Position numbers and translations under genes: made by a program. The notes beneath the pieces were generated by a model. It had not been told where the DNA came from and did not search any database. It saw nothing but the letters and a program-made list of their open reading frames with translations. Below are positions 1 through 64,000 of a DNA stretch of 64,000 nt, one piece after another. The DNA lies in NCBI GenBank assembly GCA_016719855.1, contig JADJYH010000014.1:45949-109948 (forward strand), written 5' to 3'. Origin of the DNA: Saprospiraceae bacterium (GTDB taxonomy: Bacteria > Bacteroidota > Bacteroidia > Chitinophagales > Saprospiraceae). Every line of letters starts with the position of its first letter. The first letter of the stretch is position 1.

Positions 1-91
1 TGACCACGAAAATGAAAAAGTGCTTGTAGAATTTGGCCTTTCTTCTCACCCTCAGTTGGGCTTCTTGATGGATGTCTTGTTGTTTGTACAT
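1..91 (-). CDS. 2TM domain-containing protein, N-terminal part only (gene runs off the left edge)
   Basis: Minus-strand ATG at 89-91. Translation MYKQQDIHQEAQLRVRRKAKFYKHFFIFVV parallels the basic N-terminus and first hydrophobic helix of the neighbouring 2TM protein (KKRVKAKKAFYQHLMSYAIV). Truncated, so absent from the ORF track. Confidence 0.5.
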   Translation of the reverse strand, partial: MYKQQDIHQEAQLRVRRKAKFYKHFFIFVV

Positions 92-161
92 GCTCCGAGT
101 GGATTTAATTTACCTGTATTTTAGACAAAGTCAGCGTCGTCGTAGTTCTTCCGCAACTCCT

Positions 162-512
162 TCAGTTCCAAGCCTCCATCTTTTTGACCATCATTGGAAT
201 TGGGGATTTCCTTGGCCTATTCTGCTGGTTTTGCTGGTTTTGCTGTCTCAATTCTTGTTCCAACTGCCGTTCTTCCCATTCCTTGCTCAAGATATCAAAG
301 CCTGGAATCCCAAAAACATCTACGTAATGAAAAGCCAAGCCTACACCCCACCCAAGCATTGGAAACACGAACCACAAGCTTCCTGGCGAGGTAATCAAAT
401 TTAGGGCAAGCAAGAACAGGTTCACGATGGCATAGGACATGAGGTGTTGGTAAAATGCTTTTTTAGCTTTTACCCGTTTTTTTGCCTTCAAAAATTCTTC
501 TTCTGTGTGCAT
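162..512 (-). CDS. 2TM domain-containing membrane protein
   Basis: 116-aa ORF. Lys-rich N-terminus followed by two hydrophobic helices (AIVNLFLLALNLI, LWFVFPMLGWGVGLAFHY) and a Q/N-rich tail, the layout of the 2TM domain family. Confidence 0.7.
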   Translation of the reverse strand: MHTEEEFLKAKKRVKAKKAFYQHLMSYAIVNLFLLALNLITSPGSLWFVFPMLGWGVGLAFHYVDVFGIPGFDILSKEWEERQLEQELRQQNQQNQQNRPRKSPIPMMVKKMEAWN

Positions 513-778
513 TTTTTAAAGAGATAGTTGAGTGGAAACGACATGGAGAAAACCATTTGAAAATCAACAAGTTGCAATTGCTTCGGGTATTTCCATCAAC
601 TTTGTGCTTGGGGCACAAGGTATCTGGCATATTCAAGGTATTGCAATTCCGATTGACAAGTAATGGAAAATCATGGACAAAAATCAATCATTTTTGAATT
701 TTGTGCGGCAAAAAAATGCCAAAACTCCTGCTACATGACTGAAATAGCCAACTTTGCAACTCAAATCTTTTAATCAAA

Positions 779-2700
779 ATGAATAAAAAGAAAACCGACA
801 ATCCCGCTTTACCAGGAGATATTGCGCTTCCTTCCTCAAAAACAGAAATAGCAAGCCTTTGCAAAAACCTTGGCGAGTCGCAGAAATACACCGTGGAGGA
901 TTTCTTTCGGTTGCCCAAGAAATCAAGGTACCTGCTCTCTCCCGACGGCAATTATTTTGCCTACCTCGGCCCCTTCAAGCGGCGGTTGAACATCTTTGTG
1001 CAAAAATCAAACGGAAAGCGCTCCCGCCGTATCACGGAGGTCACCGACAGAGACATTGCTTGGTTCTTTTGGAAGGACAACCGTATTGTCTTCGCAAAGG
1101 ACGACGGAGGGGATGAAAACTTCCACCTGTATTCGGTGGACAGAGACGGCAATAATCTGCAGGACTTAACCCCATTCGCTGGCGTCCGGATTGATTTGAT
1201 TGACGACCTGGAGGACATCGAGAATGAAATTATCATCTCGATGAACAAGAACAACCCGCAACTTTTCGAACCTTACCGCCTCAACATCTCCACTGGAGAT
1301 ATCCACCAACTGGCCGAAAACCCCAACCCAGTTGAGCCGTTGGACGGCTGGATGACCGACCATGAAGGCAAGCTTCGCATCGCCAATAAAATATTCGGAG
1401 GCACCAACACCACCCTACTCTATCGGCCTACTGAGGACGAACCTTTCCGCGCTGTGCTGACCACGGACTTCCGGGAAAATGTCTCGCCCCTATTCTTTGA
1501 TTTTGAAAACGAGCACCAGTTGTACGTTGCCTCCAACCGAGGCCGTGACCGCAGCGTCATCACCAAGATTGACTTGCTCACGGGTGAAGAAATCGGCGAA
1601 CCTCTTTTCGCCCACCCCGAAGTGGACGTGACACACCTCGGCTTTTCCCGCAAGCGACGAAAACTTAGCTCAATCGTTTACACCACAGACAAGCGACAGG
1701 TGCATTTCCTCGACGAGGATACCCGACAAATTTTCAAGCGGCTGGAACAGGACCTAGGCAACTACGAAATCGTCATCACAGCCATGAACAAGGACGAGGA
1801 CAAGTTCATGGTTCGGACTTACAGCGACCGTTCAATGGGCGCTTATTATTTTTTGATAAAAAGGCCGATTCCTTAACGAAAATCGTGGACGTAAGGCCCT
1901 GGCTCGACGAGAACGACATGGCCTCAATGAAGCCTGTTAGTTACAAAACCTCCGACGGCCTGACCATCCACGGCTACCTTACCCTGCCTGCCGGAAAGCC
2001 CGCCCAAAACCTCCCCGTAATCATCAACCCGCACGGTGGGCCTTGGGTGCGTGACACTTGGGGCTTCAATCCTGAAATCCAGTTATTGGCAAGTCGAGGC
2101 TACGCCGTGCTACAAATGAACTACCGGGGCAGCACTGGATATGGACGAAAATTCTGGGAGTGCAGCTTCAAACAATGGGGCAAGAAAATGCAGGACGACA
2201 TCACGGAGGGCGTGGATTGGCTAGTGACGCAGGGAATTGCTGACCCTAAGCGGGTGGCAATCTACGGCGGCAGCTATGGCGGCTATGCCACGCTGGCAGG
2301 TGTCACATTTACCCCAGACCGTTACGCTTGTGCCATTGATTACGTGGGCGTTTCCAACCTGTTCACTTTCATGAACACCATCCCACCATATTGGAAGCCC
2401 TACCTCGACATGATGTACGAGATGGTCGGAAACCCAACAAAGGATAAAGATGCCATGTACGAGGCTTCCCCGGTTTTCCATATTGACAAAATCAAATGCC
2501 CGCTATTCGTGGTACAAGGCGCCAACGACCCCAGGGTCAACATTGATGAAAGCGACCAAATCGTTTCCGCGCTTCGCAAACAGGGTGTGGAGGTGCTGTA
2601 TATGGTGAAATACGATGAGGGCCACGGCTTCCACAACGAGGAAAACCGCTTTGAATTCTACAAGGCGATGTTGGGCTTTTTGGGGAAATGGTTGGGGTAA
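779..2700 (+). pseudogene. S9 family peptidase (dipeptidyl aminopeptidase/acylaminoacyl peptidase type), frameshifted as given
   Basis: ORF 779-1876 (propeller part) and ORF 1885-2700 (alpha/beta hydrolase part with GGSYGGY, GANDPRV, EGHGF) form one gene. Adding one T to the T6 run at 1849-1854 gives ...AYYFFDKKADSLTKIVDVRPWLDEND. Confidence 0.9.
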
Positions 2701-2758
2701 GAAGAAAAATCATTTTATCCCAAGGCATTTGTCACTGAAATGAAGATTGACAGCCGAA

Positions 2759-2766
2759 TAACTTTG
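2759..2766 (+). promoter_or_regulatory. Bacteroidota-type -7 promoter box (TAACTTTG)
   Basis: Matches the TAnnTTTG -7 consensus of Bacteroidota sigma-A promoters. Lies 50 nt upstream of the ATG at 2816. Confidence 0.4.
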
Positions 2767-2815
2767 CTGCAAAATGCGGCGTAAGGCATATTTCCATCAT
2801 CATAACCGATTGAAA

Positions 2816-3556
2816 ATGAAATACTTGCCATTTCTCCTGTTTGCTTTTCTTCAAATAAGCTTGTTTTCCCAAGATGCCCGACTTATCATTCAAAAGGCCG
2901 ATGAGAAGGTACGTGGAAAAACCTCCCAGGGCGAGTTGACCATCACCACTATCAGGCCCAAATGGAAGCGGGAAATGAACGTGCGGATGTGGTCTAAGGG
3001 CACACAATACGCCATGGTGCTTATTTTGTCTCCTGCCAAGGATAAAGGCATTACCTTTTTGAAACGAAAAAAAGAAGTCTGGAACTGGTTGCCCAATTTG
3101 GAGCGGGTCATCAAATTGCCACCCTCCATGATGTCGCAATCATGGATGGGAACGGATTTCACCAACGACGATTTTGTCAAGGAGTCGTCCATGGTGGACG
3201 ATTACGAACATAAATTGCTGGGTAGCGAAATGATTGGAGACAGGGACTGCCACAAAATAGAGATGATTCCAAAACCAGAAGCAGCCGTTGTTTGGGGCAA
3301 AGTATTGGTCTGGGTGGACAAAAAGGACTACATGCAACTTCGAACGGAATTGTACGACGACGAGGGCGACCTGTCCAGTACGGTGATGGGCAGCGAGTTC
3401 AAGCAGTTTGGCGACCGACTTTTGCCCAGCGTCATCGAAATGACGCCTGCGGACAAAAAGGGTCACAAGACCATCATCGTTTACAAAACCATTGTTTTTG
3501 ATAAGAATATTGATGACGGATTCTTCTCAACCGAAAAAATGAAACGATTGAAATAA
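2816..3556 (+). CDS. outer-membrane lipoprotein-sorting (LolA-like) protein
   Basis: ORF 2774-3556. The signal peptide MKYLPFLLFAFLQISLFSQ starts at 2816. First gene of a LolA-like/FtsX/FtsX/ABC-ATPase/OM-barrel cluster of a type common in Bacteroidota. Confidence 0.7.
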   Translation: MKYLPFLLFAFLQISLFSQDARLIIQKADEKVRGKTSQGELTITTIRPKWKREMNVRMWSKGTQYAMVLILSPAKDKGITFLKRKKEVWNWLPNLERVIKLPPSMMSQSWMGTDFTNDDFVKESSMVDDYEHKLLGSEMIGDRDCHKIEMIPKPEAAVVWGKVLVWVDKKDYMQLRTELYDDEGDLSSTVMGSEFKQFGDRLLPSVIEMTPADKKGHKTIIVYKTIVFDKNIDDGFFSTEKMKRLK

Positions 3557-3598
3557 TGACAGACGTGCTGATTTCAGCTTCATCCTAAAACAAGCAAC

Positions 3599-4811
3599 AT
3601 GTTGCTAATGCTTGCATGGCGAAATCTTTGGCGGAATAAAAGCCGCTCGCTCATTACAATGGCTTCCGTGTTTTGTGCCGTGGTTTTGGCGATTGTAATG
3701 GCAGCCTTGCAGCGTGGCGTTTTTGACAACTTGATAAAGAACGTGGTAGGATTTTACACTGGTTACATCCAGGTTCACCAGAAAGGCTACTGGGAAGAAC
3801 AGACCCTTGAAAATGCATTTCAACTTACCGACGACCTACAAACGCAGTTCCAATCCGCCGATGGCGTGACCGCCGCATCGCCCCGCCTGGAGTCTTTCGT
3901 GCTGGCCTCTTCTGGTGAAAAAACCAAGGGGTGCTTGGCTGCCGGCATCGTGCCCGAAAATGAAGCAAACATCATCAGCCTTCGGGAAAAGCTGGTTTCA
4001 GGCGAATATTTGACCCAAAACGACCAAGGCGTCATGGTGGGCGAAGGCTTGGCAAAGCGCCTTTCGTTGGCACTGAATGACACAATTGTGCTGCTGGGGC
4101 AAGGCTACTATGGCTCAGTGGCGGCTGGTAAGTACGCCATTCGGGGCCTTTGCATTTTGGTTCGCCGGAGCTGAACGACAACATGCTATTCATCTCGTTG
4201 CCCACGGCTCAGACCCTATTTGATGCAGAAGGATTTGTGACCTCGGTCGTCATTTCCCCTGGGGAAACCACGCAACTCAACCTGCTCGCCAACAAGCTCC
4301 GCAATAGCGCAGGGCCAGCTTTTGAAGTAATGACCTGGGAGGAAATGATGCCCGAAATCGTACAGCATATCGAGACCGACGTGGCGGGCACTTACATCAT
4401 ACTCGGCGTCTTGTACCTTGTCATTTCTTTTGGCATTTTCAGTACGCTACTGATGATGGTGTCCGAACGGCAACGGAGTTCGGGATGTTGGTGGCCGTCG
4501 GCCTGAAAAAACGCAAACTGGCATGGATGCTCGCCATCGAGTCGCTGCTGGTCACGCTTACGGGTTGCGCCATGGGCATGTTGACTGGGATACCACTGGC
4601 CTACTACCTCAAGAGCCACCCCATCCGGTTTTCAGGTGAATTTGCGGAGGTTTATGAACGGTTTGGTTTTGAGGCAGTCATGCCCGCATCCACAGACCCC
4701 AAAATATTTATCAACCAAGGAATCATCGTGCTCGTCATTGGGCTGGCCTTGTCGGCCTTTCCCATTGTGAAAGCTTTGAAACTCGACCCTGTGAAGGCAA
4801 TGCGAAAGTAA
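3599..4811 (+). pseudogene. ABC transporter permease (FtsX/MacB-type), two frameshifts as given
   Basis: ORFs 3599-4174, 4150-4506 and 4485-4811 read as one permease (MLAWRNLWRNKSRS N-terminus, C-terminal FtsX helices). Breaks are at the T-run 4149-4151 and at GG 4475-4476. Confidence 0.85.
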
Positions 4812-4836
4812 CCCATTGATTTTCAAACATTTAACC

Positions 4837-5903
4837 ATGCTATTCATCCTTGCTTGGCGAAATATTTGGCGGAACAAAATCCGCAGCCTCGTCATTATCT
4901 GCTCAGTGATGGTTGGGCTTTGGGCAGGGGTGTTCATCGTTGCTTTATATAATGGCATGGCAGCCGACCGAATCAGGATAGTCGTGCAAGAGGAAATCTC
5001 CCATTTGCAAGTCCACCACCCAGCTTTTCAGGAGGATTATGAGGCAAAATACGTCGCTGGTGATGCGGCTAACCTTGAACGCAAAATCAAGGAAGTCCAG
5101 GGCGTGAAGGCCATTTCTGCAAGGAGTCTGACGAGGGGCATGTTGGCTAATGCCAACAGCAGTGCGGGCGTACAGGTCATCGGCATCGAACCGGCGGCAG
5201 ATAAAACAACCTGACCTCCGGCGCTTTCAAGGTCGCAGGCATTTACCAATCAAAAAATGCCAAGCTGGACGAAATGAACCTGTACGTGCAGCGCCAGGAT
5301 TTGAACGCACTGCTCGCCACGCCCGAGGCTGCGCACGAGGTGGCGGTTTTATTGGAAAACGACGAACTATTGCCGACCGTCCAGCAGAAATTGAAGGCCA
5401 TTTTGCCGGATTTGAAAATAGAAAACTGGCGTGAAATCTCCCCCGAAAGCGACCTCATCGCCTCCTACACTGGGCAATCGGCCATGATAATCGTCGCCAT
5501 CATCGTCATTGCGCTGGCCTTTGGCATCGTAAACACCATGCTGATGGCCGTGCTGGAGCGTACCCGTGAAATAGGGATGCTCATGGCGTTGGGTATGAGA
5601 AAAGAGCGCTTGGTCACCATGATCGTCGCCGAAACCTGCATGCTCACGCTGATTGGTGTGCCCGTGGGGCTGCTACTTGCCTGGGCAACTGTGGAATGGC
5701 TTTCCAAAAAAGGCATTGACTTTTCGGTCTTCGCAAACGACATGATGTCCGAGTTCGGGTTCAGCGCCATTTTGTACCCAGAACTGCCGTGGAACAGCGT
5801 GTTGCAAGTCGTTATCATCGTCATTTGTGCGGCATTGCTTGCCTCCATTTACCCGGCTATGAAAACCGTGCGATTGAAACCAGTGGAAGCAATTAAGCAA
5901 TGA
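4837..5903 (+). pseudogene. ABC transporter permease (FtsX/MacB-type), one frameshift as given
   Basis: ORFs 4816-5214 and 5274-5903. MLFILAWRNIWRNKIRS N-terminus. The frame of 5274 is open back to about 5207, and one extra A in the A-run 5203-5206 joins the two parts. Confidence 0.85.
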
Positions 5904-5953
5904 TACAAGTGATGGCTTCACTTGCATCAAATTTGAATTTGAAAACAACCATC

Positions 5954-6655
5954 ATGGAACTCGTCATAGATGCCCACAATATCAGTAAGGTATACAACCC
6001 CGACACCATTCCCGTGTATGCGGTGAACAACGTACACCTGCACGTGCAGCGGGGCGAATTCACGGCACTTGTGGGACCCTCAGGCTCTGGCAAAACCACG
6101 CTGTTGAACCTGATTGGCGGGCTAGATGCACCCACCGAAGGTCGCATCGTCATCAATGGTACGGATATCACCGCCATGCGCACCAATGAGCTGATTGATT
6201 TTCGCTTGCGCAATATCGGCTTCGTATTTCAATCGTTCAACCTCATCCCCGTACTCACGGCGAAGGAAAACGTTGAGTTCATCATGCTGCTACAGGGCAT
6301 CGAAAAAAAAGAACGGGAGGAGCGTGTGCGCAGCCTCCTCCAAGAAGTCGGGTTAGCGGACAAGATTGACACCATGCCCTCGCAGCTTTCCGGTGGCCAA
6401 CAGCAGCGGGTAGCAGTAGCCCGGGCACTGGCCTCCAAGCCCCAGTTTATCCTGGCCGACGAACCCACGGCCAACCTCGACTCCAAGTCCGCCTCCAACC
6501 TGCTCGACATCATGGCCATGCTGAACAAAGAAGAAAACATGACCTTCCTCTTTTCCACCCACGACAGCCGGGTCATCGAGCGGGCAAGGCGGGTGATCAC
6601 GCTGGTGGATGGCCGTATTTCGTCGGACACGGCTGCTGTAAGTACGGTGCATTGA
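5954..6655 (+). CDS. ABC transporter ATP-binding protein (LolD/MacB-like)
   Basis: Walker A GPSGSGKTT, signature LSGGQQQRVAVARAL, Walker B ILADEPT. The ORF opens at 5900 (ATGA overlap with the upstream stop), but MELVIDAHNISKVY at 5954 fits the family N-terminus better. Confidence 0.9.
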   Translation: MELVIDAHNISKVYNPDTIPVYAVNNVHLHVQRGEFTALVGPSGSGKTTLLNLIGGLDAPTEGRIVINGTDITAMRTNELIDFRLRNIGFVFQSFNLIPVLTAKENVEFIMLLQGIEKKEREERVRSLLQEVGLADKIDTMPSQLSGGQQQRVAVARALASKPQFILADEPTANLDSKSASNLLDIMAMLNKEENMTFLFSTHDSRVIERARRVITLVDGRISSDTAAVSTVH

Positions 6656-6682
6656 TTTCATGCTGAACAATAACATTTGCAC

Positions 6683-7853
6683 ATGAAGGCTTTTCGCATC
6701 CTATTCTTTTTTGGTTGGGCTTTGACAAGCACTACGCCAATGCTCGCCCAAGAAGAAGAAAACTCGCCCAGATTGCAGTTTGGCGGCTATTTGAAAAACC
6801 TCCAATCCCTGACCAACTTGCCAGAATCCGACCTAACCCTGACCGATGGACAGTTTCATAACCGTTTGAATTTCAAGTGGTTCCCATCCAAGAACTTCAC
6901 TTTTGATGCCGAGTTGCGCAGCCGATTTTTTTACGGAGAAACCGTCAAATACACCCCAAGCTTCGAGCGGATGCTGAATGACGACCCCGACCTGGTTGAC
7001 CTCTCCTGGGTGCTGACCAGCTCGAACGGAACCTTGTTGCACACCACCCTCGACCGGTTTTGGGTCGAATGGAGAAATGAGCGCTGGGTTGTACGCACGG
7101 GACGGCAGCGAATCAACTGGGGCATCGCAACCACCTGGAATCCCAACGACCTCTTCAACGCATACAATTTCCTGGACTTCGACTACGAGGAGCGCCCCGG
7201 CTCCGATGCCATCCGGGTGCAGTACCTGACCAGCGGCTTCTCTGGTTTTGACCTCGCAGTGAACCCTGCCGACTCCGCCGAAGCTTCCGTGGCAGCCTTG
7301 AAGTATTTCTTCAATTTCAAAAAGTACGACCTACAAGTGCTCGGCGGCTATTTCAAAAACGACTTGGTGGCGGGTATGGGCTGGGCAGGTAACCTTGGCG
7401 AAGCTGGGTTCAAGGGCGAGGCCTCCTGGTTTCATTCCTCCGATACTTGGAAAGACACCAACACCGTCATTACCATCACCGCACAGGCCGACTATCTTTT
7501 CGAGGGCGATTGGTACGTGAACGGTTCATTGCTCTTCAACAGTGGCGGACAGTCGGAGGCCGTCAGCCTTTCGCAATTGCTGGCTTTCCGTCTATCGCCA
7601 AAGAACCTCATGCCAGGGAAATACACCATTGCCGCACAAGCCCAAAAAGGCGTTACACCCATCCTGAACGTTGGCGGTTCCGTGATTTTTCCCTCAAATC
7701 AACCTGCTTTTGTTGCTCCCCAACCTCAGCTATTCCCTCAGCGACAACTGGAACCTGGACCTCATCGGGCAAGTATTTTTTGCAGAAAACGACCAAGGCG
7801 AATTTGCCAACCTAGGCAACCTCGCCTTCCTGCGAGTAAAATGGAGCTATTGA
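6683..7853 (+). pseudogene. putative outer-membrane beta-barrel protein of the ABC cluster, frameshifted as given
   Basis: Signal peptide MKAFRILFFFGWALTSTTPMLAQ and alternating beta-strand-like sequence. After the T5 run 7686-7690 the +1 frame gives ...NLSYSLSDNWNLDLIGQVFFAENDQGEFANLGNLAFLRVKWSY* (stop 7851-7853), a typical barrel C-terminus. Confidence 0.6.
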
Positions 7854-7901
7854 ATCGCAACTCAAAACCCCACAGTATCTGAGGATTATCTACTTTCGCC
7901 A

Positions 7902-8990
7902 GTGACAAAACCCGTTTCCATGCAAACACATTTCGCACCCTACCCCAACCTCTACACCGATCGGCTCGAACTTCGCCCTTTTCAAGATTTGGATGCGCCA
8001 GAAATCTTTCTCCAGCGCTCCGACGAGCGCATCCTTCAACATATTTCAATCCAAAAAGCGGAGACTTTGGAAGATGCTCTCGCATTCATCCATCTGATCG
8101 AAAAAAACATGGAGAATGGCGAGGGAATGAACTGGGCCATTTGCCTGAAGGACGAAACCAAGCTCATTGGAACCATCTGTTTGTGGAACTTCCAGCCCGA
8201 AAAATCCATCGCAGAACTGGGCTATTCGCTGCATCCCGACCACTGGGGCAAGGGCTATGCCAGTGAGGCGCTGGCCGCCGTGGTGGATTTTGGCTTCGAA
8301 AAAATCGGGGCTGCCATTTTGGAAGCTTATGTTCAAACTGCCAACATCGCATCGGTCAAACTGCTCGAAAAGGCAGGATTTGTAAAAACGGGCGTGGAAG
8401 AAATTTACAGCGTTTACGCACTTTGCCGACCACCACTTGGTGCCGTCATCATGGAAACGGAGCGCCTACGCCTCCGTGAAATCATACCAGGCGACGACGC
8501 CCCTTACCTCCTCGAATTGCTGAACACACCCGACTGGCTTGCAAATATTGGCGACCGAAATGTGCGCAACCTTGACGATGCCCGCAAATATGCCATCTAC
8601 CGCATCTGGCTCAACTGCAGGTTGAAAGGTTTTAGCTTTTATGTGTTGGAACGAAAGACCGACTCCGCAAAACTTGGTATGTGCGGCCTCATCAAGCGGG
8701 ACTACCTCGACGACGTGGACATCGGCTACGCCCTGCTGCCGCAATTTTATGGCCAAGGCTACGTCGTGGAAGCCGCCGCTGCCGTCCTCAATTTTGGGAA
8801 GCAAGACCTGAAATTGCCTCGTCTCGAAGCCATCACCATCGAAAGCAACAAGCCATCTCAGCGGGTCTTGGAGAAAGTCGGGCTGCGCTTCGAACGGATA
8901 ATTACCGTACCGGGGGATGGGGAGGAATTGATGTTGTTGGGGGTAGCTTTAGGAACTAAGCTTATCGTAATAATCCATGAGTTTTCATAA
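7902..8990 (+). CDS. tandem GNAT family N-acetyltransferase (two RimJ/RimL-like domains)
   Basis: Two successive segments of about 175 aa each start with a ...RL.LRP/RL.LREI... motif and contain GNAT-like cores (HPDHWGKGYASEA; LPQFYGQGYVVEAA). Confidence 0.75.
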   Translation: MTKPVSMQTHFAPYPNLYTDRLELRPFQDLDAPEIFLQRSDERILQHISIQKAETLEDALAFIHLIEKNMENGEGMNWAICLKDETKLIGTICLWNFQPEKSIAELGYSLHPDHWGKGYASEALAAVVDFGFEKIGAAILEAYVQTANIASVKLLEKAGFVKTGVEEIYSVYALCRPPLGAVIMETERLRLREIIPGDDAPYLLELLNTPDWLANIGDRNVRNLDDARKYAIYRIWLNCRLKGFSFYVLERKTDSAKLGMCGLIKRDYLDDVDIGYALLPQFYGQGYVVEAAAAVLNFGKQDLKLPRLEAITIESNKPSQRVLEKVGLRFERIITVPGDGEELMLLGVALGTKLIVIIHEFS

Positions 8991-9776
8991 CCACGGCAAT
9001 CGTTGGTGTTCAACAAAAGTGCATTAAATGCTACAGCGTTTGCAAATAATTTTATCTTGTGAAATGGAATGCGACCAATAATGTTGACCATACCAGTCGA
9101 AACGATTGGCTTAAGTCAATTCCTTCAGTTTTTCCCAATTGTCGGCGGAAAACAAAGCGCTGATTATGAATGCGCTCCACCAGCTTTCTTGCCCGAAACA
9201 AAGCACTGCAAACCGGCGCAGGTCACGATCTTCCTTAAAAGCGAAGGGTGAAATCGTATATAAACCCATTTGAGCCTTTCTTGCTGGGAAATAACTGGGA
9301 AGCCTTGGCAAATGATTCCACACACACATATTTGGGCCAGTGGCTGGGTGAACTGAAAGGGCTAAAAATCAAGATTGAGGTGCCCAACAGCCTCAAGAAT
9401 GCCAATTCATTGTCGCGTATAAACGCCAATTTCTTGTTGAAGGAAAAAGCAAGCTTGTTGAAATGCAAAGTATCTTCCTCATTATAGATGAAGTTTTGGA
9501 CTGGCTTGATAGCTGGCCTAGGCCATCCAAAATGCAGTCATTAGGCTCTGGGTAACACCCTGATAATCGTGGTCGAATCAACACGATTGCCTGTGACTGC
9601 GTTCAGCAAAGAACCAAGCCAACCAGATAATCGTCGAAAGCTATCAGGGTATTCAACTGCCCGCATAGCATAACTTGATATAAGATTCCGAACGATATAG
9701 GCTAAACCAGATTTTCAGACCATTTGAATGTTTCCATTACTTCCCACTGTGAAACCCGCAAACCCTTCATCCATCC

Positions 9777-9784
9777 TATCTTTG
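9777..9784 (+). promoter_or_regulatory. Bacteroidota-type -7 promoter box (TATCTTTG)
   Basis: Matches TAnnTTTG, 20 nt upstream of the mutS start at 9804. Confidence 0.4.
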
Positions 9785-9803
9785 CCACCCAAAACAAACA
9801 CCT

Positions 9804-12527
9804 GTGGCAAGAAGCAGCACGACCATCGTAGGCGGACAACCCCGTGAAAAGTCGGAGAAAGTAACGCCGCTCATGGAGCAGTACTTCAAGATGAAGGCGA
9901 AGCACCCGGAGGCCATCATGCTCTTCCGGGTCGGCGATTTTTACGAGACCTTTGGGGAGGATGCCGTGAAGGCCTCCCGTGCGCTCGGCATCACCCTCAC
10001 CAGCCGCAACAACGGTGGCCAGGACATCGAACTAGCCGGATTTCCCTACCACAGCATGGACGTGTATTTGCCTCGGCTTGTGCGGGCGGGCTACCGGGTA
10101 GCCGTTTGCGAGCAGTTAGAAAAGCCGTCGCCGGAAAAGAAAATCGTGCGGCGTGGCATCGTGGAGGTGGTGACGCCAGGCGTGACGACCGACGAAAAAC
10201 TCCTCGACCACAAGACCAACAACTTCCTAGCCTCCATTTTTTTCGGCAAAAAAGACCAAGCTGGCATCGCCTTTCTCGACATCAGCACTGGCGAGTTCAT
10301 GGTCAGCGAAGGCGACATGGCCTACATGGACAAGCTGCTGCAAGGCTTCAACCCATCGGAGGTCATTTTCTCGAAAGGCGCTGCGAAGCTCTTCGAGCAG
10401 GTGTTCGGCGACCGTTTTTATACTTATACGCTTGACGACTGGGCCTTCTCCCACGATTTTACCCAAGAAAAAATAAAGGAACATTTCGAGGTTGCTTCGC
10501 TCAAAGGCTTCGGCATCGAGACCTTGGAGCTGGCGCAAACGGCTGCCGGGGCTGCCCTCCATTACCTCGCCACCACCGAGAACAAGAACCTCAAGCATAT
10601 CACCGCCATCAGCCGGATACACCAGGAGAAGTATGTCTGGCTCGACCGTTTCACCGTGCGCAACCTCGAACTGCTGCACAGCCCGCACGAGGGTGGTACG
10701 CCACTCATCAATATCCTCGACCAGACCGTGTCGCCGATGGGCGGGCGGCTTTTGAAAAAATGGGTGGTACTGCCGCTGACCTCCTTGAAGGAAATAGAGG
10801 CGAGGCACGAAGTGGTTTCCTATTTTTTGCAAAACCCCGACTTGGCGAACGAAGTGAGCGGCTACATCCGGCAAATGGGCGATTTGGAGCGGCTAATTTC
10901 GAGGGTGCCTTTGGGTAAAATACAGCCCCGGGAAGTGGTTCAGCTTCGGCGTGCGCTCGAAGTCACCGAGCCGCTGAAAGTGCTGTTGGCTGCCTCCGGC
11001 AATGTTTTTTTCGAGAAATTGGCCGAAGGGCTGAACCCCTGCAAGACCCTCCAAAACGACATCAAGCGGCAACTGGTGGAAGAACCGCCCTCACTCGTGA
11101 CCAAAGGCGGCGTCATCGCCGATGGCTTCCATGCCGAACTGGACGACCTGCGCAACACCGCCCGAAACAGCCAAGCCCTGCTCGTCGGCATACAGCAAAC
11201 GGAGGCCGAACGCACGGGCATTGACAACTTGAAAATCGGCTTCAATTCCGTCTTTGGCTACTACCTCGAAGTCACCAACAAGCACAAGGACAAGGGCCTC
11301 GTGCCGGACAACTGGGTGCGCAAACAAACGCTCACTGGCACCGAACGGTACATCACTGACGACCTGAAAAAGCTGGAAACCAAGATTCTCGGCGGCGAGG
11401 AAAGGATGCAGGAACTGGAGGTGCAGCTTTTCGAGGCGCTGGTGCTTTCCCTCAACGATTACATCCAGCCCGTGCAGCATAATGCCAGCATCGTCGCCCG
11501 GTTGGACTGCCTGTTGAGCTTCGCAAAAGTGGCGGACAAGCAGCACTACACCCGCCCCCTGCTCGACAACAGTCAAGTGATTGACATACGCAACGGCCGC
11601 CACCCGGTCATCGAGCAGCACCTGCCGCTGGGCGAGAGCTTTGTGCCAAACGACGTGTTCCTCGACAACGAGGAGCAGCAAATCATCGTCATCACCGGTC
11701 CGAACATGAGCGGTAAATCGGCGCTGCTGCGGCAAACGGCGCTCATTTGCCTGATGGCGCAGATGGGCAGTTTCGTGCCAGCCCAGAGTGCCCGCCTCGG
11801 CCTGATTGACAAGGTCTTCACCCGTGTGGGCGCCAGCGACAACCTATCCGGCGGCGAGTCCACGTTCATGGTGGAAATGACGGAGACGGCCAGCATCATG
11901 AACAATATCAGCGAGCGCAGCCTAATCATCCTCGACGAAATCGGGCGGGGAACGAGCACCTACGACGGCATCAGCATCGCTTGGAGCATCGCCGAGTACC
12001 TCCACTCGCACAACGACCTGCGGCCCAAGACGCTCTTCGCCACCCACTACCACGAGCTGAACGAACTGGCCAACAAGTTCCCCCGCATCAAGAACTTCAA
12101 CGTGGCGGTGAAGGAACTGGGCCAAAAAGTGATTTTCCTTCGGAAACTACTGCCCGGCGGCAGCCAGCACAGCTTTGGTATCCATGTGGCGAAGATGGCC
12201 GGGATGCCCCGCAGCATCGTGGAGCGGGCGAACGATATTCTCGCTCAACTGGAATTGCAGCATATTGAGCCTTCAAGTGAGGCGGTGACTTCAAGTCACC
12301 GCCTCACTTCGGGCAGTCCCAAGGTGAAAAAGGCTGGCACCAACGATATTTCAGCGCCGACTTACCAGTTGAGCATTTTCGAAACGTTTGACCCGAAGGT
12401 GGGGAAAATTAAGGAACTACTGGTAGAAATGGACGTGAATACGATGACGCCCGTGGAGTGCTTGATGCGGTTGAATGAGTTGAAAAGGTTGGCGGAGGAG
12501 GTTGTGGCAGACTTCCGAAGTCTTTGA
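9804..12527 (+). CDS. mutS: DNA mismatch repair protein MutS
   Basis: 907-aa ORF. N-terminal TPLMEQYFKMKAKHPEAIMLFRVGDFYETF, Walker A GPNMSGKS, STFMVEM, DEIGRGTSTYDG, THYHEL, clamp-binding-like QLSIF and a conserved C-terminal helix. Confidence 0.97.
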   Translation: MARSSTTIVGGQPREKSEKVTPLMEQYFKMKAKHPEAIMLFRVGDFYETFGEDAVKASRALGITLTSRNNGGQDIELAGFPYHSMDVYLPRLVRAGYRVAVCEQLEKPSPEKKIVRRGIVEVVTPGVTTDEKLLDHKTNNFLASIFFGKKDQAGIAFLDISTGEFMVSEGDMAYMDKLLQGFNPSEVIFSKGAAKLFEQVFGDRFYTYTLDDWAFSHDFTQEKIKEHFEVASLKGFGIETLELAQTAAGAALHYLATTENKNLKHITAISRIHQEKYVWLDRFTVRNLELLHSPHEGGTPLINILDQTVSPMGGRLLKKWVVLPLTSLKEIEARHEVVSYFLQNPDLANEVSGYIRQMGDLERLISRVPLGKIQPREVVQLRRALEVTEPLKVLLAASGNVFFEKLAEGLNPCKTLQNDIKRQLVEEPPSLVTKGGVIADGFHAELDDLRNTARNSQALLVGIQQTEAERTGIDNLKIGFNSVFGYYLEVTNKHKDKGLVPDNWVRKQTLTGTERYITDDLKKLETKILGGEERMQELEVQLFEALVLSLNDYIQPVQHNASIVARLDCLLSFAKVADKQHYTRPLLDNSQVIDIRNGRHPVIEQHLPLGESFVPNDVFLDNEEQQIIVITGPNMSGKSALLRQTALICLMAQMGSFVPAQSARLGLIDKVFTRVGASDNLSGGESTFMVEMTETASIMNNISERSLIILDEIGRGTSTYDGISIAWSIAEYLHSHNDLRPKTLFATHYHELNELANKFPRIKNFNVAVKELGQKVIFLRKLLPGGSQHSFGIHVAKMAGMPRSIVERANDILAQLELQHIEPSSEAVTSSHRLTSGSPKVKKAGTNDISAPTYQLSIFETFDPKVGKIKELLVEMDVNTMTPVECLMRLNELKRLAEEVVADFRSL
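12275..12309. repeat. perfect 16-3-16 palindrome inside the mutS coding region
   Basis: aagtgaggcggtgact-tca-agtcaccgcctcactt. The arms are exact reverse complements. It encodes the linker peptide EAVTSSHRLT. Its core gacttcaagtc resembles the arms of the 13-5-13 repeat at the mutS stop. Confidence 0.9.
12417..12497 (+). repeat. R0: native mutS 3' terminus, founder of a five-copy direct repeat
   Basis: ctactggtagaaatggacgtgaatacgatgacgcccgtggagtgcttgatgcggttgaatgagttgaaaaggttggcggagg recurs at 12541, 12985, 14367 and 15992. Confidence 0.95.
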
Positions 12528-12540
12528 GACTTCGGAAGTC
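12510..12540. repeat. perfect 13-5-13 inverted repeat spanning the mutS stop (terminator hairpin or recombination core site)
   Basis: gacttccgaagtc-tttga-gacttcggaagtc. The TGA stop (12525-12527) lies in the spacer and the right arm abuts repeat copy R1. Confidence 0.9.
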
Positions 12541-12575
12541 TTGCTGGAAATGGACGTGAACACGATGACACCCGT
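12541..12575 (+). repeat. R1: truncated copy of the mutS 3' terminus
   Basis: ttgctggaaatggacgtgaacacgatgacacccgt. It is in frame as LLEMDVNTMTPV, then I-stop. Differences from R0 are mostly synonymous. Confidence 0.9.
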
Positions 12576-12626
12576 AATTTGAGTTACCCACTAAATCTAG
12601 GTCATACCTATCATCAAACTATCTTT

Positions 12627-12947
12627 ATGGAAAATCTACTTGATAACGAGCCAATTGAGAAAAAAGTAAAAAAAACATTTTCCAAGGTTGCATTAGCATT
12701 TGGTATTTTTTCATTGACTTCACTATGTTTTCATGGTGTTATTTATTGGTTTAGTGAGGAAGACCCTTCATTGGATGAATACGCACCCGAATGGCTAATG
12801 ACAATCACAAACGGTACTATCATATTAGGGGTAATAGCCTCTATCATCAGTTTGATTAAAAAAGAGCCATCAAGTTTTGCAAAATGGGCGGGATTTTGTT
12901 TGAACGCAATCTTTGTGATTCTTTACCTCAGTTCGCATTTGTTGTGA
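12627..12947 (+). CDS. small membrane protein (cassette 1)
   Basis: ATG at 12627 inside ORF 12579-12947. Three hydrophobic helices. AT-rich (about 33% GC in the 60-nt line starting at 12601). Lies between repeat copies R1 and R2. Confidence 0.55.
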   Translation: MENLLDNEPIEKKVKKTFSKVALAFGIFSLTSLCFHGVIYWFSEEDPSLDEYAPEWLMTITNGTIILGVIASIISLIKKEPSSFAKWAGFCLNAIFVILYLSSHLL

Positions 12948-12984
12948 GAAATTTGATAACCGTTGGCGCAGGTATAAGGAATTC

Positions 12985-13062
12985 CTGCTAAAAATGGACG
13001 TGAATGTGATGACGCCCGTGGAGTGTTTGATGCGGTTGAATGAGTTGAAAAGGCTGGCGGAG
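12985..13062 (+). repeat. R2: copy of the mutS 3' terminus
   Basis: Encodes LLKMDVNVMTPVECLMRLNELKRLAE. By manual alignment 70 of 77 positions are identical to R0. Followed by the small palindrome cacgtc-gga-gacgtg (13075-13089). Confidence 0.9.
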
Positions 13063-13124
13063 AGATGGCGCAGTCACGTCGGAGACGTGGGGAATTTAGA
13101 TTCCAATCGTGGACTGTAGCCTTT

Positions 13125-14062
13125 TTATGGTGTTATCTGAGAACTAATCTTTTCACGCAGAAGATTAAAGCAGCAACTATACAAATATGTATTCACTGTC
13201 CTTAACTCGAATTTTATGGTCGGACTATGATGAGCTTGGTCTTGCACCGAAGAAAAATGAGTTAATTTGTGGCGAATTTTAACTATGTCAGTAATTAAAC
13301 CTTTAAAGTCATTCTCACTATTGGAAGGTAATCCCATATTGATTAAAATCTTTTTAATTGAATTTATTAATTTAGGTTCATAAGGAATAAACCTACTAAG
13401 TTCTTTTTCCTTTTTAATAAGTTCTTTTTCCACGTCTTTTGCACCAAAGGGAAAAATATCCATCCAAAATCTAAAGAAAAGAAAGAACGCAACTTCATTC
13501 TCATTACTTTTAAAGACCTTAAGGCATGTGAAAAAAAAGGAAAAGGATGGAATGTGATTTAAAGAGGGTGTAATCAAATCATATAGTGAGTTGTCAATTT
13601 TATAATTCTTTTTGTCTGACTTTAACACATAGCCACCGCCACCTATAATTGTCCCTTCGTCCAGCATTTTCTGTTCATCATCTGTTTGGGAATAAAGATT
13701 AACATAAATTCGCATCGTGTCAAAGTGAGGTGGAGTTGTTGCATATATAAGTGAAAGTAAACCTTCAAAAAGTTGTGCGGCCTCAGTTAGAACTAATTTA
13801 TAAGGCCTTAGCCTTGCTTCCAATTTATCATCTACAATGTCAATAGGTTCGGTTGATGAGATAATTTTTCTGAAAACGGAAGCAACTCATCAGAGCTAAT
13901 AATTTTTGAAATTTGAAGCGTCAACTTATCGTCTATTGACAAAATATTTGCGTCATAGTCTTTAAATTTAAAGTCGATTCTTGCCGGAGTTATTGAGTAT
14001 TTTCTGCAAAACAATGAGCTACAAGTTTCATTTATATTTTGTTTGTCTGTGAAAATTTTCAA
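13125..14062 (-). pseudogene. HEPN-like (Rx4H motif) protein, cassette 2, frameshifted as given
   Basis: ORFs 13832-14062 and 13125-13823 join if one base is added to the T5 run 13865-13869 (A-run on the coding strand). Very AT-rich (about 22% GC in the line starting at 13321). C-terminal IRHKLTHF fits the HEPN R[NHQD]xxxH motif. Confidence 0.5.
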
Positions 14063-14220
14063 AATTTGTCAAATCTGGCCTCAACAGTTGTTTCAAGTAT
14101 GATTGATGCAGGCATAAGTCCTAGTTCCAGCAACAAATAGTTTGTGCTTCCCTGTCCACGGAGGTCAAAAAATACCAGTTGTTGCAAGTCTGTTTTTGAC
14201 AATCTCAAAGTTACTTAGTT

Positions 14221-14354
14221 CTTGCAAGTTTGCAACTTGCAAGGCTTCACATGAGCGGTTTTGCAGTCATTTCTTCTGGCAAAAGTCCATGATTCCGAAA
14301 AAGCAGCCATCGTAATTTGCTAAAGTCTGCGCTTGCAAGTTGCAAACTTGCAAG
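14221..14354. repeat. pair of mutually reverse-complementary 23-nt palindromes flanking 88 bp
   Basis: cttgcaagtt-tgc-aacttgcaag at 14221-14243 and cttgcaagtt-gca-aacttgcaag at 14332-14354. Each is a 10-3-10 hairpin. The second ends 12 nt before repeat copy R3. Confidence 0.85.
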
Positions 14355-14366
14355 AACAAATAGGAG

Positions 14367-14446
14367 CTACTGCTGGAAATAGACGTGAACCCCATGACAC
14401 CCGTGGCGTGTTTGATGCGGTTGAATGCGTTGAAAAAGTTGACGGA
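14367..14446 (+). repeat. R3: copy of the mutS 3' terminus
   Basis: Encodes LLLEIDVNPMTPVACLMRLNALKKLTEQE-stop. Same orientation and frame logic as R0. Confidence 0.9.
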
Positions 14447-14477
14447 ACAGGAATGATGAATTACGGTCCGCAATAGA

Positions 14478-14996
14478 CTAAAACCCTGAAAAGAGAACCA
14501 ACAATAAATATAAGAACAAGACCGAAAGCAGAATACCTATCGCAGAAATTATCAGTATGGCTTTTGCAATGGCTTTCGACCTTCGATTTTCATCGCTGAA
14601 AAGAACAATCAAGGCAATGACAATACTTGCCAACAGGGCCAAAGAAACTAGGGTCGAAAGAATAGCCGAAGTTGCAAAGGCGGACAAAATAGTGCTAAGC
14701 CCAATCCCGCCAAAAAACAAATACAAGGCAATTCTAGCCAACTTACTTGCTTTTTCACCTTCAATTGGCCGCTTCTTCATCGCTAACCTCACATCCTTCA
14801 CCATCCTGATTCTTTTGAAAAACCCCAGCTTTTTCACCTTGCCCTCACCACGAAAGGAGGTTGCCTCGCCCTGTCCAGCTTGTTGCAAGGTTGGTTTGGT
14901 AATGCTGGACATTACAGCTTTGCACGGCGATGAAAACAAAAGGAGGAAGGAAAAGGTAAGGACGCCAATTGAACAAAAAGTTAGTGTTGACTTCAT
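14478..14996 (-). CDS. membrane protein with signal peptide (cassette 3)
   Basis: 172-aa ORF. N-terminal signal-like MKSTLTFCSIGVLTFSFLLLFSSPCKA, a basic middle region and three C-terminal hydrophobic helices. Confidence 0.55.
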   Translation of the reverse strand: MKSTLTFCSIGVLTFSFLLLFSSPCKAVMSSITKPTLQQAGQGEATSFRGEGKVKKLGFFKRIRMVKDVRLAMKKRPIEGEKASKLARIALYLFFGGIGLSTILSAFATSAILSTLVSLALLASIVIALIVLFSDENRRSKAIAKAILIISAIGILLSVLFLYLLLVLFSGF

Positions 14997-15078
14997 GGCA
15001 GTTTAGTTTCATGAATAATGAACGGCTTCCTGACTCAGCAAAGCTACCGTTATTATTGAGGTAATGGAGAATCCAACT

Positions 15079-15690
15079 TCATCGCCTATCCCAAACCGTA
15101 TACACCTGTCCCCCCTGTTGGCTCCTGAAAACATAAAACAACGTCTCCAACGGCTTGGCTGCCGCTAGTGAATCAATCGTCTGTTCAGGCAGGCTCTCCT
15201 CCCAAAGCTCGTCCACGTCGGAAAGGTCTTCCACGGTATGGTACAGGGAATTTTTGAAAAACTCCTCGCCATCGCCATCCGGGGCGAGCTGGTGGTAGAG
15301 GGGCTTTGAGCCATAGCCCAAAAAAGTGCAGTAATCGCCGCCGTGACAAGGCCAGTACCAATTTTGGTGGGTAAAAATGGGCGGCGTGGTACGCTCCAGG
15401 TCATCGGTGATTTCCCCGGCCCGTCGGTTGACCGAACCTGCCGACTTGTGCGGCTTCAGCGCCTGTAACTGCTTTTGGAGTTCGGCGATGTCGCCTTCGC
15501 AGGCGTAAACGTCCTTTTCCCGCAACGCACCCGCCAGCAGGCATTCCTCGCAGATGGCGGTAAAAGGCTCACTGCCCAGAAAAGCAGCGCCATCGAAGCA
15601 GCGTTTTTCGGCTCCGCAAAAATCGCAGCGGGTGGGCAGCTTTAGCCAGACAGCGAATTTTTCGGGATGTTCGAAGTACTTGAAATGCAT
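15079..15690 (-). CDS. CbrC family protein (UPF0167)
   Basis: 203-aa ORF starting MHFKYFEHPEKF, with C-x2-C (CDFCG) and CEEC motifs and a conserved WPCHGGDYC region, as in the CbrC (colicin E2 tolerance) family. Confidence 0.65.
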   Translation of the reverse strand: MHFKYFEHPEKFAVWLKLPTRCDFCGAEKRCFDGAAFLGSEPFTAICEECLLAGALREKDVYACEGDIAELQKQLQALKPHKSAGSVNRRAGEITDDLERTTPPIFTHQNWYWPCHGGDYCTFLGYGSKPLYHQLAPDGDGEEFFKNSLYHTVEDLSDVDELWEESLPEQTIDSLAAAKPLETLFYVFRSQQGGQVYTVWDRR

Positions 15691-15733
15691 GGTCGGTGGA
15701 TGATGGACTACTCGATTGAAATAAATGGCACAG

Positions 15734-15741
15734 CAAATCTA
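15734..15741 (-). promoter_or_regulatory. Bacteroidota-type -7 promoter box (TAGATTTG on the minus strand)
   Basis: Plus-strand CAAATCTA, 44 nt upstream of the CbrC-family start at 15690. Confidence 0.35.
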
Positions 15742-15773
15742 GTGGAATTCCGCTCACTGCTTTAAGTGGCTTA

Positions 15774-15944
15774 ATGGTAAGTAAATTGTCACTTTTAAAA
15801 GCATTGTACTTTGCCTTATTTGCTGGCCCCTTGTGCTGGATTTTATCTATTGCTGGTATTTTTGTTATAGGATTAGTGTTGAATCTAGGGCTTTGGGTTA
15901 GTAAAAAACGGCGAATCTATTCAAGAAGTAAAAGGAGAATATAG
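15774..15944 (+). CDS. 56-aa hydrophobic peptide (speculative small ORF, cassette 3)
   Basis: ATG at 15774 gives MVSKLSLLKALYFALFAGPLCWILSIAGIFVIGLVLNLGLWVSKKRRIYSRSKRRI-stop: two TM-like helices and a basic tail. Below the ORF-track cutoff. Confidence 0.3.
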   Translation: MVSKLSLLKALYFALFAGPLCWILSIAGIFVIGLVLNLGLWVSKKRRIYSRSKRRI

Positions 15945-15991
15945 CTATAAAAGTTGGACACTCAAAGTCAAGAAATATGATGAAGTGCTTT

Positions 15992-16037
15992 TGGAGTGTT
16001 TGATGCGGTTGACTGAGTTGAAAAGGTTGGCGGAAGA
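15992..16037 (+). repeat. R4: partial (3' half) copy of the mutS 3' terminus
   Basis: tggagtgtttgatgcggttgactgagttgaaaaggttggcggaaga encodes ECLMRLTELKRLAEE-stop. Confidence 0.9.
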
Positions 16038-16085
16038 ATAAGGATGAAGGTTGTTCCTAAATCTAATTCTACCAAAATTCAAAGC

Positions 16086-16093
16086 TATCTTTG
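16086..16093 (+). promoter_or_regulatory. Bacteroidota-type -7 promoter box (TATCTTTG)
   Basis: Matches TAnnTTTG, 21 nt upstream of the ATG at 16114. Same box and spacing as at mutS. Confidence 0.4.
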
Positions 16094-16113
16094 ACCTATA
16101 AATTTGACCACCC

Positions 16114-16767
16114 ATGCCCACTTCCCTCCTTAACTTCAAGCAAGCGCTAAAGCGCACCATTGCCGACAATATCGGGCAGTGCATCAAGCAATTGGAAGCA
16201 TCGCTGGACCCGACGAGGGCAGTGTACAACGACTGCTTGAACCTGCTGTCGGCTTTCAACCGCCTGGAAAAGGACAACCTCAACAACCTGCTGTCCCGGG
16301 AGGAGTACAGCCGGGAACTGTCGAAGTTGAGCGTGGCGGTGCTGAACTTGATTGATAATTTGACTGAGGAGGACTTGTCGGAGGTGCGGCACTTACGGGA
16401 GGAGGTACACGAGCGCTTGCTGGTGGTGACCCGTGCGGAACGCAGGCCAGCTATTGAGCGCTTTTTTTCCAAAAACTTTTTCAAGAACGTCCACTATATT
16501 CATTATGGCGATGCCATACCGACGGAGCGTTTTGACTTGGCGGTGCTCGACGATATTGTGACGGACCCCGCTGCTTCCTTGTACATGGAGGAATATATGG
16601 ACGGCATTGCTTGCTATATCTTGTACTTCGGGGCGCACTTCTCCATCAACCGGGAGAAATATGCGGACAAGGTCTATTTTGCCAATTCCATCTTCTCGCT
16701 GTATGCCCGTATCCGGGAGATGCTGGATTTTATCAAATATTATGACAGCGATGAGCCAACTGGGTGA
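16114..16767 (+). CDS. protein with an effector-associated-domain-like N-terminal helical module and an uncharacterised alpha/beta C-terminal domain
   Basis: The N-terminal 85 aa (LLSAFNRLEKDNLNNLLSREEYSRELSKLSVAVLNLIDNLTEEDL) resemble the helical EAD-type adaptor found at N-termini of conflict-system proteins. The C-terminal part alternates beta/alpha-like segments (LLVVT, FDLAVLDD, CYILYFG). Confidence 0.45.
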   Translation: MPTSLLNFKQALKRTIADNIGQCIKQLEASLDPTRAVYNDCLNLLSAFNRLEKDNLNNLLSREEYSRELSKLSVAVLNLIDNLTEEDLSEVRHLREEVHERLLVVTRAERRPAIERFFSKNFFKNVHYIHYGDAIPTERFDLAVLDDIVTDPAASLYMEEYMDGIACYILYFGAHFSINREKYADKVYFANSIFSLYARIREMLDFIKYYDSDEPTG

Positions 16768-17045
16768 GGAATGGCGGTGTTGATTGCACCCTTACTTTGA
16801 GCAGCGGAAAGTTGTACTCGTCGGCTCTCACCCGGTTGGCGGCTTCTGGCAGTCGTGGTAGGGCACCACGGGCGAGTCATCCTGGGCATTGGCCTTTTTC
16901 CAGAGGGCGATGCCGTGCTTGCCGAACTCCCGCTACGGATTACTTTTGTGTGTCATTAGGTGTCCCAGCATGAAGCGCAGGGGACAAGCATTCAAAAAAA
17001 AATCGTTTTTGGTTCTAAAAAAGACACTCACTGACCACCATAAAA

Positions 17046-19311
17046 ATGCAAAATCACTTCACAGAAGACGCTTGGAACATCATCGAAACGGAGTTTCGTC
17101 CAGCACAAAACGAACTGACCGAGCGCTGTTTTTCACTCGGAAACGGGAGCATCGGACATAGGGCCAGTTTTGAGGAGCAGTACTCAGGCAGCAGCCAGCC
17201 CGGTTGTTTTATTTCGGGCATTTACCACAAAGAAAAGCTGCCCATACCAAGCGGTAAAAACGGCTTCCCGGCTTATTCCACCCACTCGCTGGTTGCTCCT
17301 AACTGGCTGGGAATCAATGTTTTGATTGATGGGGAAGTGCTCGACCTCGCCGTTTGCAAAGTCAAGGATTTCCGCCGGACGCTCAACATGCGAGAGAGCT
17401 ATTTGGAGCGCATTTTTACCGTAAAAATGCTGAGTGGGAAGGAGGTGTCGGTTCGGGCAACCCGGTTTTGCAGCATCGTGGAACCGTCGGCGAGTGCCAT
17501 CAGGTATTCCGTGAAGGCACTGAATTTTGATGGCACAGTGACCTTTACGCCTTACTTGGACGGCGACATTCCGAACAACATCGGCAGCCACGAAGAGCCG
17601 GTTTGGGTGGAGGTGGAAAAATCGGTCAGGAAGCGCTCTTGCTACCTCATCATGGAAACTACCTCGACCCAGCAGCGGGCTTGCATCGGCATGAAGTTCA
17701 TTGTTTTCAAGAACAAGGGCGAGGTCAAATTGGATACCAACGGAAGGTTGGACGACAGTTTTGCAGCCTGCACGGCCTCACTCAAGTGCAAGGCGGGTGA
17801 TGAACTGACGCTGTTCAAATACGTCGGGGTAGTCAGTTCACTGGCACATGAGAAAAACAAATTGGTTTCTGAATGTAAAAAAGTGGTGAAAAAAGCCTTC
17901 GCCAATGGTTTTGACAAAATGCTGAAGGAGCATTCGGAAGCCTGGGCCACAAGGTGGGAAGCTGCCGACATCCAAGTGGATGGCAATCCGGCAGCACAGC
18001 AGGGCATCCGGTTTTGCCTGTTTCAGCTTTTGCAGAACTACGACGGGAGGGCTGGCCAATTGCCCGTCAGCCGGTCGGGGTTCAGTGGCTGGGGCTATTT
18101 GGCACCAAGAGGCGTTTTTGTTGCCGTTCTTTCAATCCGTTTTTGAGCCAAAATTTGCTCGCAACCTGTTGATTAACAGGCACAAGCAATTGCCGCAGGC
18201 GATTGAAAACGGTATTCGGCTAGGCTTTGCCGATGGGGCTGCGTTGTACCCCGCTGCCACGGTGAACGGCGAAGAATGCCACCCCGAGCCGGACATCTCG
18301 CTCGAAACCCTCCACCGAAACGCTTCGGTGGCGTTTGCCATTTTCGACTATGTCCGATACTCCGGTGACCAAGATTTCTTGGCAGATTATGGGCTGGAAA
18401 TGTTGATTGGCATCGCTCGATTCTGGTCACAGCGGGTGCATTGGTCGCAGCGCCAGCAGCAATATTTGCTGCACGGGGTCACTGGCCCCAACGAGTACGA
18501 GCGCAACGTCAACAACAACGGGTACACCAACCGCATGGCCGCTTGGTGCCTAGAATACACCCTCGAAGCCCTGAAAATCGTGGAGTCGGTGGCCCGTGAA
18601 AACTGTGCTGCGCTGCTCAAGCGGCTGAACTACCAGGGCAGTACGGAGACCGCCCGCTGGGCCGATATTGCAGCCAAAATCTACCTTCCCACGGATGAGG
18701 AACTAGGCATCTTCGAGCAACAGGACGGCTACCTTGCCAAAGAACAATTAACCGTCGCCGACTTGGGCGAAGACGACAAGCCACTGCATCGCCACTGGTC
18801 GTGGGACCGTATTTTGCGTTCCAGCTTCTTGCGGCAAGCCGATGTGCTGCAAGCGCCATTTTTTCTCGATGGCGAATTTTCAGAATCAGATTTGCGCCGC
18901 AATTTTGAGTTTTACGAACCTCGCACCGTACACGAAGGCTCGGTTTCGGCAGCAGTCCATTCCTTGCTGGCAGCTCGTTTGGGCAAGAAGGACATAGCGT
19001 TGGACCTGTTACTCCGTTCCGCACACCAAGACCTCAATGGAGAAAACGCAGACACTACCGAAGGGCTTCACCTTTCAGCAATGGCGGGTACTTGGCTGGC
19101 CATCGTCAAGGGGTTTGGTGGGATGAAAGTGGAGCCAAATATGCTTTCGTTCAGCCCGTGGCTGCCGACTGGGTGGGAGGCATACGCTTTCAAGGTGTGC
19201 TGGCGGGGCCACGTCATCGAATTGAAAATGACGGCAGCGGGAGCGTCCATCTCCAACCACACAGGGAAAAGCTTGAAAGTCAAGCTGAACGGGACAGTGC
19301 TGGAGGTGTGA
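17046..19311 (+). pseudogene. glycoside hydrolase family 65 protein (disaccharide phosphorylase type), frameshifted as given
   Basis: ORFs 17046-18146 and 17980-19311. GH65-like N-terminus (FSLGNGSIGHRASFEE) and catalytic-domain motifs (NEYERNVNNNGYTN, EGLHLSAMAG). One extra T at the T-run 18098-18100 gives ...GFSGWGYFWHQEAFLLPFF. Confidence 0.85.
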
Positions 19312-19411
19312 AAATTCATTTCAACGTCGGGGAGGTTTCGAACCTCCCCGATGTTGAAACCGGAAGATGAGGAAATTATTTTTTGACCATTTTTCAGCGG
19401 TATGGTAAATG

Positions 19412-19448
19412 AAAAAAGGGAACTTGCACGAGGCTAGTTCCCTTTTTT
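19412..19448. terminator. bidirectional intrinsic terminator
   Basis: aaaaaa-gggaact-tgcacgaggct-agttccc-tttttt, between the convergent GH65 gene and sdhB. Confidence 0.8.
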
Positions 19449-19472
19449 ATTGACTCGGAAAAGAATTCCGAC

Positions 19473-20222
19473 CTACTTGTCAGTCGAAGTAAACGACGCC
19501 CCGATGTACTCCCGGTTCAGCCTCGCAATGTTTTCCACTGAGATTTCTTTCGGACATTCCGCTTCGCAAGCCGTGATGTTGGAGCACATGCCGAAGCCCT
19601 CTTCGTCCATCTGGTGTACCATGCTCTGCGCACGGCGCTTGGCTTCCACTTGGCCTTGCGGCAACAGGGCGAGGTGCGATACCTTGGCGCTCACGAACAA
19701 CATCGCCGAAGCGTTTGGGCAGGCGGCCACGCAGGCGCCACAGCCGATGCAAGCGGCGGCTTCAAACGCCTTGCCCGCTACGTCCTTGCCAATAGGGACG
19801 GTGTTGCCGTCAGGTGCCTGTCCAGTGTCCACGCTCACGTAGCCACCCGCTTGGATGATGCGGTCGAAGGCGGAGCGGTCCACCACGAGGTCTTTCAGCA
19901 CGGGGAAAGCCCTTGCCCTGAACGGTTCGATGACGACGGTTTCCCCTTCCTTGAAGTGGCGCATGTGCAGTTGGCAGGTGGTCGTGCCGGTCTGTGGGCC
20001 GTGGGGCAGGCCATTGATGACGAGGCTGCATGTGCCACAGATACCTTCCCGGCAGTCGTGCTCAAATGCCACGGGTTCCTTTTGGCTGGAAACGAGGCTT
20101 TCGTTCAGCACGTCAAGCATTTCGAGGAACGACATGTGCTCGTTGGCCATGACCTGATAGTTCTCGAAGCGGCCTTTATCCTTTGCGTTTTTCTGACGCC
20201 AGATTTTTAAGTTTAGTTTCAT
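19473..20222 (-). CDS. sdhB: succinate dehydrogenase/fumarate reductase iron-sulfur subunit
   Basis: Start [17 protein letters not shown] at 20222. Cys clusters [22 protein letters not shown] and [12 protein letters not shown]. The upstream part of the track ORF is just the translated hairpin repeat. Confidence 0.92.
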
Positions 20223-20230
20223 TTTACTTT

Positions 20231-20314
20231 GGTTGATAAGGGTTGATGAGGGTTGATAAGGGTTGATGGGGCCCATTATCAACCCTTATCAACCCTTATC
20301 AACCCTTATCAACC
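20231..20314. repeat. tandem-repeat hairpin (GGGTTGATRA unit x4 per arm) filling the sdhA-sdhB spacer
   Basis: Left arm 20231-20268 ggttgataagggttgatgagggttgataagggttgatg. Right arm 20277-20314 is its reverse complement, with 36 Watson-Crick pairs plus 2 G-T positions. The loop is 8 nt. Confidence 0.95.
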
Positions 20315-22315
<2,001 letters not shown>

Positions 22316-22357
22316 ATTTTACAAAGTAAAAAGTAAAAAGGATTAAGTCAAAAGTGG

Positions 22358-23064
22358 TTAAGCGTGGCGCATATAAAACACGAGAGGTATCACCGCAAAT
22401 CCCAGCGGTACCAAGACCGAGTAGGCCGCCCCAACGAACTTGATGATGGGCGTGTATTTTGGGTGATTTAGGCCCATCGTTTGGAAGGCCGACTGGAAGC
22501 CGTGCCAGAGGTGAAAGGCAATCACGACCATGCTAATCACGTAGAAAACCACAAAGCCCAAATTCGTGAAGGTTTCTTCAACCAAGATATAGAGGTTTCT
22601 TACTTCTTTCCGTCAATGTTCACCAACTCAACGCCGTAGCCGATTTCACCGTAGTGCATCATCGCCCAAAACTGAACCAAGTGGATGATGAGGAACACAA
22701 AAATCACCGTTCCGTAAGCCCACATGTACTTGGCCATTACCGGATTGGTTTGCGTAGCACGGGTTTTTGTTACCGCATAACCTTGAGTGCCACGAGCGCC
22801 ACGGTTTTTTACCCAAAGGAAAATGCCCAAGAAGGCATGCAGCAAAATGAAGAAGAAATTCCCTTTGGAAATGAACTGAATCAATGGGTTGTGGCCCATG
22901 AAATCAGCATAGATGTTGAAGGCTTTACCATCGTCGTTGTGGAGCAACTGGAGGTTTCCAGCAAGGTGTACCACCAAAAAAAGGATAAGGAAAATGCCCG
23001 TCAAGGCCATTAAAAGTTTCTTGCCAATGGAAGAAGTGAGAAATCCAAAAAACCAATTGTTCAT
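22358..23064 (-). pseudogene. sdhC: succinate dehydrogenase cytochrome b subunit (b558 family), frameshifted as given
   Basis: ORFs 22600-23118 (start MNNWFFGFLTSSIGKK at 23064) and 22358-22585 (HLWHGFQSAFQTMGLNHPKYT). One base added at the T-run 22607-22609 (AAA on the coding strand) joins ...NIDGKEVRNLYILVEETF. Confidence 0.85.
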
Positions 23065-23128
23065 CTTCAACTTCGTTTTGTTGATGTTTTCAAAACGGCG
23101 GCAGCAACCAAGCTGCAAAAACGCCGGG

Positions 23129-23136
23129 CAAATGTA
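23129..23136 (-). promoter_or_regulatory. Bacteroidota-type -7 promoter box (TACATTTG on the minus strand)
   Basis: Plus-strand CAAATGTA, 65 nt upstream of the sdhC start at 23064. Confidence 0.35.
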
Positions 23137-23213
23137 TCTACTTAAATGGTTTTATCAAAAATGAGTTGCATCACTTTGTAGGAAGGGACTTATTTAGAAC
23201 GGGAAAAATTGTG

Positions 23214-23267
23214 AAATGTGAACTGTGAACTGTGAACGCTCCCATTCACAGTTCACAGTTCACAGTT
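23214..23267. repeat. tandem-repeat hairpin (TGTGAAC unit x3 per arm)
   Basis: 20-bp perfect stem 23217-23236 / 23245-23264 with the 8-nt loop cgctccca. The right arm encodes the last residues (LTVNCEL-stop) of the prolyl endopeptidase gene. Confidence 0.9.
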
Positions 23268-25427
23268 AGCCCTTTGATGTATTTCACAGGCGTCTTCGTG
23301 TTGTAGAAGAAGAACGAATAGATATCGGCAACCTCGTCAATCACCTTGGAAGTGGGCTTGCCAGCACCGTGCCCGGCGTCCGTTTCGATGCGGATGAGCA
23401 CGGGGTTGTCGCCTTTGTGCGCCTGCTGGAAGCGTGGCGGCAAACTTGAAAGAATGCGCAGGCACCACCCGGTCGTCGTGGTCGCCAGTGGTGACCATCG
23501 TGGCGGGGTACTTCACGCCTGGTTTCAGGTTGTGTACAGGGGAGTAGCCCTTGAGGTAGTTGAACATCTCGGCACTTTCCTCCGAGGAGCCGTACTCTGG
23601 AATCCAGCCTTTACCAACGGTAAACTTGTGGTAGCGCAGCATATCCATTACGCCAACGGCGGGCAATGCTACGGCGAAGAGGTCGGGCCGCTGTGTCATA
23701 GCAGCACCAACAAGTAGGCCGCCGTTGGAGCCACCAGAGATTCCGAGGCGCTCCTTCGTGGTGTATTTTTCGGCGATAAGGTATTCGGCAGCTGCGATGA
23801 AGTCGTCAAATACATTTTGCTTTTTCATCAACATGCCAGCCTTGTGCCAAGCCTCACCGTACTCGCCGCCGCCACGCAAGTTGGGCATGGCGAATACGCC
23901 GCCATTCTCCAACAGCATGATTCTCGAAGTGCTAAAAGAGGGTGTTAGGCTGATGTTGAATCCGCCATAAGCGTAAAGCTGGCAGGGGTTGCTGCCATCC
24001 ATTTTCAGGCCTTTTTTATGCACCACAAACATGGTGACGGGCGTTCCGTCCTTGCTCGTGTAGGTCACTTGGTTTTCCACATAGTCCGCTGGATTGAACT
24101 TCAGCTTTGTCTCCTGAAAAACCGAAGACTGCCCCGAGGCGACATCGTACTTGAAAATGGTGGGCGGGTAGAGGAACGAGGTGAAGGTATAAAACAACGA
24201 CTTGTGCGACTCCTTGCCCCCCGGTGACCCGGCAGAGCCTAAGCCCGGCAGGGTCAGTGCTTTTTTGCCGGTCCCGTCGTAATTCATTTCGTAGATGCGG
24301 TTGGTCGCTTTTTCGAGGTAGCTGGCGAAGAGCTTGCCGCCGCCTGTGGAGCAGCCTTCCAGCAGGTTCTCCGATTCGGGGATGAGTTCTTTCCAGTTGG
24401 CCTTGTCCGGCTTGGAGAGGTCCACTTCCACGAGTCGGTAGTTTGGGGCGTCAATGTCAGTGAGTGCCAGCACTTTGTTGCCGATGTTGTGCACGACCGA
24501 GGTCTTGTTTTTGTATCCTTCAAACAGCGTCTTGATTGGCCCGTCGGTGTTCAGGTCTTTGTGCAAAACGGCGTAACCATCCGTGCCCGGCGCAGCATAT
24601 ATAAAAAGGTGCTTTTCGTCTTCCGTCACTTGGGCGTTGTGGTAGTAGCTGGGGTTTTTGTCATCCTTGTAAATCAGCTTGTCTTTGCTCTGCGGCTCGC
24701 CGAGCTTGTGGTAATAGACCCAGTGGTTCATGTTGTTGCCGCTGAGTTCGGTGCCCTTGGCGGGTTCCGGGTAGCGGGAGTAGAAGAAGCCGTCCTTCCA
24801 CCAAGCGCCGCCGCTGAACTTGACCCATTTCAGCACGTCGGGCATTTGTTTCATGGTAGCCACTTCGTAAACTTGGATTTCGCTCCAGTCCGAGCCAGCT
24901 TCTGAGCGACTTACAGTCAGGAATTTGTCATCACTGGAAACCCCGGCGATGCTGATGGCGACTGTGCCTTTGTCCGAAAGCTTATTGGGGTCAATGAAAA
25001 CCTCAGGAGCACCATCAAGCCCTTTTTGACGGTAGAGCACCGATTGGTTTTGCAGACCGTCGTTTTTTGAGAAGAAATAATACTCGCCAACTTGATAGGG
25101 AGCGCCGTATTTTGGGTAGTTGAACAACTCCTCGAAGCGGTCACGCACGGCATCTCGGAACGGGATTTTGCCGAGATAGTCTTGCGTGACGACGTTTTGT
25201 GACTTCACCCAAGCTTCGGTGTTGGCGGCAGTATCGTTTTCGAGCCAACGGAAGGGGTCGTCCACCGAGGTACCGAAGTAGTCGTCTTTTACGTCTTCCG
25301 TTGCTGTTGCTGGGTAGCTAACGGGAATCGCCGGGTAATCCATTTTTGCAGTTGTGTTTTGTTGGCCATCGTTTTTGCAGGCTGCAAATGAAACAACGGC
25401 GAGAACGGGAAACCATAGTTTTTTCAT
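23246..25427 (-). pseudogene. prolyl oligopeptidase (S9A prolyl endopeptidase), frameshifted as given
   Basis: ORFs 23337-25427 and 23246-23443. Signal peptide, propeller, catalytic GISGGSNGGLL, DHDDRV and GHGAGK. Removing one base at GG 23428-23429 restores ...[31 protein letters not shown]. Confidence 0.9.
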
Positions 25428-25486
25428 GAAAAAAGTTAGTTTTAGAATGCTTTACGAGGTGTGAATTTTTGTGGCGGAAAGGTAGG

Positions 25487-25494
25487 CAAAAATA
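25487..25494 (-). promoter_or_regulatory. Bacteroidota-type -7 promoter box (TATTTTTG on the minus strand)
   Basis: Plus-strand CAAAAATA, 60 nt upstream of the start at 25427. Confidence 0.35.
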
Positions 25495-25666
25495 CAATCG
25501 AAGCGAAAAGTAGTAGGCAAAACTGTCGCACGCCATGTATTGAGCAAGCAAAATATGCGGCCAAAAAAGATGGCCAAACTTGGATCTTGTGTTTCTCAGC
25601 AGGTCGAGCTTCTGGCCAACATTGTTGCCCTCGCAATGCTGAATGGGTATTTTACGGCTAGCTTGG

Positions 25667-26686
25667 CTACAAGTCCAGAAATTTTTGAAGGACGGTTGAG
25701 AGCTTATCAAGGTCTTTGCCACGGGTCATTACTGTGAGTAGATAAGCCTTGCCATTTAGAAACAAAACACCAGATTCGTGCAATTCCACTTCGGAAGTGT
25801 TGGGCCTAGTCCACTCACCGAATTTATGCCACTTCCTTACCCCTTCAGGCACCCCCTTTGAAAACCCTTCTTTGAAACTGCAATTGGTCAACATTTCAGC
25901 AGCATATTCTGAATATTCTGGACTCAGAAAGGCTGAATTGAAAATGGTTTCCATAAACCTTGAATAATCCTTTGCACCAATGCTGTAGTTGGGGTCACTC
26001 ATATCGGGCTTGGGAAGTCCAATATCCTGGAATAAGTTGATGACACTGCTGATGTTAACATTTGTCTCCAGTGCGTGGGTGGCATTGTTGTCGGAGTTGG
26101 CAGCACAGTAAAAGATAAGGTCGTGGATGGTATATTCTTTCCCTTCAGTGATAGTCGGGCCTTGAAAATACTGCTGGAACATGACTTTTTCAGACGCCTT
26201 TTTGTAAACGATTTTTTTCTCTAGCAATCCAGGCGTTGCCTCGGCAGTTTTCAGGACGGCAAGCATCAAGGGAACCTTCATCAGTGATGCAGGGTGGAAA
26301 ACTGCTTTCTCATTGATGGTAATCCAATCTCCTCTTTTGAAGTTTTTTAAAAAAACGGAGACATCCGAAATAGCTCCCACCTTTTTTAGGCTGTCTATCA
26401 GCATTTCAATTTCATTCTTGAGGGGCAGCAACTTGGTGGATTCTGTTTGTGGCTCTACCGTGACCACTGGTTGGATATTGTTGAAACCCTTCAGCCGCTT
26501 GATGTCATAAAATTTTATGTCATCTGGTGAGCCTAGTTCGATTACATCTTCGGATTTGTCGTTCAGCTTGGTCTTTAATGCAACGATTGCAATGGTCGCC
26601 AATATGCCCAAGGAAAAAAATGCAAATGCGACCGAGCGTTTTCGGTAATTTTTTGTCGTTGATTTTGATGTTTTGTTTGATTCCAT
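25667..26686 (-). CDS. serine hydrolase, class A beta-lactamase-related, membrane-anchored
   Basis: 339-aa ORF. N-terminal TM helix (VAFAFFSLGILATIAIVAL) and the S-x-x-K motif in FHPASLMKVPLMLAVL. Confidence 0.65.
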   Translation of the reverse strand: MESNKTSKSTTKNYRKRSVAFAFFSLGILATIAIVALKTKLNDKSEDVIELGSPDDIKFYDIKRLKGFNNIQPVVTVEPQTESTKLLPLKNEIEMLIDSLKKVGAISDVSVFLKNFKRGDWITINEKAVFHPASLMKVPLMLAVLKTAEATPGLLEKKIVYKKASEKVMFQQYFQGPTITEGKEYTIHDLIFYCAANSDNNATHALETNVNISSVINLFQDIGLPKPDMSDPNYSIGAKDYSRFMETIFNSAFLSPEYSEYAAEMLTNCSFKEGFSKGVPEGVRKWHKFGEWTRPNTSEVELHESGVLFLNGKAYLLTVMTRGKDLDKLSTVLQKFLDL

Positions 26687-27035
26687 TTTATCTGAATGTG
26701 AGGTGTTTTTTAGCTGTTGGTTTTACGCTCCATCAAAATGTGTTCGCTCATGAAAGGAACAGGCTTTTTGTAATTACTACAATAATTGTCAATCCTAAGA
26801 CATTCCCATTTTCTATGGTTGTTTTTCCCTGTTTATTGAATCAATGGTTAATGATATGCCAAAGCCTTTCAAAGGATTGCCTGCGTTGAACGCCCAAAAA
26901 TTGCATGGCATGGTACAATCCGAATGAGTCAAAAATAAAAAACAAAATGTTTTTAAAAAACTTGACAATTCAAAACAAATGTGTTTACTTTGCTGCTGTA
27001 ATTCATTTTAATTCAAACAAAAACTTGTTTCAATC

Positions 27036-27851
27036 ATGGCAGAGTATCGGCTACAACAGGAACCCCTCCAAACCGGCACTGCAAAGGAATTGCTCAAATG
27101 GGTGGGTAAATATTGGTTTCACGTAAGCATCGTCTTCTTTACCTGGCAGCTTTATGCCAACCGGGAAGTGCAAACCTCCGTGCAGATGATAGACGCACAA
27201 GCGTTGGCGAACACAGGAAAGGCGCAAAAAGTGAACGCCGCATTTGTGGAAGAGTTGGCTGCCTTGCCCGTGGTTCTTACCGACGACCGCCCCGTCAAAG
27301 CGCCTTCCAAAAAATGGAAATCCTCTGACTTCAAGAACCTCAGTTTCGTGCTTGACCCAAGCATGGCCAACGTCAAATCGGTGGACGATGAAATTGTAAA
27401 GGAAAAACTCAAGACTTGCCGAAAATACATTGAGCGCTTCGCAGCCACGGCCATCTCGGAGATGAAGCAATACGGCGTTCCGGCCAGCATAACCCTGGCG
27501 CAGGGGCTTATCGAAACCGACGCCGGGAGCAGCCGTCTCGCCACGGATTCGAACAACCATTTCGGCATCAAGTGCCGCAGCAAATGCCGCCACTGCACCT
27601 GTCGCAACTATTCCGACGACGATGTGTACGACATGTTCCGTGTGTTCGACACCTCTTGGGAAAGCTTTCGGGAGCACTCGAAGTTGCTGCAAATTGACCG
27701 TTACAAGCACCTGAAAAAACTAGGGACAGAGGACTACGAAGGATGGGCAAGGGGCCTCAAAAAGGCTGGCTATGCGACGGACAAAAACTATGACAAGAAG
27801 CTAATCCAAATAATTGAGGAGCTAGATTTGCACCAGTTCGATGGAAATTGA
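27036..27851 (+). CDS. glucosaminidase domain-containing protein (peptidoglycan hydrolase)
   Basis: YGVPASITLAQGLIETDAGSSRLATDSNNHFGIKC and GYATDKNYDKKLIQII match the mannosyl-glycoprotein endo-beta-N-acetylglucosaminidase family. Confidence 0.8.
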   Translation: MAEYRLQQEPLQTGTAKELLKWVGKYWFHVSIVFFTWQLYANREVQTSVQMIDAQALANTGKAQKVNAAFVEELAALPVVLTDDRPVKAPSKKWKSSDFKNLSFVLDPSMANVKSVDDEIVKEKLKTCRKYIERFAATAISEMKQYGVPASITLAQGLIETDAGSSRLATDSNNHFGIKCRSKCRHCTCRNYSDDDVYDMFRVFDTSWESFREHSKLLQIDRYKHLKKLGTEDYEGWARGLKKAGYATDKNYDKKLIQIIEELDLHQFDGN

Positions 27852-27921
27852 AAATTGAAAATGGAGAATTGAAAATTGGGGTCATGCTAATTCTCCATTT
27901 TCAATTCTCCATTTTCAATTT
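27852..27921. terminator. tandem-repeat hairpin between convergent genes (probable bidirectional terminator)
   Basis: 25-bp perfect stem aaattgaaaatggagaattgaaaat (27852-27876) / 27897-27921 with a 20-nt loop. It begins 1 nt after the TGA at 27849-27851, and its right arm contains the stop and last 6 codons (KLKMEN) of the minus-strand gene. Confidence 0.75.
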
Positions 27922-28344
27922 AATCGCATACCTCGTCGCCTCCGCCACGTCCTCAAAAACCGGCACACCATTTTGCGTTGCAACTTCGATTAAGTACGAC
28001 CTACCACGGTTTAGGTCTTTGCGCTCCAATTCGCCCAACGGTAGGCCATCGAAGAGGTCTTCTTCTTCGATTTTTTGAACGACCAGTGCCAATTTGCCGC
28101 CAGCACCAATACGGTAGGCTGCCTCAACCAAACTCGCAACACCCCTAGTCTCCGATGAGACCACGAACAGCCAGACCTCAGCTTTTTCCTTGGCCTCCGA
28201 TTCGATTTTCTGGTGCGCTGGGGTCCATTCCCCCACGCCCAACTGTGGATTGAAATACGTTACCCCTGCTGCTTCAAGGATGGGTATGGCGATTTTCTTG
28301 CGCCAAGTAGAATGTCCGGCAGTGCCGCCGAGGAAAACCTGCAT
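27901..28344 (-). CDS. nucleoside 2-deoxyribosyltransferase-like protein
   Basis: 147 aa. MQVFLGGTAGHSTWRKK...FNPQ...WLFVVSSETRGVASLVEAAY matches the Nuc_deoxyri_tr2-like pattern. Confidence 0.6.
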   Translation of the reverse strand: MQVFLGGTAGHSTWRKKIAIPILEAAGVTYFNPQLGVGEWTPAHQKIESEAKEKAEVWLFVVSSETRGVASLVEAAYRIGAGGKLALVVQKIEEEDLFDGLPLGELERKDLNRGRSYLIEVATQNGVPVFEDVAEATRYAIKLKMEN

Positions 28345-28360
28345 TTTATTGAGATATTGG

Positions 28361-28409
28361 GATATTGGGATATTGGGATAATAACTCGATATCCCAATAT
28401 CTCAATATC
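28361..28409. repeat. tandem-repeat hairpin (GATATTGG unit), probable pepD terminator
   Basis: gatattgggatattgggata (28361-28380) pairs with tatcccaatatctcaatatc (28390-28409), 19 of 20 positions, with a 9-nt loop. An extra upstream unit allows alternative registers. Confidence 0.8.
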
Positions 28410-28412
28410 AAT

Positions 28413-29865
28413 TCAAATTTCTGTAAGCGTCCGCAACAAATACCCCCAGTACTTCTGTACCGAGCTGATTTGCACCTTTTCGTCTGGAGAGTGGGCGCCA
28501 CGTATGTTTGGGCCGAAGGAAATCATTTCCATGTCGGGGTAGTTGGTGCCGACGATGCCACATTCGAGGCCAGCATGGCAGGCGTTCACGTGCGGTTTGC
28601 CGTTGTACATTTCTTCGTAGAGGCCGCTCATCAACTTCACCAAACGAGAGTCGGGCATGGGCGTCCAACCGGGGTAGTCGTTTCCGAAGGCGACCTTGGC
28701 ACCCGCCAATTCAAGCGTGCTTTTGAGGGCGTTGGCGAGGTCCACCTTTTCGGTGTCCACCGAGCTGCGGGTGAGGCACTGGATGCTGAACTGGCCATCC
28801 TTGACCAAGACCCTGGAGAGGTTGTTGGAGGTCTGCACCAAGTCTTTGATGTCGGGGCTCATGCGGTAAATGCCATTTGCGCAAGCGTAAATGACGGCCA
28901 TCAACTTTTTCTGGAATGCCTTTGCCAACACGCTGGGGGGCATATCGGTCGCTTCGCAAACGACGGCCAAATCAGGGTCGGTGGTGCGGTACTCGGCCTT
29001 TAGCGAAGTGGTTTCTTGTTGGACAAATGCTTGGAACGCAGCAACTTCATTGTTCGGGACCAGCACGACGGCAAAGCACTCCCTCGGTATGGCATTGCGC
29101 AAGCTGCCCCCATCCACGGAGGAGATGCGGAGGTTAAATTGCGAAGCGCCACCCGACAAAAGCCGGTTTACGAGCTTGTTGGCATTGCCCCGGCCCAAGG
29201 TGGATGTCCACGCCAGAATGGCCGCCCGTCAGCCCCTTCACCCCAAGGCGGAAAGCGGCCATACCAATCGGAACAGGTTCTTGCATGTAATCGCCAGTGC
29301 CGGTCACGTCAATGCCGCCAGCACAACCGATGGTGAGTTCTTGGTCGTCCTCGGTGTCGAGGTTGAGCATGTACTTGGCATGGAGCAGCCCACCTTCCAA
29401 ACCCTTGGCGCCCGTCAGCCCGGTCTCTTCGTCAATGGTGAACAGTGCCTCGATGGGCGGGTGCGGGATGTCGTTGCTGGCCAGAATGGTCATGATACTG
29501 GCCACGCCAATGCCGTTGTCGGCACCGAGCGTAGTGCCTTCCGCCTCCACCCAATCACCTTTCACCACCATACGGATGCCTTCTTTATCGAAGTCAAATT
29601 TGGTGTCGGCGTTCTTTTGGTGCACCATGTCGAGGTGGCTTTGGAGCAGCACCACGGGCTTATTTTCCATCCCCTTGCTCGCCGGTTTCTTGATGATGAC
29701 ATTGCCAGTGGCATCCACCGAGGTGGGCAGGCCGAGCCCCTTGCCAAAATCAACGATGAACTTGATTACCCGCTCTTCCTTCTTGGAAGGCCGGGGCACG
29801 GCGTTGAGGTCGGCGAAGTGGTTCCACAATGGTCGGGGTTCGAGATTTCTTACTGCATTTGACAT
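28413..29865 (-). pseudogene. pepD: aminoacyl-histidine dipeptidase PepD (M20C), frameshifted as given
   Basis: ORFs 29134-29865 and 28413-29198. RPLWNHFADLNAVPRPSKKEE, LQSHLDMVHQKN and DEETGLTGA motifs. Removing one base at CCC 29194-29196 restores GHSGVDIHLGRGNANKLVNRLL. Confidence 0.9.
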
Positions 29866-29941
29866 AAAGATTGGGTTTTGTTGACGGCGAAGATAGGGAA
29901 AAGCGGTTTAAGGTTGCAAATGGGTTTTGGGTTTAAGGGAC

Positions 29942-31045
29942 TTAATCTCCAAACTGAAAATACACCGTTATTCTTGGCACGATGTCGCTGATGCGCTTGG
30001 TGACGGTTTGGTTCTTGCGCTCGTACTGGTTGATGATGACATTGGGCATAAAATGGATTTTTTCTTTCATTTTGTAGTGTAGTCCCACCCAATAGGAATG
30101 CTCGTTGTAATGCTGCGATGGGCCGGCATAGGTGCCCTCCGCATCATATTTGGTGGCGGGGTTGTAAAAGTCGTAACGGATAAAGCTGCGCCAGTTTTCA
30201 CCCAAAAAACCGAGTTTGTTGGAAAGGAAAAATGAGACGGACAACGGATTCACCGCTTGTAATTTACCGGAGACTTCTTCGTCCAAATATGCTTGCGACA
30301 CCTCGGCGCCAAAAGTCCAAATCGGCTTTTCCACCGAAATAAAAGTCCGCACCAGTGCTTGCTGGGATTCCGGTGCCTTGCGGGCATAATCGCCCAAAAG
30401 CTCTACGGTCAACTGGTTGTTCCAGAATTTTTTGTACAACGAGGCATAATATTCCAAGTATTTGTCAACCCCGGGTTTGTTGCCCGTGCCGTTGCCGACC
30501 ATCAAGCTAAACCCCGCTGTTTTTTGTTGGTTGAAGTCCCCGGAGAAGGAAAGGCCCTGGTCAATGACCTTGCCGAGACCCCGCAGGTCGAGCGCATCTT
30601 TTTCTACCGAACGATAGCCCCAGGTTTTTTCTGGCAAGGCAAAAATGGGGGTGGGGATAAGTCCGACCCTTGCCCTGGAATTAGGGATTGCGGGCACCAG
30701 TTCGCTCCATTCAAGCTGCCCGTGAATGACCGCCAGGCCGAGCCGGCCCTCCTTGGTGGTGGTGGCCGCTTTGCTTTCCACCAAGACCTTGGCCTTGATG
30801 TTTTCCGTGATTTTGTAGTCATAACCGATGAACAAGCGCCGCAGGTTGGAACCAATGGTTTTTTCCTCCAGCCCGGCATATTCGGTATTGCCCCAAAACA
30901 ACGTATCGCCTTGCGCCTTGTAAATCAAGTCGCCAAAGGAATAGCCCCAAATTCGGTTCTTTTGCTCGGTGTTTTGGGCGTAGGATTCGATGCTGAAACA
31001 GCAGTAGAGCAGTATAAATGCAGCGACCCAAATGGAGTTTTTCAT
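29942..31045 (-). CDS. putative outer-membrane porin-like beta-barrel protein
   Basis: Start MKNSIWVAAFILLYCCFSIESYAQ at 31045 inside ORF 29942-31111. Alternating beta-strand pattern and aromatic-rich C-terminus (PRITVYFQFGD). Confidence 0.55.
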   Translation of the reverse strand: MKNSIWVAAFILLYCCFSIESYAQNTEQKNRIWGYSFGDLIYKAQGDTLFWGNTEYAGLEEKTIGSNLRRLFIGYDYKITENIKAKVLVESKAATTTKEGRLGLAVIHGQLEWSELVPAIPNSRARVGLIPTPIFALPEKTWGYRSVEKDALDLRGLGKVIDQGLSFSGDFNQQKTAGFSLMVGNGTGNKPGVDKYLEYYASLYKKFWNNQLTVELLGDYARKAPESQQALVRTFISVEKPIWTFGAEVSQAYLDEEVSGKLQAVNPLSVSFFLSNKLGFLGENWRSFIRYDFYNPATKYDAEGTYAGPSQHYNEHSYWVGLHYKMKEKIHFMPNVIINQYERKNQTVTKRISDIVPRITVYFQFGD

Positions 31046-31269
31046 TTTTGAAAGCTTGAGGTGTTGATGTTGGTCATGTTCAGCCATGGGAAGGATGTCT
31101 AATCTTGGCAACGAAGGTATCGGATGCTCGCCTGTTGCTCAACAACCACGATGGCCTGTGAAGATGATTTTGTCATGGCGATGTAGCGATAGGATAGCTC
31201 AAAGGAATCTTATCGGTTGGTCGAATAGCCGAGGTGCCTTTTCTCCTCTCACCTGACTGCCCCTCCCCC

Positions 31270-32399
<1,130 letters not shown>

Positions 32400-32576
32400 G
32401 CAACGAGGGGTCGAGGCAAGGAAACGAGGACGCGGACGGCGAAGCGAGGCAAGGGGTGTGGAGCAGTGTTTGCGTGGTTTATTTCAGCCAGGTACTGGAC
32501 TGTGCCGGGGAAGAAATGCGGATTTTCCGGGAGGGCGAGGTAACCGCCGTTCGGTGAAGAATGGTCTACTGATGAA

Positions 32577-33100
32577 CTACGGTAGCAGCTTGAACGAATC
32601 AAAAAACTTCGTGCCTTCGACGTTGAGACTTTTTTCCTTCCAAGAAATGGTTTGAAGTGCGTAATAGCGGCTGCCCACGAGGTAAGCCCGATTTTTGACC
32701 ACGGCTTTGCCGCCGAGGTAATCAATCCGCCATTGCTTGCCGGGGTGCGTATCAATTGAATATCAGCGGAATAGGCAACTTCGCCCTTCATCGTTTCGGC
32801 GGCGGCTTCGATGGTCGTTTTGAAAAACTCCTCCGCCAAGCCCGTCGAATCGGCGAAGACCACGCTGGGCGGGTAGTCGCAGTAGCCTGACCATATAGAA
32901 CAGGTTCTCCGCTGTCGAGTCGGCTGTCTGGAGGAAAAAGTGTGGTAAACGAGGTCGCCGACGTCCGTTTTCACGGAGTCCGTTTTTTCGGTGAAACTAC
33001 CGGGCAGCATGATTCGGAAGTGACCTTCCGGGCTGATATATTCCTGCCAGGCATTTTGGGCAAAAAGCACCGTTGAAAGCAAAAACAAGATGGAACTCAT
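32577..33100 (-). pseudogene. hypothetical secreted protein, about three frameshifts as given
   Basis: Signal peptide MSSILFLLSTVLFAQ. Frame-hopping gives ...VYHTFFLQTADSTAENLFYMVSYCDYPPS...IQLIRTPGKQWRIDYLGGKAVVKNRAYLVGSRYYALQTISWKEKSLNVEGTKFFDSFKLLP-stop (stop at 32577-32579). Confidence 0.5.
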
Positions 33101-33163
33101 GCTGGTATTGAATTGATGGAACGGATTAGAGAGGTGACGAAGTGAGAAAAGGTTGTTTCAAGC

Positions 33164-36100
33164 TCAACGCTGCACCAATATTTTACCCTCAAAAACAATC
33201 CCACCAGAGCTCAAAGCCACCACTTGATAGATGCCCGGCGGCTGATGTTGGAGGTCTAAACGGAGGCGGTCGCCCTGCAACGGCACTGTGTTTTCCTCTA
33301 AAACAAGCTGCCCAATTTGGTTGAAAACCCGAAGGTCAGCGGCCTGACCAGCCAACGTCGAGCACTGCAAATTCACTGGCCCAGCCGTCGGGTTCGGGAA
33401 TAGCCCACACGATACAACCCGCTGATTGTCAACAGCTTCAGAAGTAAAATCCACAAAACCCAATCCGAAATCTCGCAACCATTGGCATCCACGGCTGTCA
33501 CGCCATACTGGCCCATTGGCATATCGGTGATGGTTTCACCTATCAAGCCATTGCTCCAAAAATACTCAAACGGAGGCGTGCCACCCGAAGCATTGGCAGT
33601 GGCCGTACCGTTGGGCGGCACCAACTGCGTCTGGTTGGTGGCACTCACGCTGAGTTGAAGTGGCGGCGGCGAGCCGAGGCTAAATTGGGCGGTGAACGGG
33701 CAGCCCATGCTGTCAAAAACCATGAGCGTATAGTTCCCGGCAGGAGCATCGGCCAAGTTTTGCATTCCAGAAATGGCGTTCCAATTGAAAACATAGCCGG
33801 GCGTACCACCCGAAATGGCAATGTCAATGAAGCCATCGCTGCCGCCGAAGCAGGTCACCCCAGCGGAGTCGAGCACCGTCACCAAGATTGGGGCATCAGG
33901 GCCGCTTACTACGTAGGTATCCGTTTGCTCACACCCGTTGTCGTCGGTGACTGTAACAGAATAAACGCCCGCCGTCAGGTTCATTATTCCCTGCTCGACG
34001 GCCATGTTGCTCCAAAGAAAATGGTACGGAAGGTCGCCTCCTTGCGGTAAGGCGAAGATGCTGCCGGTCATGTCGCCAAAACAAGCGACATCCTGCACGA
34101 GCGCCGAATTGAGCACAAACTGGGTCATTGGTTCGAGCAACAAGGTGGAGGCTTGCCCCGTGCAGCCAAGCTGGTCGGTCACCGTGACAAAGTATGCTCC
34201 AGCAACCAACCCGCTGATATTTTGGGCGTTGAAAATGGAATCACCCGCCGCATTTTCCCAATAAAAACTGTACGGCACCAGGCCGCCGCTCACCTGGAGT
34301 GGAATGGCGCCATCAGCGCCACCCTTGCAGCGGATGTGCATTACTTGGTTGCCTGCGATGGTTGGGTTTACGGCACCAAAAGTCGAAATGGGCAATTGGG
34401 TCGAAACGGCGGTGCAGCCCGTGTTGTCGGTGATGGTGACGCTGTACTGTCCTACCGGAAGGTTTTCGTTCAGCAGGGTTTGGCCGCTGGCCAGTCCGTG
34501 CAGGCTATTGCTCCAGTTGTACTGGTAGGGGGCTACGCCGCCTTGGATGAGCACACTGAGTTGTCCGGTTGAAGCTCCGAAGCAAATGACTTCGTTCCCA
34601 GTGGGCACCTGCTGAACGGTGACCGAGGTGTACTCAGGTGGCACTTTCACGGACATGAATTCGATGGTGCAACCGGCGTTGTCCGTGATTGTCACGTGGT
34701 AGTCGCCAGGGAGCGGGTTGATGAGGCAGTTGGTGGAGTCGCCAGTGTCCCAAGCGAATTGGAAGGGCGCTACCCCGCCGTTGACGCTGACACAGACGTT
34801 ATCAATCTGTACGGATTGGCAATTGCCACTTGGCAGACCAAGGCTGGAACTCGGTTCAAGCCGCTCTGGGGCATCCACAAAAATGCCTTCCAAAGTGACG
34901 GTGCAATTGTTGTCGTCAGTGATGGTTACGCTGTAATTTCCTTCGGAAAGACCTGCCACGTCCTCGCTGAATGCACCATTTGACCACTGAAAATGGTAGG
35001 GCAAGGTGCCGCCCGTGGTGCTGATTTCAACCGTGCCCTCGTTGCCGTTATAGCAGGCGATGTCTTCGACATCATCCAAAGAAACCAACAACGGCAAGGG
35101 TTCCAGCAATGGGATGATGTCAAGTGCGTTGACACAACCCGTAGCGTCGGTGACGGTGGCCGCATGGTTTTGCGCCGGCAAATTTGAGGCGACAAGGCCC
35201 GTTTGTCCATCGCTCCAAACTACTTGGTAGGGTTCCGTGCCACCAGCTACCGTGATGGCCAGTTGCCCGGTCTGCCCGTAGCAGAGCGGCGGAAATGCCT
35301 GGAATCCCAGTGTGAGCACCTGCACCGAGTCTATCGTGGTGGAATGGATACTCTCGCAACCATTGGCGTCCGTGATGGTCACGGTGTAATCGCCGAAGGA
35401 AAGCCCGCAAAGTTGCGACCCGGAATTATCGGTGCTCCAATCGAAGGAAAACGGCGGCTGCCCGCCACTTGCCACAAAAGCTGTCAAGCAGTTCTCATCC
35501 CGACCGATGCAAAATGGGGCCGCTTGGGCGATTCCCGCTGTCAGCGACTCTGGCGAGGAAATTGGACCAAATGCGGAGGTCGCCACGCAGCCAAAACCGT
35601 CAGTAACCGTGACCGAGTAGCTTCCGTTGCCGATGCCCGTGAGGTTTTGCGAAGCAGAACCATTGCTCCAATCAAATAGGTAGTTGCCATCTCCGCCCAC
35701 CACGTTGATGTCAATGCTGCCGTTCATCTGGCCAGCACAGTCAGGCGGATGAATATCGGTGGGCGTAATGGCGATGGGCTGCGGCTGGGCAGGTTGACGG
35801 TTTGGTTGAAGAAGCAGTTGTTCTGGTCTCTAACGTGAACGGTATAGCTGCCTGCGGCAATATTTGACAGCGATGCCCCCGACCCGCCATTGCTCCAGGT
35901 ATAAACGTAGGGCGGCACTCCCCCACCCACAGTGATGCTGATGCTGCCATCATTTTTCCCAAAACAAGTGGGCTGCTGGAAACCCAGCGAAGCCAGCGAA
36001 ATTTGCGTCGGTTGCACGACGGGTATTTGAGACAGCACCACCGTGCAGCCGTTGTCATCCGTCACGGTGAGGTCGTAAAACCCAGCGGTGAGGCCTGAGA

Positions 36101-39100
36101 TGGAAGGCAACGTGGAATTGGTGCTCCATTGGTAACTCATGGGCGGCGTTCCGCCGAAAATGGTCAGCCCAATTTCCCCATCACTTCCCCCAAAACAACG
36201 GACGTGCCTTGTCTCCGGCTTCACTAGCATGGCCTCCGGCTGACCGACTGGAATCGTGATGATGTTTTGACAACTGCCCTCTGTGACGGTGGCCGTGTAT
36301 TCGGCGGCGGCAAGGCCGCAAATGCTCGCACCACTCATGCCGTTGCTCCAAGCTACGGTTGTATTTGGCCCACCGATGATGTCAAGCGTGATGCAGCCGT
36401 CGCTGCCACCGTGGCAGCTCACGGGCTGAACTTCGTCCACTTCCACGCTGGCAGCAGGCCCGTTCACCACCACCACTGGCACCACCACCCGGCACTGTTC
36501 TGGAGAACCGTCAGTCACCGTGAAGGCGTAGGAACCTTGTGCCAAACCTGTCAGCATCAAACCGCCCTGCTGGCTTGGGATTGGGGCCCCCGCCCATTCG
36601 TAAGTGAACGGCGGCGTGCCGTCCAGCGGCGTCAGGTTGATACCACCGTCGCTGCCGTTACAGGTAGTTACTGGGCTACTGGAGGTGATAATTTGGCTGA
36701 TGTTGATGATGGTAGTCACGGCCAGGGTGTCGGCACTAGAGCAGCCGTTGGCATCGCTGATGGTCACGGCGTACGTGTTCACCGTGCCAAGGATGTTATC
36801 ACTGAAAATGGAAATCGTATCCGTCGTTTGCCCCGTGTTCCAACTGTATTGGAGCGGCGACGTGCCGTCTCCGATGTTTTGCACGGAAATCTGCTTGGCA
36901 GAATTGCGGCAGAGCGTCGGGACATCGGGAATATGGGCGATGGGGCCGAGCTGCAATGTGTAGGCCACGGTCAACGTGTCACGGCAGCCGTTGATTGCTT
37001 CCGACACGATGTAGTAATTGGTGGTGACCGTTGGTGTCACTAATGGGCCGACTTCATCGCCGGGCATGAATGGTAATTCGTCGTAATAAAAAAGGCTTCC
37101 ATTCAGGCCGTTTTCGTCCGTTACGTTGATGGTGTTTAGGTCAAATGTTTGGCCAGCGCAGTTGCCGGGCGTGTCGGTGGTAACGAGTTTTGGGCTAGGT
37201 AAAATGGTGATGGTAGCGGCTGTTCGCTCATTGGATATGCAGCCCGCCACCGTGTTTTCCTCGGCGTAAAAAACCAACTCCAAGGTATCAAGGCTGTTGT
37301 TGACCAGCAAGGCAGGGCTTGGGAACAGCGTATCACCTACACCAACCGAGCTTCCACCAGTTGGCGTTTCGTACCAGTTTATTTCCCCAAAATTGACGGG
37401 TTGCGCAGCAACAAAACCCATTGCGCCGCTACAAATCACGCTGCTCACCGTGGAGACGGGTGTCACGAAATATTCGTCGTCAAAGCCATTGCAGTTGGAA
37501 TCAAAGTCATCGCAGAGGATTTCCATTTCGCCGGAGTTTTGGAAAAATTCCTGGTCGTTGCAGTCGTCGCCATTTAACACGTAGCCGGGGAAGGAGGCGG
37601 GTTGACAGGAAGCGATGAAGAGGTCGGGATTCCCGTAACCGTCGCTGTCGGCATCGAGGTAGTACACGTAATCGGGGAATCCGAGGTCAACGGAACCGTA
37701 GAAGGCCACGTTGTCGAGGGCGAGGTCGGCAAACTTGCCGTTGCCACCCCTTCCACCAAACCTGAATTGCACCGTCATGCCATCGTAGGCATCGAGGTCA
37801 ATGAACTTTCGACGCCATTTGTTGCCTTTGTTGCCGGAGACGTTCCAGAGCGTCGTCCACGTCGTGCCACCGTTCACGCTCAATTCCAATGACATGCCGC
37901 CGATATGAACCCCAAAAAAATGGTAGTCGAACGAAAGGTCGCAGGTGTCGGCATTGGCCACTACTTGAATGCAGTTGGAGATTAGCACCGCCCGCTTGCC
38001 ATTGGTGCAGGCGTTGCCGGAGGCTTCCAAATACACGTAGTTGCCGCCGCCGGGATTGTCGCCGTTGGGGCCGGTATTTTCGGTGATGGTGGTGTCGGTG
38101 TTTACCAACCAATCAAAATTGTCGTTGGAAGCGTTTCGCCAAGTGCCAACGATGGGGCAGGTAACGCCGCACGACTGCACGCAAAGCGCTTGGCTGTTGA
38201 AGTTCTCGACGATGGTGGCGGGAGGCGGAGAGCAAGAGGTGGTGACAATCACCGGGCAGGAGTTGATGGAATAGACGCCGGGGCCACAGTTTTCCCTCAA
38301 ATAAACTTCGTAAGTGGAATTTGGGGCAAGTCCAGAGAGCAGGTACATTGGGCAACTGCCAGTGCTGACCGTGCCACCAACACCGGGCTGACCATCCGTT
38401 CCGGGCACGAACCCGATTGGACCAAATTCAAAAACCACATCGCTGCAAGTGGAGCCTTTTACCCAAGCCAATTTAGCCGAAGTCGAATCGGAATCCAAGA
38501 CCGTCACTTGCGTAGGTGGCAGGCAAGCTGTGCTTTCAAAGACCAATTCCACGAACTCCAAGTGCCCCAAGTTGCCAGCACCATCGTCGCAAACCATCAG
38601 TGTCCAAAGGCCGAGCGGCGAACTGCCGTCGTTGAAGTCGCTGAAATTGCCCTCTGGCAAATAAGCGCCGATGAACGGAGCAGCGCCGTCCATCACATTG
38701 ATGAGATTACAAGCACCCACAGAAGTGTGGGCACGAAACGCAGTGTATTCCCCGCAAGTACCATCGTTGGGATTGCCGTAGTGGTCGAAGGTGTCGCCAT
38801 TGTCGGTCGTGACTTCCACCATAACGCCAGCGGGTGATTTTAGGTAAATATCGAGGTCAGCGGCCCATTCGTGGCTGATAATGAAGCGAAGTTCCTTGAG
38901 GTAAACATCGGTGCCAAGGCTGGTGCCGGGTGCGGTGGTCACGTCCACCTGAAACTCATTGGCTGGTCCGCAGCCTGCCTCCGTAATAAAAAGTCCAAGG
39001 CTGCAAGCAGAAGGGTTGGTCAGTATTGGCGGATTCGTGTCGGCAAAAATGGAGCTAATGCTGGTAAGCAGACATGTCCAAAGGAAAAAAAGACTTCGGG

Positions 39101-39113
39101 TAAAAACGGTCAT
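33164..39113 (-). pseudogene. giant T9SS-secreted adhesin-like protein (P-domain, MAM, metal-binding motif, about 16 SprB-type repeats, Por C-terminal sorting domain), two frameshifts as given
   Basis: ORFs 35724-39113, 33373-35727 and 33164-33478 are contiguous, with breaks near 35783 and 33462. Signal peptide; P-domain-like ISHEWAADLDIYLKSPAG; MAM-like block; repeated C.G..DG.I......GG..PY.Y.WS motifs; CTD NPTAGPVNL...GIYQVVAL. Confidence 0.85.
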
Positions 39114-39465
39114 ATTGGTTGTTCAGCAGTGTAGGTTGTTCAAAAAAATCGCTGTGCCCGGTGTAGTGTGGGAGGTCTTAGGTGTGGTTGGCTGGAAGCA
39201 CTTGAAGCGGGTGCAATTTCTTATCAAATTGCTGGTTCTCAACGATTTGCGCAACACGCACCGCATTGAAAGTTAACTTCGCCTTGTTTCAGAAAAAGAC
39301 TGCTTTTGTTCACCGCAGAAAAAAGCAGGGGTAATATGTCCTGGTGGGATTGCCGTCGCACAGCAGGGACAAAGGTATGAAAAAAAGGTACGCTTTCTTG
39401 ATACCAGTATCTCGGTATTTCTTGGGTCGTAAAAAAATTAGGGCGAGCATGCCATGTATTTCCAC

Positions 39466-39473
39466 TAAATTTG
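39466..39473 (+). promoter_or_regulatory. Bacteroidota-type -7 promoter box (TAAATTTG)
   Basis: Matches TAnnTTTG, 47 nt upstream of the ATG at 39520. Confidence 0.35.
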
Positions 39474-39519
39474 AGCGAATTTTACCGAGTTCTAAACAAC
39501 TCAGCACAACAACAGACCT

Positions 39520-40903
39520 ATGAACAAATCAGTACTTTCTGCCTTCAGCAAATTTGCCGCCTTTGCAATCCTTTTAGTATTTCTGCTTCCCGCTTGCCAA
39601 AATGACGACAACCAAATAACTAAAGAGGAGAATCTTGCCGCCAACGAGGACGCCGCCGTGCCGCTCGCATGGATGAAGCTCTACACCGAACTCGACCGGT
39701 ACGCCCAAGGGTTTCGACCTGGGCCTTGTCCCCGTGCTTTGGCATACATCAACATTGGTGCTTATGAAGCGGCCATGATCAGTATGCCGGAGTACCAATC
39801 GCTGGAAAGCGTGTTCACGGGCCTCGACATGCAAAAAGCCGATTATTCAAAGACCTACCATTGGCCGACGGTGGTAAATTCAGTGTACGCTACCCTTTTC
39901 AAGCATTTCGTTCCCGGCAATATCTTGATGCCAGCGCAGCAAGCTAACCTCCAGTTCCAAGTTTTGACCTTGGAAGAAGACTTCAACGAGACCTTCCGGG
40001 CCAAGGCAGGCAAGGATGTCTTTGAGCGCTCCAAGCAACGAGGCATCGAAGTGGCCGAGGCCATTTGGGAGTGGTCAACTACTGACCCGTTTGGTCACGA
40101 GATATATTTGAATCCCCGGCCAAGCTCCTACGTGCCGCCGCAAGGCCCCGGCCTCTGGCAACCAACAGCACCCGATTACGGGAAAGCCCTTTTCCCATAC
40201 TGGGGGCAGGCCCGCACTTTTGCTATCCAACAAGATGACAAGCTGGCCAAGCCACCCATTGCATTCAGTGAATCCCCCAATTCACTTTTCTTCAACCAAG
40301 CACAGGAAGTTTACCTGACCGTGAACGAGTTGGACTTTGAAAACAAATGGATTGCCCAGTTTTGGAGCGACGATGTGACTGGCATGGCACTAAGCCCGGC
40401 TGCCCGCTGGATTGCCATCACCACCCAAGTGCTGGAAAAAGAAGACGCCAGCCTTGAGCTTGCGCTCTACGCCTACGCCAAGGGTGTCCATCGCCCTGAA
40501 CGATGCAAGTGTGGCTTGCTGGTATTCCAAGTATGTTTACAATGTTGAGCGTCCGGTAAGCTATATTCAGCGAAACATTGACCCAAATTGGCAGGTACAC
40601 TACTTGACCAGTACGCCCAGTTTCCCTGCCTACCCATCTGGCCACTCTTCATTTGGAGGGGCAGCGGCAGAGGTGCTGTCCAATATCTTTGGCTATAATT
40701 ACAGCATGACCGACCACACCCATGAAAACCGTACGGAATTCTTCGGGATGCCCCGCAGCTTCGACAGCTTCTACGAAATGGCAGAGGAAAACGCCTACTC
40801 CCGCATCCCCCTTGGTGTCCACTTCCGCATGGATGCGGACGAAGGCGTACGCATGGGCTACCAAATCGGAAGGGCGGTGAACGGGTTGCCTTTTAAGAAA
40901 TGA
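39520..40903 (+). pseudogene. vanadium-dependent haloperoxidase-like / PAP2 superfamily protein, frameshifted as given
   Basis: ORFs 39520-40548 and 40412-40903. Lipoprotein-like signal (LLPAC). PAP2 motifs YPSGHSSFGGAAAEVL and RIPLGVHFRMDADEG. Removing one G at GGG 40482-40484 restores ...YAYAKVSIALNDASVACWYSKY. Confidence 0.8.
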
Positions 40904-40996
40904 GAAAGGTGAGAAAAGTGAGCGGGTGAGAGAGGTGAGCATGGGAGCTTGAAAATTTGACAAATCATTTGATGGTAAACCCGCTATTTTCGCAGT

Positions 40997-41170
40997 ATGT
41001 CCACACCACAACACCACCAGCCGAACCAGCAGCCAAGCGGCCTTCCGCCATCCAACAAACCTAGCTGGCTGCTCTATGTCATCGGGGCAATCCTCTTATT
41101 GTTCCTCTTGCAAAAAGTAGGTTGCGGCCCCGTGCAGACGCATGAGAAGGTGGATTGGATTGATAGGTAA
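40997..41170 (+). CDS. 57-aa Pro/Gln-rich peptide with one TM helix (speculative small ORF)
   Basis: ATG at 40997 gives MSTPQHHQPNQQPSGLPPSNKPSWLLYVIGAILLLFLLQKVGCGPVQTHEKVDWIDR-stop. Below the ORF-track cutoff, with no other support. Confidence 0.25.
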   Translation: MSTPQHHQPNQQPSGLPPSNKPSWLLYVIGAILLLFLLQKVGCGPVQTHEKVDWIDR

Positions 41171-41218
41171 GGAAGGAAGAGACCGCGCAATAATTAAGGG
41201 GAAATTAAACCGACGAAC

Positions 41219-43996
41219 TCAAAACCCACCAAATCCTCGACTATCCTGCAACCCCTTCCGGTAAGGAATATTGATGAAATCCAGTTTCCCAGGCTTCACC
41301 CGGATGAAGAAGCTGTAGGAGCCGAACTGCGGCTGCCAGGACACGCCCATCTCCCAGCAATGGAGGTCACGGGCGAAGGAGAAATCGGGGTAAGTAATTT
41401 TCTTTGATTGGAAGTCGTAGCCGAAGTTGCCGACGTAGATGTTCCAGTTTGGTGTCAGTTTTATGGAGCCACGGCTGGAGATGGTGTGCGTCGTGATGGC
41501 AATGGAATCCTTCCCTGCTTTGGAGTAGTATCGCTGTGCCACCGTGAAATTGTGGGCGATGGTGAAGTTTTCGAACAGGCTGAGGAAGTCCTCTGGGCCT
41601 TGTGCATTTGTGATGGCGGTCTCCGTGCCGTCTTCGTCGGAGCTGGGTCGGTTGGTTAATTTCTTATCGGTGTCCTCGCCTTTTATCAGGTCACGCAGAC
41701 GCTCAATGGTGATATTGGTGCTGAGGTTGGCGTTCCAGGAAGTGAGGTGGAGTAGCTTCCCGTTGGTGTTTAGGTTGAGCTGATTCACTCGGCCTCCAGT
41801 ACTTCGGTTGAAGTCGTAGGGGTCGAGCACCACACCAAATCGGAAGGAGGTTAAGCTGTTGAAGAAATTGGTGTTTCCACCGATGCTCACCACGCTCCAT
41901 TGCAGGGAGTCCGCCGCAAGATTGTAGCTGCCGTTGACGGAAATGGAGTTAAAAAGCTTGACGTTCTTCAGTGTCGAGTCTCGTTTGGAGAAGACTTTTG
42001 CTTCGAAAAGGTTGCTGAATCCGTAATTCAACGCCATCTGCTTGCCGCCCGTGGAGGGTTGCTCGAACCCGCTTATCCGATTGTTTTCGTAGATGCTGTA
42101 CCGTAGCAGTTCGTCGTTTCGCAGGTCTTTTTTTACTGTTTTGAAATAGCCCCAGTCCGGATCGGTGAAGTCGGGCGTGTAGTTGAAGCCGACCGTGGGC
42201 GTCATCACATGGCGCAGGCCCCGCAGTTTTCCCTTTTTGAACAGGATGGTACCGAAGACCTTGGTGCTCATGCTCGCCCCAGCGTTGAACTGACGAAGTG
42301 GCTTGAACCGCCACATTTCATCGGTGACGATATGGCCAAACTTCGTCGTGTCGTTGGTCACGATGAAGTCTGTTGAGTCCTCGTTCCAAGTGGTGTCCAT
42401 TTGTATGGTCAAGTTCGGGTCAAAGGTTTTGTTCTGCGTTTTGAAATACCACACTTCTTTGTAGCTGGCACTGGGCGAAATGTTGAAGAATTTGAGGAAG
42501 TTAAAGCTGGTACTGGTTGTCACGTTGTGCCGCAAGCCGAACTTGGCACTGTCCAGCGTTGATTGCTTGAACAGGGTGCTGTCCTTTGCCGTGAATTGGT
42601 TCCTAGCCTCCGAGGTGTAACGCATCTGTATCCGCTCGAACCATTTTTCGCCGCCCGTTTTCACTTTTCGTTTAAATGGATACAGGTTTTGTGTCTGGAA
42701 ATTGACCGTCGGGAAGCTGATGGTCACGTTGCGGGTGTTCGTGTTTTGCGAGTGGCTGAAAGAGGCGCTCAGGTCAAATGGCTTGTCGAAACGCTGCCGG
42801 AAGCTCATGTTGGAACTATATGAAGTATTTAACCGAGCGGCAGCATCCGTTCGGTTGTTTCGTTGGTAGTTGCCTGCTTGGATGTTGATGCTTCCACCGA
42901 GGTTGCGGTACGGGTGCGCCTTGGCATCCTGTGTGTGCGACCATTGCAGGCTGCCAGAAGGCTCATGGCTGATTCCACCTTCGGCGTCCTCCGTGCGCTG
43001 GTAGGCAAAGTCAAGGTTCGCCCTGCCACTGTACTTGTAGCGTTTTTTGTAGTTTGAAAGCGCATGAAGACGGAACGTGCCCTTGAGGTAAATATCGCTC
43101 GTGAGCTGGAGGTCCATGTTGTCGTTGATGGGCAAATAGTACCCGACCCGTTCCAACCCGAAGCCCCAAGCCTCGGAGTACTCGTAGTTTTGGGGGAAAA
43201 TCAGCCCGGTGCGCACGCCCAATTTCAACGGGAAAAACCCGAACGGCAACCACAGCGGCGTGGGTATGTCGCCAATGATGAGGTTGCAAGGGCCTACCAC
43301 CGCCACCTTGTCCTGCACGATTTTTTGCTTGTTGCTGCGAATACTGAAATGTGGGTGGTCCAAGTCGCAGGTCGTGAAATCGGCGTTTTTGTTGTAAATT
43401 ATGTTGTGCTTAGTCGTGTCGTTGCCTGTACCGAAAAACTTGCCCTTTTGGCCCAAAATGTTCATCCCTTCCTGCTTCGTTTGCGAGTCGTAGATAATGC
43501 CTTTGTAGGTTTTGTAATTGTACCTCATGCTGCTGGTCGTGAAGTCTTGGTCACCTTCGGTGAAATGCGGTTTGCCAAGCCATTCCCCATTTGCCAGCCG
43601 CTTGCCTTCCGCGGACATGGTGTTTCCTTTCCAATCAATCAAGATGTAGTTCGCCTGAATGGTCATCGTTTGGAATTTGACCTCGGCCTGCCCATACAGG
43701 TGTATCTGCTTGTTTTTGATGTCAAAATACATGGAATCCGCTGCTGTGTAGTCAATCTGGTCATCCAGTGCGTCCTTTGAGATAGTGATGCTGTCGAGGT
43801 TGGCGCTAGGCGGCTGGGTAAGTTGTCCAATGTTGGGTTGGGGAGGTTGCCCAAGGTTTAATGGCGCACGCCGGAGGGAATCGAGCAATAGTCGGAGGGA
43901 ATCGGGTGTTGGGCGCTGCGATGGTTGCACCTGTGCTTGCATTGCAATTGCGCCAAGCATTATAAAAGAAAGAATTATGACTAACTTTGCGGGCAA
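41219..43996 (-). CDS. lptD: putative LPS-assembly protein LptD (OstA family outer-membrane protein)
   Basis: 925 aa. Signal peptide. OstA-like N-terminal region (DSMYFDIKNKQIHLYGQAEVKFQTMTIQANYILIDW), a long beta-barrel and a C-terminal ...RGFGGF. Confidence 0.7.
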   Translation of the reverse strand: MPAKLVIILSFIMLGAIAMQAQVQPSQRPTPDSLRLLLDSLRRAPLNLGQPPQPNIGQLTQPPSANLDSITISKDALDDQIDYTAADSMYFDIKNKQIHLYGQAEVKFQTMTIQANYILIDWKGNTMSAEGKRLANGEWLGKPHFTEGDQDFTTSSMRYNYKTYKGIIYDSQTKQEGMNILGQKGKFFGTGNDTTKHNIIYNKNADFTTCDLDHPHFSIRSNKQKIVQDKVAVVGPCNLIIGDIPTPLWLPFGFFPLKLGVRTGLIFPQNYEYSEAWGFGLERVGYYLPINDNMDLQLTSDIYLKGTFRLHALSNYKKRYKYSGRANLDFAYQRTEDAEGGISHEPSGSLQWSHTQDAKAHPYRNLGGSINIQAGNYQRNNRTDAAARLNTSYSSNMSFRQRFDKPFDLSASFSHSQNTNTRNVTISFPTVNFQTQNLYPFKRKVKTGGEKWFERIQMRYTSEARNQFTAKDSTLFKQSTLDSAKFGLRHNVTTSTSFNFLKFFNISPSASYKEVWYFKTQNKTFDPNLTIQMDTTWNEDSTDFIVTNDTTKFGHIVTDEMWRFKPLRQFNAGASMSTKVFGTILFKKGKLRGLRHVMTPTVGFNYTPDFTDPDWGYFKTVKKDLRNDELLRYSIYENNRISGFEQPSTGGKQMALNYGFSNLFEAKVFSKRDSTLKNVKLFNSISVNGSYNLAADSLQWSVVSIGGNTNFFNSLTSFRFGVVLDPYDFNRSTGGRVNQLNLNTNGKLLHLTSWNANLSTNITIERLRDLIKGEDTDKKLTNRPSSDEDGTETAITNAQGPEDFLSLFENFTIAHNFTVAQRYYSKAGKDSIAITTHTISSRGSIKLTPNWNIYVGNFGYDFQSKKITYPDFSFARDLHCWEMGVSWQPQFGSYSFFIRVKPGKLDFINIPYRKGLQDSRGFGGF

Positions 43997-44071
43997 ATCT
44001 TTGGATTGAAGTTTGTTTGAAAGCCGGGAATGTGGAATAAAATACCCAGCAAACTCAAATTGAAGCTTTCA

Positions 44072-44178
44072 GGTTGATAAGGGTTGATTGGGTTGATGAG
44101 GGTTGATAAATGAACGGGAACTTGCACGACCCACAGTTTTATCAACCCTCATCAACCCGGATAAACTTTCATCAACCC
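44072..44178. repeat. tandem-repeat hairpin with the same GGGTTGATRA unit as 20231-20314, in a divergent promoter region
   Basis: 21-bp perfect stem gggttgatgagggttgataaa (44090-44110) / 44138-44158 with a 27-nt loop, plus extra units on both sides. Shares a 20-nt identity (gggttgatgagggttgataa) with the sdh hairpin. Confidence 0.9.
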
Positions 44179-44211
44179 ACCAAGCTGCCGAGAACCTTAT
44201 TTATCTTCAAA

Positions 44212-45726
44212 ATGAAGGCTATCATTTTCCTTCCAACGTTGATGCTGTTTTGCTCCTCTTGGAGTTTGCCAAAACTTAACATCCCCACCAATGGCGGGGA
44301 GGCGGGCAAAATTATCAAAGCTGCACCAAACAGCACAGACTTTCTGACGCTACTCCCCGAAGCCGACACAGTGGGCGCACCCGAGCTGACCATTTCACGC
44401 CGGAAGGGCAGCTACGAAGTAAAAACAGTGGTCATTGACCCCGGCCACGGCGGGCACGACCCAGGTTGCCACGGTGGCGGCAACACAAAGGAAAAGCACG
44501 TCTGCCTGGCTGTTGGAAAATACCTGACAGAAGCCATCCGACAGAACTTCCCGGACGTGAAGGTGATTATGACTCGCTCCAGCGACGTATTCATTCCACT
44601 CAACGAGCGGGCGGCCATCGCCACCAGAAACAAGGCCGACCTGTTCATTTCCATCCACTGCAACGCCATCGTGAACGCCAGCAAAACGATGGGCACGGAG
44701 ACCTACGTGCTTGGCCTTCATGCAACCGAGGCCAACTTGGCAGTGGCAAAAAGAGAGAACGAAGCCATACTTTTGGAGGAGGACTACGAGAAAAACTACG
44801 ATGGCTACGACCCCAACTCGCCAGAGGCACACATCATGTTTTCGATGTTCCAAAATGCCTTTTTGCAGCAGAGCCTTAGCTTTGCCGACAAGGTGCAGCA
44901 GCACACCAACATAGTGGCCAAGCGCAAAAACCGGGGCGTGAAGCAAGCTGGTTTTATCGTGCTCAAATACGCCACCATGCCAAGCGTGTTGGTCGAAACG
45001 GGCTTTTTGACCAACACCACCGAGGAATCTTTTTTAAGGACAAAGGCTGGCCAAAAAGCAATTGCAAATTCGCTGTTAATAGCGTTTAGCGATTATAAGC
45101 AAGAGATGGAAGGAGGCGCCCCTGCCCCACTCGCCCTCCTCGGTGCTGAGCAGTCGGCTGAAGATGTTTCTACGGAACCTTCGGAGGAAGTGATTGCTGC
45201 CAGTACTGGGCCATCACTAGGTGAATCGGTATTCGTAAAACCCGTAAAACAAGAAAGCGAGCTACCCCAAACGAACACAAAGCCTGAAAGGCCGAAGCCG
45301 CAACCCAGGGTCGAAGAACCAAAGTCGGAACCAAAAAAGGATACAAAACAGGAGGCCAAGCCACCGACTGAAATGGTTGTTTCACCAAAGAAAAAGACTG
45401 AGGTACCAAGCGCCCCATCAAAAATTTTGGTTGACAATCCTATCTCCGAATCAGCGCCAAAAACGGAAAAACCAATTGTACAAAACGCTGATATTCAATT
45501 CCGTGTGCAGTTGGCAGCCTCTCCCAAGCAAATGAATTTGAACACAGGCAAATGGGCCAGGGTGGAATATTTGATACAAGTCATCGAAGAAAATGACCTC
45601 TTTAAATACCAAGTAGTTAATTTCGCCACCCAAGAAGAGGCAACCGCCGCCAAAACAAAGCTGCGAGCCATCGGTTTTAGTGATGCTTTTGTGGTCACTT
45701 ACCAAAATGGCGTTAGAATTAAATAA
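44212..45726 (+). CDS. N-acetylmuramoyl-L-alanine amidase with C-terminal SPOR domain
   Basis: Start MKAIIFLPTLMLFC at 44212. Amidase_3 motifs VVIDPGHGGHDPG and SIHCNA. A Pro/Lys/Glu-rich linker, then SPOR-like FRVQLAAS...GFSDAFVVTYQNGVRIK. Confidence 0.88.
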   Translation: MKAIIFLPTLMLFCSSWSLPKLNIPTNGGEAGKIIKAAPNSTDFLTLLPEADTVGAPELTISRRKGSYEVKTVVIDPGHGGHDPGCHGGGNTKEKHVCLAVGKYLTEAIRQNFPDVKVIMTRSSDVFIPLNERAAIATRNKADLFISIHCNAIVNASKTMGTETYVLGLHATEANLAVAKRENEAILLEEDYEKNYDGYDPNSPEAHIMFSMFQNAFLQQSLSFADKVQQHTNIVAKRKNRGVKQAGFIVLKYATMPSVLVETGFLTNTTEESFLRTKAGQKAIANSLLIAFSDYKQEMEGGAPAPLALLGAEQSAEDVSTEPSEEVIAASTGPSLGESVFVKPVKQESELPQTNTKPERPKPQPRVEEPKSEPKKDTKQEAKPPTEMVVSPKKKTEVPSAPSKILVDNPISESAPKTEKPIVQNADIQFRVQLAASPKQMNLNTGKWARVEYLIQVIEENDLFKYQVVNFATQEEATAAKTKLRAIGFSDAFVVTYQNGVRIK

Positions 45727-45793
45727 CCACCTTGGTCGCCATCCCGATAGCTATTGGGACATTTGGTGAACCATTTAATTTTGGTCTGCCAAA

Positions 45794-45801
45794 TAAATTT
45801 G
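45794..45801 (+). promoter_or_regulatory. Bacteroidota-type -7 promoter box (TAAATTTG)
   Basis: Matches TAnnTTTG, 22 nt upstream of the ATG at 45823. Confidence 0.35.
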
Positions 45802-45822
45802 ACGACCTCTTTGTACCTAAGA

Positions 45823-46862
45823 ATGCGTAAAGAAATTAAGATCGCAATTTTCTCCATCATCACGGTGGCAATGGCCATTTGGGGCTACAAGTTCTTGAAG
45901 GGCTTCAATATTCTGAGCAAAAACTTGGTGGTGTACGCCAACTATCAGCGGGTGGATGGGCTTCGAGTTTCAACGCCCATCCTGATCAATGGGCTACAAG
46001 TGGGCTTGGTTTCGGATATATTCCAAAGCGGTGACAACCCAAACGTCATCACCGCTGAACTTCATCTAGACCAGGGTACGAAGGTGCCAAAATCTACTAT
46101 CGCAACCATCGTTTCCGATGGGCCAATGGGCGGAACGCATATCGACCTTGTATTTAAAGGTGTTTGTTCCAATGGCGATTGCGTCAAGGATGGCGATTTC
46201 CTCGAAGGTTTTACGAAGGGCTTGCTGGCTTCGATGGTAACACCGGACGAGGTCAGGCTCTACGTTGACCAACTGAATGCGGGACTGAAAGACATGCTCG
46301 ACACCCTTTCCGACCGCTTAAAGAACAGTGAGGAAATTAACCAGAGCGTCCAAGATGTGCGCATTACGCTTGCAAACTTGCACCGTTCCACCGACCGATT
46401 GGACAGGGTGATGGAAAATTCGGCTGGCTCCATTGAAAGGAGCATCAAAAACATCGAGTCCATTACCACCAACCTCAAGGAGAGCAACCAGCAAATCAAG
46501 AACATTTTGGCAAATGCAGAGGACGTGTCAAAGGACCTGAAAGATGCCGACGTGCAGCAACTTGTTGGTGAAACCAAGGTCACAATGCAAAAACTGCAAT
46601 CCACCTTAGCGAATAGCGACAAGGCCATCGCCGACCTAAGCACCCTGCTCCAAAGTCTGAAATCGGGCGACGGCGCCATTCCAATGCTGCTCAACAACAA
46701 GGAATTTGCCTCCAACTTGGAGACGACCATCAAGAACATGGATTACCTTTTGAGGGATTTGCGCTTGCACCCGGAACGCTACCGCCGCATTTTATCCAAA
46801 AGCAAATGGAGTACGAGTTCGAGCCGTTGGAGAACGACCCGGCGTTTAAGAACAAGAATTGA
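45823..46862 (+). pseudogene. MlaD/Mce family protein, probable C-terminal frameshift as given
   Basis: MRKEIKIAIFSIITVAMAIWGYKFLKG followed by an MlaD domain (VSTPILINGLQVGLVSDI). One extra A in the A-run 46798-46801 gives ...RRILSKKQMEYEFEPLENDPAFKNKN-stop (46860-46862) in place of an R/S-rich tail. Confidence 0.75.
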
Positions 46863-46916
46863 AATTGGGAACTGGAAACTGGGAATTGAATTGCCTTGAT
46901 TTTCAGATATTCGAAT

Positions 46917-47576
46917 CTAGCTCACCCTAAAAAGTGGTTTGTCCAGCCAACCTTCAGGATTAGCTTCTAACCGGCTTTGCACCGAATAAATTGCCATCGC
47001 CAGGGCGGCCCCAATTATTCCTCCCGCATAGACATCGGGCGGAAAATGCTGCACCAAGTAAATCCTTGAAACGCCTACCAAAAAGGCAATTGTGAAGAGT
47101 AACAGCGCATACCGTTTTTTGGAAGGGAGCAATAAAATTAGCAGGGTGTATAGCGCAAATGCCGACATGGTATGCCCAGAGGGAAAGCTAGTTGCGCCAT
47201 TGTGCAATTCAATCCCATCAATCAGACTGATTTTTTCCATAAGATTTTGCTTGGCAAAAAAGGCCGATGGGCGGTCTATGGCAAATAGGGTTTTTAGGCC
47301 AAAACTTGTGGCCATCACACTTAGACCCGTTATGGCCACCATTAGGGAATAGCGAACCCGAACTGCAAGCGCAGCGATTCCTATCAAAAAATAGACGTAC
47401 GCCTCACCAAGATAGTTTATGAATATGAATGCTCCGTTAAGGAAGGTAGTCCTGTTTTCACTAAAGTAATAAATAGCATCAGCCTTATTGGATTGGCTCA
47501 AATAAATGCCGCCAACCAAGACAAACACAGCGAGCAAAACAAAGTAAAACCGATTTTCATTGACTGTTTTGACCAT
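46917..47576 (-). CDS. phosphatase PAP2 family protein
   Basis: 219 aa, multi-TM. PAP2 motifs PSGHTMSAF and SRIYLVQHFPPDV. Confidence 0.8.
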   Translation of the reverse strand: MVKTVNENRFYFVLLAVFVLVGGIYLSQSNKADAIYYFSENRTTFLNGAFIFINYLGEAYVYFLIGIAALAVRVRYSLMVAITGLSVMATSFGLKTLFAIDRPSAFFAKQNLMEKISLIDGIELHNGATSFPSGHTMSAFALYTLLILLLPSKKRYALLLFTIAFLVGVSRIYLVQHFPPDVYAGGIIGAALAMAIYSVQSRLEANPEGWLDKPLFRVS

Positions 47577-47660
47577 TCAATTCATTTATTTTGGGCAAAG
47601 TTGAGCCTTTTCGCTCCAAAACGACAACTGAAAAATTGTTTCTCTGCATCTTTGAGGCTC

Positions 47661-48263
47661 ATGGAAATAACAACAGCAGATTACAGTGGGAGTTTCGTTA
47701 CGATAGAAGATTGCCCAACGACCAAACTCCCGGAATATGCCTTCATTGGCCGTTCCAACGTAGGCAAATCGTCCCTCATCAATATGCTCACCGGACGAAA
47801 GGGTTTGGCGCACGTCTCCAACACGCCGGGCAAAACCCAAACCATCAACTTCTTTCTCATCAATGAAAACTGGCACTTGGTGGACCTTCCCGGTTACGGC
47901 TACGCCAAAACGGGCAAGAAAATCAGGGCAGGCTTTGGGCCGATGATTGAGAACTTCCTGCTGAAGCGGGAGGCGCTGGTTTGCTGCTTTGTGCTGATTG
48001 ATTCAAACATCGAACCGAGGAAAAACGACCTTGAGTTCTTGGGTTTTTTGGGCGAGAACCAAGTTCCGTTCGCCATCGCCTACACCAAGTGCGACCGCCT
48101 CTCCAAAGCCCAATTGGAACGGAGACTCGCCGCCTTCCGGGCAGCGCTCTTGGAAACTTGGGAAACCATGCCGCAGGAGTTCATCACCTCCGCAGAGCAT
48201 CGAACGGGTCGAGAGGAAGTGCTCGACTTCATCCAACAAGTCAACCAAACCATTAAAAAATAG
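47661..48263 (+). CDS. engB: ribosome biogenesis GTP-binding protein YihA/EngB
   Basis: ATG at 47661 inside ORF 47493-48263. G1 GRSNVGKSS, G3 DLPGYG and G4 TKCD motifs. Confidence 0.9.
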   Translation: MEITTADYSGSFVTIEDCPTTKLPEYAFIGRSNVGKSSLINMLTGRKGLAHVSNTPGKTQTINFFLINENWHLVDLPGYGYAKTGKKIRAGFGPMIENFLLKREALVCCFVLIDSNIEPRKNDLEFLGFLGENQVPFAIAYTKCDRLSKAQLERRLAAFRAALLETWETMPQEFITSAEHRTGREEVLDFIQQVNQTIKK

Positions 48264-48284
48264 CAGCAATATCAGCGTTGAGCC

Positions 48285-49103
48285 ATGACCCGACAACAGC
48301 TTTTTGAGCGAATCCTAGCAAAAAAATCTTTTCTCTGCATTGGCTTGGATAGCGAACTGTCCAAGCTTCCGCCGCACTTGCTCAGGTTTGATGACCCGGT
48401 TTACGAATTCAACCGCCAAATCATCGAAGCGACCCACGACCTTTGCGTGGCCTACAAGCCCAACCTCGCTTTTTACGAGTCGCAGGGCTGGCGAGGCTGG
48501 CAGACGCTGGAGAAAACCATGTCGCTCATCCCCGAAAATATTTTTACCATCGCCGATGCAAAGCGGGGCGATATTGGCAACACGTCCACGCAATACGCTC
48601 AGGCCTTCTTCAAACAAATGAACTTCGACGCCGTGACCGTTGCACCGTACATGGGCGAAGACAGCGTAAAGCCCTTCCTCGAATTCAAGGGCAAATGGGT
48701 CATCCTATTGGCACTGACATCGAACAAGGGAAGCTACGACTTCCAGTTTGCGGAGCAAGAAAACGGCGAGCCATTGTTCGAAAAAGTGATGAAAAAAGCC
48801 CAGACTTGGGGGAATACATCAAACCTGATGTTTGTCACGGGTGCCACGCACCCCGAAAAATTCAAGGAAATCCGGCGAGTAGCACCCGACAACTTCTTGC
48901 TTGTGCCTGGCATCGGTGCGCAGGGTGGCGAGTTGGAAAAAGTCTGCGAATACGGCTTGAATAGTGAGGTTGGATTGCTGGTAAATTCCTCCCGGGGCAT
49001 CATCTTTGCAAGCAACGGCGAGGACTTCGCTGAAAAAGCACGTACTGCTACGCTTGAAATTCAGGCGCAGATGGCGCAAGTTTTAGACAAACATTTTCGT
49101 TAA
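48285..49103 (+). CDS. pyrF: orotidine 5'-phosphate decarboxylase (type 2)
   Basis: 272 aa. [17 protein letters not shown] and [11 protein letters not shown] motifs. Confidence 0.9.
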
Positions 49104-49147
49104 GTCATTTTTTAAACTGACTACCTCATAACTCATCCACAAATTTT

Positions 49148-50018
49148 ATGAAAAACTTCCTTCAAATCCTCGCTTTTGCCTTGCTGCCAATCGCAGTTTC
49201 AGCCCAACACTTGGAGGCAGGCATCTTATTGGGCGGTGCCAATTACATCGGCGATTTGTCCAACAACTCCGGCAATCTTTATCTGAAAGAAACCAAACCT
49301 GCTGCCGGCATTTTTGTCCGCCAAAACTTCAACCATTTGTTTGCCGCCCGCCTCGGTTTCAACTGGGCCAGGGTATCCGGCCAAGATGCTAATGTGCGCA
49401 ACGACGACTTTGTACACGACCGCAACCTGAGTTTCCGTTCCAGCATCCTGGAATTTGCGCTCATCGGCGAGTTCAACATCCTCGGCTACCAGCCTTACGG
49501 TTTGGCTAGGCCATTTTCACCTTATGTTTTCGCTGGAATTGCTGGGTCAAAGTTCAACCCAAAGGCCCGTTACCTCGGCAATTGGGAGGAACTGCAACCC
49601 CTCGGCACCGAAGGCCAAGGCATGGCTGGATTTGATTCACCCTACAAGCGTTTTGCTTTCGCCATTCCCTTCGGTGTTGGCGTAAAATATGCCCCTCACC
49701 GACCGCATCAACCTCGGACTTGAACTGGGCGCTCGGCCCACTTTCACCGACTACCTTGACGACGTGAGCGGCACCTACGTTTCCTACCCCGAACTCTTGT
49801 CTGGTAATGGAGAACTGGCCGCAGCCCTCGGCAACCGTACTGGCGAACTCACCGAAAACGGCGAACCCGTCATCGTCCCCACTGGTACTCAACGGGGCGA
49901 CTCGGCCAAAAAAGATTGGTATTTTATCCTTGGCGTTACCGCCTCCTATAATTTCCTCGACAATGGTCTGATGGGCAGTCGGAGACGGGGTGGCCGCAGG
50001 CCAGGGTGCTACGATTAG
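49148..50018 (+). pseudogene. outer-membrane beta-barrel protein (DUF6089-like), frameshifted as given
   Basis: ORFs 49148-49723 and 49689-50018. Signal peptide MKNFLQILAFALLPIAVSAQ. Removing one C at the C-run 49692-49695 restores ...GVGVKYALTDRINLGLELGARPTFTDYLDD. Confidence 0.65.
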
Positions 50019-50093
50019 GTTGGCAGGTAGTGATGTATGGAGATATGTTTTTCAAATGCCACCATACCTTCATACCTCATACCTTCAAACCTT
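50017..50093. repeat. imperfect G-rich/C-rich hairpin between convergent genes
   Basis: aggttggcaggtagtgatgtatggagatatg faces ccataccttcatacctcataccttcaaacctt. Pairing is only partial (several mismatches and one bulge), but the tandem style (GGTATGA-like units) matches the other hairpins. Confidence 0.4.
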
Positions 50094-50878
50094 CCTCCGT
50101 TTTCCAATCTTGTGTTCCTCCCCAATCTCGCCATTGTTTCCTAGCCGCTCCGCAATCATCTGGTGGTACTCCGGGTGCAGCTCGCAACTGATAAAATTTC
50201 GGTGGAGCTGCTGACAAAGCACCAACTCCGACCCACTACCGCCGAACAGCACGAACACATCATCTTGCGCTTGGGTACACGATTTTATCAACATTTCCAC
50301 CAGTCCGAGCGGTATTTGACAAGCATGGAAGGTCTTGTCCTTACTCACATTTTTCACCAAATCGAAATAAAACCAACTGTACGGCATCCGCCCAACATGG
50401 CCATCGGCCATGCGCTGTTGGATGCGTTTGTCCGTCGGATTTTGGTATGGTTCAGCTACTTGGTCCTTAAAAAAATGGTTGTCCTTCGACTTTGTGGCAT
50501 GGAGGATGGAACGGTGGGCCGTGGTGAAGCGACGGGGGCTGTGGCCGACGTTGGTATTGTAAATCCAGACGTATTCCTGCACGTCGTAAGCGTTTTCGTC
50601 CAAGAATTTCACCCGCAGGTAGGCGTTTTGCTTGGGGTAGTTCATCATGAAAAGGTTGCCCGTCGGTTTGAGCACCCTCATGCACTCCCTCGTCAATTCG
50701 ATGTACCAATCCACATAATCGTTCCACTTGGTCAGGTAAGTTTTGCCGTGGTAATTGATTCCCACACCATAGTCCGGGTCGCCGTAAACCATGTCAACGA
50801 ATTATCGGGCAAGTCAGCAAGCACTTGCATCACGTCTTTCTGAAAGACTTTGTTCCGAAATTTTTCGAGGCCCGCCAT
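50085..50878 (-). pseudogene. site-specific DNA methyltransferase (beta class, N4-C/N6-A type), frameshifted near the N-terminus as given
   Basis: The ATG at 50878 gives MAGLEKFRNKVFQKDVMQVLADLPDNS. One missing base near 50798 restores ...SVDMVYGDPDYGV (DPPY-like motif IV). The FGGSGS motif I lies near the C-terminus, giving the IV-before-I order. Confidence 0.75.
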
Positions 50879-50908
50879 TTCTAACTAGTTGAAAATCAAT
50901 TTATTGAA

Positions 50909-51979
50909 TTATTGTAGCACAGAAACAACCTTCTCCCCACGCTCCACTATCCTACCGATTGGCTCCACGAACTGACCCAAACCATTTGCGGTCAGCAGCG
51001 ACTTTACCTCCTCCAGGCTTTCATTTTTTACAGTAAAAAGCAGCCCACCGTTCGTCTGTGGGTCGGGCAACAGGGTGAAGGCTTCGAGCACGTTTACGCC
51101 CTGGCCGAAGCTGATTTTCTCTCCAAAGCTGCTCCAGTTACGGGTAGTTGCATCGGGGAAAATTCGCTGGGCGATGTAGCCACGCACCCCTTCCAGCACG
51201 GGCAGTTTTTCGTAAAAAATCTCAGCGCTCAGGCCGCTGCCGTCGGCCATTTCTACGAGGTGACCAAGCAGACCAAAGCCGGTAACGTCCGTCATCGCCG
51301 TCACGCCCGGAAGGGTTGCGAGCGACTCCCCCACCCTGTTCAGCTTTGCCATGCTTTCAATCATAAGTGGCTGGTGTTCAGGGCTTAATGCGCCTCTTTT
51401 TTGCGCCGTGGTAAGCACGCCGACACCCAATGGCTTGGTCAAAAAAAGCCAGTCGCCAACTTCGGCGGTATTGTTCTTTTTCAAAAATTCGTGGCTCACA
51501 AGCCCCGTCACGGCCAGGCCAAATATCGGCTCCGGCGAGTCAATGCTGTGGCCGCCAGCCAGCGGAATTCCTGCCTCCCGGCAAATGCTGCGCCCACCTT
51601 CGAGCACTCGGGATGCCAACTCGATGGGCAATTTCTCTACCGGCCAACCAAGCACGGCCACGGCCATCAAGGGCTTACCGCCCATGGCGTACACATCGCT
51701 GATGGAATTGGCCGCCGCAATTCGTCCAAAATCAAAGGCATCGTCAACAATGGGCATGAAAAAATCGGTGGTGCTGATGAGTGCCTGCCCACCTCCGATG
51801 TCCATCACAGCAGCGTCGTCACGACCCTCGTTGCCGACCAAAAGATTGGGGAAATAGGCTTGTTCGCCCAAACCGTTGAGTATTTGGTCAAGTACCTTTG
51901 GCGCTATTTTGCAACCGCAACCTGCGCCGTGGCTGTATTGCGTGAGTTTTATTTCTTCCATTTCAAATTCCGTGTTCAT
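50909..51979 (-). CDS. selD: selenide, water dikinase SelD (Cys-type)
   Basis: [16 protein letters not shown] (Cys, no in-frame TGA) and AIR-synthase-like domains. The start may be the internal MEEIKLT at 51961. Confidence 0.92.
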
Positions 51980-53117
51980 TTGCCAAAATGATTAATTGGC
52001 TGGCGATGTCCAAGGCATCCAACTTTTGCACTTCCAATGGTATCGTTTCCGAAAAATTGCCTTGTCCGGTCGAGTGAGAGTAGGTCTTGTCGTAGTAATT
52101 CAGGGCGACGGCGGTTGCCGCTTCCACCTTGCCATCTTCAAATGCTTCGAGGGCTTCCTTCACGTTGTTGCCGCCCATTCGTTTGGTGATTTTCACCAGT
52201 GATTCTATCAATTCTTCCTTCGGAAAAGTGGCGTACCCTTCCACCAGGTGCCGAATCCGCTCGTCAAATGACACCTCCAGCAGCACGATTGGTGCTGCCT
52301 TGAACTGCTCAAAAAACCCTGCGGGAATGGCTACCCGGCCAATGCTTCGGCTTTCGTTTTCCACCCAGATTCGGCGTTGGTGGTCCATCTTTTCCAACTC
52401 AGCGAACAGGTTGTTTTCAAATTGCTCGACCCTCGGCTGTGGCTCCTCGCCCAATGCCCCGAAGGCAGAACCCTTGTGGTTGGCCAGTTTTTCGAGGTCA
52501 ATGACCTGCTCCCCGAGTGCGGCGAGCTGCTTCAAGATTTCCGTTTTGCCGCTTCCGGTCTTGCCGCCCAGCACCACGAACTTGCTTTTGCGAAGCGAAA
52601 AATGCTCCAGCACGTGATGTCTGTATGCCTTGTACCCGCCTTGCAAAACCTCCACATCGAAGCCTGCGAATGATAGCAGCGTGGCCAAGCTACCACTGCG
52701 TTGCCCTCCTCGCCAGCAGTGAATGGCGATTTTTTTCCCTGGAGCAAGTCGCATTGCCTCTCGCACGTACCATGACATTTTAGCGCCAGCAATGTCCAAG
52801 CCCCGCAAGAATGCCCGCTCCGGACTGACCTGTTTGTACAGCGTGCCCACCTCCGCCCGTTCCTCATCACTGAACAACGGCAGGTTGAGCGCACCTGGCA
52901 CGTGGCCTTGGGCATACTCGGCAGGGGTGCGCACGTCAAGCAGCACCCGGTCGGGTTCAAGCTGGAAAAGTTGAGTGGCGGTGATTCTTTTCAAAAGAAA
53001 AAATTGGTAAAAAGGTTGATTTTCAGGGCTGCGAAAGTAGGTATTTTGAGCACTTTTAGCAGGCTGAATAGTAAAAATATTGCGAAGCGAAATCCAAAAC
53101 CAAGCGTAAAACACCAT
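51963..53117 (-). CDS. mnmH: tRNA 2-selenouridine synthase (MnmH/SelU)
   Basis: Rhodanese domain with [10 protein letters not shown] and P-loop GGKTGSGKT. The true start is probably internal (for example the TTG at 52994), because the first ~40 residues of the track ORF look non-native. Confidence 0.88.
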
Positions 53118-53269
53118 AGGAATTCAATATTTTTGAGCGGGTGTCCAGCGATATTTTGCCTTCATGGATAAAAAATACCGCTTTATCGAATCGTTTTAAA
53201 GTTTCAAAAACCAAACCCCCAACTTCGAGCCTATTTTTAAGCGTAACTTTCGCAAAAATTTCTTCCGTC

Positions 53270-54529
53270 ATGCGCATCTTCCTTCGTGTATTTTCAGAAA
53301 GCGCCATGCAGGCATGGAGCCAGTTGTCTGGCAATAAACTGCGAAGTTTCCTGTCTCTCTTGGGCATCACCATCGGCATATTTTGCATCATCGCCATCCA
53401 GGCGGCAGTGAACTCCATGCAGGACAATGTTATGGGCAGCCTTGACAAATTGGGCGATGATGTGGTTTATGTGAGCAAAATGTCGTGGACAGAAGACCCG
53501 CACACCAACTACTGGAAGTACCAGCGCCGACCCAATATTGACTACCATGATTTTGAGGCAGTAAAAACCAAAGCCGAAACCGTGGGAGCGGCCTCACTTC
53601 ATGTTTTTATTGGCATGAAAACCTTGAAATACCGCTCCAACTCCGTTGAAGGTGCGTTTTGCGTCGCCGTCACTTACGACATGGACGAAATCTTCAGACC
53701 AGAGTACGAAAAAGGGCGGTATTACACTCCTGCGGAGTACCAGCAAGGTGCCAACAAGGTGCTCATTGGCTCAAAAGTGGCCGAGGAGTTGTTCGGTTCC
53801 ATAGAGCCAATTGGCAGGAAAATAAGGATGAGCGGCAGGGATATGGAGGTAATTGGCGTTTTCAAAAGGTCAGGAAAAGACCTGCTCAAGGTCATGGATT
53901 TTGACAATGGGGTTATCATTTCTTACGAACTCGGGAAGAAATTGGCCAACCTGAAAGTGGACAATCCATTCGGTGCATCACTTAACGTCAAGGCTGCCGA
54001 CGGCATTGACATTGAAAAAATGAAGGATGACCTGACCGGTACGCTCCGGCAAGAGCGTCACCTCAAGCCAAAGGAGGAAGACAATTTTTCGCTCAACACC
54101 ATGTCCATCATTGCCAAACTGCTCGGCAATGTCTTTGGCGTCCTGAATTTGGTAGGCCTCGTCATCGGCATGTTTGCGATAGTTGTAGGCATGGTGAGCG
54201 TGGCCAACATCATGTTCGTTTCGGTTAAAGAGCGCACGAACATCATCGGCATCAAAAAAGCACTGGGTGCAAGAAACGGGGTCATCCTTCTCGAATTCCT
54301 CATAGAATCTGTGATTTTGTGCATCGTTGGTGGCATCTTGGGGCTTGTTTTTGTCTATATCCTGCTGGCAGTTCTTGAAAAAAGTCTGCCCTTCCCGGTG
54401 TACCTCGACCTCGGAAATATTAGTTGGGGCATGTTAATCTCAATTATTGTCGGAATCCTGGCAGGGGTAATCCCCGCTATGCAAGCCTCCCGAATGGACC
54501 CAGTTGACGCCATGAGACAAGGTGCCTAA
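53270..54529 (+). CDS. ABC transporter permease (MacB/FtsX family)
   Basis: ATG at 53270 (MRIFLRVFSESAMQAWSQLSGNKLRSFLSLLGITIGIF). MacB-like periplasmic domain and C-terminal FtsX helices with IGIKKALGA. Confidence 0.88.
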   Translation: MRIFLRVFSESAMQAWSQLSGNKLRSFLSLLGITIGIFCIIAIQAAVNSMQDNVMGSLDKLGDDVVYVSKMSWTEDPHTNYWKYQRRPNIDYHDFEAVKTKAETVGAASLHVFIGMKTLKYRSNSVEGAFCVAVTYDMDEIFRPEYEKGRYYTPAEYQQGANKVLIGSKVAEELFGSIEPIGRKIRMSGRDMEVIGVFKRSGKDLLKVMDFDNGVIISYELGKKLANLKVDNPFGASLNVKAADGIDIEKMKDDLTGTLRQERHLKPKEEDNFSLNTMSIIAKLLGNVFGVLNLVGLVIGMFAIVVGMVSVANIMFVSVKERTNIIGIKKALGARNGVILLEFLIESVILCIVGGILGLVFVYILLAVLEKSLPFPVYLDLGNISWGMLISIIVGILAGVIPAMQASRMDPVDAMRQGA

Positions 54530-54531
54530 AA

Positions 54532-54624
54532 TTAGTTCGACAGTGGGCAATGGGCAGCCAACGCCGTTGTCCCATCCTCTGATTTTTGACTGCGCACTGC
54601 CAAACCGCCGAACTGTCGAACTAA
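54532..54624. repeat. long-range inverted repeat downstream of the permease gene (probable terminator structure)
   Basis: ttagttcgacagt (54532-54544) is the exact reverse complement of actgtcgaactaa (54612-54624). Inner partial pairing involves tgggcaatgggcag. Confidence 0.6.
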
Positions 54625-54629
54625 CTTAT

Positions 54630-54637
54630 TACTTTTG
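54630..54637 (+). promoter_or_regulatory. Bacteroidota-type -7 promoter box (TACTTTTG) for the riboswitch leader
   Basis: Matches TAnnTTTG, immediately upstream of the cobalamin riboswitch. Confidence 0.4.
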
Positions 54638-54639
54638 CA

Positions 54640-54905
54640 CCGCTACGGTGATTTGTGGCCCTGCCGCAAGTCTGAAAAGGGAATCCGGTGAAAATCCGGA
54701 GCAGTCCCCGCTGCTGTAAGTTCCATTGATTTTTTTTGGCAAAAGGCCACTGGATGGGATTGAGATATTGGGTTATTGAGTTATTGGGTTATTCGGGAAG
54801 CTGATTCGCCAGTGAATATCACAATAATTCAATAGCACAATCACCCAATCACAACCGGGAAGGCGCCAAAAAAAGGAACAAGTCAGAAGACCTGCCGTTG
54901 CGTAT
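54640..54905 (+). promoter_or_regulatory. cobalamin (B12) riboswitch with an enlarged internal hairpin
   Basis: Conserved blocks aaaagggaatccggtgaaaatccggagcagtccccgctgctgtaag (54675-54720), gccactgg (54745-54752), cgggaaggc (54856-54864) and the B12 box agtcagaagacctgcc (54881-54896). Located upstream of a TonB-dependent receptor. Confidence 0.88.
54756..54856 (+). repeat. tandem-repeat hairpin inserted in the riboswitch between the GCCACTGG and CGGGAAGGC blocks
   Basis: gggattgagatattgggttattgagttattgggttattc pairs imperfectly with gaatatcacaataattcaatagcacaatcacccaatcac. About 31 of 39 positions pair, counting G-U. Confidence 0.7.
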
Positions 54906-55045
54906 TTTCTCAATCGGGCTTTCGGAGGAAAAGCCGGGGAAGAAACGTCGCAACCCGTAGCCAACGGCTTGAAAATCAAGGCTTTACAGCCAATTTCGTT
55001 TCCTACCTGCCCATCCTTCTGCCAGCCCATCATTGGAGCGTTGTT

Positions 55046-56935
55046 TTGGCAAAATCCAAGTTTCCATTTTTGCTTTTCCCTTTGCTTTCGCAAATGCCTT
55101 CATTTGCCCAAAGTGACACGCTTGTGCTATTGCCAACAGTAGAGGTGAATGCCACTTCGCTTCGAAACGAACAGCCCGGTAGCTTCTGTGAAAAATGGTC
55201 GGATACAACCCTTTCTCGCCAAATTGGTCAAAGTGTCGCAGATTTTTTGCAGAACCAGACTGGTATTTATCTAAAAAGCTATGGTTCCGGCAGCCTCGCC
55301 ACTACCTCCATCCGGGGCGCAAGCTCCAGCCAGACGGCGGTGCTTTGGAACGGCTTCCAAGTGCAAAGCCCGATGCTTGGGCTGCTCGATTGGTCGTTGC
55401 TCCCCGCCAGTTTTTCTGATGAAATCAGCTTGCAGCATGGCGGCAACAGCGCCGTTTGGGGAAGCGGGGCCATCGGTGGCGCAGTTTTGATGGAAAATAG
55501 GCCAGATTTCGACACCAAAAAGCAAGTCAAAATGAGCACTGGGATTGGCAGCTTTGGTTGGTGGAGCGGAGAGGCCACTGCCAAATTTGCCAATAAAAAA
55601 TGGGCCACCGCCACCCGCATTTTTTATCAAAAAGCGAAAAACGACTTCATTTTTGAACCCTCGCCCGGCCTGCCCGACAAGCACCAAACAAACGCCGCAC
55701 AGTGGCAAGGTGGGCTGTTGCAGGAGTTTTATTGGCGCCCTTCCGGCAAACAACAGCTCGGATGGCAGACCTGGCTGCAACGGGCCTTCCGGGAAATACC
55801 ACCCACCACCACCCAAACCCGCAGCGAGGCAAACCAGTCCGACGAAGTGCTGCGCACAGCGTTGAATTGGAAACTCAACTACGGAAGAAATTCGATTCAG
55901 GTGAGGAGCGCCCTCTTCCGGGAAGCCATCAGATACCTAGATGGGCAAATTGGACTGAATGCACCCAGCCATTTCTGGACGAGCATCAGCGAAGCGGAAT
56001 GGCAGCGGTATTTTTCCGACAAAATCACGCTGCAAATCGCTGGCAATCAAACGTTTACAAAAGCATTCATCAAAAACTACCAAAGTGCTGCGGAGCGCCG
56101 CCAATCTGCCGTTTTTGCTTCGCTGCGCTTAACTCAAGGCCAGTGGAGCGCCCAGCTTGACGGGCGTTGCGAATTGGTGGATGGCAAACTGGTACCAATT
56201 ACGCCTTCGTTTGGCTTGGACCGGAATGTCCAAAACTGGCTGAAAATCGGCGCAAAAATCGGCCGAAACTACCGGCTGCCCACTCTCAACGACCTCCACT
56301 GGATACCCGGCGGCAACCCCGACCTACTTGCTGAATCGGGTTGGAGCGAAGAACTGAACGTCCATTTTTCATGGAAAAAAAAGCAGTCAGGTATTAGCTT
56401 TTCAACTTCCATTTTTAACCGAACCATTGAAAACTGGCTACGCTGGCACCCGACAGAGGTACAGCCGTTTTGGTCGGCATCGAACATCGCCGAGGTATGG
56501 AGCCGGGGCGTGGAGAACCGCCTGCACTGGGCTTTGCAGCATGGAAAATGGCATTTCAAAATGGATGCTGGCTACGATTACACCCGCTCCACCAACCAAA
56601 AAGTCATCAAAATCCCGAAAACCGAAGTCGGGCAACAACTGGACTATGTGCCTGAAAATCAAGGCTTTGTGGCTGGTGAAATCCAATTGAATGGCTTAGG
56701 ATTCAGTTATCGGCACCACTTCACAGGGTCGGTTCGGACGGACTTGGGGAGTTTGCCTAGGTTTCAAATCGGGACAGTTTTGATTGACTTTGAGCAGCCA
56801 ATCGGCGGATGGCCTACCCGCATTTTCTTTCAAATCGAAAACTGCTGGGATACCAATTACCGGGTCATCGAGCGCAGACCAATGCCAGGCAGAAACTTCA
56901 TAGTTGGCATGTCCACAATTTTTACAAAACACTGA
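55046..56935 (+). CDS. btuB: TonB-dependent receptor, riboswitch-controlled (BtuB-like cobalamin/corrinoid receptor)
   Basis: 629 aa. Signal peptide, TonB-box-like DTLVLLPTVEVNA, plug (SIRGASSSQTAVLWNG) and a 22-strand-type barrel. Preceded by the B12 riboswitch. Confidence 0.85.
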   Translation: MAKSKFPFLLFPLLSQMPSFAQSDTLVLLPTVEVNATSLRNEQPGSFCEKWSDTTLSRQIGQSVADFLQNQTGIYLKSYGSGSLATTSIRGASSSQTAVLWNGFQVQSPMLGLLDWSLLPASFSDEISLQHGGNSAVWGSGAIGGAVLMENRPDFDTKKQVKMSTGIGSFGWWSGEATAKFANKKWATATRIFYQKAKNDFIFEPSPGLPDKHQTNAAQWQGGLLQEFYWRPSGKQQLGWQTWLQRAFREIPPTTTQTRSEANQSDEVLRTALNWKLNYGRNSIQVRSALFREAIRYLDGQIGLNAPSHFWTSISEAEWQRYFSDKITLQIAGNQTFTKAFIKNYQSAAERRQSAVFASLRLTQGQWSAQLDGRCELVDGKLVPITPSFGLDRNVQNWLKIGAKIGRNYRLPTLNDLHWIPGGNPDLLAESGWSEELNVHFSWKKKQSGISFSTSIFNRTIENWLRWHPTEVQPFWSASNIAEVWSRGVENRLHWALQHGKWHFKMDAGYDYTRSTNQKVIKIPKTEVGQQLDYVPENQGFVAGEIQLNGLGFSYRHHFTGSVRTDLGSLPRFQIGTVLIDFEQPIGGWPTRIFFQIENCWDTNYRVIERRPMPGRNFIVGMSTIFTKH

Positions 56936-56966
56936 TAATCAATCATTTCAACTAAAAATAGCAAAC

Positions 56967-57935
56967 ATGAAATCACTCAACACCTTCATTTTCTTGATGT
57001 TCACTACCCTACTCACGGCACAAACGGTTGCCGATTTTGAAAACTTAAATGTAGCGGTTGGAAGTTTTGGCAACAACGCTGGTGCCACTAACATCTTCAA
57101 CAGTGGCAACGTTGGTCTGCCGAATTTCTATGATGCGACCTTTGATTCATGGTCAGGTTGGGCCATTTCCGCCACAACGGACGTAACAACGCCTGGCTAC
57201 CTGAACCAGTACAGCGCCATTGCCGGAGGCGGTGTGGGTGGTTCGGCCACCTATGCCGTAACCTATATTTACGGCAGCGAGGTGAGGAACCTGTCCGGCA
57301 ATGCCGTCGGTGGCGGGGTGATGGGGATGTACCTCACGAACACCACCTACGCTTACCTGAGCATGTTGGAGGGTGATGGCTTCGCCAAAAAATTCGGGGG
57401 CGAGAGCGGCAGTGACCCCGATTTTTTCAAAGTTACCGTCCGAAAGTACCTGAACGGGCAGCTTGGCACCGACAGCGTCGAGTTTTACCTCGCGGACTAC
57501 CGCTCCGCCAACAACAGCGAGGACTACATCGTGAACGACTGGACCTTTCTTGACTTGTCGCCGCTCGGCAACGTGGACTATCTGGAGTTCACCCTCAGTT
57601 CTTCAGATGTCGGAGATTTTGGCCTCAACACGCCAACCTATTTTTGTGTGGACGACGTGACGACGACCGACAAGCCATCAGCCAGCCACGAAGTAGATTC
57701 CAGTATTAAAATCGAAGCTTGGCCAAACCCGGTGACGGAGTTTTTGCAAATAACCTTGAATGAAAATGAAACCGCAACTGCTTGGTTGTCAAATGCTTAT
57801 GGTCAAAACGTTGCACAGCAGGAGATGCAGCCTGGCCAAAACCAAGTGGATGTTTCGGATTTAGCACCTGGCGTGTTTACTTTGCAAGTGGCATGCGGCG
57901 AACGTGTACATTCGCAGATTTTTATCAAAAAATAA
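56967..57935 (+). CDS. DUF4465-like protein with T9SS C-terminal sorting domain
   Basis: ATG at 56967 (MKSLNTFIFLMFTTLLTAQ). WSGWAISATTDVTTPGYLNQYSAIAGGG...YFCVDDV resembles DUF4465. The C-terminal IEAWPNPVTEFLQI...GVFTLQV is a Por-type CTD. Confidence 0.65.
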   Translation: MKSLNTFIFLMFTTLLTAQTVADFENLNVAVGSFGNNAGATNIFNSGNVGLPNFYDATFDSWSGWAISATTDVTTPGYLNQYSAIAGGGVGGSATYAVTYIYGSEVRNLSGNAVGGGVMGMYLTNTTYAYLSMLEGDGFAKKFGGESGSDPDFFKVTVRKYLNGQLGTDSVEFYLADYRSANNSEDYIVNDWTFLDLSPLGNVDYLEFTLSSSDVGDFGLNTPTYFCVDDVTTTDKPSASHEVDSSIKIEAWPNPVTEFLQITLNENETATAWLSNAYGQNVAQQEMQPGQNQVDVSDLAPGVFTLQVACGERVHSQIFIKK

Positions 57936-57937
57936 AG

Positions 57938-58603
57938 ATGGGAAAACCCACCTCCAGTATAAAAAAGTACCCACCTGCCCTTCGGAAAAAGGCAGCGGCC
58001 ATCGCCGAAATCCTCGATGAACTGTACCCGGAGACGCCGGTTCCGTTGCGGCACGAGGACAACTACACGTTGCTGGTGGCGGTGCTGCTCTCTGCTCAGT
58101 GTACCGATGTGCGGGTCAATCAGGTGACGCCAGCGTTGTTTGCCAAAGCCGACAATCCGAGTGACATGGTGAAGTTGGATGTTGAGGAAATCAAGGAAAT
58201 CATCAGGCCTTGTGGCCTCTCGCCCCGGAAGTCCCAGGCCATTTTTGACCTCTCGAATATTTTACTTGAAAAACATGGTGGTCGGGTACCTCAGGATTGG
58301 GCGGCGCTGGAAGCCCTGCCGGGCGTTGGACACAAAACCGCTTCGGTCGTGATGTCGCAGGGGTTTGGTGTTCCAGCCTTCCCCGTGGACACGCACATTC
58401 ATCGGCTGGCCGAACGCTGGGGACTTAGCGATGGTAAAAACGTGGAAAATACGGAGCGAGACTTGAAGGCGCTGTTCCCGGAAAACAGTTGGAACAAGCT
58501 GCATTTGCAAATCATTTTCTTTGGGCGTGAGCACTGCCCGGCTCGTGGTCACGACCCAGCTAAGTGTTTGATTTGCAGCAAGTTCGGCGTAAAAAATCGT
58601 TAA
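57938..58603 (+). CDS. nth: endonuclease III
   Basis: ATG at 57938. HhH motif LPGVGHKTASVV, catalytic-region DTHIHR and a C-terminal Cys cluster (HCPARGHDPAKCLIC). Confidence 0.9.
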   Translation: MGKPTSSIKKYPPALRKKAAAIAEILDELYPETPVPLRHEDNYTLLVAVLLSAQCTDVRVNQVTPALFAKADNPSDMVKLDVEEIKEIIRPCGLSPRKSQAIFDLSNILLEKHGGRVPQDWAALEALPGVGHKTASVVMSQGFGVPAFPVDTHIHRLAERWGLSDGKNVENTERDLKALFPENSWNKLHLQIIFFGREHCPARGHDPAKCLICSKFGVKNR

Positions 58604-58604
58604 A

Positions 58605-59212
58605 ATGAGCACAAGCAACTTGATTTTGGAAGCCTGTGTGGAGAAGAAAAATGTGGCGCAAATCGAATTGAGCTTTGCGGAGATTTGAGCGTTGGCGGCA
58701 TGACGCCTTCAGAAGAATTGACCCTCGACTGTGTTTCCGCCCTGAAAATTCCAATCATGGTGATGGTACGTCCTCGGGGCGGCAATTTCATTTACTCAGA
58801 TGCAGAAATTGCAGAGATGAAACGCTCGATTAAGTTCTTCAAAACAGCTGGTGTGGCAGGGGTGGTGTTTGGGATTTTGGATGAAAAAAATGAAGTGGAT
58901 TTGGGGAAAACGAGGGAACTGGCCGCATTTGCAAAGCCGCTATTGGTCACGTTTCACAAGGCGATTGACAATACACCAGACCCGGTCAAAGCCATTGCTT
59001 TGCTCACGCAAATTACTGATATTCAGCGTGTTCTGACATCTGGGAGCCATGATACTGCGCTTGAAGGAGCTATGGTTTTGCACAAGATGAAAGCAATTGC
59101 CAAGGGCAAAATCACTGTTTTGGCAGCAGGAAAAGTGACGAAGGATAACTTGAAGAAGGTACACGAGGCCGTTGGTACATCCGAGTACCATGGAAAACGG
59201 GTCGTTTTTTAG
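58605..59212 (+). pseudogene. cutC: copper homeostasis protein CutC, frameshifted near the N-terminus as given
   Basis: ATG at 58605 (MSTSNLILEACVE). The ORF 58685-59212 frame reads back as GANRIELCGDLSVGGMTPS. The break is at the A-run 58647-58651. Confidence 0.8.
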
Positions 59213-60393
59213 GTCAATCGTGAGACTGACCGACGGATGTTGGCAACGTTGATTAAAAGTAGTACGGTGCAGAATGCAAGCCCAATCATCCAAACAAGGA
59301 TGTCCAACCCGGGCTTGATTTCAAAACCTTGTTCCTCAAAGTAGCCAACTTGCCAATAGCGCAAGGCAAAAAGGGCAACAAACACCAAAAATAGAACCAC
59401 CCCAAATTGGATGGAAAACCGCTTTGATAATAACCCGCTGACTTGTGATGGATAGTGGCCGGTTTCGAGGAGCAGACGGATTTCTGGTCTGCTTTGCGCA
59501 ATCAACAATTGAAAATTCAGGGCAAAAACGAGCATGGAAAGTGCCAAAATCAGCAAGCCCATTGCCCAAAGTACGGAAAGCACCACTTTCAGCAAAACCC
59601 CAAACTGGCTTCCAATGAGCCTTCCGGCGCTGACTTCGTAATTTTTTTCTTTCAAAAATGACTGAAAATCTTTTGAAAGTGGGTTTTGCACCTTCAAAAT
59701 CAACCTTGAAGTTAACCCCGGCTCGCCGCCAAAATTGGCATTGGCCCAAGCCATGAAATCGGGTGGAACGAGTATTGAATTGATGCGATCGCTAAATCCG
59801 ACAATCTTTCCATTGAACGACTGCTTTCGGCCTTGGCCGCTAATGGTGATTTCCATGTTCAGTTTGCCAACCGTTGAAGGCGTAACCTGCGGTAGCCCTT
59901 GACTTGGAGCAAAGCCGAAATTGTAAAGCGCCAAATAGTCTCTAGAGATTAGCACAGGCACTTGGTTTTGACCTTCCGACCAGTGGAACGATGGCTCATT
60001 CACATCAAGAAACTCATTTGGCACGGTCTCAAAAAACAACTCGGTGTAAAAACCCAACATGTCACTGGAAGCTCCTGCCCGAAAATCATTTGCCGTAAAT
60101 TTCCCAACAGTCTCAATGAAAGGCTGCGACTTCAATTCCTCGATGTCAGTTTCAGTAAAGCCAGCTTTGACACCAAGCGTATTGAACAGGTTGACTTTCT
60201 TGTTGATTTGGACATATTGGTCACCTGGATTTGCATCCCCTCGAAGTAATTTTTGTACATCGAAATAGAACTGTAAGGTGCTCAAAAGCAGGAATAACCC
60301 GATGAAAGTGCCAAGGGCTGCGCCAAGTAGCAACCATTTGCTTTTGCCTTCCCAAAGGATTTTATTCAGAATTTTTTGCGTCTGGTTGACCAT
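59209..60393 (-). CDS. FtsX-like permease family membrane protein
   Basis: 394 aa. One N-terminal TM helix, a soluble domain of about 230 aa, then three C-terminal TM helices (FtsX topology). No adjacent ATPase gene. Confidence 0.55.
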   Translation of the reverse strand: MVNQTQKILNKILWEGKSKWLLLGAALGTFIGLFLLLSTLQFYFDVQKLLRGDANPGDQYVQINKKVNLFNTLGVKAGFTETDIEELKSQPFIETVGKFTANDFRAGASSDMLGFYTELFFETVPNEFLDVNEPSFHWSEGQNQVPVLISRDYLALYNFGFAPSQGLPQVTPSTVGKLNMEITISGQGRKQSFNGKIVGFSDRINSILVPPDFMAWANANFGGEPGLTSRLILKVQNPLSKDFQSFLKEKNYEVSAGRLIGSQFGVLLKVVLSVLWAMGLLILALSMLVFALNFQLLIAQSRPEIRLLLETGHYPSQVSGLLSKRFSIQFGVVLFLVFVALFALRYWQVGYFEEQGFEIKPGLDILVWMIGLAFCTVLLLINVANIRRSVSRLT

Positions 60394-60403
60394 TCTTCAA
60401 CTG

Positions 60404-60439
60404 AAAAAGGGCGATTAGCCTCAGCCAATCGCCCTTTTG
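60404..60439 (-). terminator. intrinsic terminator downstream of the tonB-like gene
   Basis: agggcgatt-agcctcagcc-aatcgccct, with an A5 run before it and a T4 run after it on the plus strand. Confidence 0.7.
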
Positions 60440-60459
60440 ATAGGTTATTGTTTGTAGAA

Positions 60460-61356
60460 TTATTCGAGTTTGTACTTCACAGGCAGGTTGAACTGTACCC
60501 GTACTGCACGACCCCGCTGCTTGCCTGGCTCCCACTTGGGCATCATCTTGACAACCCGAAGTGCTTCATCTCCACAGCCAGCACCGATGTCACGTACTAT
60601 TTCGGGCGCTGTGATGCTGCCATCCTTTTCAACGACAAACTTAACATACACCGTGCCTTCCACACCGTTTTCACGGGCTATCGGCGGATACTTGATGTTG
60701 CTGTAAATGAACTGAAGCATTTTGGTTTCAGCACATTTCTTCTTCTCGGCTTTATCTGAGACATTCTCACAGCCTGGGAAGGCCGGCTGGTCTTCCACGA
60801 CTTTGAAGATTTCTTCTTCCTCTTCTTTTGGAGGTGGCGGTGGTGGCGGTGGTGGCGGTGCAGCTTTTTCGATTACTGGGGGCGCAACCACCTGACTCTC
60901 TTCTTCAATTGATTGGTCTTGCTGAATCACCGTCTCCACAGAAATATCGTCGGGAACTTCCTGTATGACTGGAGGAGGAGGAGGTGGTGGTGGTGGCGGT
61001 GGTTCCGCAGTACGAGGCGTTTCCATTTCAATCTCCTCATCCAGCGTGCCGAGTAAACCCGATACATCAATAACCTTCTCGTATTGGGTCCAACTGAAGG
61101 CAAGAATCATAAGAATAACGGAAGCAAGAATACCGTAATTCTTGAAGGTGCCACCCAAGCTGAAGGTGTCCACCTCTGGGTATTTGTTGCGCCCTTCCAA
61201 AGGAGAACCGAAGGTAGTACCGGCATGTTTTGCGGTGAGATTGCTCTCAGAACGCTTCTTGTAAACACCCTTCACGATAATAATGAGGGCAACAGTCAGT
61301 ACCACAATCAGCATTGAAATGAGCACAACGAGTGATCCACTAACTTCGAAATCCAT
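60460..61356 (-). CDS. energy transducer TonB family protein
   Basis: N-terminal TM helix, two poly-Pro tracts (PPPPPPPPPPP) and a C-terminal TonB domain (YPPIARENGVEGTVYVKFVVEKDGSI). Confidence 0.85.
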   Translation of the reverse strand: MDFEVSGSLVVLISMLIVVLTVALIIIVKGVYKKRSESNLTAKHAGTTFGSPLEGRNKYPEVDTFSLGGTFKNYGILASVILMILAFSWTQYEKVIDVSGLLGTLDEEIEMETPRTAEPPPPPPPPPPPVIQEVPDDISVETVIQQDQSIEEESQVVAPPVIEKAAPPPPPPPPPPKEEEEEIFKVVEDQPAFPGCENVSDKAEKKKCAETKMLQFIYSNIKYPPIARENGVEGTVYVKFVVEKDGSITAPEIVRDIGAGCGDEALRVVKMMPKWEPGKQRGRAVRVQFNLPVKYKLE

Positions 61357-61361
61357 GTTGG

Positions 61362-61802
61362 TTATTTTTTAGTGAAGTAAAATGTAAATGCAAAATAACT
61401 TAGAATAGCGCCGGTAAAGTTAGCTAGCATATCCCAAACCTCGAAGAATCGGTTGGGAAAGAAAGCCCACTGAACAAATTCCATTGCTATCCCGAAACCA
61501 GTCACGAATAAGGTTGCCAAGATGGCATTCTTAGTTGTAAAGGTTTGTCGTTTAGCTAAAGCCCTAAATATCAGCCAATTGAGAATGCCGTAAACTACCA
61601 AGTGCCCCAATTTGTCGGGGGCAATGAACGTTCCTGGCATTTGAATACTTGGAATGGTCGAAAGCACGAAAATAATACATGCCCACAGACCTGCTGGGAT
61701 AAAAGGCTTCAATTCAAACAACTTATACTGCTTAGATGCAACTTCTTGACACTTTGGTGTAAGCGATTGATTTTTTCCAAAATCAGCCAACAAGTTCACC
61801 AT
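61362..61802 (-). CDS. VanZ family protein
   Basis: [14 protein letters not shown]...[21 protein letters not shown] fits VanZ. The start is uncertain: the track ORF reaches 61844 and overlaps the gcvH end. Confidence 0.65.
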
Positions 61803-62175
61803 AGGCAGTTGCGTCAAGCAAGGTATCCAATTCGGATTTGTCACTCAATTCAACCTTGATAATCCAACCAGTACCGTAAGGGTCTGAGTTGACAAGCGTT
61901 GGGTCATCACCTCCGTTCTCGTCAATCGCTGAATTGAATTCAATGACTTTGCCCGAGACAGGCATAAACAAGTCTGATGTAGTTTTCACCGCCTCCACTG
62001 TTCCGAAAATGTCCTCTTTGGCCAAAGTTTCGCCAACAGTTTCAACTTCTACATAAACGATTTCGCCAAGCTCACCTTGGGCGAAATCTGTGATGCCTAT
62101 TACGGCAATATTTCCACCTTCAACACGTATCCATTCGTGGTCTTTGGTGTATTTTAAGTCTACTGGTAGGTTCAT
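61783..62175 (-). CDS. gcvH: glycine cleavage system protein H
   Basis: 130 aa. [12 protein letters not shown] and the lipoyl-lysine motif [10 protein letters not shown]. Confidence 0.93.
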
Positions 62176-62524
62176 AAAAATTTAGCTATGTTTTGTAAAA
62201 TATTTTCTAACAAAATGAAGATTTTTGTAAAATGCCTTTTCAAAAATATCCATTGCATTTCGCTTTCCAAAAATGCATTGGACTGTATTCGGTAACATTT
62301 CCTAAAAAGTCAGAAAAGCCAAGAAATTCCGAAGTGAATTGAAATGATTGGCCTCCTAATCCTTCAAAATTTGTCTGCTTTTTGAGGCGCCCAAATGTAG
62401 GGTATTTCTGAAAACTAAAAATGCAAATCAATGAAAAATTAAAAAGACAGGGGCGAAGTCACATTGCTCGAAAAGGAAGCACTATCAATCTTAAAGGGCT
62501 AACTTTTCCGATGACCTACTACCT

Positions 62525-62564
62525 AAAAAAAACCGGGCTTGCGCAAAAATGCTTGCAAGCCCGG
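62525..62564 (-). terminator. strong minus-strand intrinsic terminator with no annotated upstream gene
   Basis: The 12-bp stem ccgggcttgcgc / gcgcaagcccgg (minus-strand sense) is followed by T8 on the minus strand (A8 at 62525-62532 on the plus strand). Confidence 0.65.
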
Positions 62565-62892
62565 CGAAAACACGCTCTCTCTAATTTTTATCGTGCTAAG
62601 ATAATGCTTTTTGTAAAAACCAAATCATCTGCAGTTGTTTTTATAAAAAAAATCCTGGGAAAATTTCGTTTGAAACTACATCGAGTTGATTATCAGCGAC
62701 TTTCGAACGCCGTTATTGCCGTTGCTAAGATAGCCCCAGTAAGACTCAGCCCAAGTTTACAGCAAATGCAGATAGACGGATTCAGTAATGATTTTCGCAT
62801 ACTTTAACCGAACTGTCAAAGTTGATGATTGGGAAGAAGAAATATTTTTTAAATGTCTTTGGTCTACGGTTTTGCAAAAAAGGAAAAAGGAC

Positions 62893-62900
62893 TATCTTTG
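62893..62900 (+). promoter_or_regulatory. Bacteroidota-type -7 promoter box (TATCTTTG)
   Basis: Matches TAnnTTTG, 33 nt upstream of the rpmE ATG. Confidence 0.4.
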
Positions 62901-62932
62901 CCCGCTAATTTAAAAATCGAAATAAATCTGAC

Positions 62933-63205
62933 ATGAAAAGTGATATCCATCCAAAGAATTACCGCAAAGTTGTGTTCAAGGATTTCTCCTGTGATGAATC
63001 TTGGATTACCTACTCTTGCGCCCATACCAAGGACATGATAACTTGGGAAGATGGCAACGAATACCCGCTCGTGAAGTTGGAAATCTCAGCTGCCTCGCAC
63101 CCGTTCTTTACCGGCAAAATGAAATTTGTTGACACGGCAGGACGTATCGACAAGTTCAAAAAGCGTTTTGCGAATACGAAATTCAACAAACCTGAAGCTG
63201 AATAA
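62933..63205 (+). CDS. rpmE: 50S ribosomal protein L31 (type B, lacking the CxxC zinc motif)
   Basis: [10 protein letters not shown]...[28 protein letters not shown]. Confidence 0.92.
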
Positions 63206-63233
63206 TTCGTGTACCGCATTCTTCAACTAAAAA

Positions 63234-63261
63234 AGCCTCAACCATCGTTGAGGCTTTTTTT
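63234..63261 (+). terminator. intrinsic terminator of rpmE
   Basis: agcctcaac-catc-gttgaggct followed by a run of 7 T. Confidence 0.85.
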
Positions 63262-63342
63262 GTAATATTGCCTCGCCTAGCAAATGCTAGAAAAATATGG
63301 GCATACTGAACTAAGCCGCCTGCCGACCCAAGCTTATTTTTG

Positions 63343-64000
63343 ATGAAAAATCTCATTCTTTTCGACAACGAAACCAGGGACCACCTGCTCCCTTTCACTT
63401 TCACACGCCCAGTTTGCGAAATTAGGCTAGGGGCAATGACCAATCGGGAACGTTGGGAAAAATGGATGAACGGCAAGGCATCGTACATCACCCAAGACTA
63501 CCTTTCCGAACGCTACGACATCATCATTTCCGAAGTCAACTACCTCATAAACGGCTCGGTGTTACCAACGCACGAAATCGTTTCGTTGATTTCGCAGATG
63601 GAAAATGGAGGCGCTATGCTACTTGATGGAGAGCTGGTAGCAGCCGTGCTCGACCGAGACCAGTTCAACCGCTTAATGTACGACGACATTGATGACCTCA
63701 ACAGCTTTGAAATAAAGGAAGCCCCAGTCCTGAAAATGAACCGGCTCTGGGACATTTTCCTGTTGAACGAAAAGGCAATCGTTTCGGATTTCAAATTGCT
63801 CACCGCAGGAAGGACATCCCAGCCCATCAGTAATACAAATCAAATCATCGGCGAAGGCTCAATTTTCTTGGAGCCAGGGGCAAGGGTGGAGGGTGCCACT
63901 TTGAATGCTACCAAAGGCCCAATCTACATCGGCAAGGATGCGGAAGTCATGGAAGGCGCACTCATCCGAGGGCCTTTTTCGCTTGGTGAAGAGGGCGTGG
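63343..64000 (+). CDS. putative sugar nucleotidyltransferase (GlmU-like, left-handed beta-helix C-terminal part), 3' end outside the window
   Basis: ATG at 63343. MKNLILFDNETRDHLLPFTFTRPVCEIRLGAMT..., later hexapeptide-like GEGSIFLEPGARVEGATLNATKGPIYIGKDAEVMEGALIRGP. Open to the window end, so absent from the ORF track. Confidence 0.75.
   Translation, partial: MKNLILFDNETRDHLLPFTFTRPVCEIRLGAMTNRERWEKWMNGKASYITQDYLSERYDIIISEVNYLINGSVLPTHEIVSLISQMENGGAMLLDGELVAAVLDRDQFNRLMYDDIDDLNSFEIKEAPVLKMNRLWDIFLLNEKAIVSDFKLLTAGRTSQPISNTNQIIGEGSIFLEPGARVEGATLNATKGPIYIGKDAEVMEGALIRGPFSLGEEGV

Follow-up and report, generated by a model that had tools for sequence, protein, structure and literature searches.

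Direct copies of the mutS 3' end form an array

We analysed a 64-kb stretch of Saprospiraceae DNA, called the window below. Here, mutS (positions 9804 to 12527, forward strand) encodes all five MutS Pfam domains and shares 88.4% identity over 2728 nt with mutS of WBZM01000048.1. The open reading frame overshoots the usual ...RLAEE end by 10 codons and enters a hairpin cassette. The 3.6-kb array consists of the mutS 3' end (the last ~90 nt), four further copies in direct orientation, and the DNA between them. The first gene past the array (16114 to 16767, forward strand) encodes an EAD11-domain protein (Pfam EAD11, E 1.4e-13; NARF, E 0.0014, is below cut-off). Since this gene varies among relatives, with a homologue in L093 and none in L101, it may be part of the island. 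Note that L-numbers (L046, L082, L086, L090, L093, L094 and L101-L104) are labels for relatives' sequences.

The functional mutS end, R0 (12410 to 12500), is our reference repeat, with position 0 at nucleotide 12500. All copies are on the forward strand. R1 (12534 to 12575) has only the 5' part of the repeat, from -88 to -46, is 83% identical to R0, and ends at the 5' edge of a core segment described below. R2 (12975 to 13065; -91 to 0) is a full relic, 91% identical to R0 over 88 nt, with a tail of its own sequence and a stop at 13119. R3 (14360 to 14450; -89 to 0), also a full relic, is 82% identical to R0, has the tail ...KLTEQE*, and has L093 130-205 as its orthologue. R4 (15974 to 16041; -63 to 0), the copy farthest from mutS and the most diverged, ends ...RLAEE with a TAA stop and is probably the oldest displaced mutS end. 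Our alignment puts the direct repeats where an earlier note on this sequence had placed them, with two corrections. Between R0 and R2 there are 8 differences in 88 positions, rather than 7 in 77. R4, described as a 3' half only (15992 to 16037), is not a clean half copy because the gapped alignment extends to about 15974 (-63).

A 29-nt central motif occurs four times in the window, always inside the array, and not once in 100 shuffles. Outside the array, the mutS end does not recur in these 64 kb. Scanning the window for other gene-end repeat arrays revealed none besides that at mutS. Of 21 copies, nearly all lose homology at the stop codon (0 to -7), whereas on the 5' side it begins at various positions between -42 and -205. 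Every copy has an unrelated tail and its own stop (TAA, TGA or TAG), within 0-3 codons. In two copies, truncation on the right falls at -46 and -49, the core's 5' edge, and the left limit of some copies is near -47 to -55. The mutS frame, said to be open throughout, is so in all window copies, but some relics in relatives have in-frame stops.

Small cassettes separate the repeats

The hairpin cassette (12507 to 12544) has no ORF and forms a predicted 17-bp stem (-17.5 kcal/mol, z -7.6). The same hairpin is found in L104, ahead of an outer-membrane-like cassette gene, and half of it in L082. Cassette 1 encodes a 122-aa predicted membrane protein (12579 to 12947, same strand as mutS, GC about 0.35) with no significant family match in Pfam, NCBIfam or PADLOC. 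Cassette 2 carries an AT-rich gene on the reverse strand (13125 to 14062, GC 0.30-0.35), split into 232-aa and 76-aa ORFs that have no match in Pfam or NCBIfam. The product may be HEPN/ApeA-like, as it contains the motif RHKLTH and weakly matches Cas13-ApeA in PADLOC (E 0.005). The Rx4H HEPN-like call made earlier for the 232-aa protein has no support beyond these two. An inverted-repeat element (14171 to 14360) abuts R3. Its 29-nt arms (14215 to 14243 and 14332 to 14360) are 97% complementary (fold z -5.95), and a 75-nt homologue is present in the arrays of L082/L101 and L086.

Cassette 3 contains three ORFs. On the reverse strand are genes for a 172-aa signal-peptide/membrane protein (14478 to 14996) and a UPF0167/CbrC-family protein (15079 to 15690), the latter identity agreeing with that previously suggested (Pfam PF03691, E 1.3e-12; NCBIfam CbrC below cut-off). 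A 56-aa membrane peptide (15774 to 15944, forward strand) is 89% conserved in L093. The 172-aa protein is 43% identical to the product of L094 2507-3049, and also similar to that of L094 1416-1940. These L094 paralogues lie directly after repeats, and other homologues are in contexts without mutS. None of the membrane proteins in the array has a family match. In windowed counts, GC content is 0.30-0.46 in most of the array compared with 0.54-0.61 in mutS, which corrects the earlier hand counts; the CbrC gene is at 0.57-0.59.

Arrays in relatives have different cassettes

Six further assemblies or contigs of relatives have the same type of array, with different cassettes, and similar arrays appear in independent assemblies from NCBI, JGI, ENA and Logan. 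The cassettes are discrete, as the earlier note held, and differ in content among relatives. Therefore, the arrangement shows presence/absence polymorphism, rather than being fixed, and the assembly artefact that the note had considered is ruled out as the source of such arrays. Note that relatives' contigs often break at the repeat; L103 stops 5 nt past the stop codon.

Unit sizes across arrays range from 0.04 to 1.6 kb, the smallest (43-95 nt) having no ORF. Tiny units recur, among them the inverted-repeat element and a 95-nt hairpin that is seen three times. Two cassettes shared by L102 and L082 enclose a 139-aa gene in the former and the 95-nt hairpin in the latter. In L046, a more distant Cytophagales MAG, a RelB/ParE cassette sits between copies of that genome's own mutS end (110 nt, 92% identical; the translated copies differ at 2 residues). 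The window and L093 are 94% identical rightwards from R3, and unrelated to the left of it. R0 and R2 of L094 are a roughly reciprocal mosaic, with about a dozen informative sites. The switch points are unlike between comparisons: about -77 to -61 for the window and L093, and -66 to -57 for L094.

The copies diverge as coding sequence around a frozen core

Outside a 30-nt core, we counted 65 synonymous and 48 non-synonymous differences (about 57% synonymous, with 19% expected). Taken separately, the flanks give synonymous to non-synonymous counts of 41:33 and 24:15, compared with 19-20% synonymous expected (p 2e-11 and 4e-9). Because flank differences are enriched in synonymous changes, the data support the view that the copies are former functional mutS ends. 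The earlier note had suggested this from a synonymous bias, which is now quantified, and from the separate stops.

The core (GTGGAGTGCTTGATGCGGTTGAATGAGTTG) spans 12453 to 12482 in R0 and aligns with 13018 to 13047 in R2, 14403 to 14432 in R3, and 15991 to 16020 in R4, all on the forward strand. It is the putative crossover segment, on grounds of third-position and synonymous conservation. Conservation at third codon positions is 96% within the core and 53-82% in the flanks, and synonymous differences per nt are 0.015 in the core compared with 0.10 in both flanks. The pattern is present in the window alone. Non-synonymous decay is alike in core and flanks. These 10 codons are not frozen in seven other Bacteroidota genera (third-position identity 42%, with 45% in the flank).

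Identity to the functional consensus falls from mutS-proximal to distal copies: 89, 83 and 75% in the window, 98, 86 and 76% in L090, and 92 and 76% in L094. Since divergence increases away from mutS in three of four arrays, we conclude that units were added at the mutS end. This age gradient agrees with the tandem accretion, by serial insertion of units with a replacement 3' end, put forward in the note. Repeat identity is 81.7% within arrays and 81.4% between them, so there is no general homogenisation.

No recombinase is encoded in or near the array

Pfam searches of about 50 ORFs in the window detected no integrase, recombinase or transposase, as the earlier note had said. Similarly, the 131 six-frame ORFs (at least 55 aa) from 7 arrays include no integrase, recombinase or transposase and no fragment of one, and no recombinase was found in 21 kb of L101. 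Because the coverage is 64 kb of one genome and 21 kb of another, a recombinase could be encoded elsewhere. A survey of 80 Bacteroidota genomes showed no enrichment of integrases beside mutS, and none of the phage, plasmid and viral contigs searched carries the mutS-end motif. Fold prediction for the repeat gave no structure (z about 0), unlike an attC hairpin, and dyad symmetry was not evident on inspecting the core by eye. The variable 5' limits, the mutS-like sequence that flanks the likely crossover on either side, the lack of an obvious dyad or predicted fold, and the differing switch points all fit homology-driven crossover at least as well as the site-specific insertion that the note had favoured.

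A candidate route to the array

We propose, with a probability of roughly 0.45, that the array is a lineage-specific accretion island on the mutS 3' end, made of small units with a replacement end that cross over in the core via host homologous recombination. An incoming unit would be a small DNA piece, its cargo measuring between 95 nt and about 1.6 kb, and would bring its own last roughly 50-200 nt of mutS, stop codon included. A reciprocal crossover between this copy and the resident functional end, in or adjoining the DNA-identical core, would insert the unit. The unit's copy would then complete mutS, with the earlier end displaced downstream as an untranslated relic. Repeated rounds at the functional end would generate a polar array, the newest unit adjoining mutS. 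Subsequent inter-repeat recombination could delete, swap or truncate cassettes, and so explain why relatives differ in content. The catalyst would be encoded outside the array and its surroundings. Units might be circles, released from other arrays and inserted in Campbell fashion, or might be exchanged between arrays by double crossovers. Note that we infer the circular intermediate, crossover position and enzyme.

We slightly favour host homologous recombination over a recombinase in trans. In every unit the core lies between stretches of mutS-like sequence, the length of homology is not constant, switch points differ, the repeat has no fold, no recombinase was found, and the motif is on none of the phage, plasmid and viral contigs searched. 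Conversely, homologous recombination is inefficient where about 30 nt are identical and similarity over about 90 nt is 85-90%, and the frozen core has the exact look of a recombinase recognition site. Homologous recombination also leaves unaccounted for the origin of the first repeat, the restriction of arrays in the window to mutS, and the use of the same gene in a second lineage. Frequent gene conversion might be expected to homogenise repeats, which is not seen; two truncated copies stop at the core edge; and the mosaic evidence is about a dozen sites. To our knowledge, nearly all known gene-end repeat arrays are integrase-made. The same topology could arise if a dedicated site-specific recombinase were encoded elsewhere, on the chromosome or a rarely resident master element, which we consider somewhat less likely. 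The cassettes would then be integrase-less satellites (CIME-like, or integron-cassette-like with the mutS end as attachment site), and the core both recognition and crossover site. Conservation of the core at the DNA level, without synonymous change and only in array-bearing genomes, suits this, as do the truncations, the copies starting near -47 to -55, the second, diverged lineage using the same gene end, and the specificity for mutS within the window. Integrases are known as the usual makers of such arrays. Integrase-less CIMEs are also known (PMC5704250). However, an integrase needs neither a variable 5' extent nor mutS-like sequence 5' of the core, and a long-kept untranslated attP arm would not diverge in the coding-type manner of the 5' flanks. 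The core without evident dyad symmetry, the unfolded repeat, the shifting switch points, the absence of recombinases or fragments from 7 arrays, the window and L101, and the lack of integrase enrichment beside mutS in 80 genomes also count against a recombinase in trans.

Alternatively, integrase-carrying islands or prophages may have integrated serially at the mutS 3' end and decayed, losing integrase and transfer modules and leaving cargo and att repeats. The accretion footprint and age gradient agree with such decay, as does cargo that is rich in AT and belongs to defence or toxin-antitoxin types. CIME-type decay is documented (PMC5704250), and partial targets are scattered in tycheposon islands (10.1101/2020.12.28.424599). 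Nevertheless, decayed islands are improbable: about 20 cassettes in 7-8 arrays contain zero integrase fragments, units are only 43-95 nt at smallest and about 1.6 kb at most, identical tiny modules (the three 95-nt hairpins and the inverted-repeat element) occur in different arrays, and the mutS end is on none of the phage, plasmid or viral contigs searched. Homology-facilitated illegitimate recombination, which we find similarly doubtful, would require no recombinase. Linear DNA from a relative, anchored on the mutS body, would be joined at its far end inside the resident mutS end, leaving the whole resident end as a relic; only short-relic events would survive because long repeats delete quickly. 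Variable left boundaries and the age gradient agree with this, and coding-type divergence in both flanks is expected if whole relics were once functional. Yet the frozen core, the reciprocal mosaic of L094 and the ORF-less 43-95-nt units between repeats are left unaccounted for, and the same small modules are found in several arrays. Moreover, such a joint would lie upstream of the anchor's end, a rare and topologically awkward outcome. In-place origin (tandem or target-site duplication, then drift), or an assembly artefact, is very improbable. While the repeats are direct and closely spaced, and contigs often end at them, this is largely refuted by the arrays in independent assemblies, by mutually unrelated cassettes of differing GC, and by inter-copy divergence that is 55-62% synonymous and not neutral (L046 copies differ at just 2 residues). 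The repeats also far exceed any known target-site duplication in length.

Comparison with known islands

In the icd gene, phage 21 and e14 supply an alternative 3' end with mostly synonymous differences, and the displaced end becomes a far-side pseudo-copy, as at mutS. In that case, however, one large prophage brings its own integrase and crosses over at a fixed point, unlike an array of tiny integrase-less units. The likeness to integron cassettes drawn earlier held for size, and nothing beyond size counted as resemblance to the cassettes. As in integrons and integrase-less attC clusters (CALINs), there are small, mostly single-gene cassettes, including toxin-antitoxin and ORF-less units, in a polar array with entry at one end. 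Unlike integrons, the mutS array has no IntI or attI, its separator is an unstructured coding fragment rather than an attC hairpin, and cargo is in both orientations. Neither cassette units nor repeats of the mutS 3' end are known to us from the mutS-rpoS region of E. coli. This region, in a different phylum, resembles the array in having a highly variable mosaic segment directly after mutS (PMC4209514). Dehalococcoides islands, as outlined in PMC3146451, likewise insert site-specifically into the end of a conserved gene present in one copy, but this is the tmRNA gene ssrA, rather than a protein gene, and mobilisation is site-specific.

The earlier view that no described element class matches was overstated, since CIME accretion (PMC5704250), tycheposon/tRNA islands (10.1101/2020.12.28.424599) and the E. 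coli microcin H47 island (PMC3191183, PMC5426353) are close analogues. The last is small, flanked by direct repeats, without its own site-specific recombinase, and removed by recombination between those short repeats; it is a single island, though, and its repeats are not a housekeeping-gene end (PMC3191183, PMC5426353). In Prochlorococcus tycheposon islands, as at mutS, newcomers push older units inward, partial targets are scattered, and cargo is adaptive or defensive (10.1101/2020.12.28.424599). Those islands target tRNA genes using tyrosine recombinases, fragments of which are left behind, whereas the mutS array uses a protein gene and has no such fragments. CIMEs are described among ICESt1/ICESt3-related islands at the fda 3' end of Streptococcus thermophilus (as summarised in PMC5704250, citing Pavlovic et al. 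2004). They too lack integration genes, have direct att-type repeats that include a protein-gene end, and stack in tandem at the gene. Unlike the mutS array, CIMEs derive from ICEs or IMEs and need an integrase supplied by a related element, which is found in the strain itself or in sister strains (PMC5704250). No integrase is seen at mutS, where unit size is 0.04-1.6 kb, not many kb, and homology length varies per unit. By analogy with these systems, the array is best read as an unusual, miniature form of known island building, of the CIME and tRNA-island accretion type.

Results

The last ~90 nt of mutS (R0, 12410-12500) recur four more times downstream, in direct orientation. The gene itself (9804-12527, forward strand) encodes all five MutS domains (Pfam). 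The further copies are also on the forward strand. R1 (12534-12575) has only the 5' part of the repeat, R2 (12975-13065) and R3 (14360-14450) are 91% and 82% identical to R0, and R4 (about 15974-16041) retains the 3' part and the core, a 30-nt segment at 12453-12482 in R0. Note that we refer to the DNA between consecutive repeats as cassettes, to the downstream copies as relics, and to all repeats and cassettes behind mutS as the array. All four occurrences of the central motif in the 64-kb window are within the array, and 100 shuffles gave none. Repeat comparison therefore recovers the four copies proposed in the earlier note, and the motif, which might have been a dispersed repeat, is confined to the mutS array within the window. 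No comparable gene-end repeat array was found at any other window gene. As had also been claimed, array and flanks differ in composition. The GC content is 0.30-0.46 for most of the array, versus 0.54-0.61 for mutS, with the CbrC gene (0.57-0.59) as the exception.

Cargo of the window cassettes comprises a 122-aa membrane protein, an AT-rich split gene (13125-13823 / 13832-14062), a 172-aa membrane protein, a UPF0167/CbrC protein and a 56-aa membrane peptide. The CbrC assignment made previously is upheld (E 1.3e-12). Conversely, the supposed HEPN-like protein, encoded by the split gene, has an RHKLTH motif and a weak match to ApeA/HEPN (E 0.005). Directly after R4 is a gene (16114-16767) with an EAD11 domain (E 1.4e-13) and a sub-threshold match to NARF, a domain type described from NTP-dependent conflict systems. 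This gene is conserved in one related contig (L093) and absent from another (L101). Exact-sequence look-ups with the window MutS and EAD11 proteins gave no match, and homologues of the 172-aa membrane protein elsewhere are in contexts without mutS. Of six ORFs carried by the window cassettes, four lie on the minus strand, and gene orientation is likewise mixed in the arrays of L101 and L094, a further relative. Pfam scans of about 50 window ORFs identified genes of ordinary chromosomal type; integrases, transposases and resolvases were absent.

Metagenome contigs were scanned for an exact 23-nt stretch of the core. Of 13 loci detected, five are arrays of the same lineage and eight are unrelated. 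Five of the latter are the end of another MutS-family protein, and three are chance matches. The other protein, ending …ELMRLIGLKV before its stop, is found in different metagenome samples (L085, L087-L089, L091 and L092); there, 23 nt of the core were matched through coding-sequence coincidence, and there are no arrays. Later look-ups added further arrays or contigs (L094, L101, L102, L103 and L104). Most related contigs are 1-3 kb long and the lineage is poorly sampled.

The locus L082/L101 (NCBI MAG WBZM01000048.1) has a mutS 88% identical to that of the window. Here, the mutS end is followed by a 95-nt hairpin, a repeat, a 429-aa outer-membrane-like gene, a second repeat and the same hairpin again. 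Next are a repeat, a cytochrome-c-like gene, another repeat, and PhyH and CFA-synthase genes. An inverted-repeat element and the last relic form the distal end. Beyond are prolyl oligopeptidase, beta-lactamase-like and glucosaminidase genes, syntenic with 23.3-27.9 kb of the window. Window and L101 are thus bounded by the same conserved flanks, mutS on one side and these three genes on the other, while the content between differs. The earlier note had asked if relatives' mutS is followed directly by the gene at 16114 or by the GH65 gene. In L101, mutS is followed by the array and then the oligopeptidase gene, and the EAD11-domain gene is absent. Between R4 and the oligopeptidase gene (16114-23300), the window has about 7 kb with the EAD11-domain gene, GH65 and sdhCAB. 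In the corresponding stretch of L101 (14722-14830), the last relic directly adjoins the oligopeptidase gene, without this block. Hence, the succinate dehydrogenase block is placed differently in the two genomes.

Other relatives differ again. In L094, XisH/XisI lie between the mutS end and a 184-nt repeat, beyond which are genes for two proteins paralogous to the 172-aa membrane protein of the window, as well as a DUF433 gene and the 95-nt hairpin. The L102 array has the outer-membrane-like and cytochrome-c-like cassettes in the order of L082, with a 139-aa gene in place of the L082 hairpin. L093 and the window are 94% identical from R3 to the EAD11 gene and unrelated left of R3. Cassette content downstream of mutS therefore varies among relatives. 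Since the same kind of array is present in independent assemblies, we conclude that it is real, reproducible and polymorphic, and not the assembly artefact that had been considered.

A GTDB scan for relatives, using a conserved peptide, gave MutS proteins at most 67% identical among the matches listed. The best of these was L046, a distant Cytophagales MAG with a quite different mutS end. There, a RelB/ParE pair is flanked by a copy of that same mutS end, 110 nt long and 92% identical. Among 80 Bacteroidota mutS loci fetched, only L046 has such a repeat, and the 80 loci show no integrase enrichment just downstream of mutS. Note that, in this sole array found outside the window's lineage, the second mutS-end repeat is directly followed by a gene for a Rad52/Rad22-family single-strand annealing protein (7576-8079, E 1.7e-18).

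The 95-nt hairpin has 23-nt terminal inverted repeats (z -5.4). Copies are at 6090-6186 and 4448-4545 in L082, with a remnant at 1275-1305, and at 2319-2411 in L094. They occur only within arrays, each always with a full repeat on one side and a 5'-shortened one on the other; in L082 the first bases of the hairpin provide the mutS stop codon. Hairpins are present at some junctions only and behave as cassettes themselves. We rejected a role as recombination sites, or as a genome-wide MITE, because they are confined to arrays. The window also has a perfect 16-bp-stem hairpin (12275-12308, z -8.8), within the coding sequence of the mutS linker, that adds about 15 residues to MutS (…SSEAVTSSHRLTSGS…). 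It is missing from L082/L101, L094 and L103. A palindromic element seems to have been inserted here, in frame, into an essential gene. The hairpin within the window array (12507-12544), the 95-nt hairpin and the inverted-repeat element have no copies in other parts of the window or of L101; we treat them as ORF-less cassettes or terminators. Separately, one cassette of L090, another array of the lineage, contains three tandem ~42-nt units (…CAGGGTTATAACCCTGTGCTTC…, 430-570), for which the Rfam score is a spurious miRNA-like hairpin.

Elsewhere in the window, the reading frame of the prolyl oligopeptidase gene shifts near its 3' end (23270-23431, tblastn frames -3 and -1), and GH65 is split into two overlapping ORFs (17046-19311). 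These are either assembly indel errors or pseudogenes, and the same may explain why the AT-rich cassette gene is split. Hence, arguments from ORF integrity need care. The segment from 30000 to 34000, upstream of SprB-repeat genes, has a GC content of 0.38, very strong AT skew (0.45) and two large minus-strand ORFs (29942-31111 and 31199-33100) without a Pfam match. The octamer GGGATATT / GGGTTATT forms short intergenic runs at 28339-28388 and 54750-54799, 26 kb apart. An N6/N4 DNA methyltransferase gene (50085-50792) has no obvious restriction partner among neighbouring Pfam matches.

We aligned 21 repeat copies, numbering positions upstream of the mutS stop (position 0 is 12500 in R0). In nearly all, homology ends on the right at the stop codon (0 to -7). 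A stop codon of its own (TAA, TGA or TAG) follows each copy after 0-3 codons, with an unrelated tail beyond. A few copies are right-truncated, with ends at -46, -49, -17 and -16. The 5' limit is at -205/-184, -135 or -125 in some copies, clusters between -92 and -74 in others, and is also found at -68, -63, -55 and -42. Secondary structure of the repeat is no better than in shuffled controls (z +0.9 to -0.24, both strands). Hence, the repeat is not attC-like.

Codon-aware counts compared 13 relic copies with the functional consensus. Synonymous and non-synonymous differences number 41 and 33 in the 5' flank (p 2e-11) and 24 and 15 in the 3' flank (p 4e-9), against 19-20% synonymous expected; note that these p-values are indicative only, since the copies are not independent. 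In the 30-nt core (-47 to -18) the counts are 6 and 19, with no enrichment. Per nt, the 5' flank, core and 3' flank have comparable numbers of non-synonymous differences (0.05-0.08), while synonymous differences are 0.10 per nt in each flank and 0.015 in the core. We conclude that the copies diverged while coding. They are therefore former or donor functional ends, as had been suspected, rather than fresh duplications that drifted. We also conclude that the core is kept constant at the DNA level. As this is seen in the window copies alone, it is not an effect of core-based searching. In seven array-less Bacteroidota genera, first and second positions of these ten codons are 95% identical; third positions are only 42% identical, similar to the 45% of the flank.

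Polarity was measured as the identity between the functional consensus and the last 63 nt of each copy. With growing distance from mutS, it falls from 89 to 83 to 75% in the window, from 98 to 86 to 76% in L090, and from 92 to 76% in L094; it is flat along L082. This fits a process in which units join at the functional end and older ends are displaced outward. Repeats are no more alike within arrays (81.7%) than between them (81.4%). Hence, we rejected general concerted evolution, although one adjacent pair, L082 Rd/Re, has two derived core changes in common.

The topology that fits has the resident functional end cross over reciprocally with the copy borne by an incoming unit; the unit's copy would then complete mutS, and the resident end would turn into the following relic. 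In agreement with this, L094 R0 and R2 form a roughly reciprocal mosaic relative to L082 R0; the 5' limit of an internal repeat moves with the left cassette and its tail with the right; and the frozen core is present in every copy. Our leading reading, at a probability of roughly 0.45, is that host homologous recombination drives insertion. Every unit has mutS-like sequence on both sides of the core, which an integrase would not need, and the length of this homology varies between units. Furthermore, inferred switch points differ (about -77 to -61 versus -66 to -57), 5' flanks diverge in a coding-type manner, and the core has no obvious dyad symmetry by eye. A clean half-site at -47 had seemed proof of a fixed crossover. 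This argument was dropped because gapped alignment put R4 at -63 and L090 Rd at -55; common derived bases of window R3 and L093, back to about -60, also speak against it.

The varying switch points and 5' limits weigh, too, against a site-specific recombinase acting in trans. Neither the 131 six-frame ORFs of seven arrays, nor the window, nor 21 kb of L101 yielded a recombinase or a fragment of one, in line with the earlier claim that none is nearby. Similarly, there are no motif carriers in IMG/VR, PLSDB plasmids or GenBank phages. We nevertheless regard such an enzyme as the strongest competitor, if somewhat unlikely. In length, the frozen core equals a minimal attachment site, its 5' edge is where two truncated copies stop, and mutS is the target in two diverged lineages. 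Arrays of gene-end repeats are, moreover, normally made by integrases. That the arrays are decayed integrase-bearing islands is improbable, and linear homology-facilitated illegitimate recombination seems equally so. In-place duplication or artefact is very improbable, given coding-type divergence and recurrence in independent assemblies.

Discussion

The earlier note likened the units to integron cassettes but could match the array to no described class. In size, the likeness holds. However, integrons have an IntI tyrosine recombinase, with attI beside the array (not required for CALINs). In both, attC sites, imperfect palindromes that fold as hairpins, separate every cassette, and cassette genes are mostly co-oriented and promoterless. 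The array has no IntI, no attC fold and mixed gene orientation. Phage_integrase and other recombinase families are absent from the window ORFs, L101 and the 131 array ORFs, and we rejected attC identity because there is no fold and Rfam matches are only spurious miRNA-type hairpins. Xer-dependent integrative elements (IMEX) use a dif-like 28-bp site whose two inverted arms bind Xer; it is usually located at the replication terminus. This identity was also set aside, as improbable: the core has no symmetry by eye, the repeat no predicted fold and the locus no GC-skew switch. Transposons and MITEs end in terminal inverted repeats, leave a short duplication of constant length and go with a transposase somewhere. 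Target-site duplication was discarded since the repeats are 42-205 nt, variable in length, diverged in a coding-type manner and without a transposase. The 95-nt hairpin does have terminal inverted repeats, like a MITE, but is seen only inside arrays. Recombinase-free transfer hotspots have variable content between conserved flanking genes and no mobility genes. Both apply here; the portable internal repeats are an extra feature outside that concept.

Accretion islands are closer, so the claim that no class matches stands only in part. CIMEs are integrase-less units in tandem accretion at a target-gene end (PMC5704250), and in tycheposon islands new elements push older ones inward, with partial target copies scattered (10.1101/2020.12.28.424599). 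The array footprint matches both. It resembles the MccH47 island (PMC3191183, PMC5426353) in having no recombinase. CIMEs go with a cognate integrase, be it in the array, as a relic or on a related element at that site in relatives; here none was found in the 7-8 arrays, nor is one enriched downstream of mutS in the 80 loci. CIMEs also excise as circles and have a fixed crossover in a common core; here a frozen core is present, but inferred switch points and 5' limits of homology vary. What sets the array apart from all three is a target at the end of a protein-coding repair gene, tiny units (43 nt to about 1.6 kb), no integrase trace and homology length that differs unit to unit. The array is most aptly classed with accretion islands at gene ends, as a variant of these. 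In the literature searched, we came upon no account of a mutS-end cassette array.

A bolder and rather doubtful proposal is that the mutS end may be the docking site of a self-perpetuating, integron-like cassette platform. The frozen 30-nt core would be a universal attachment site with no local integrase, and tiny units of replacement end plus cargo would circulate between strains, catalysed by host recombination alone or an unrecognised mutS-end-specific recombinase in trans.

Practical value is limited for now, as this sparsely sampled lineage has no isolates. The core, with synonymous positions frozen only in array-bearing genomes, is a concrete testable site. It raises the questions of whether short portable homology alone can drive gene capture, and whether an unrecognised trans-acting recombinase is responsible. 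We know of no repeated mutS ends in the mutS region of E. coli. A variable segment does, however, directly follow mutS in that species (PMC4209514), and the arrays are a further instance, from Bacteroidota, of the unusual variability seen repeatedly in the DNA just behind mutS. If our reading is true, islands can grow one cassette at a time, at the end of a gene that codes for a housekeeping protein, with no mobility gene nearby and in units as small as integron cassettes.
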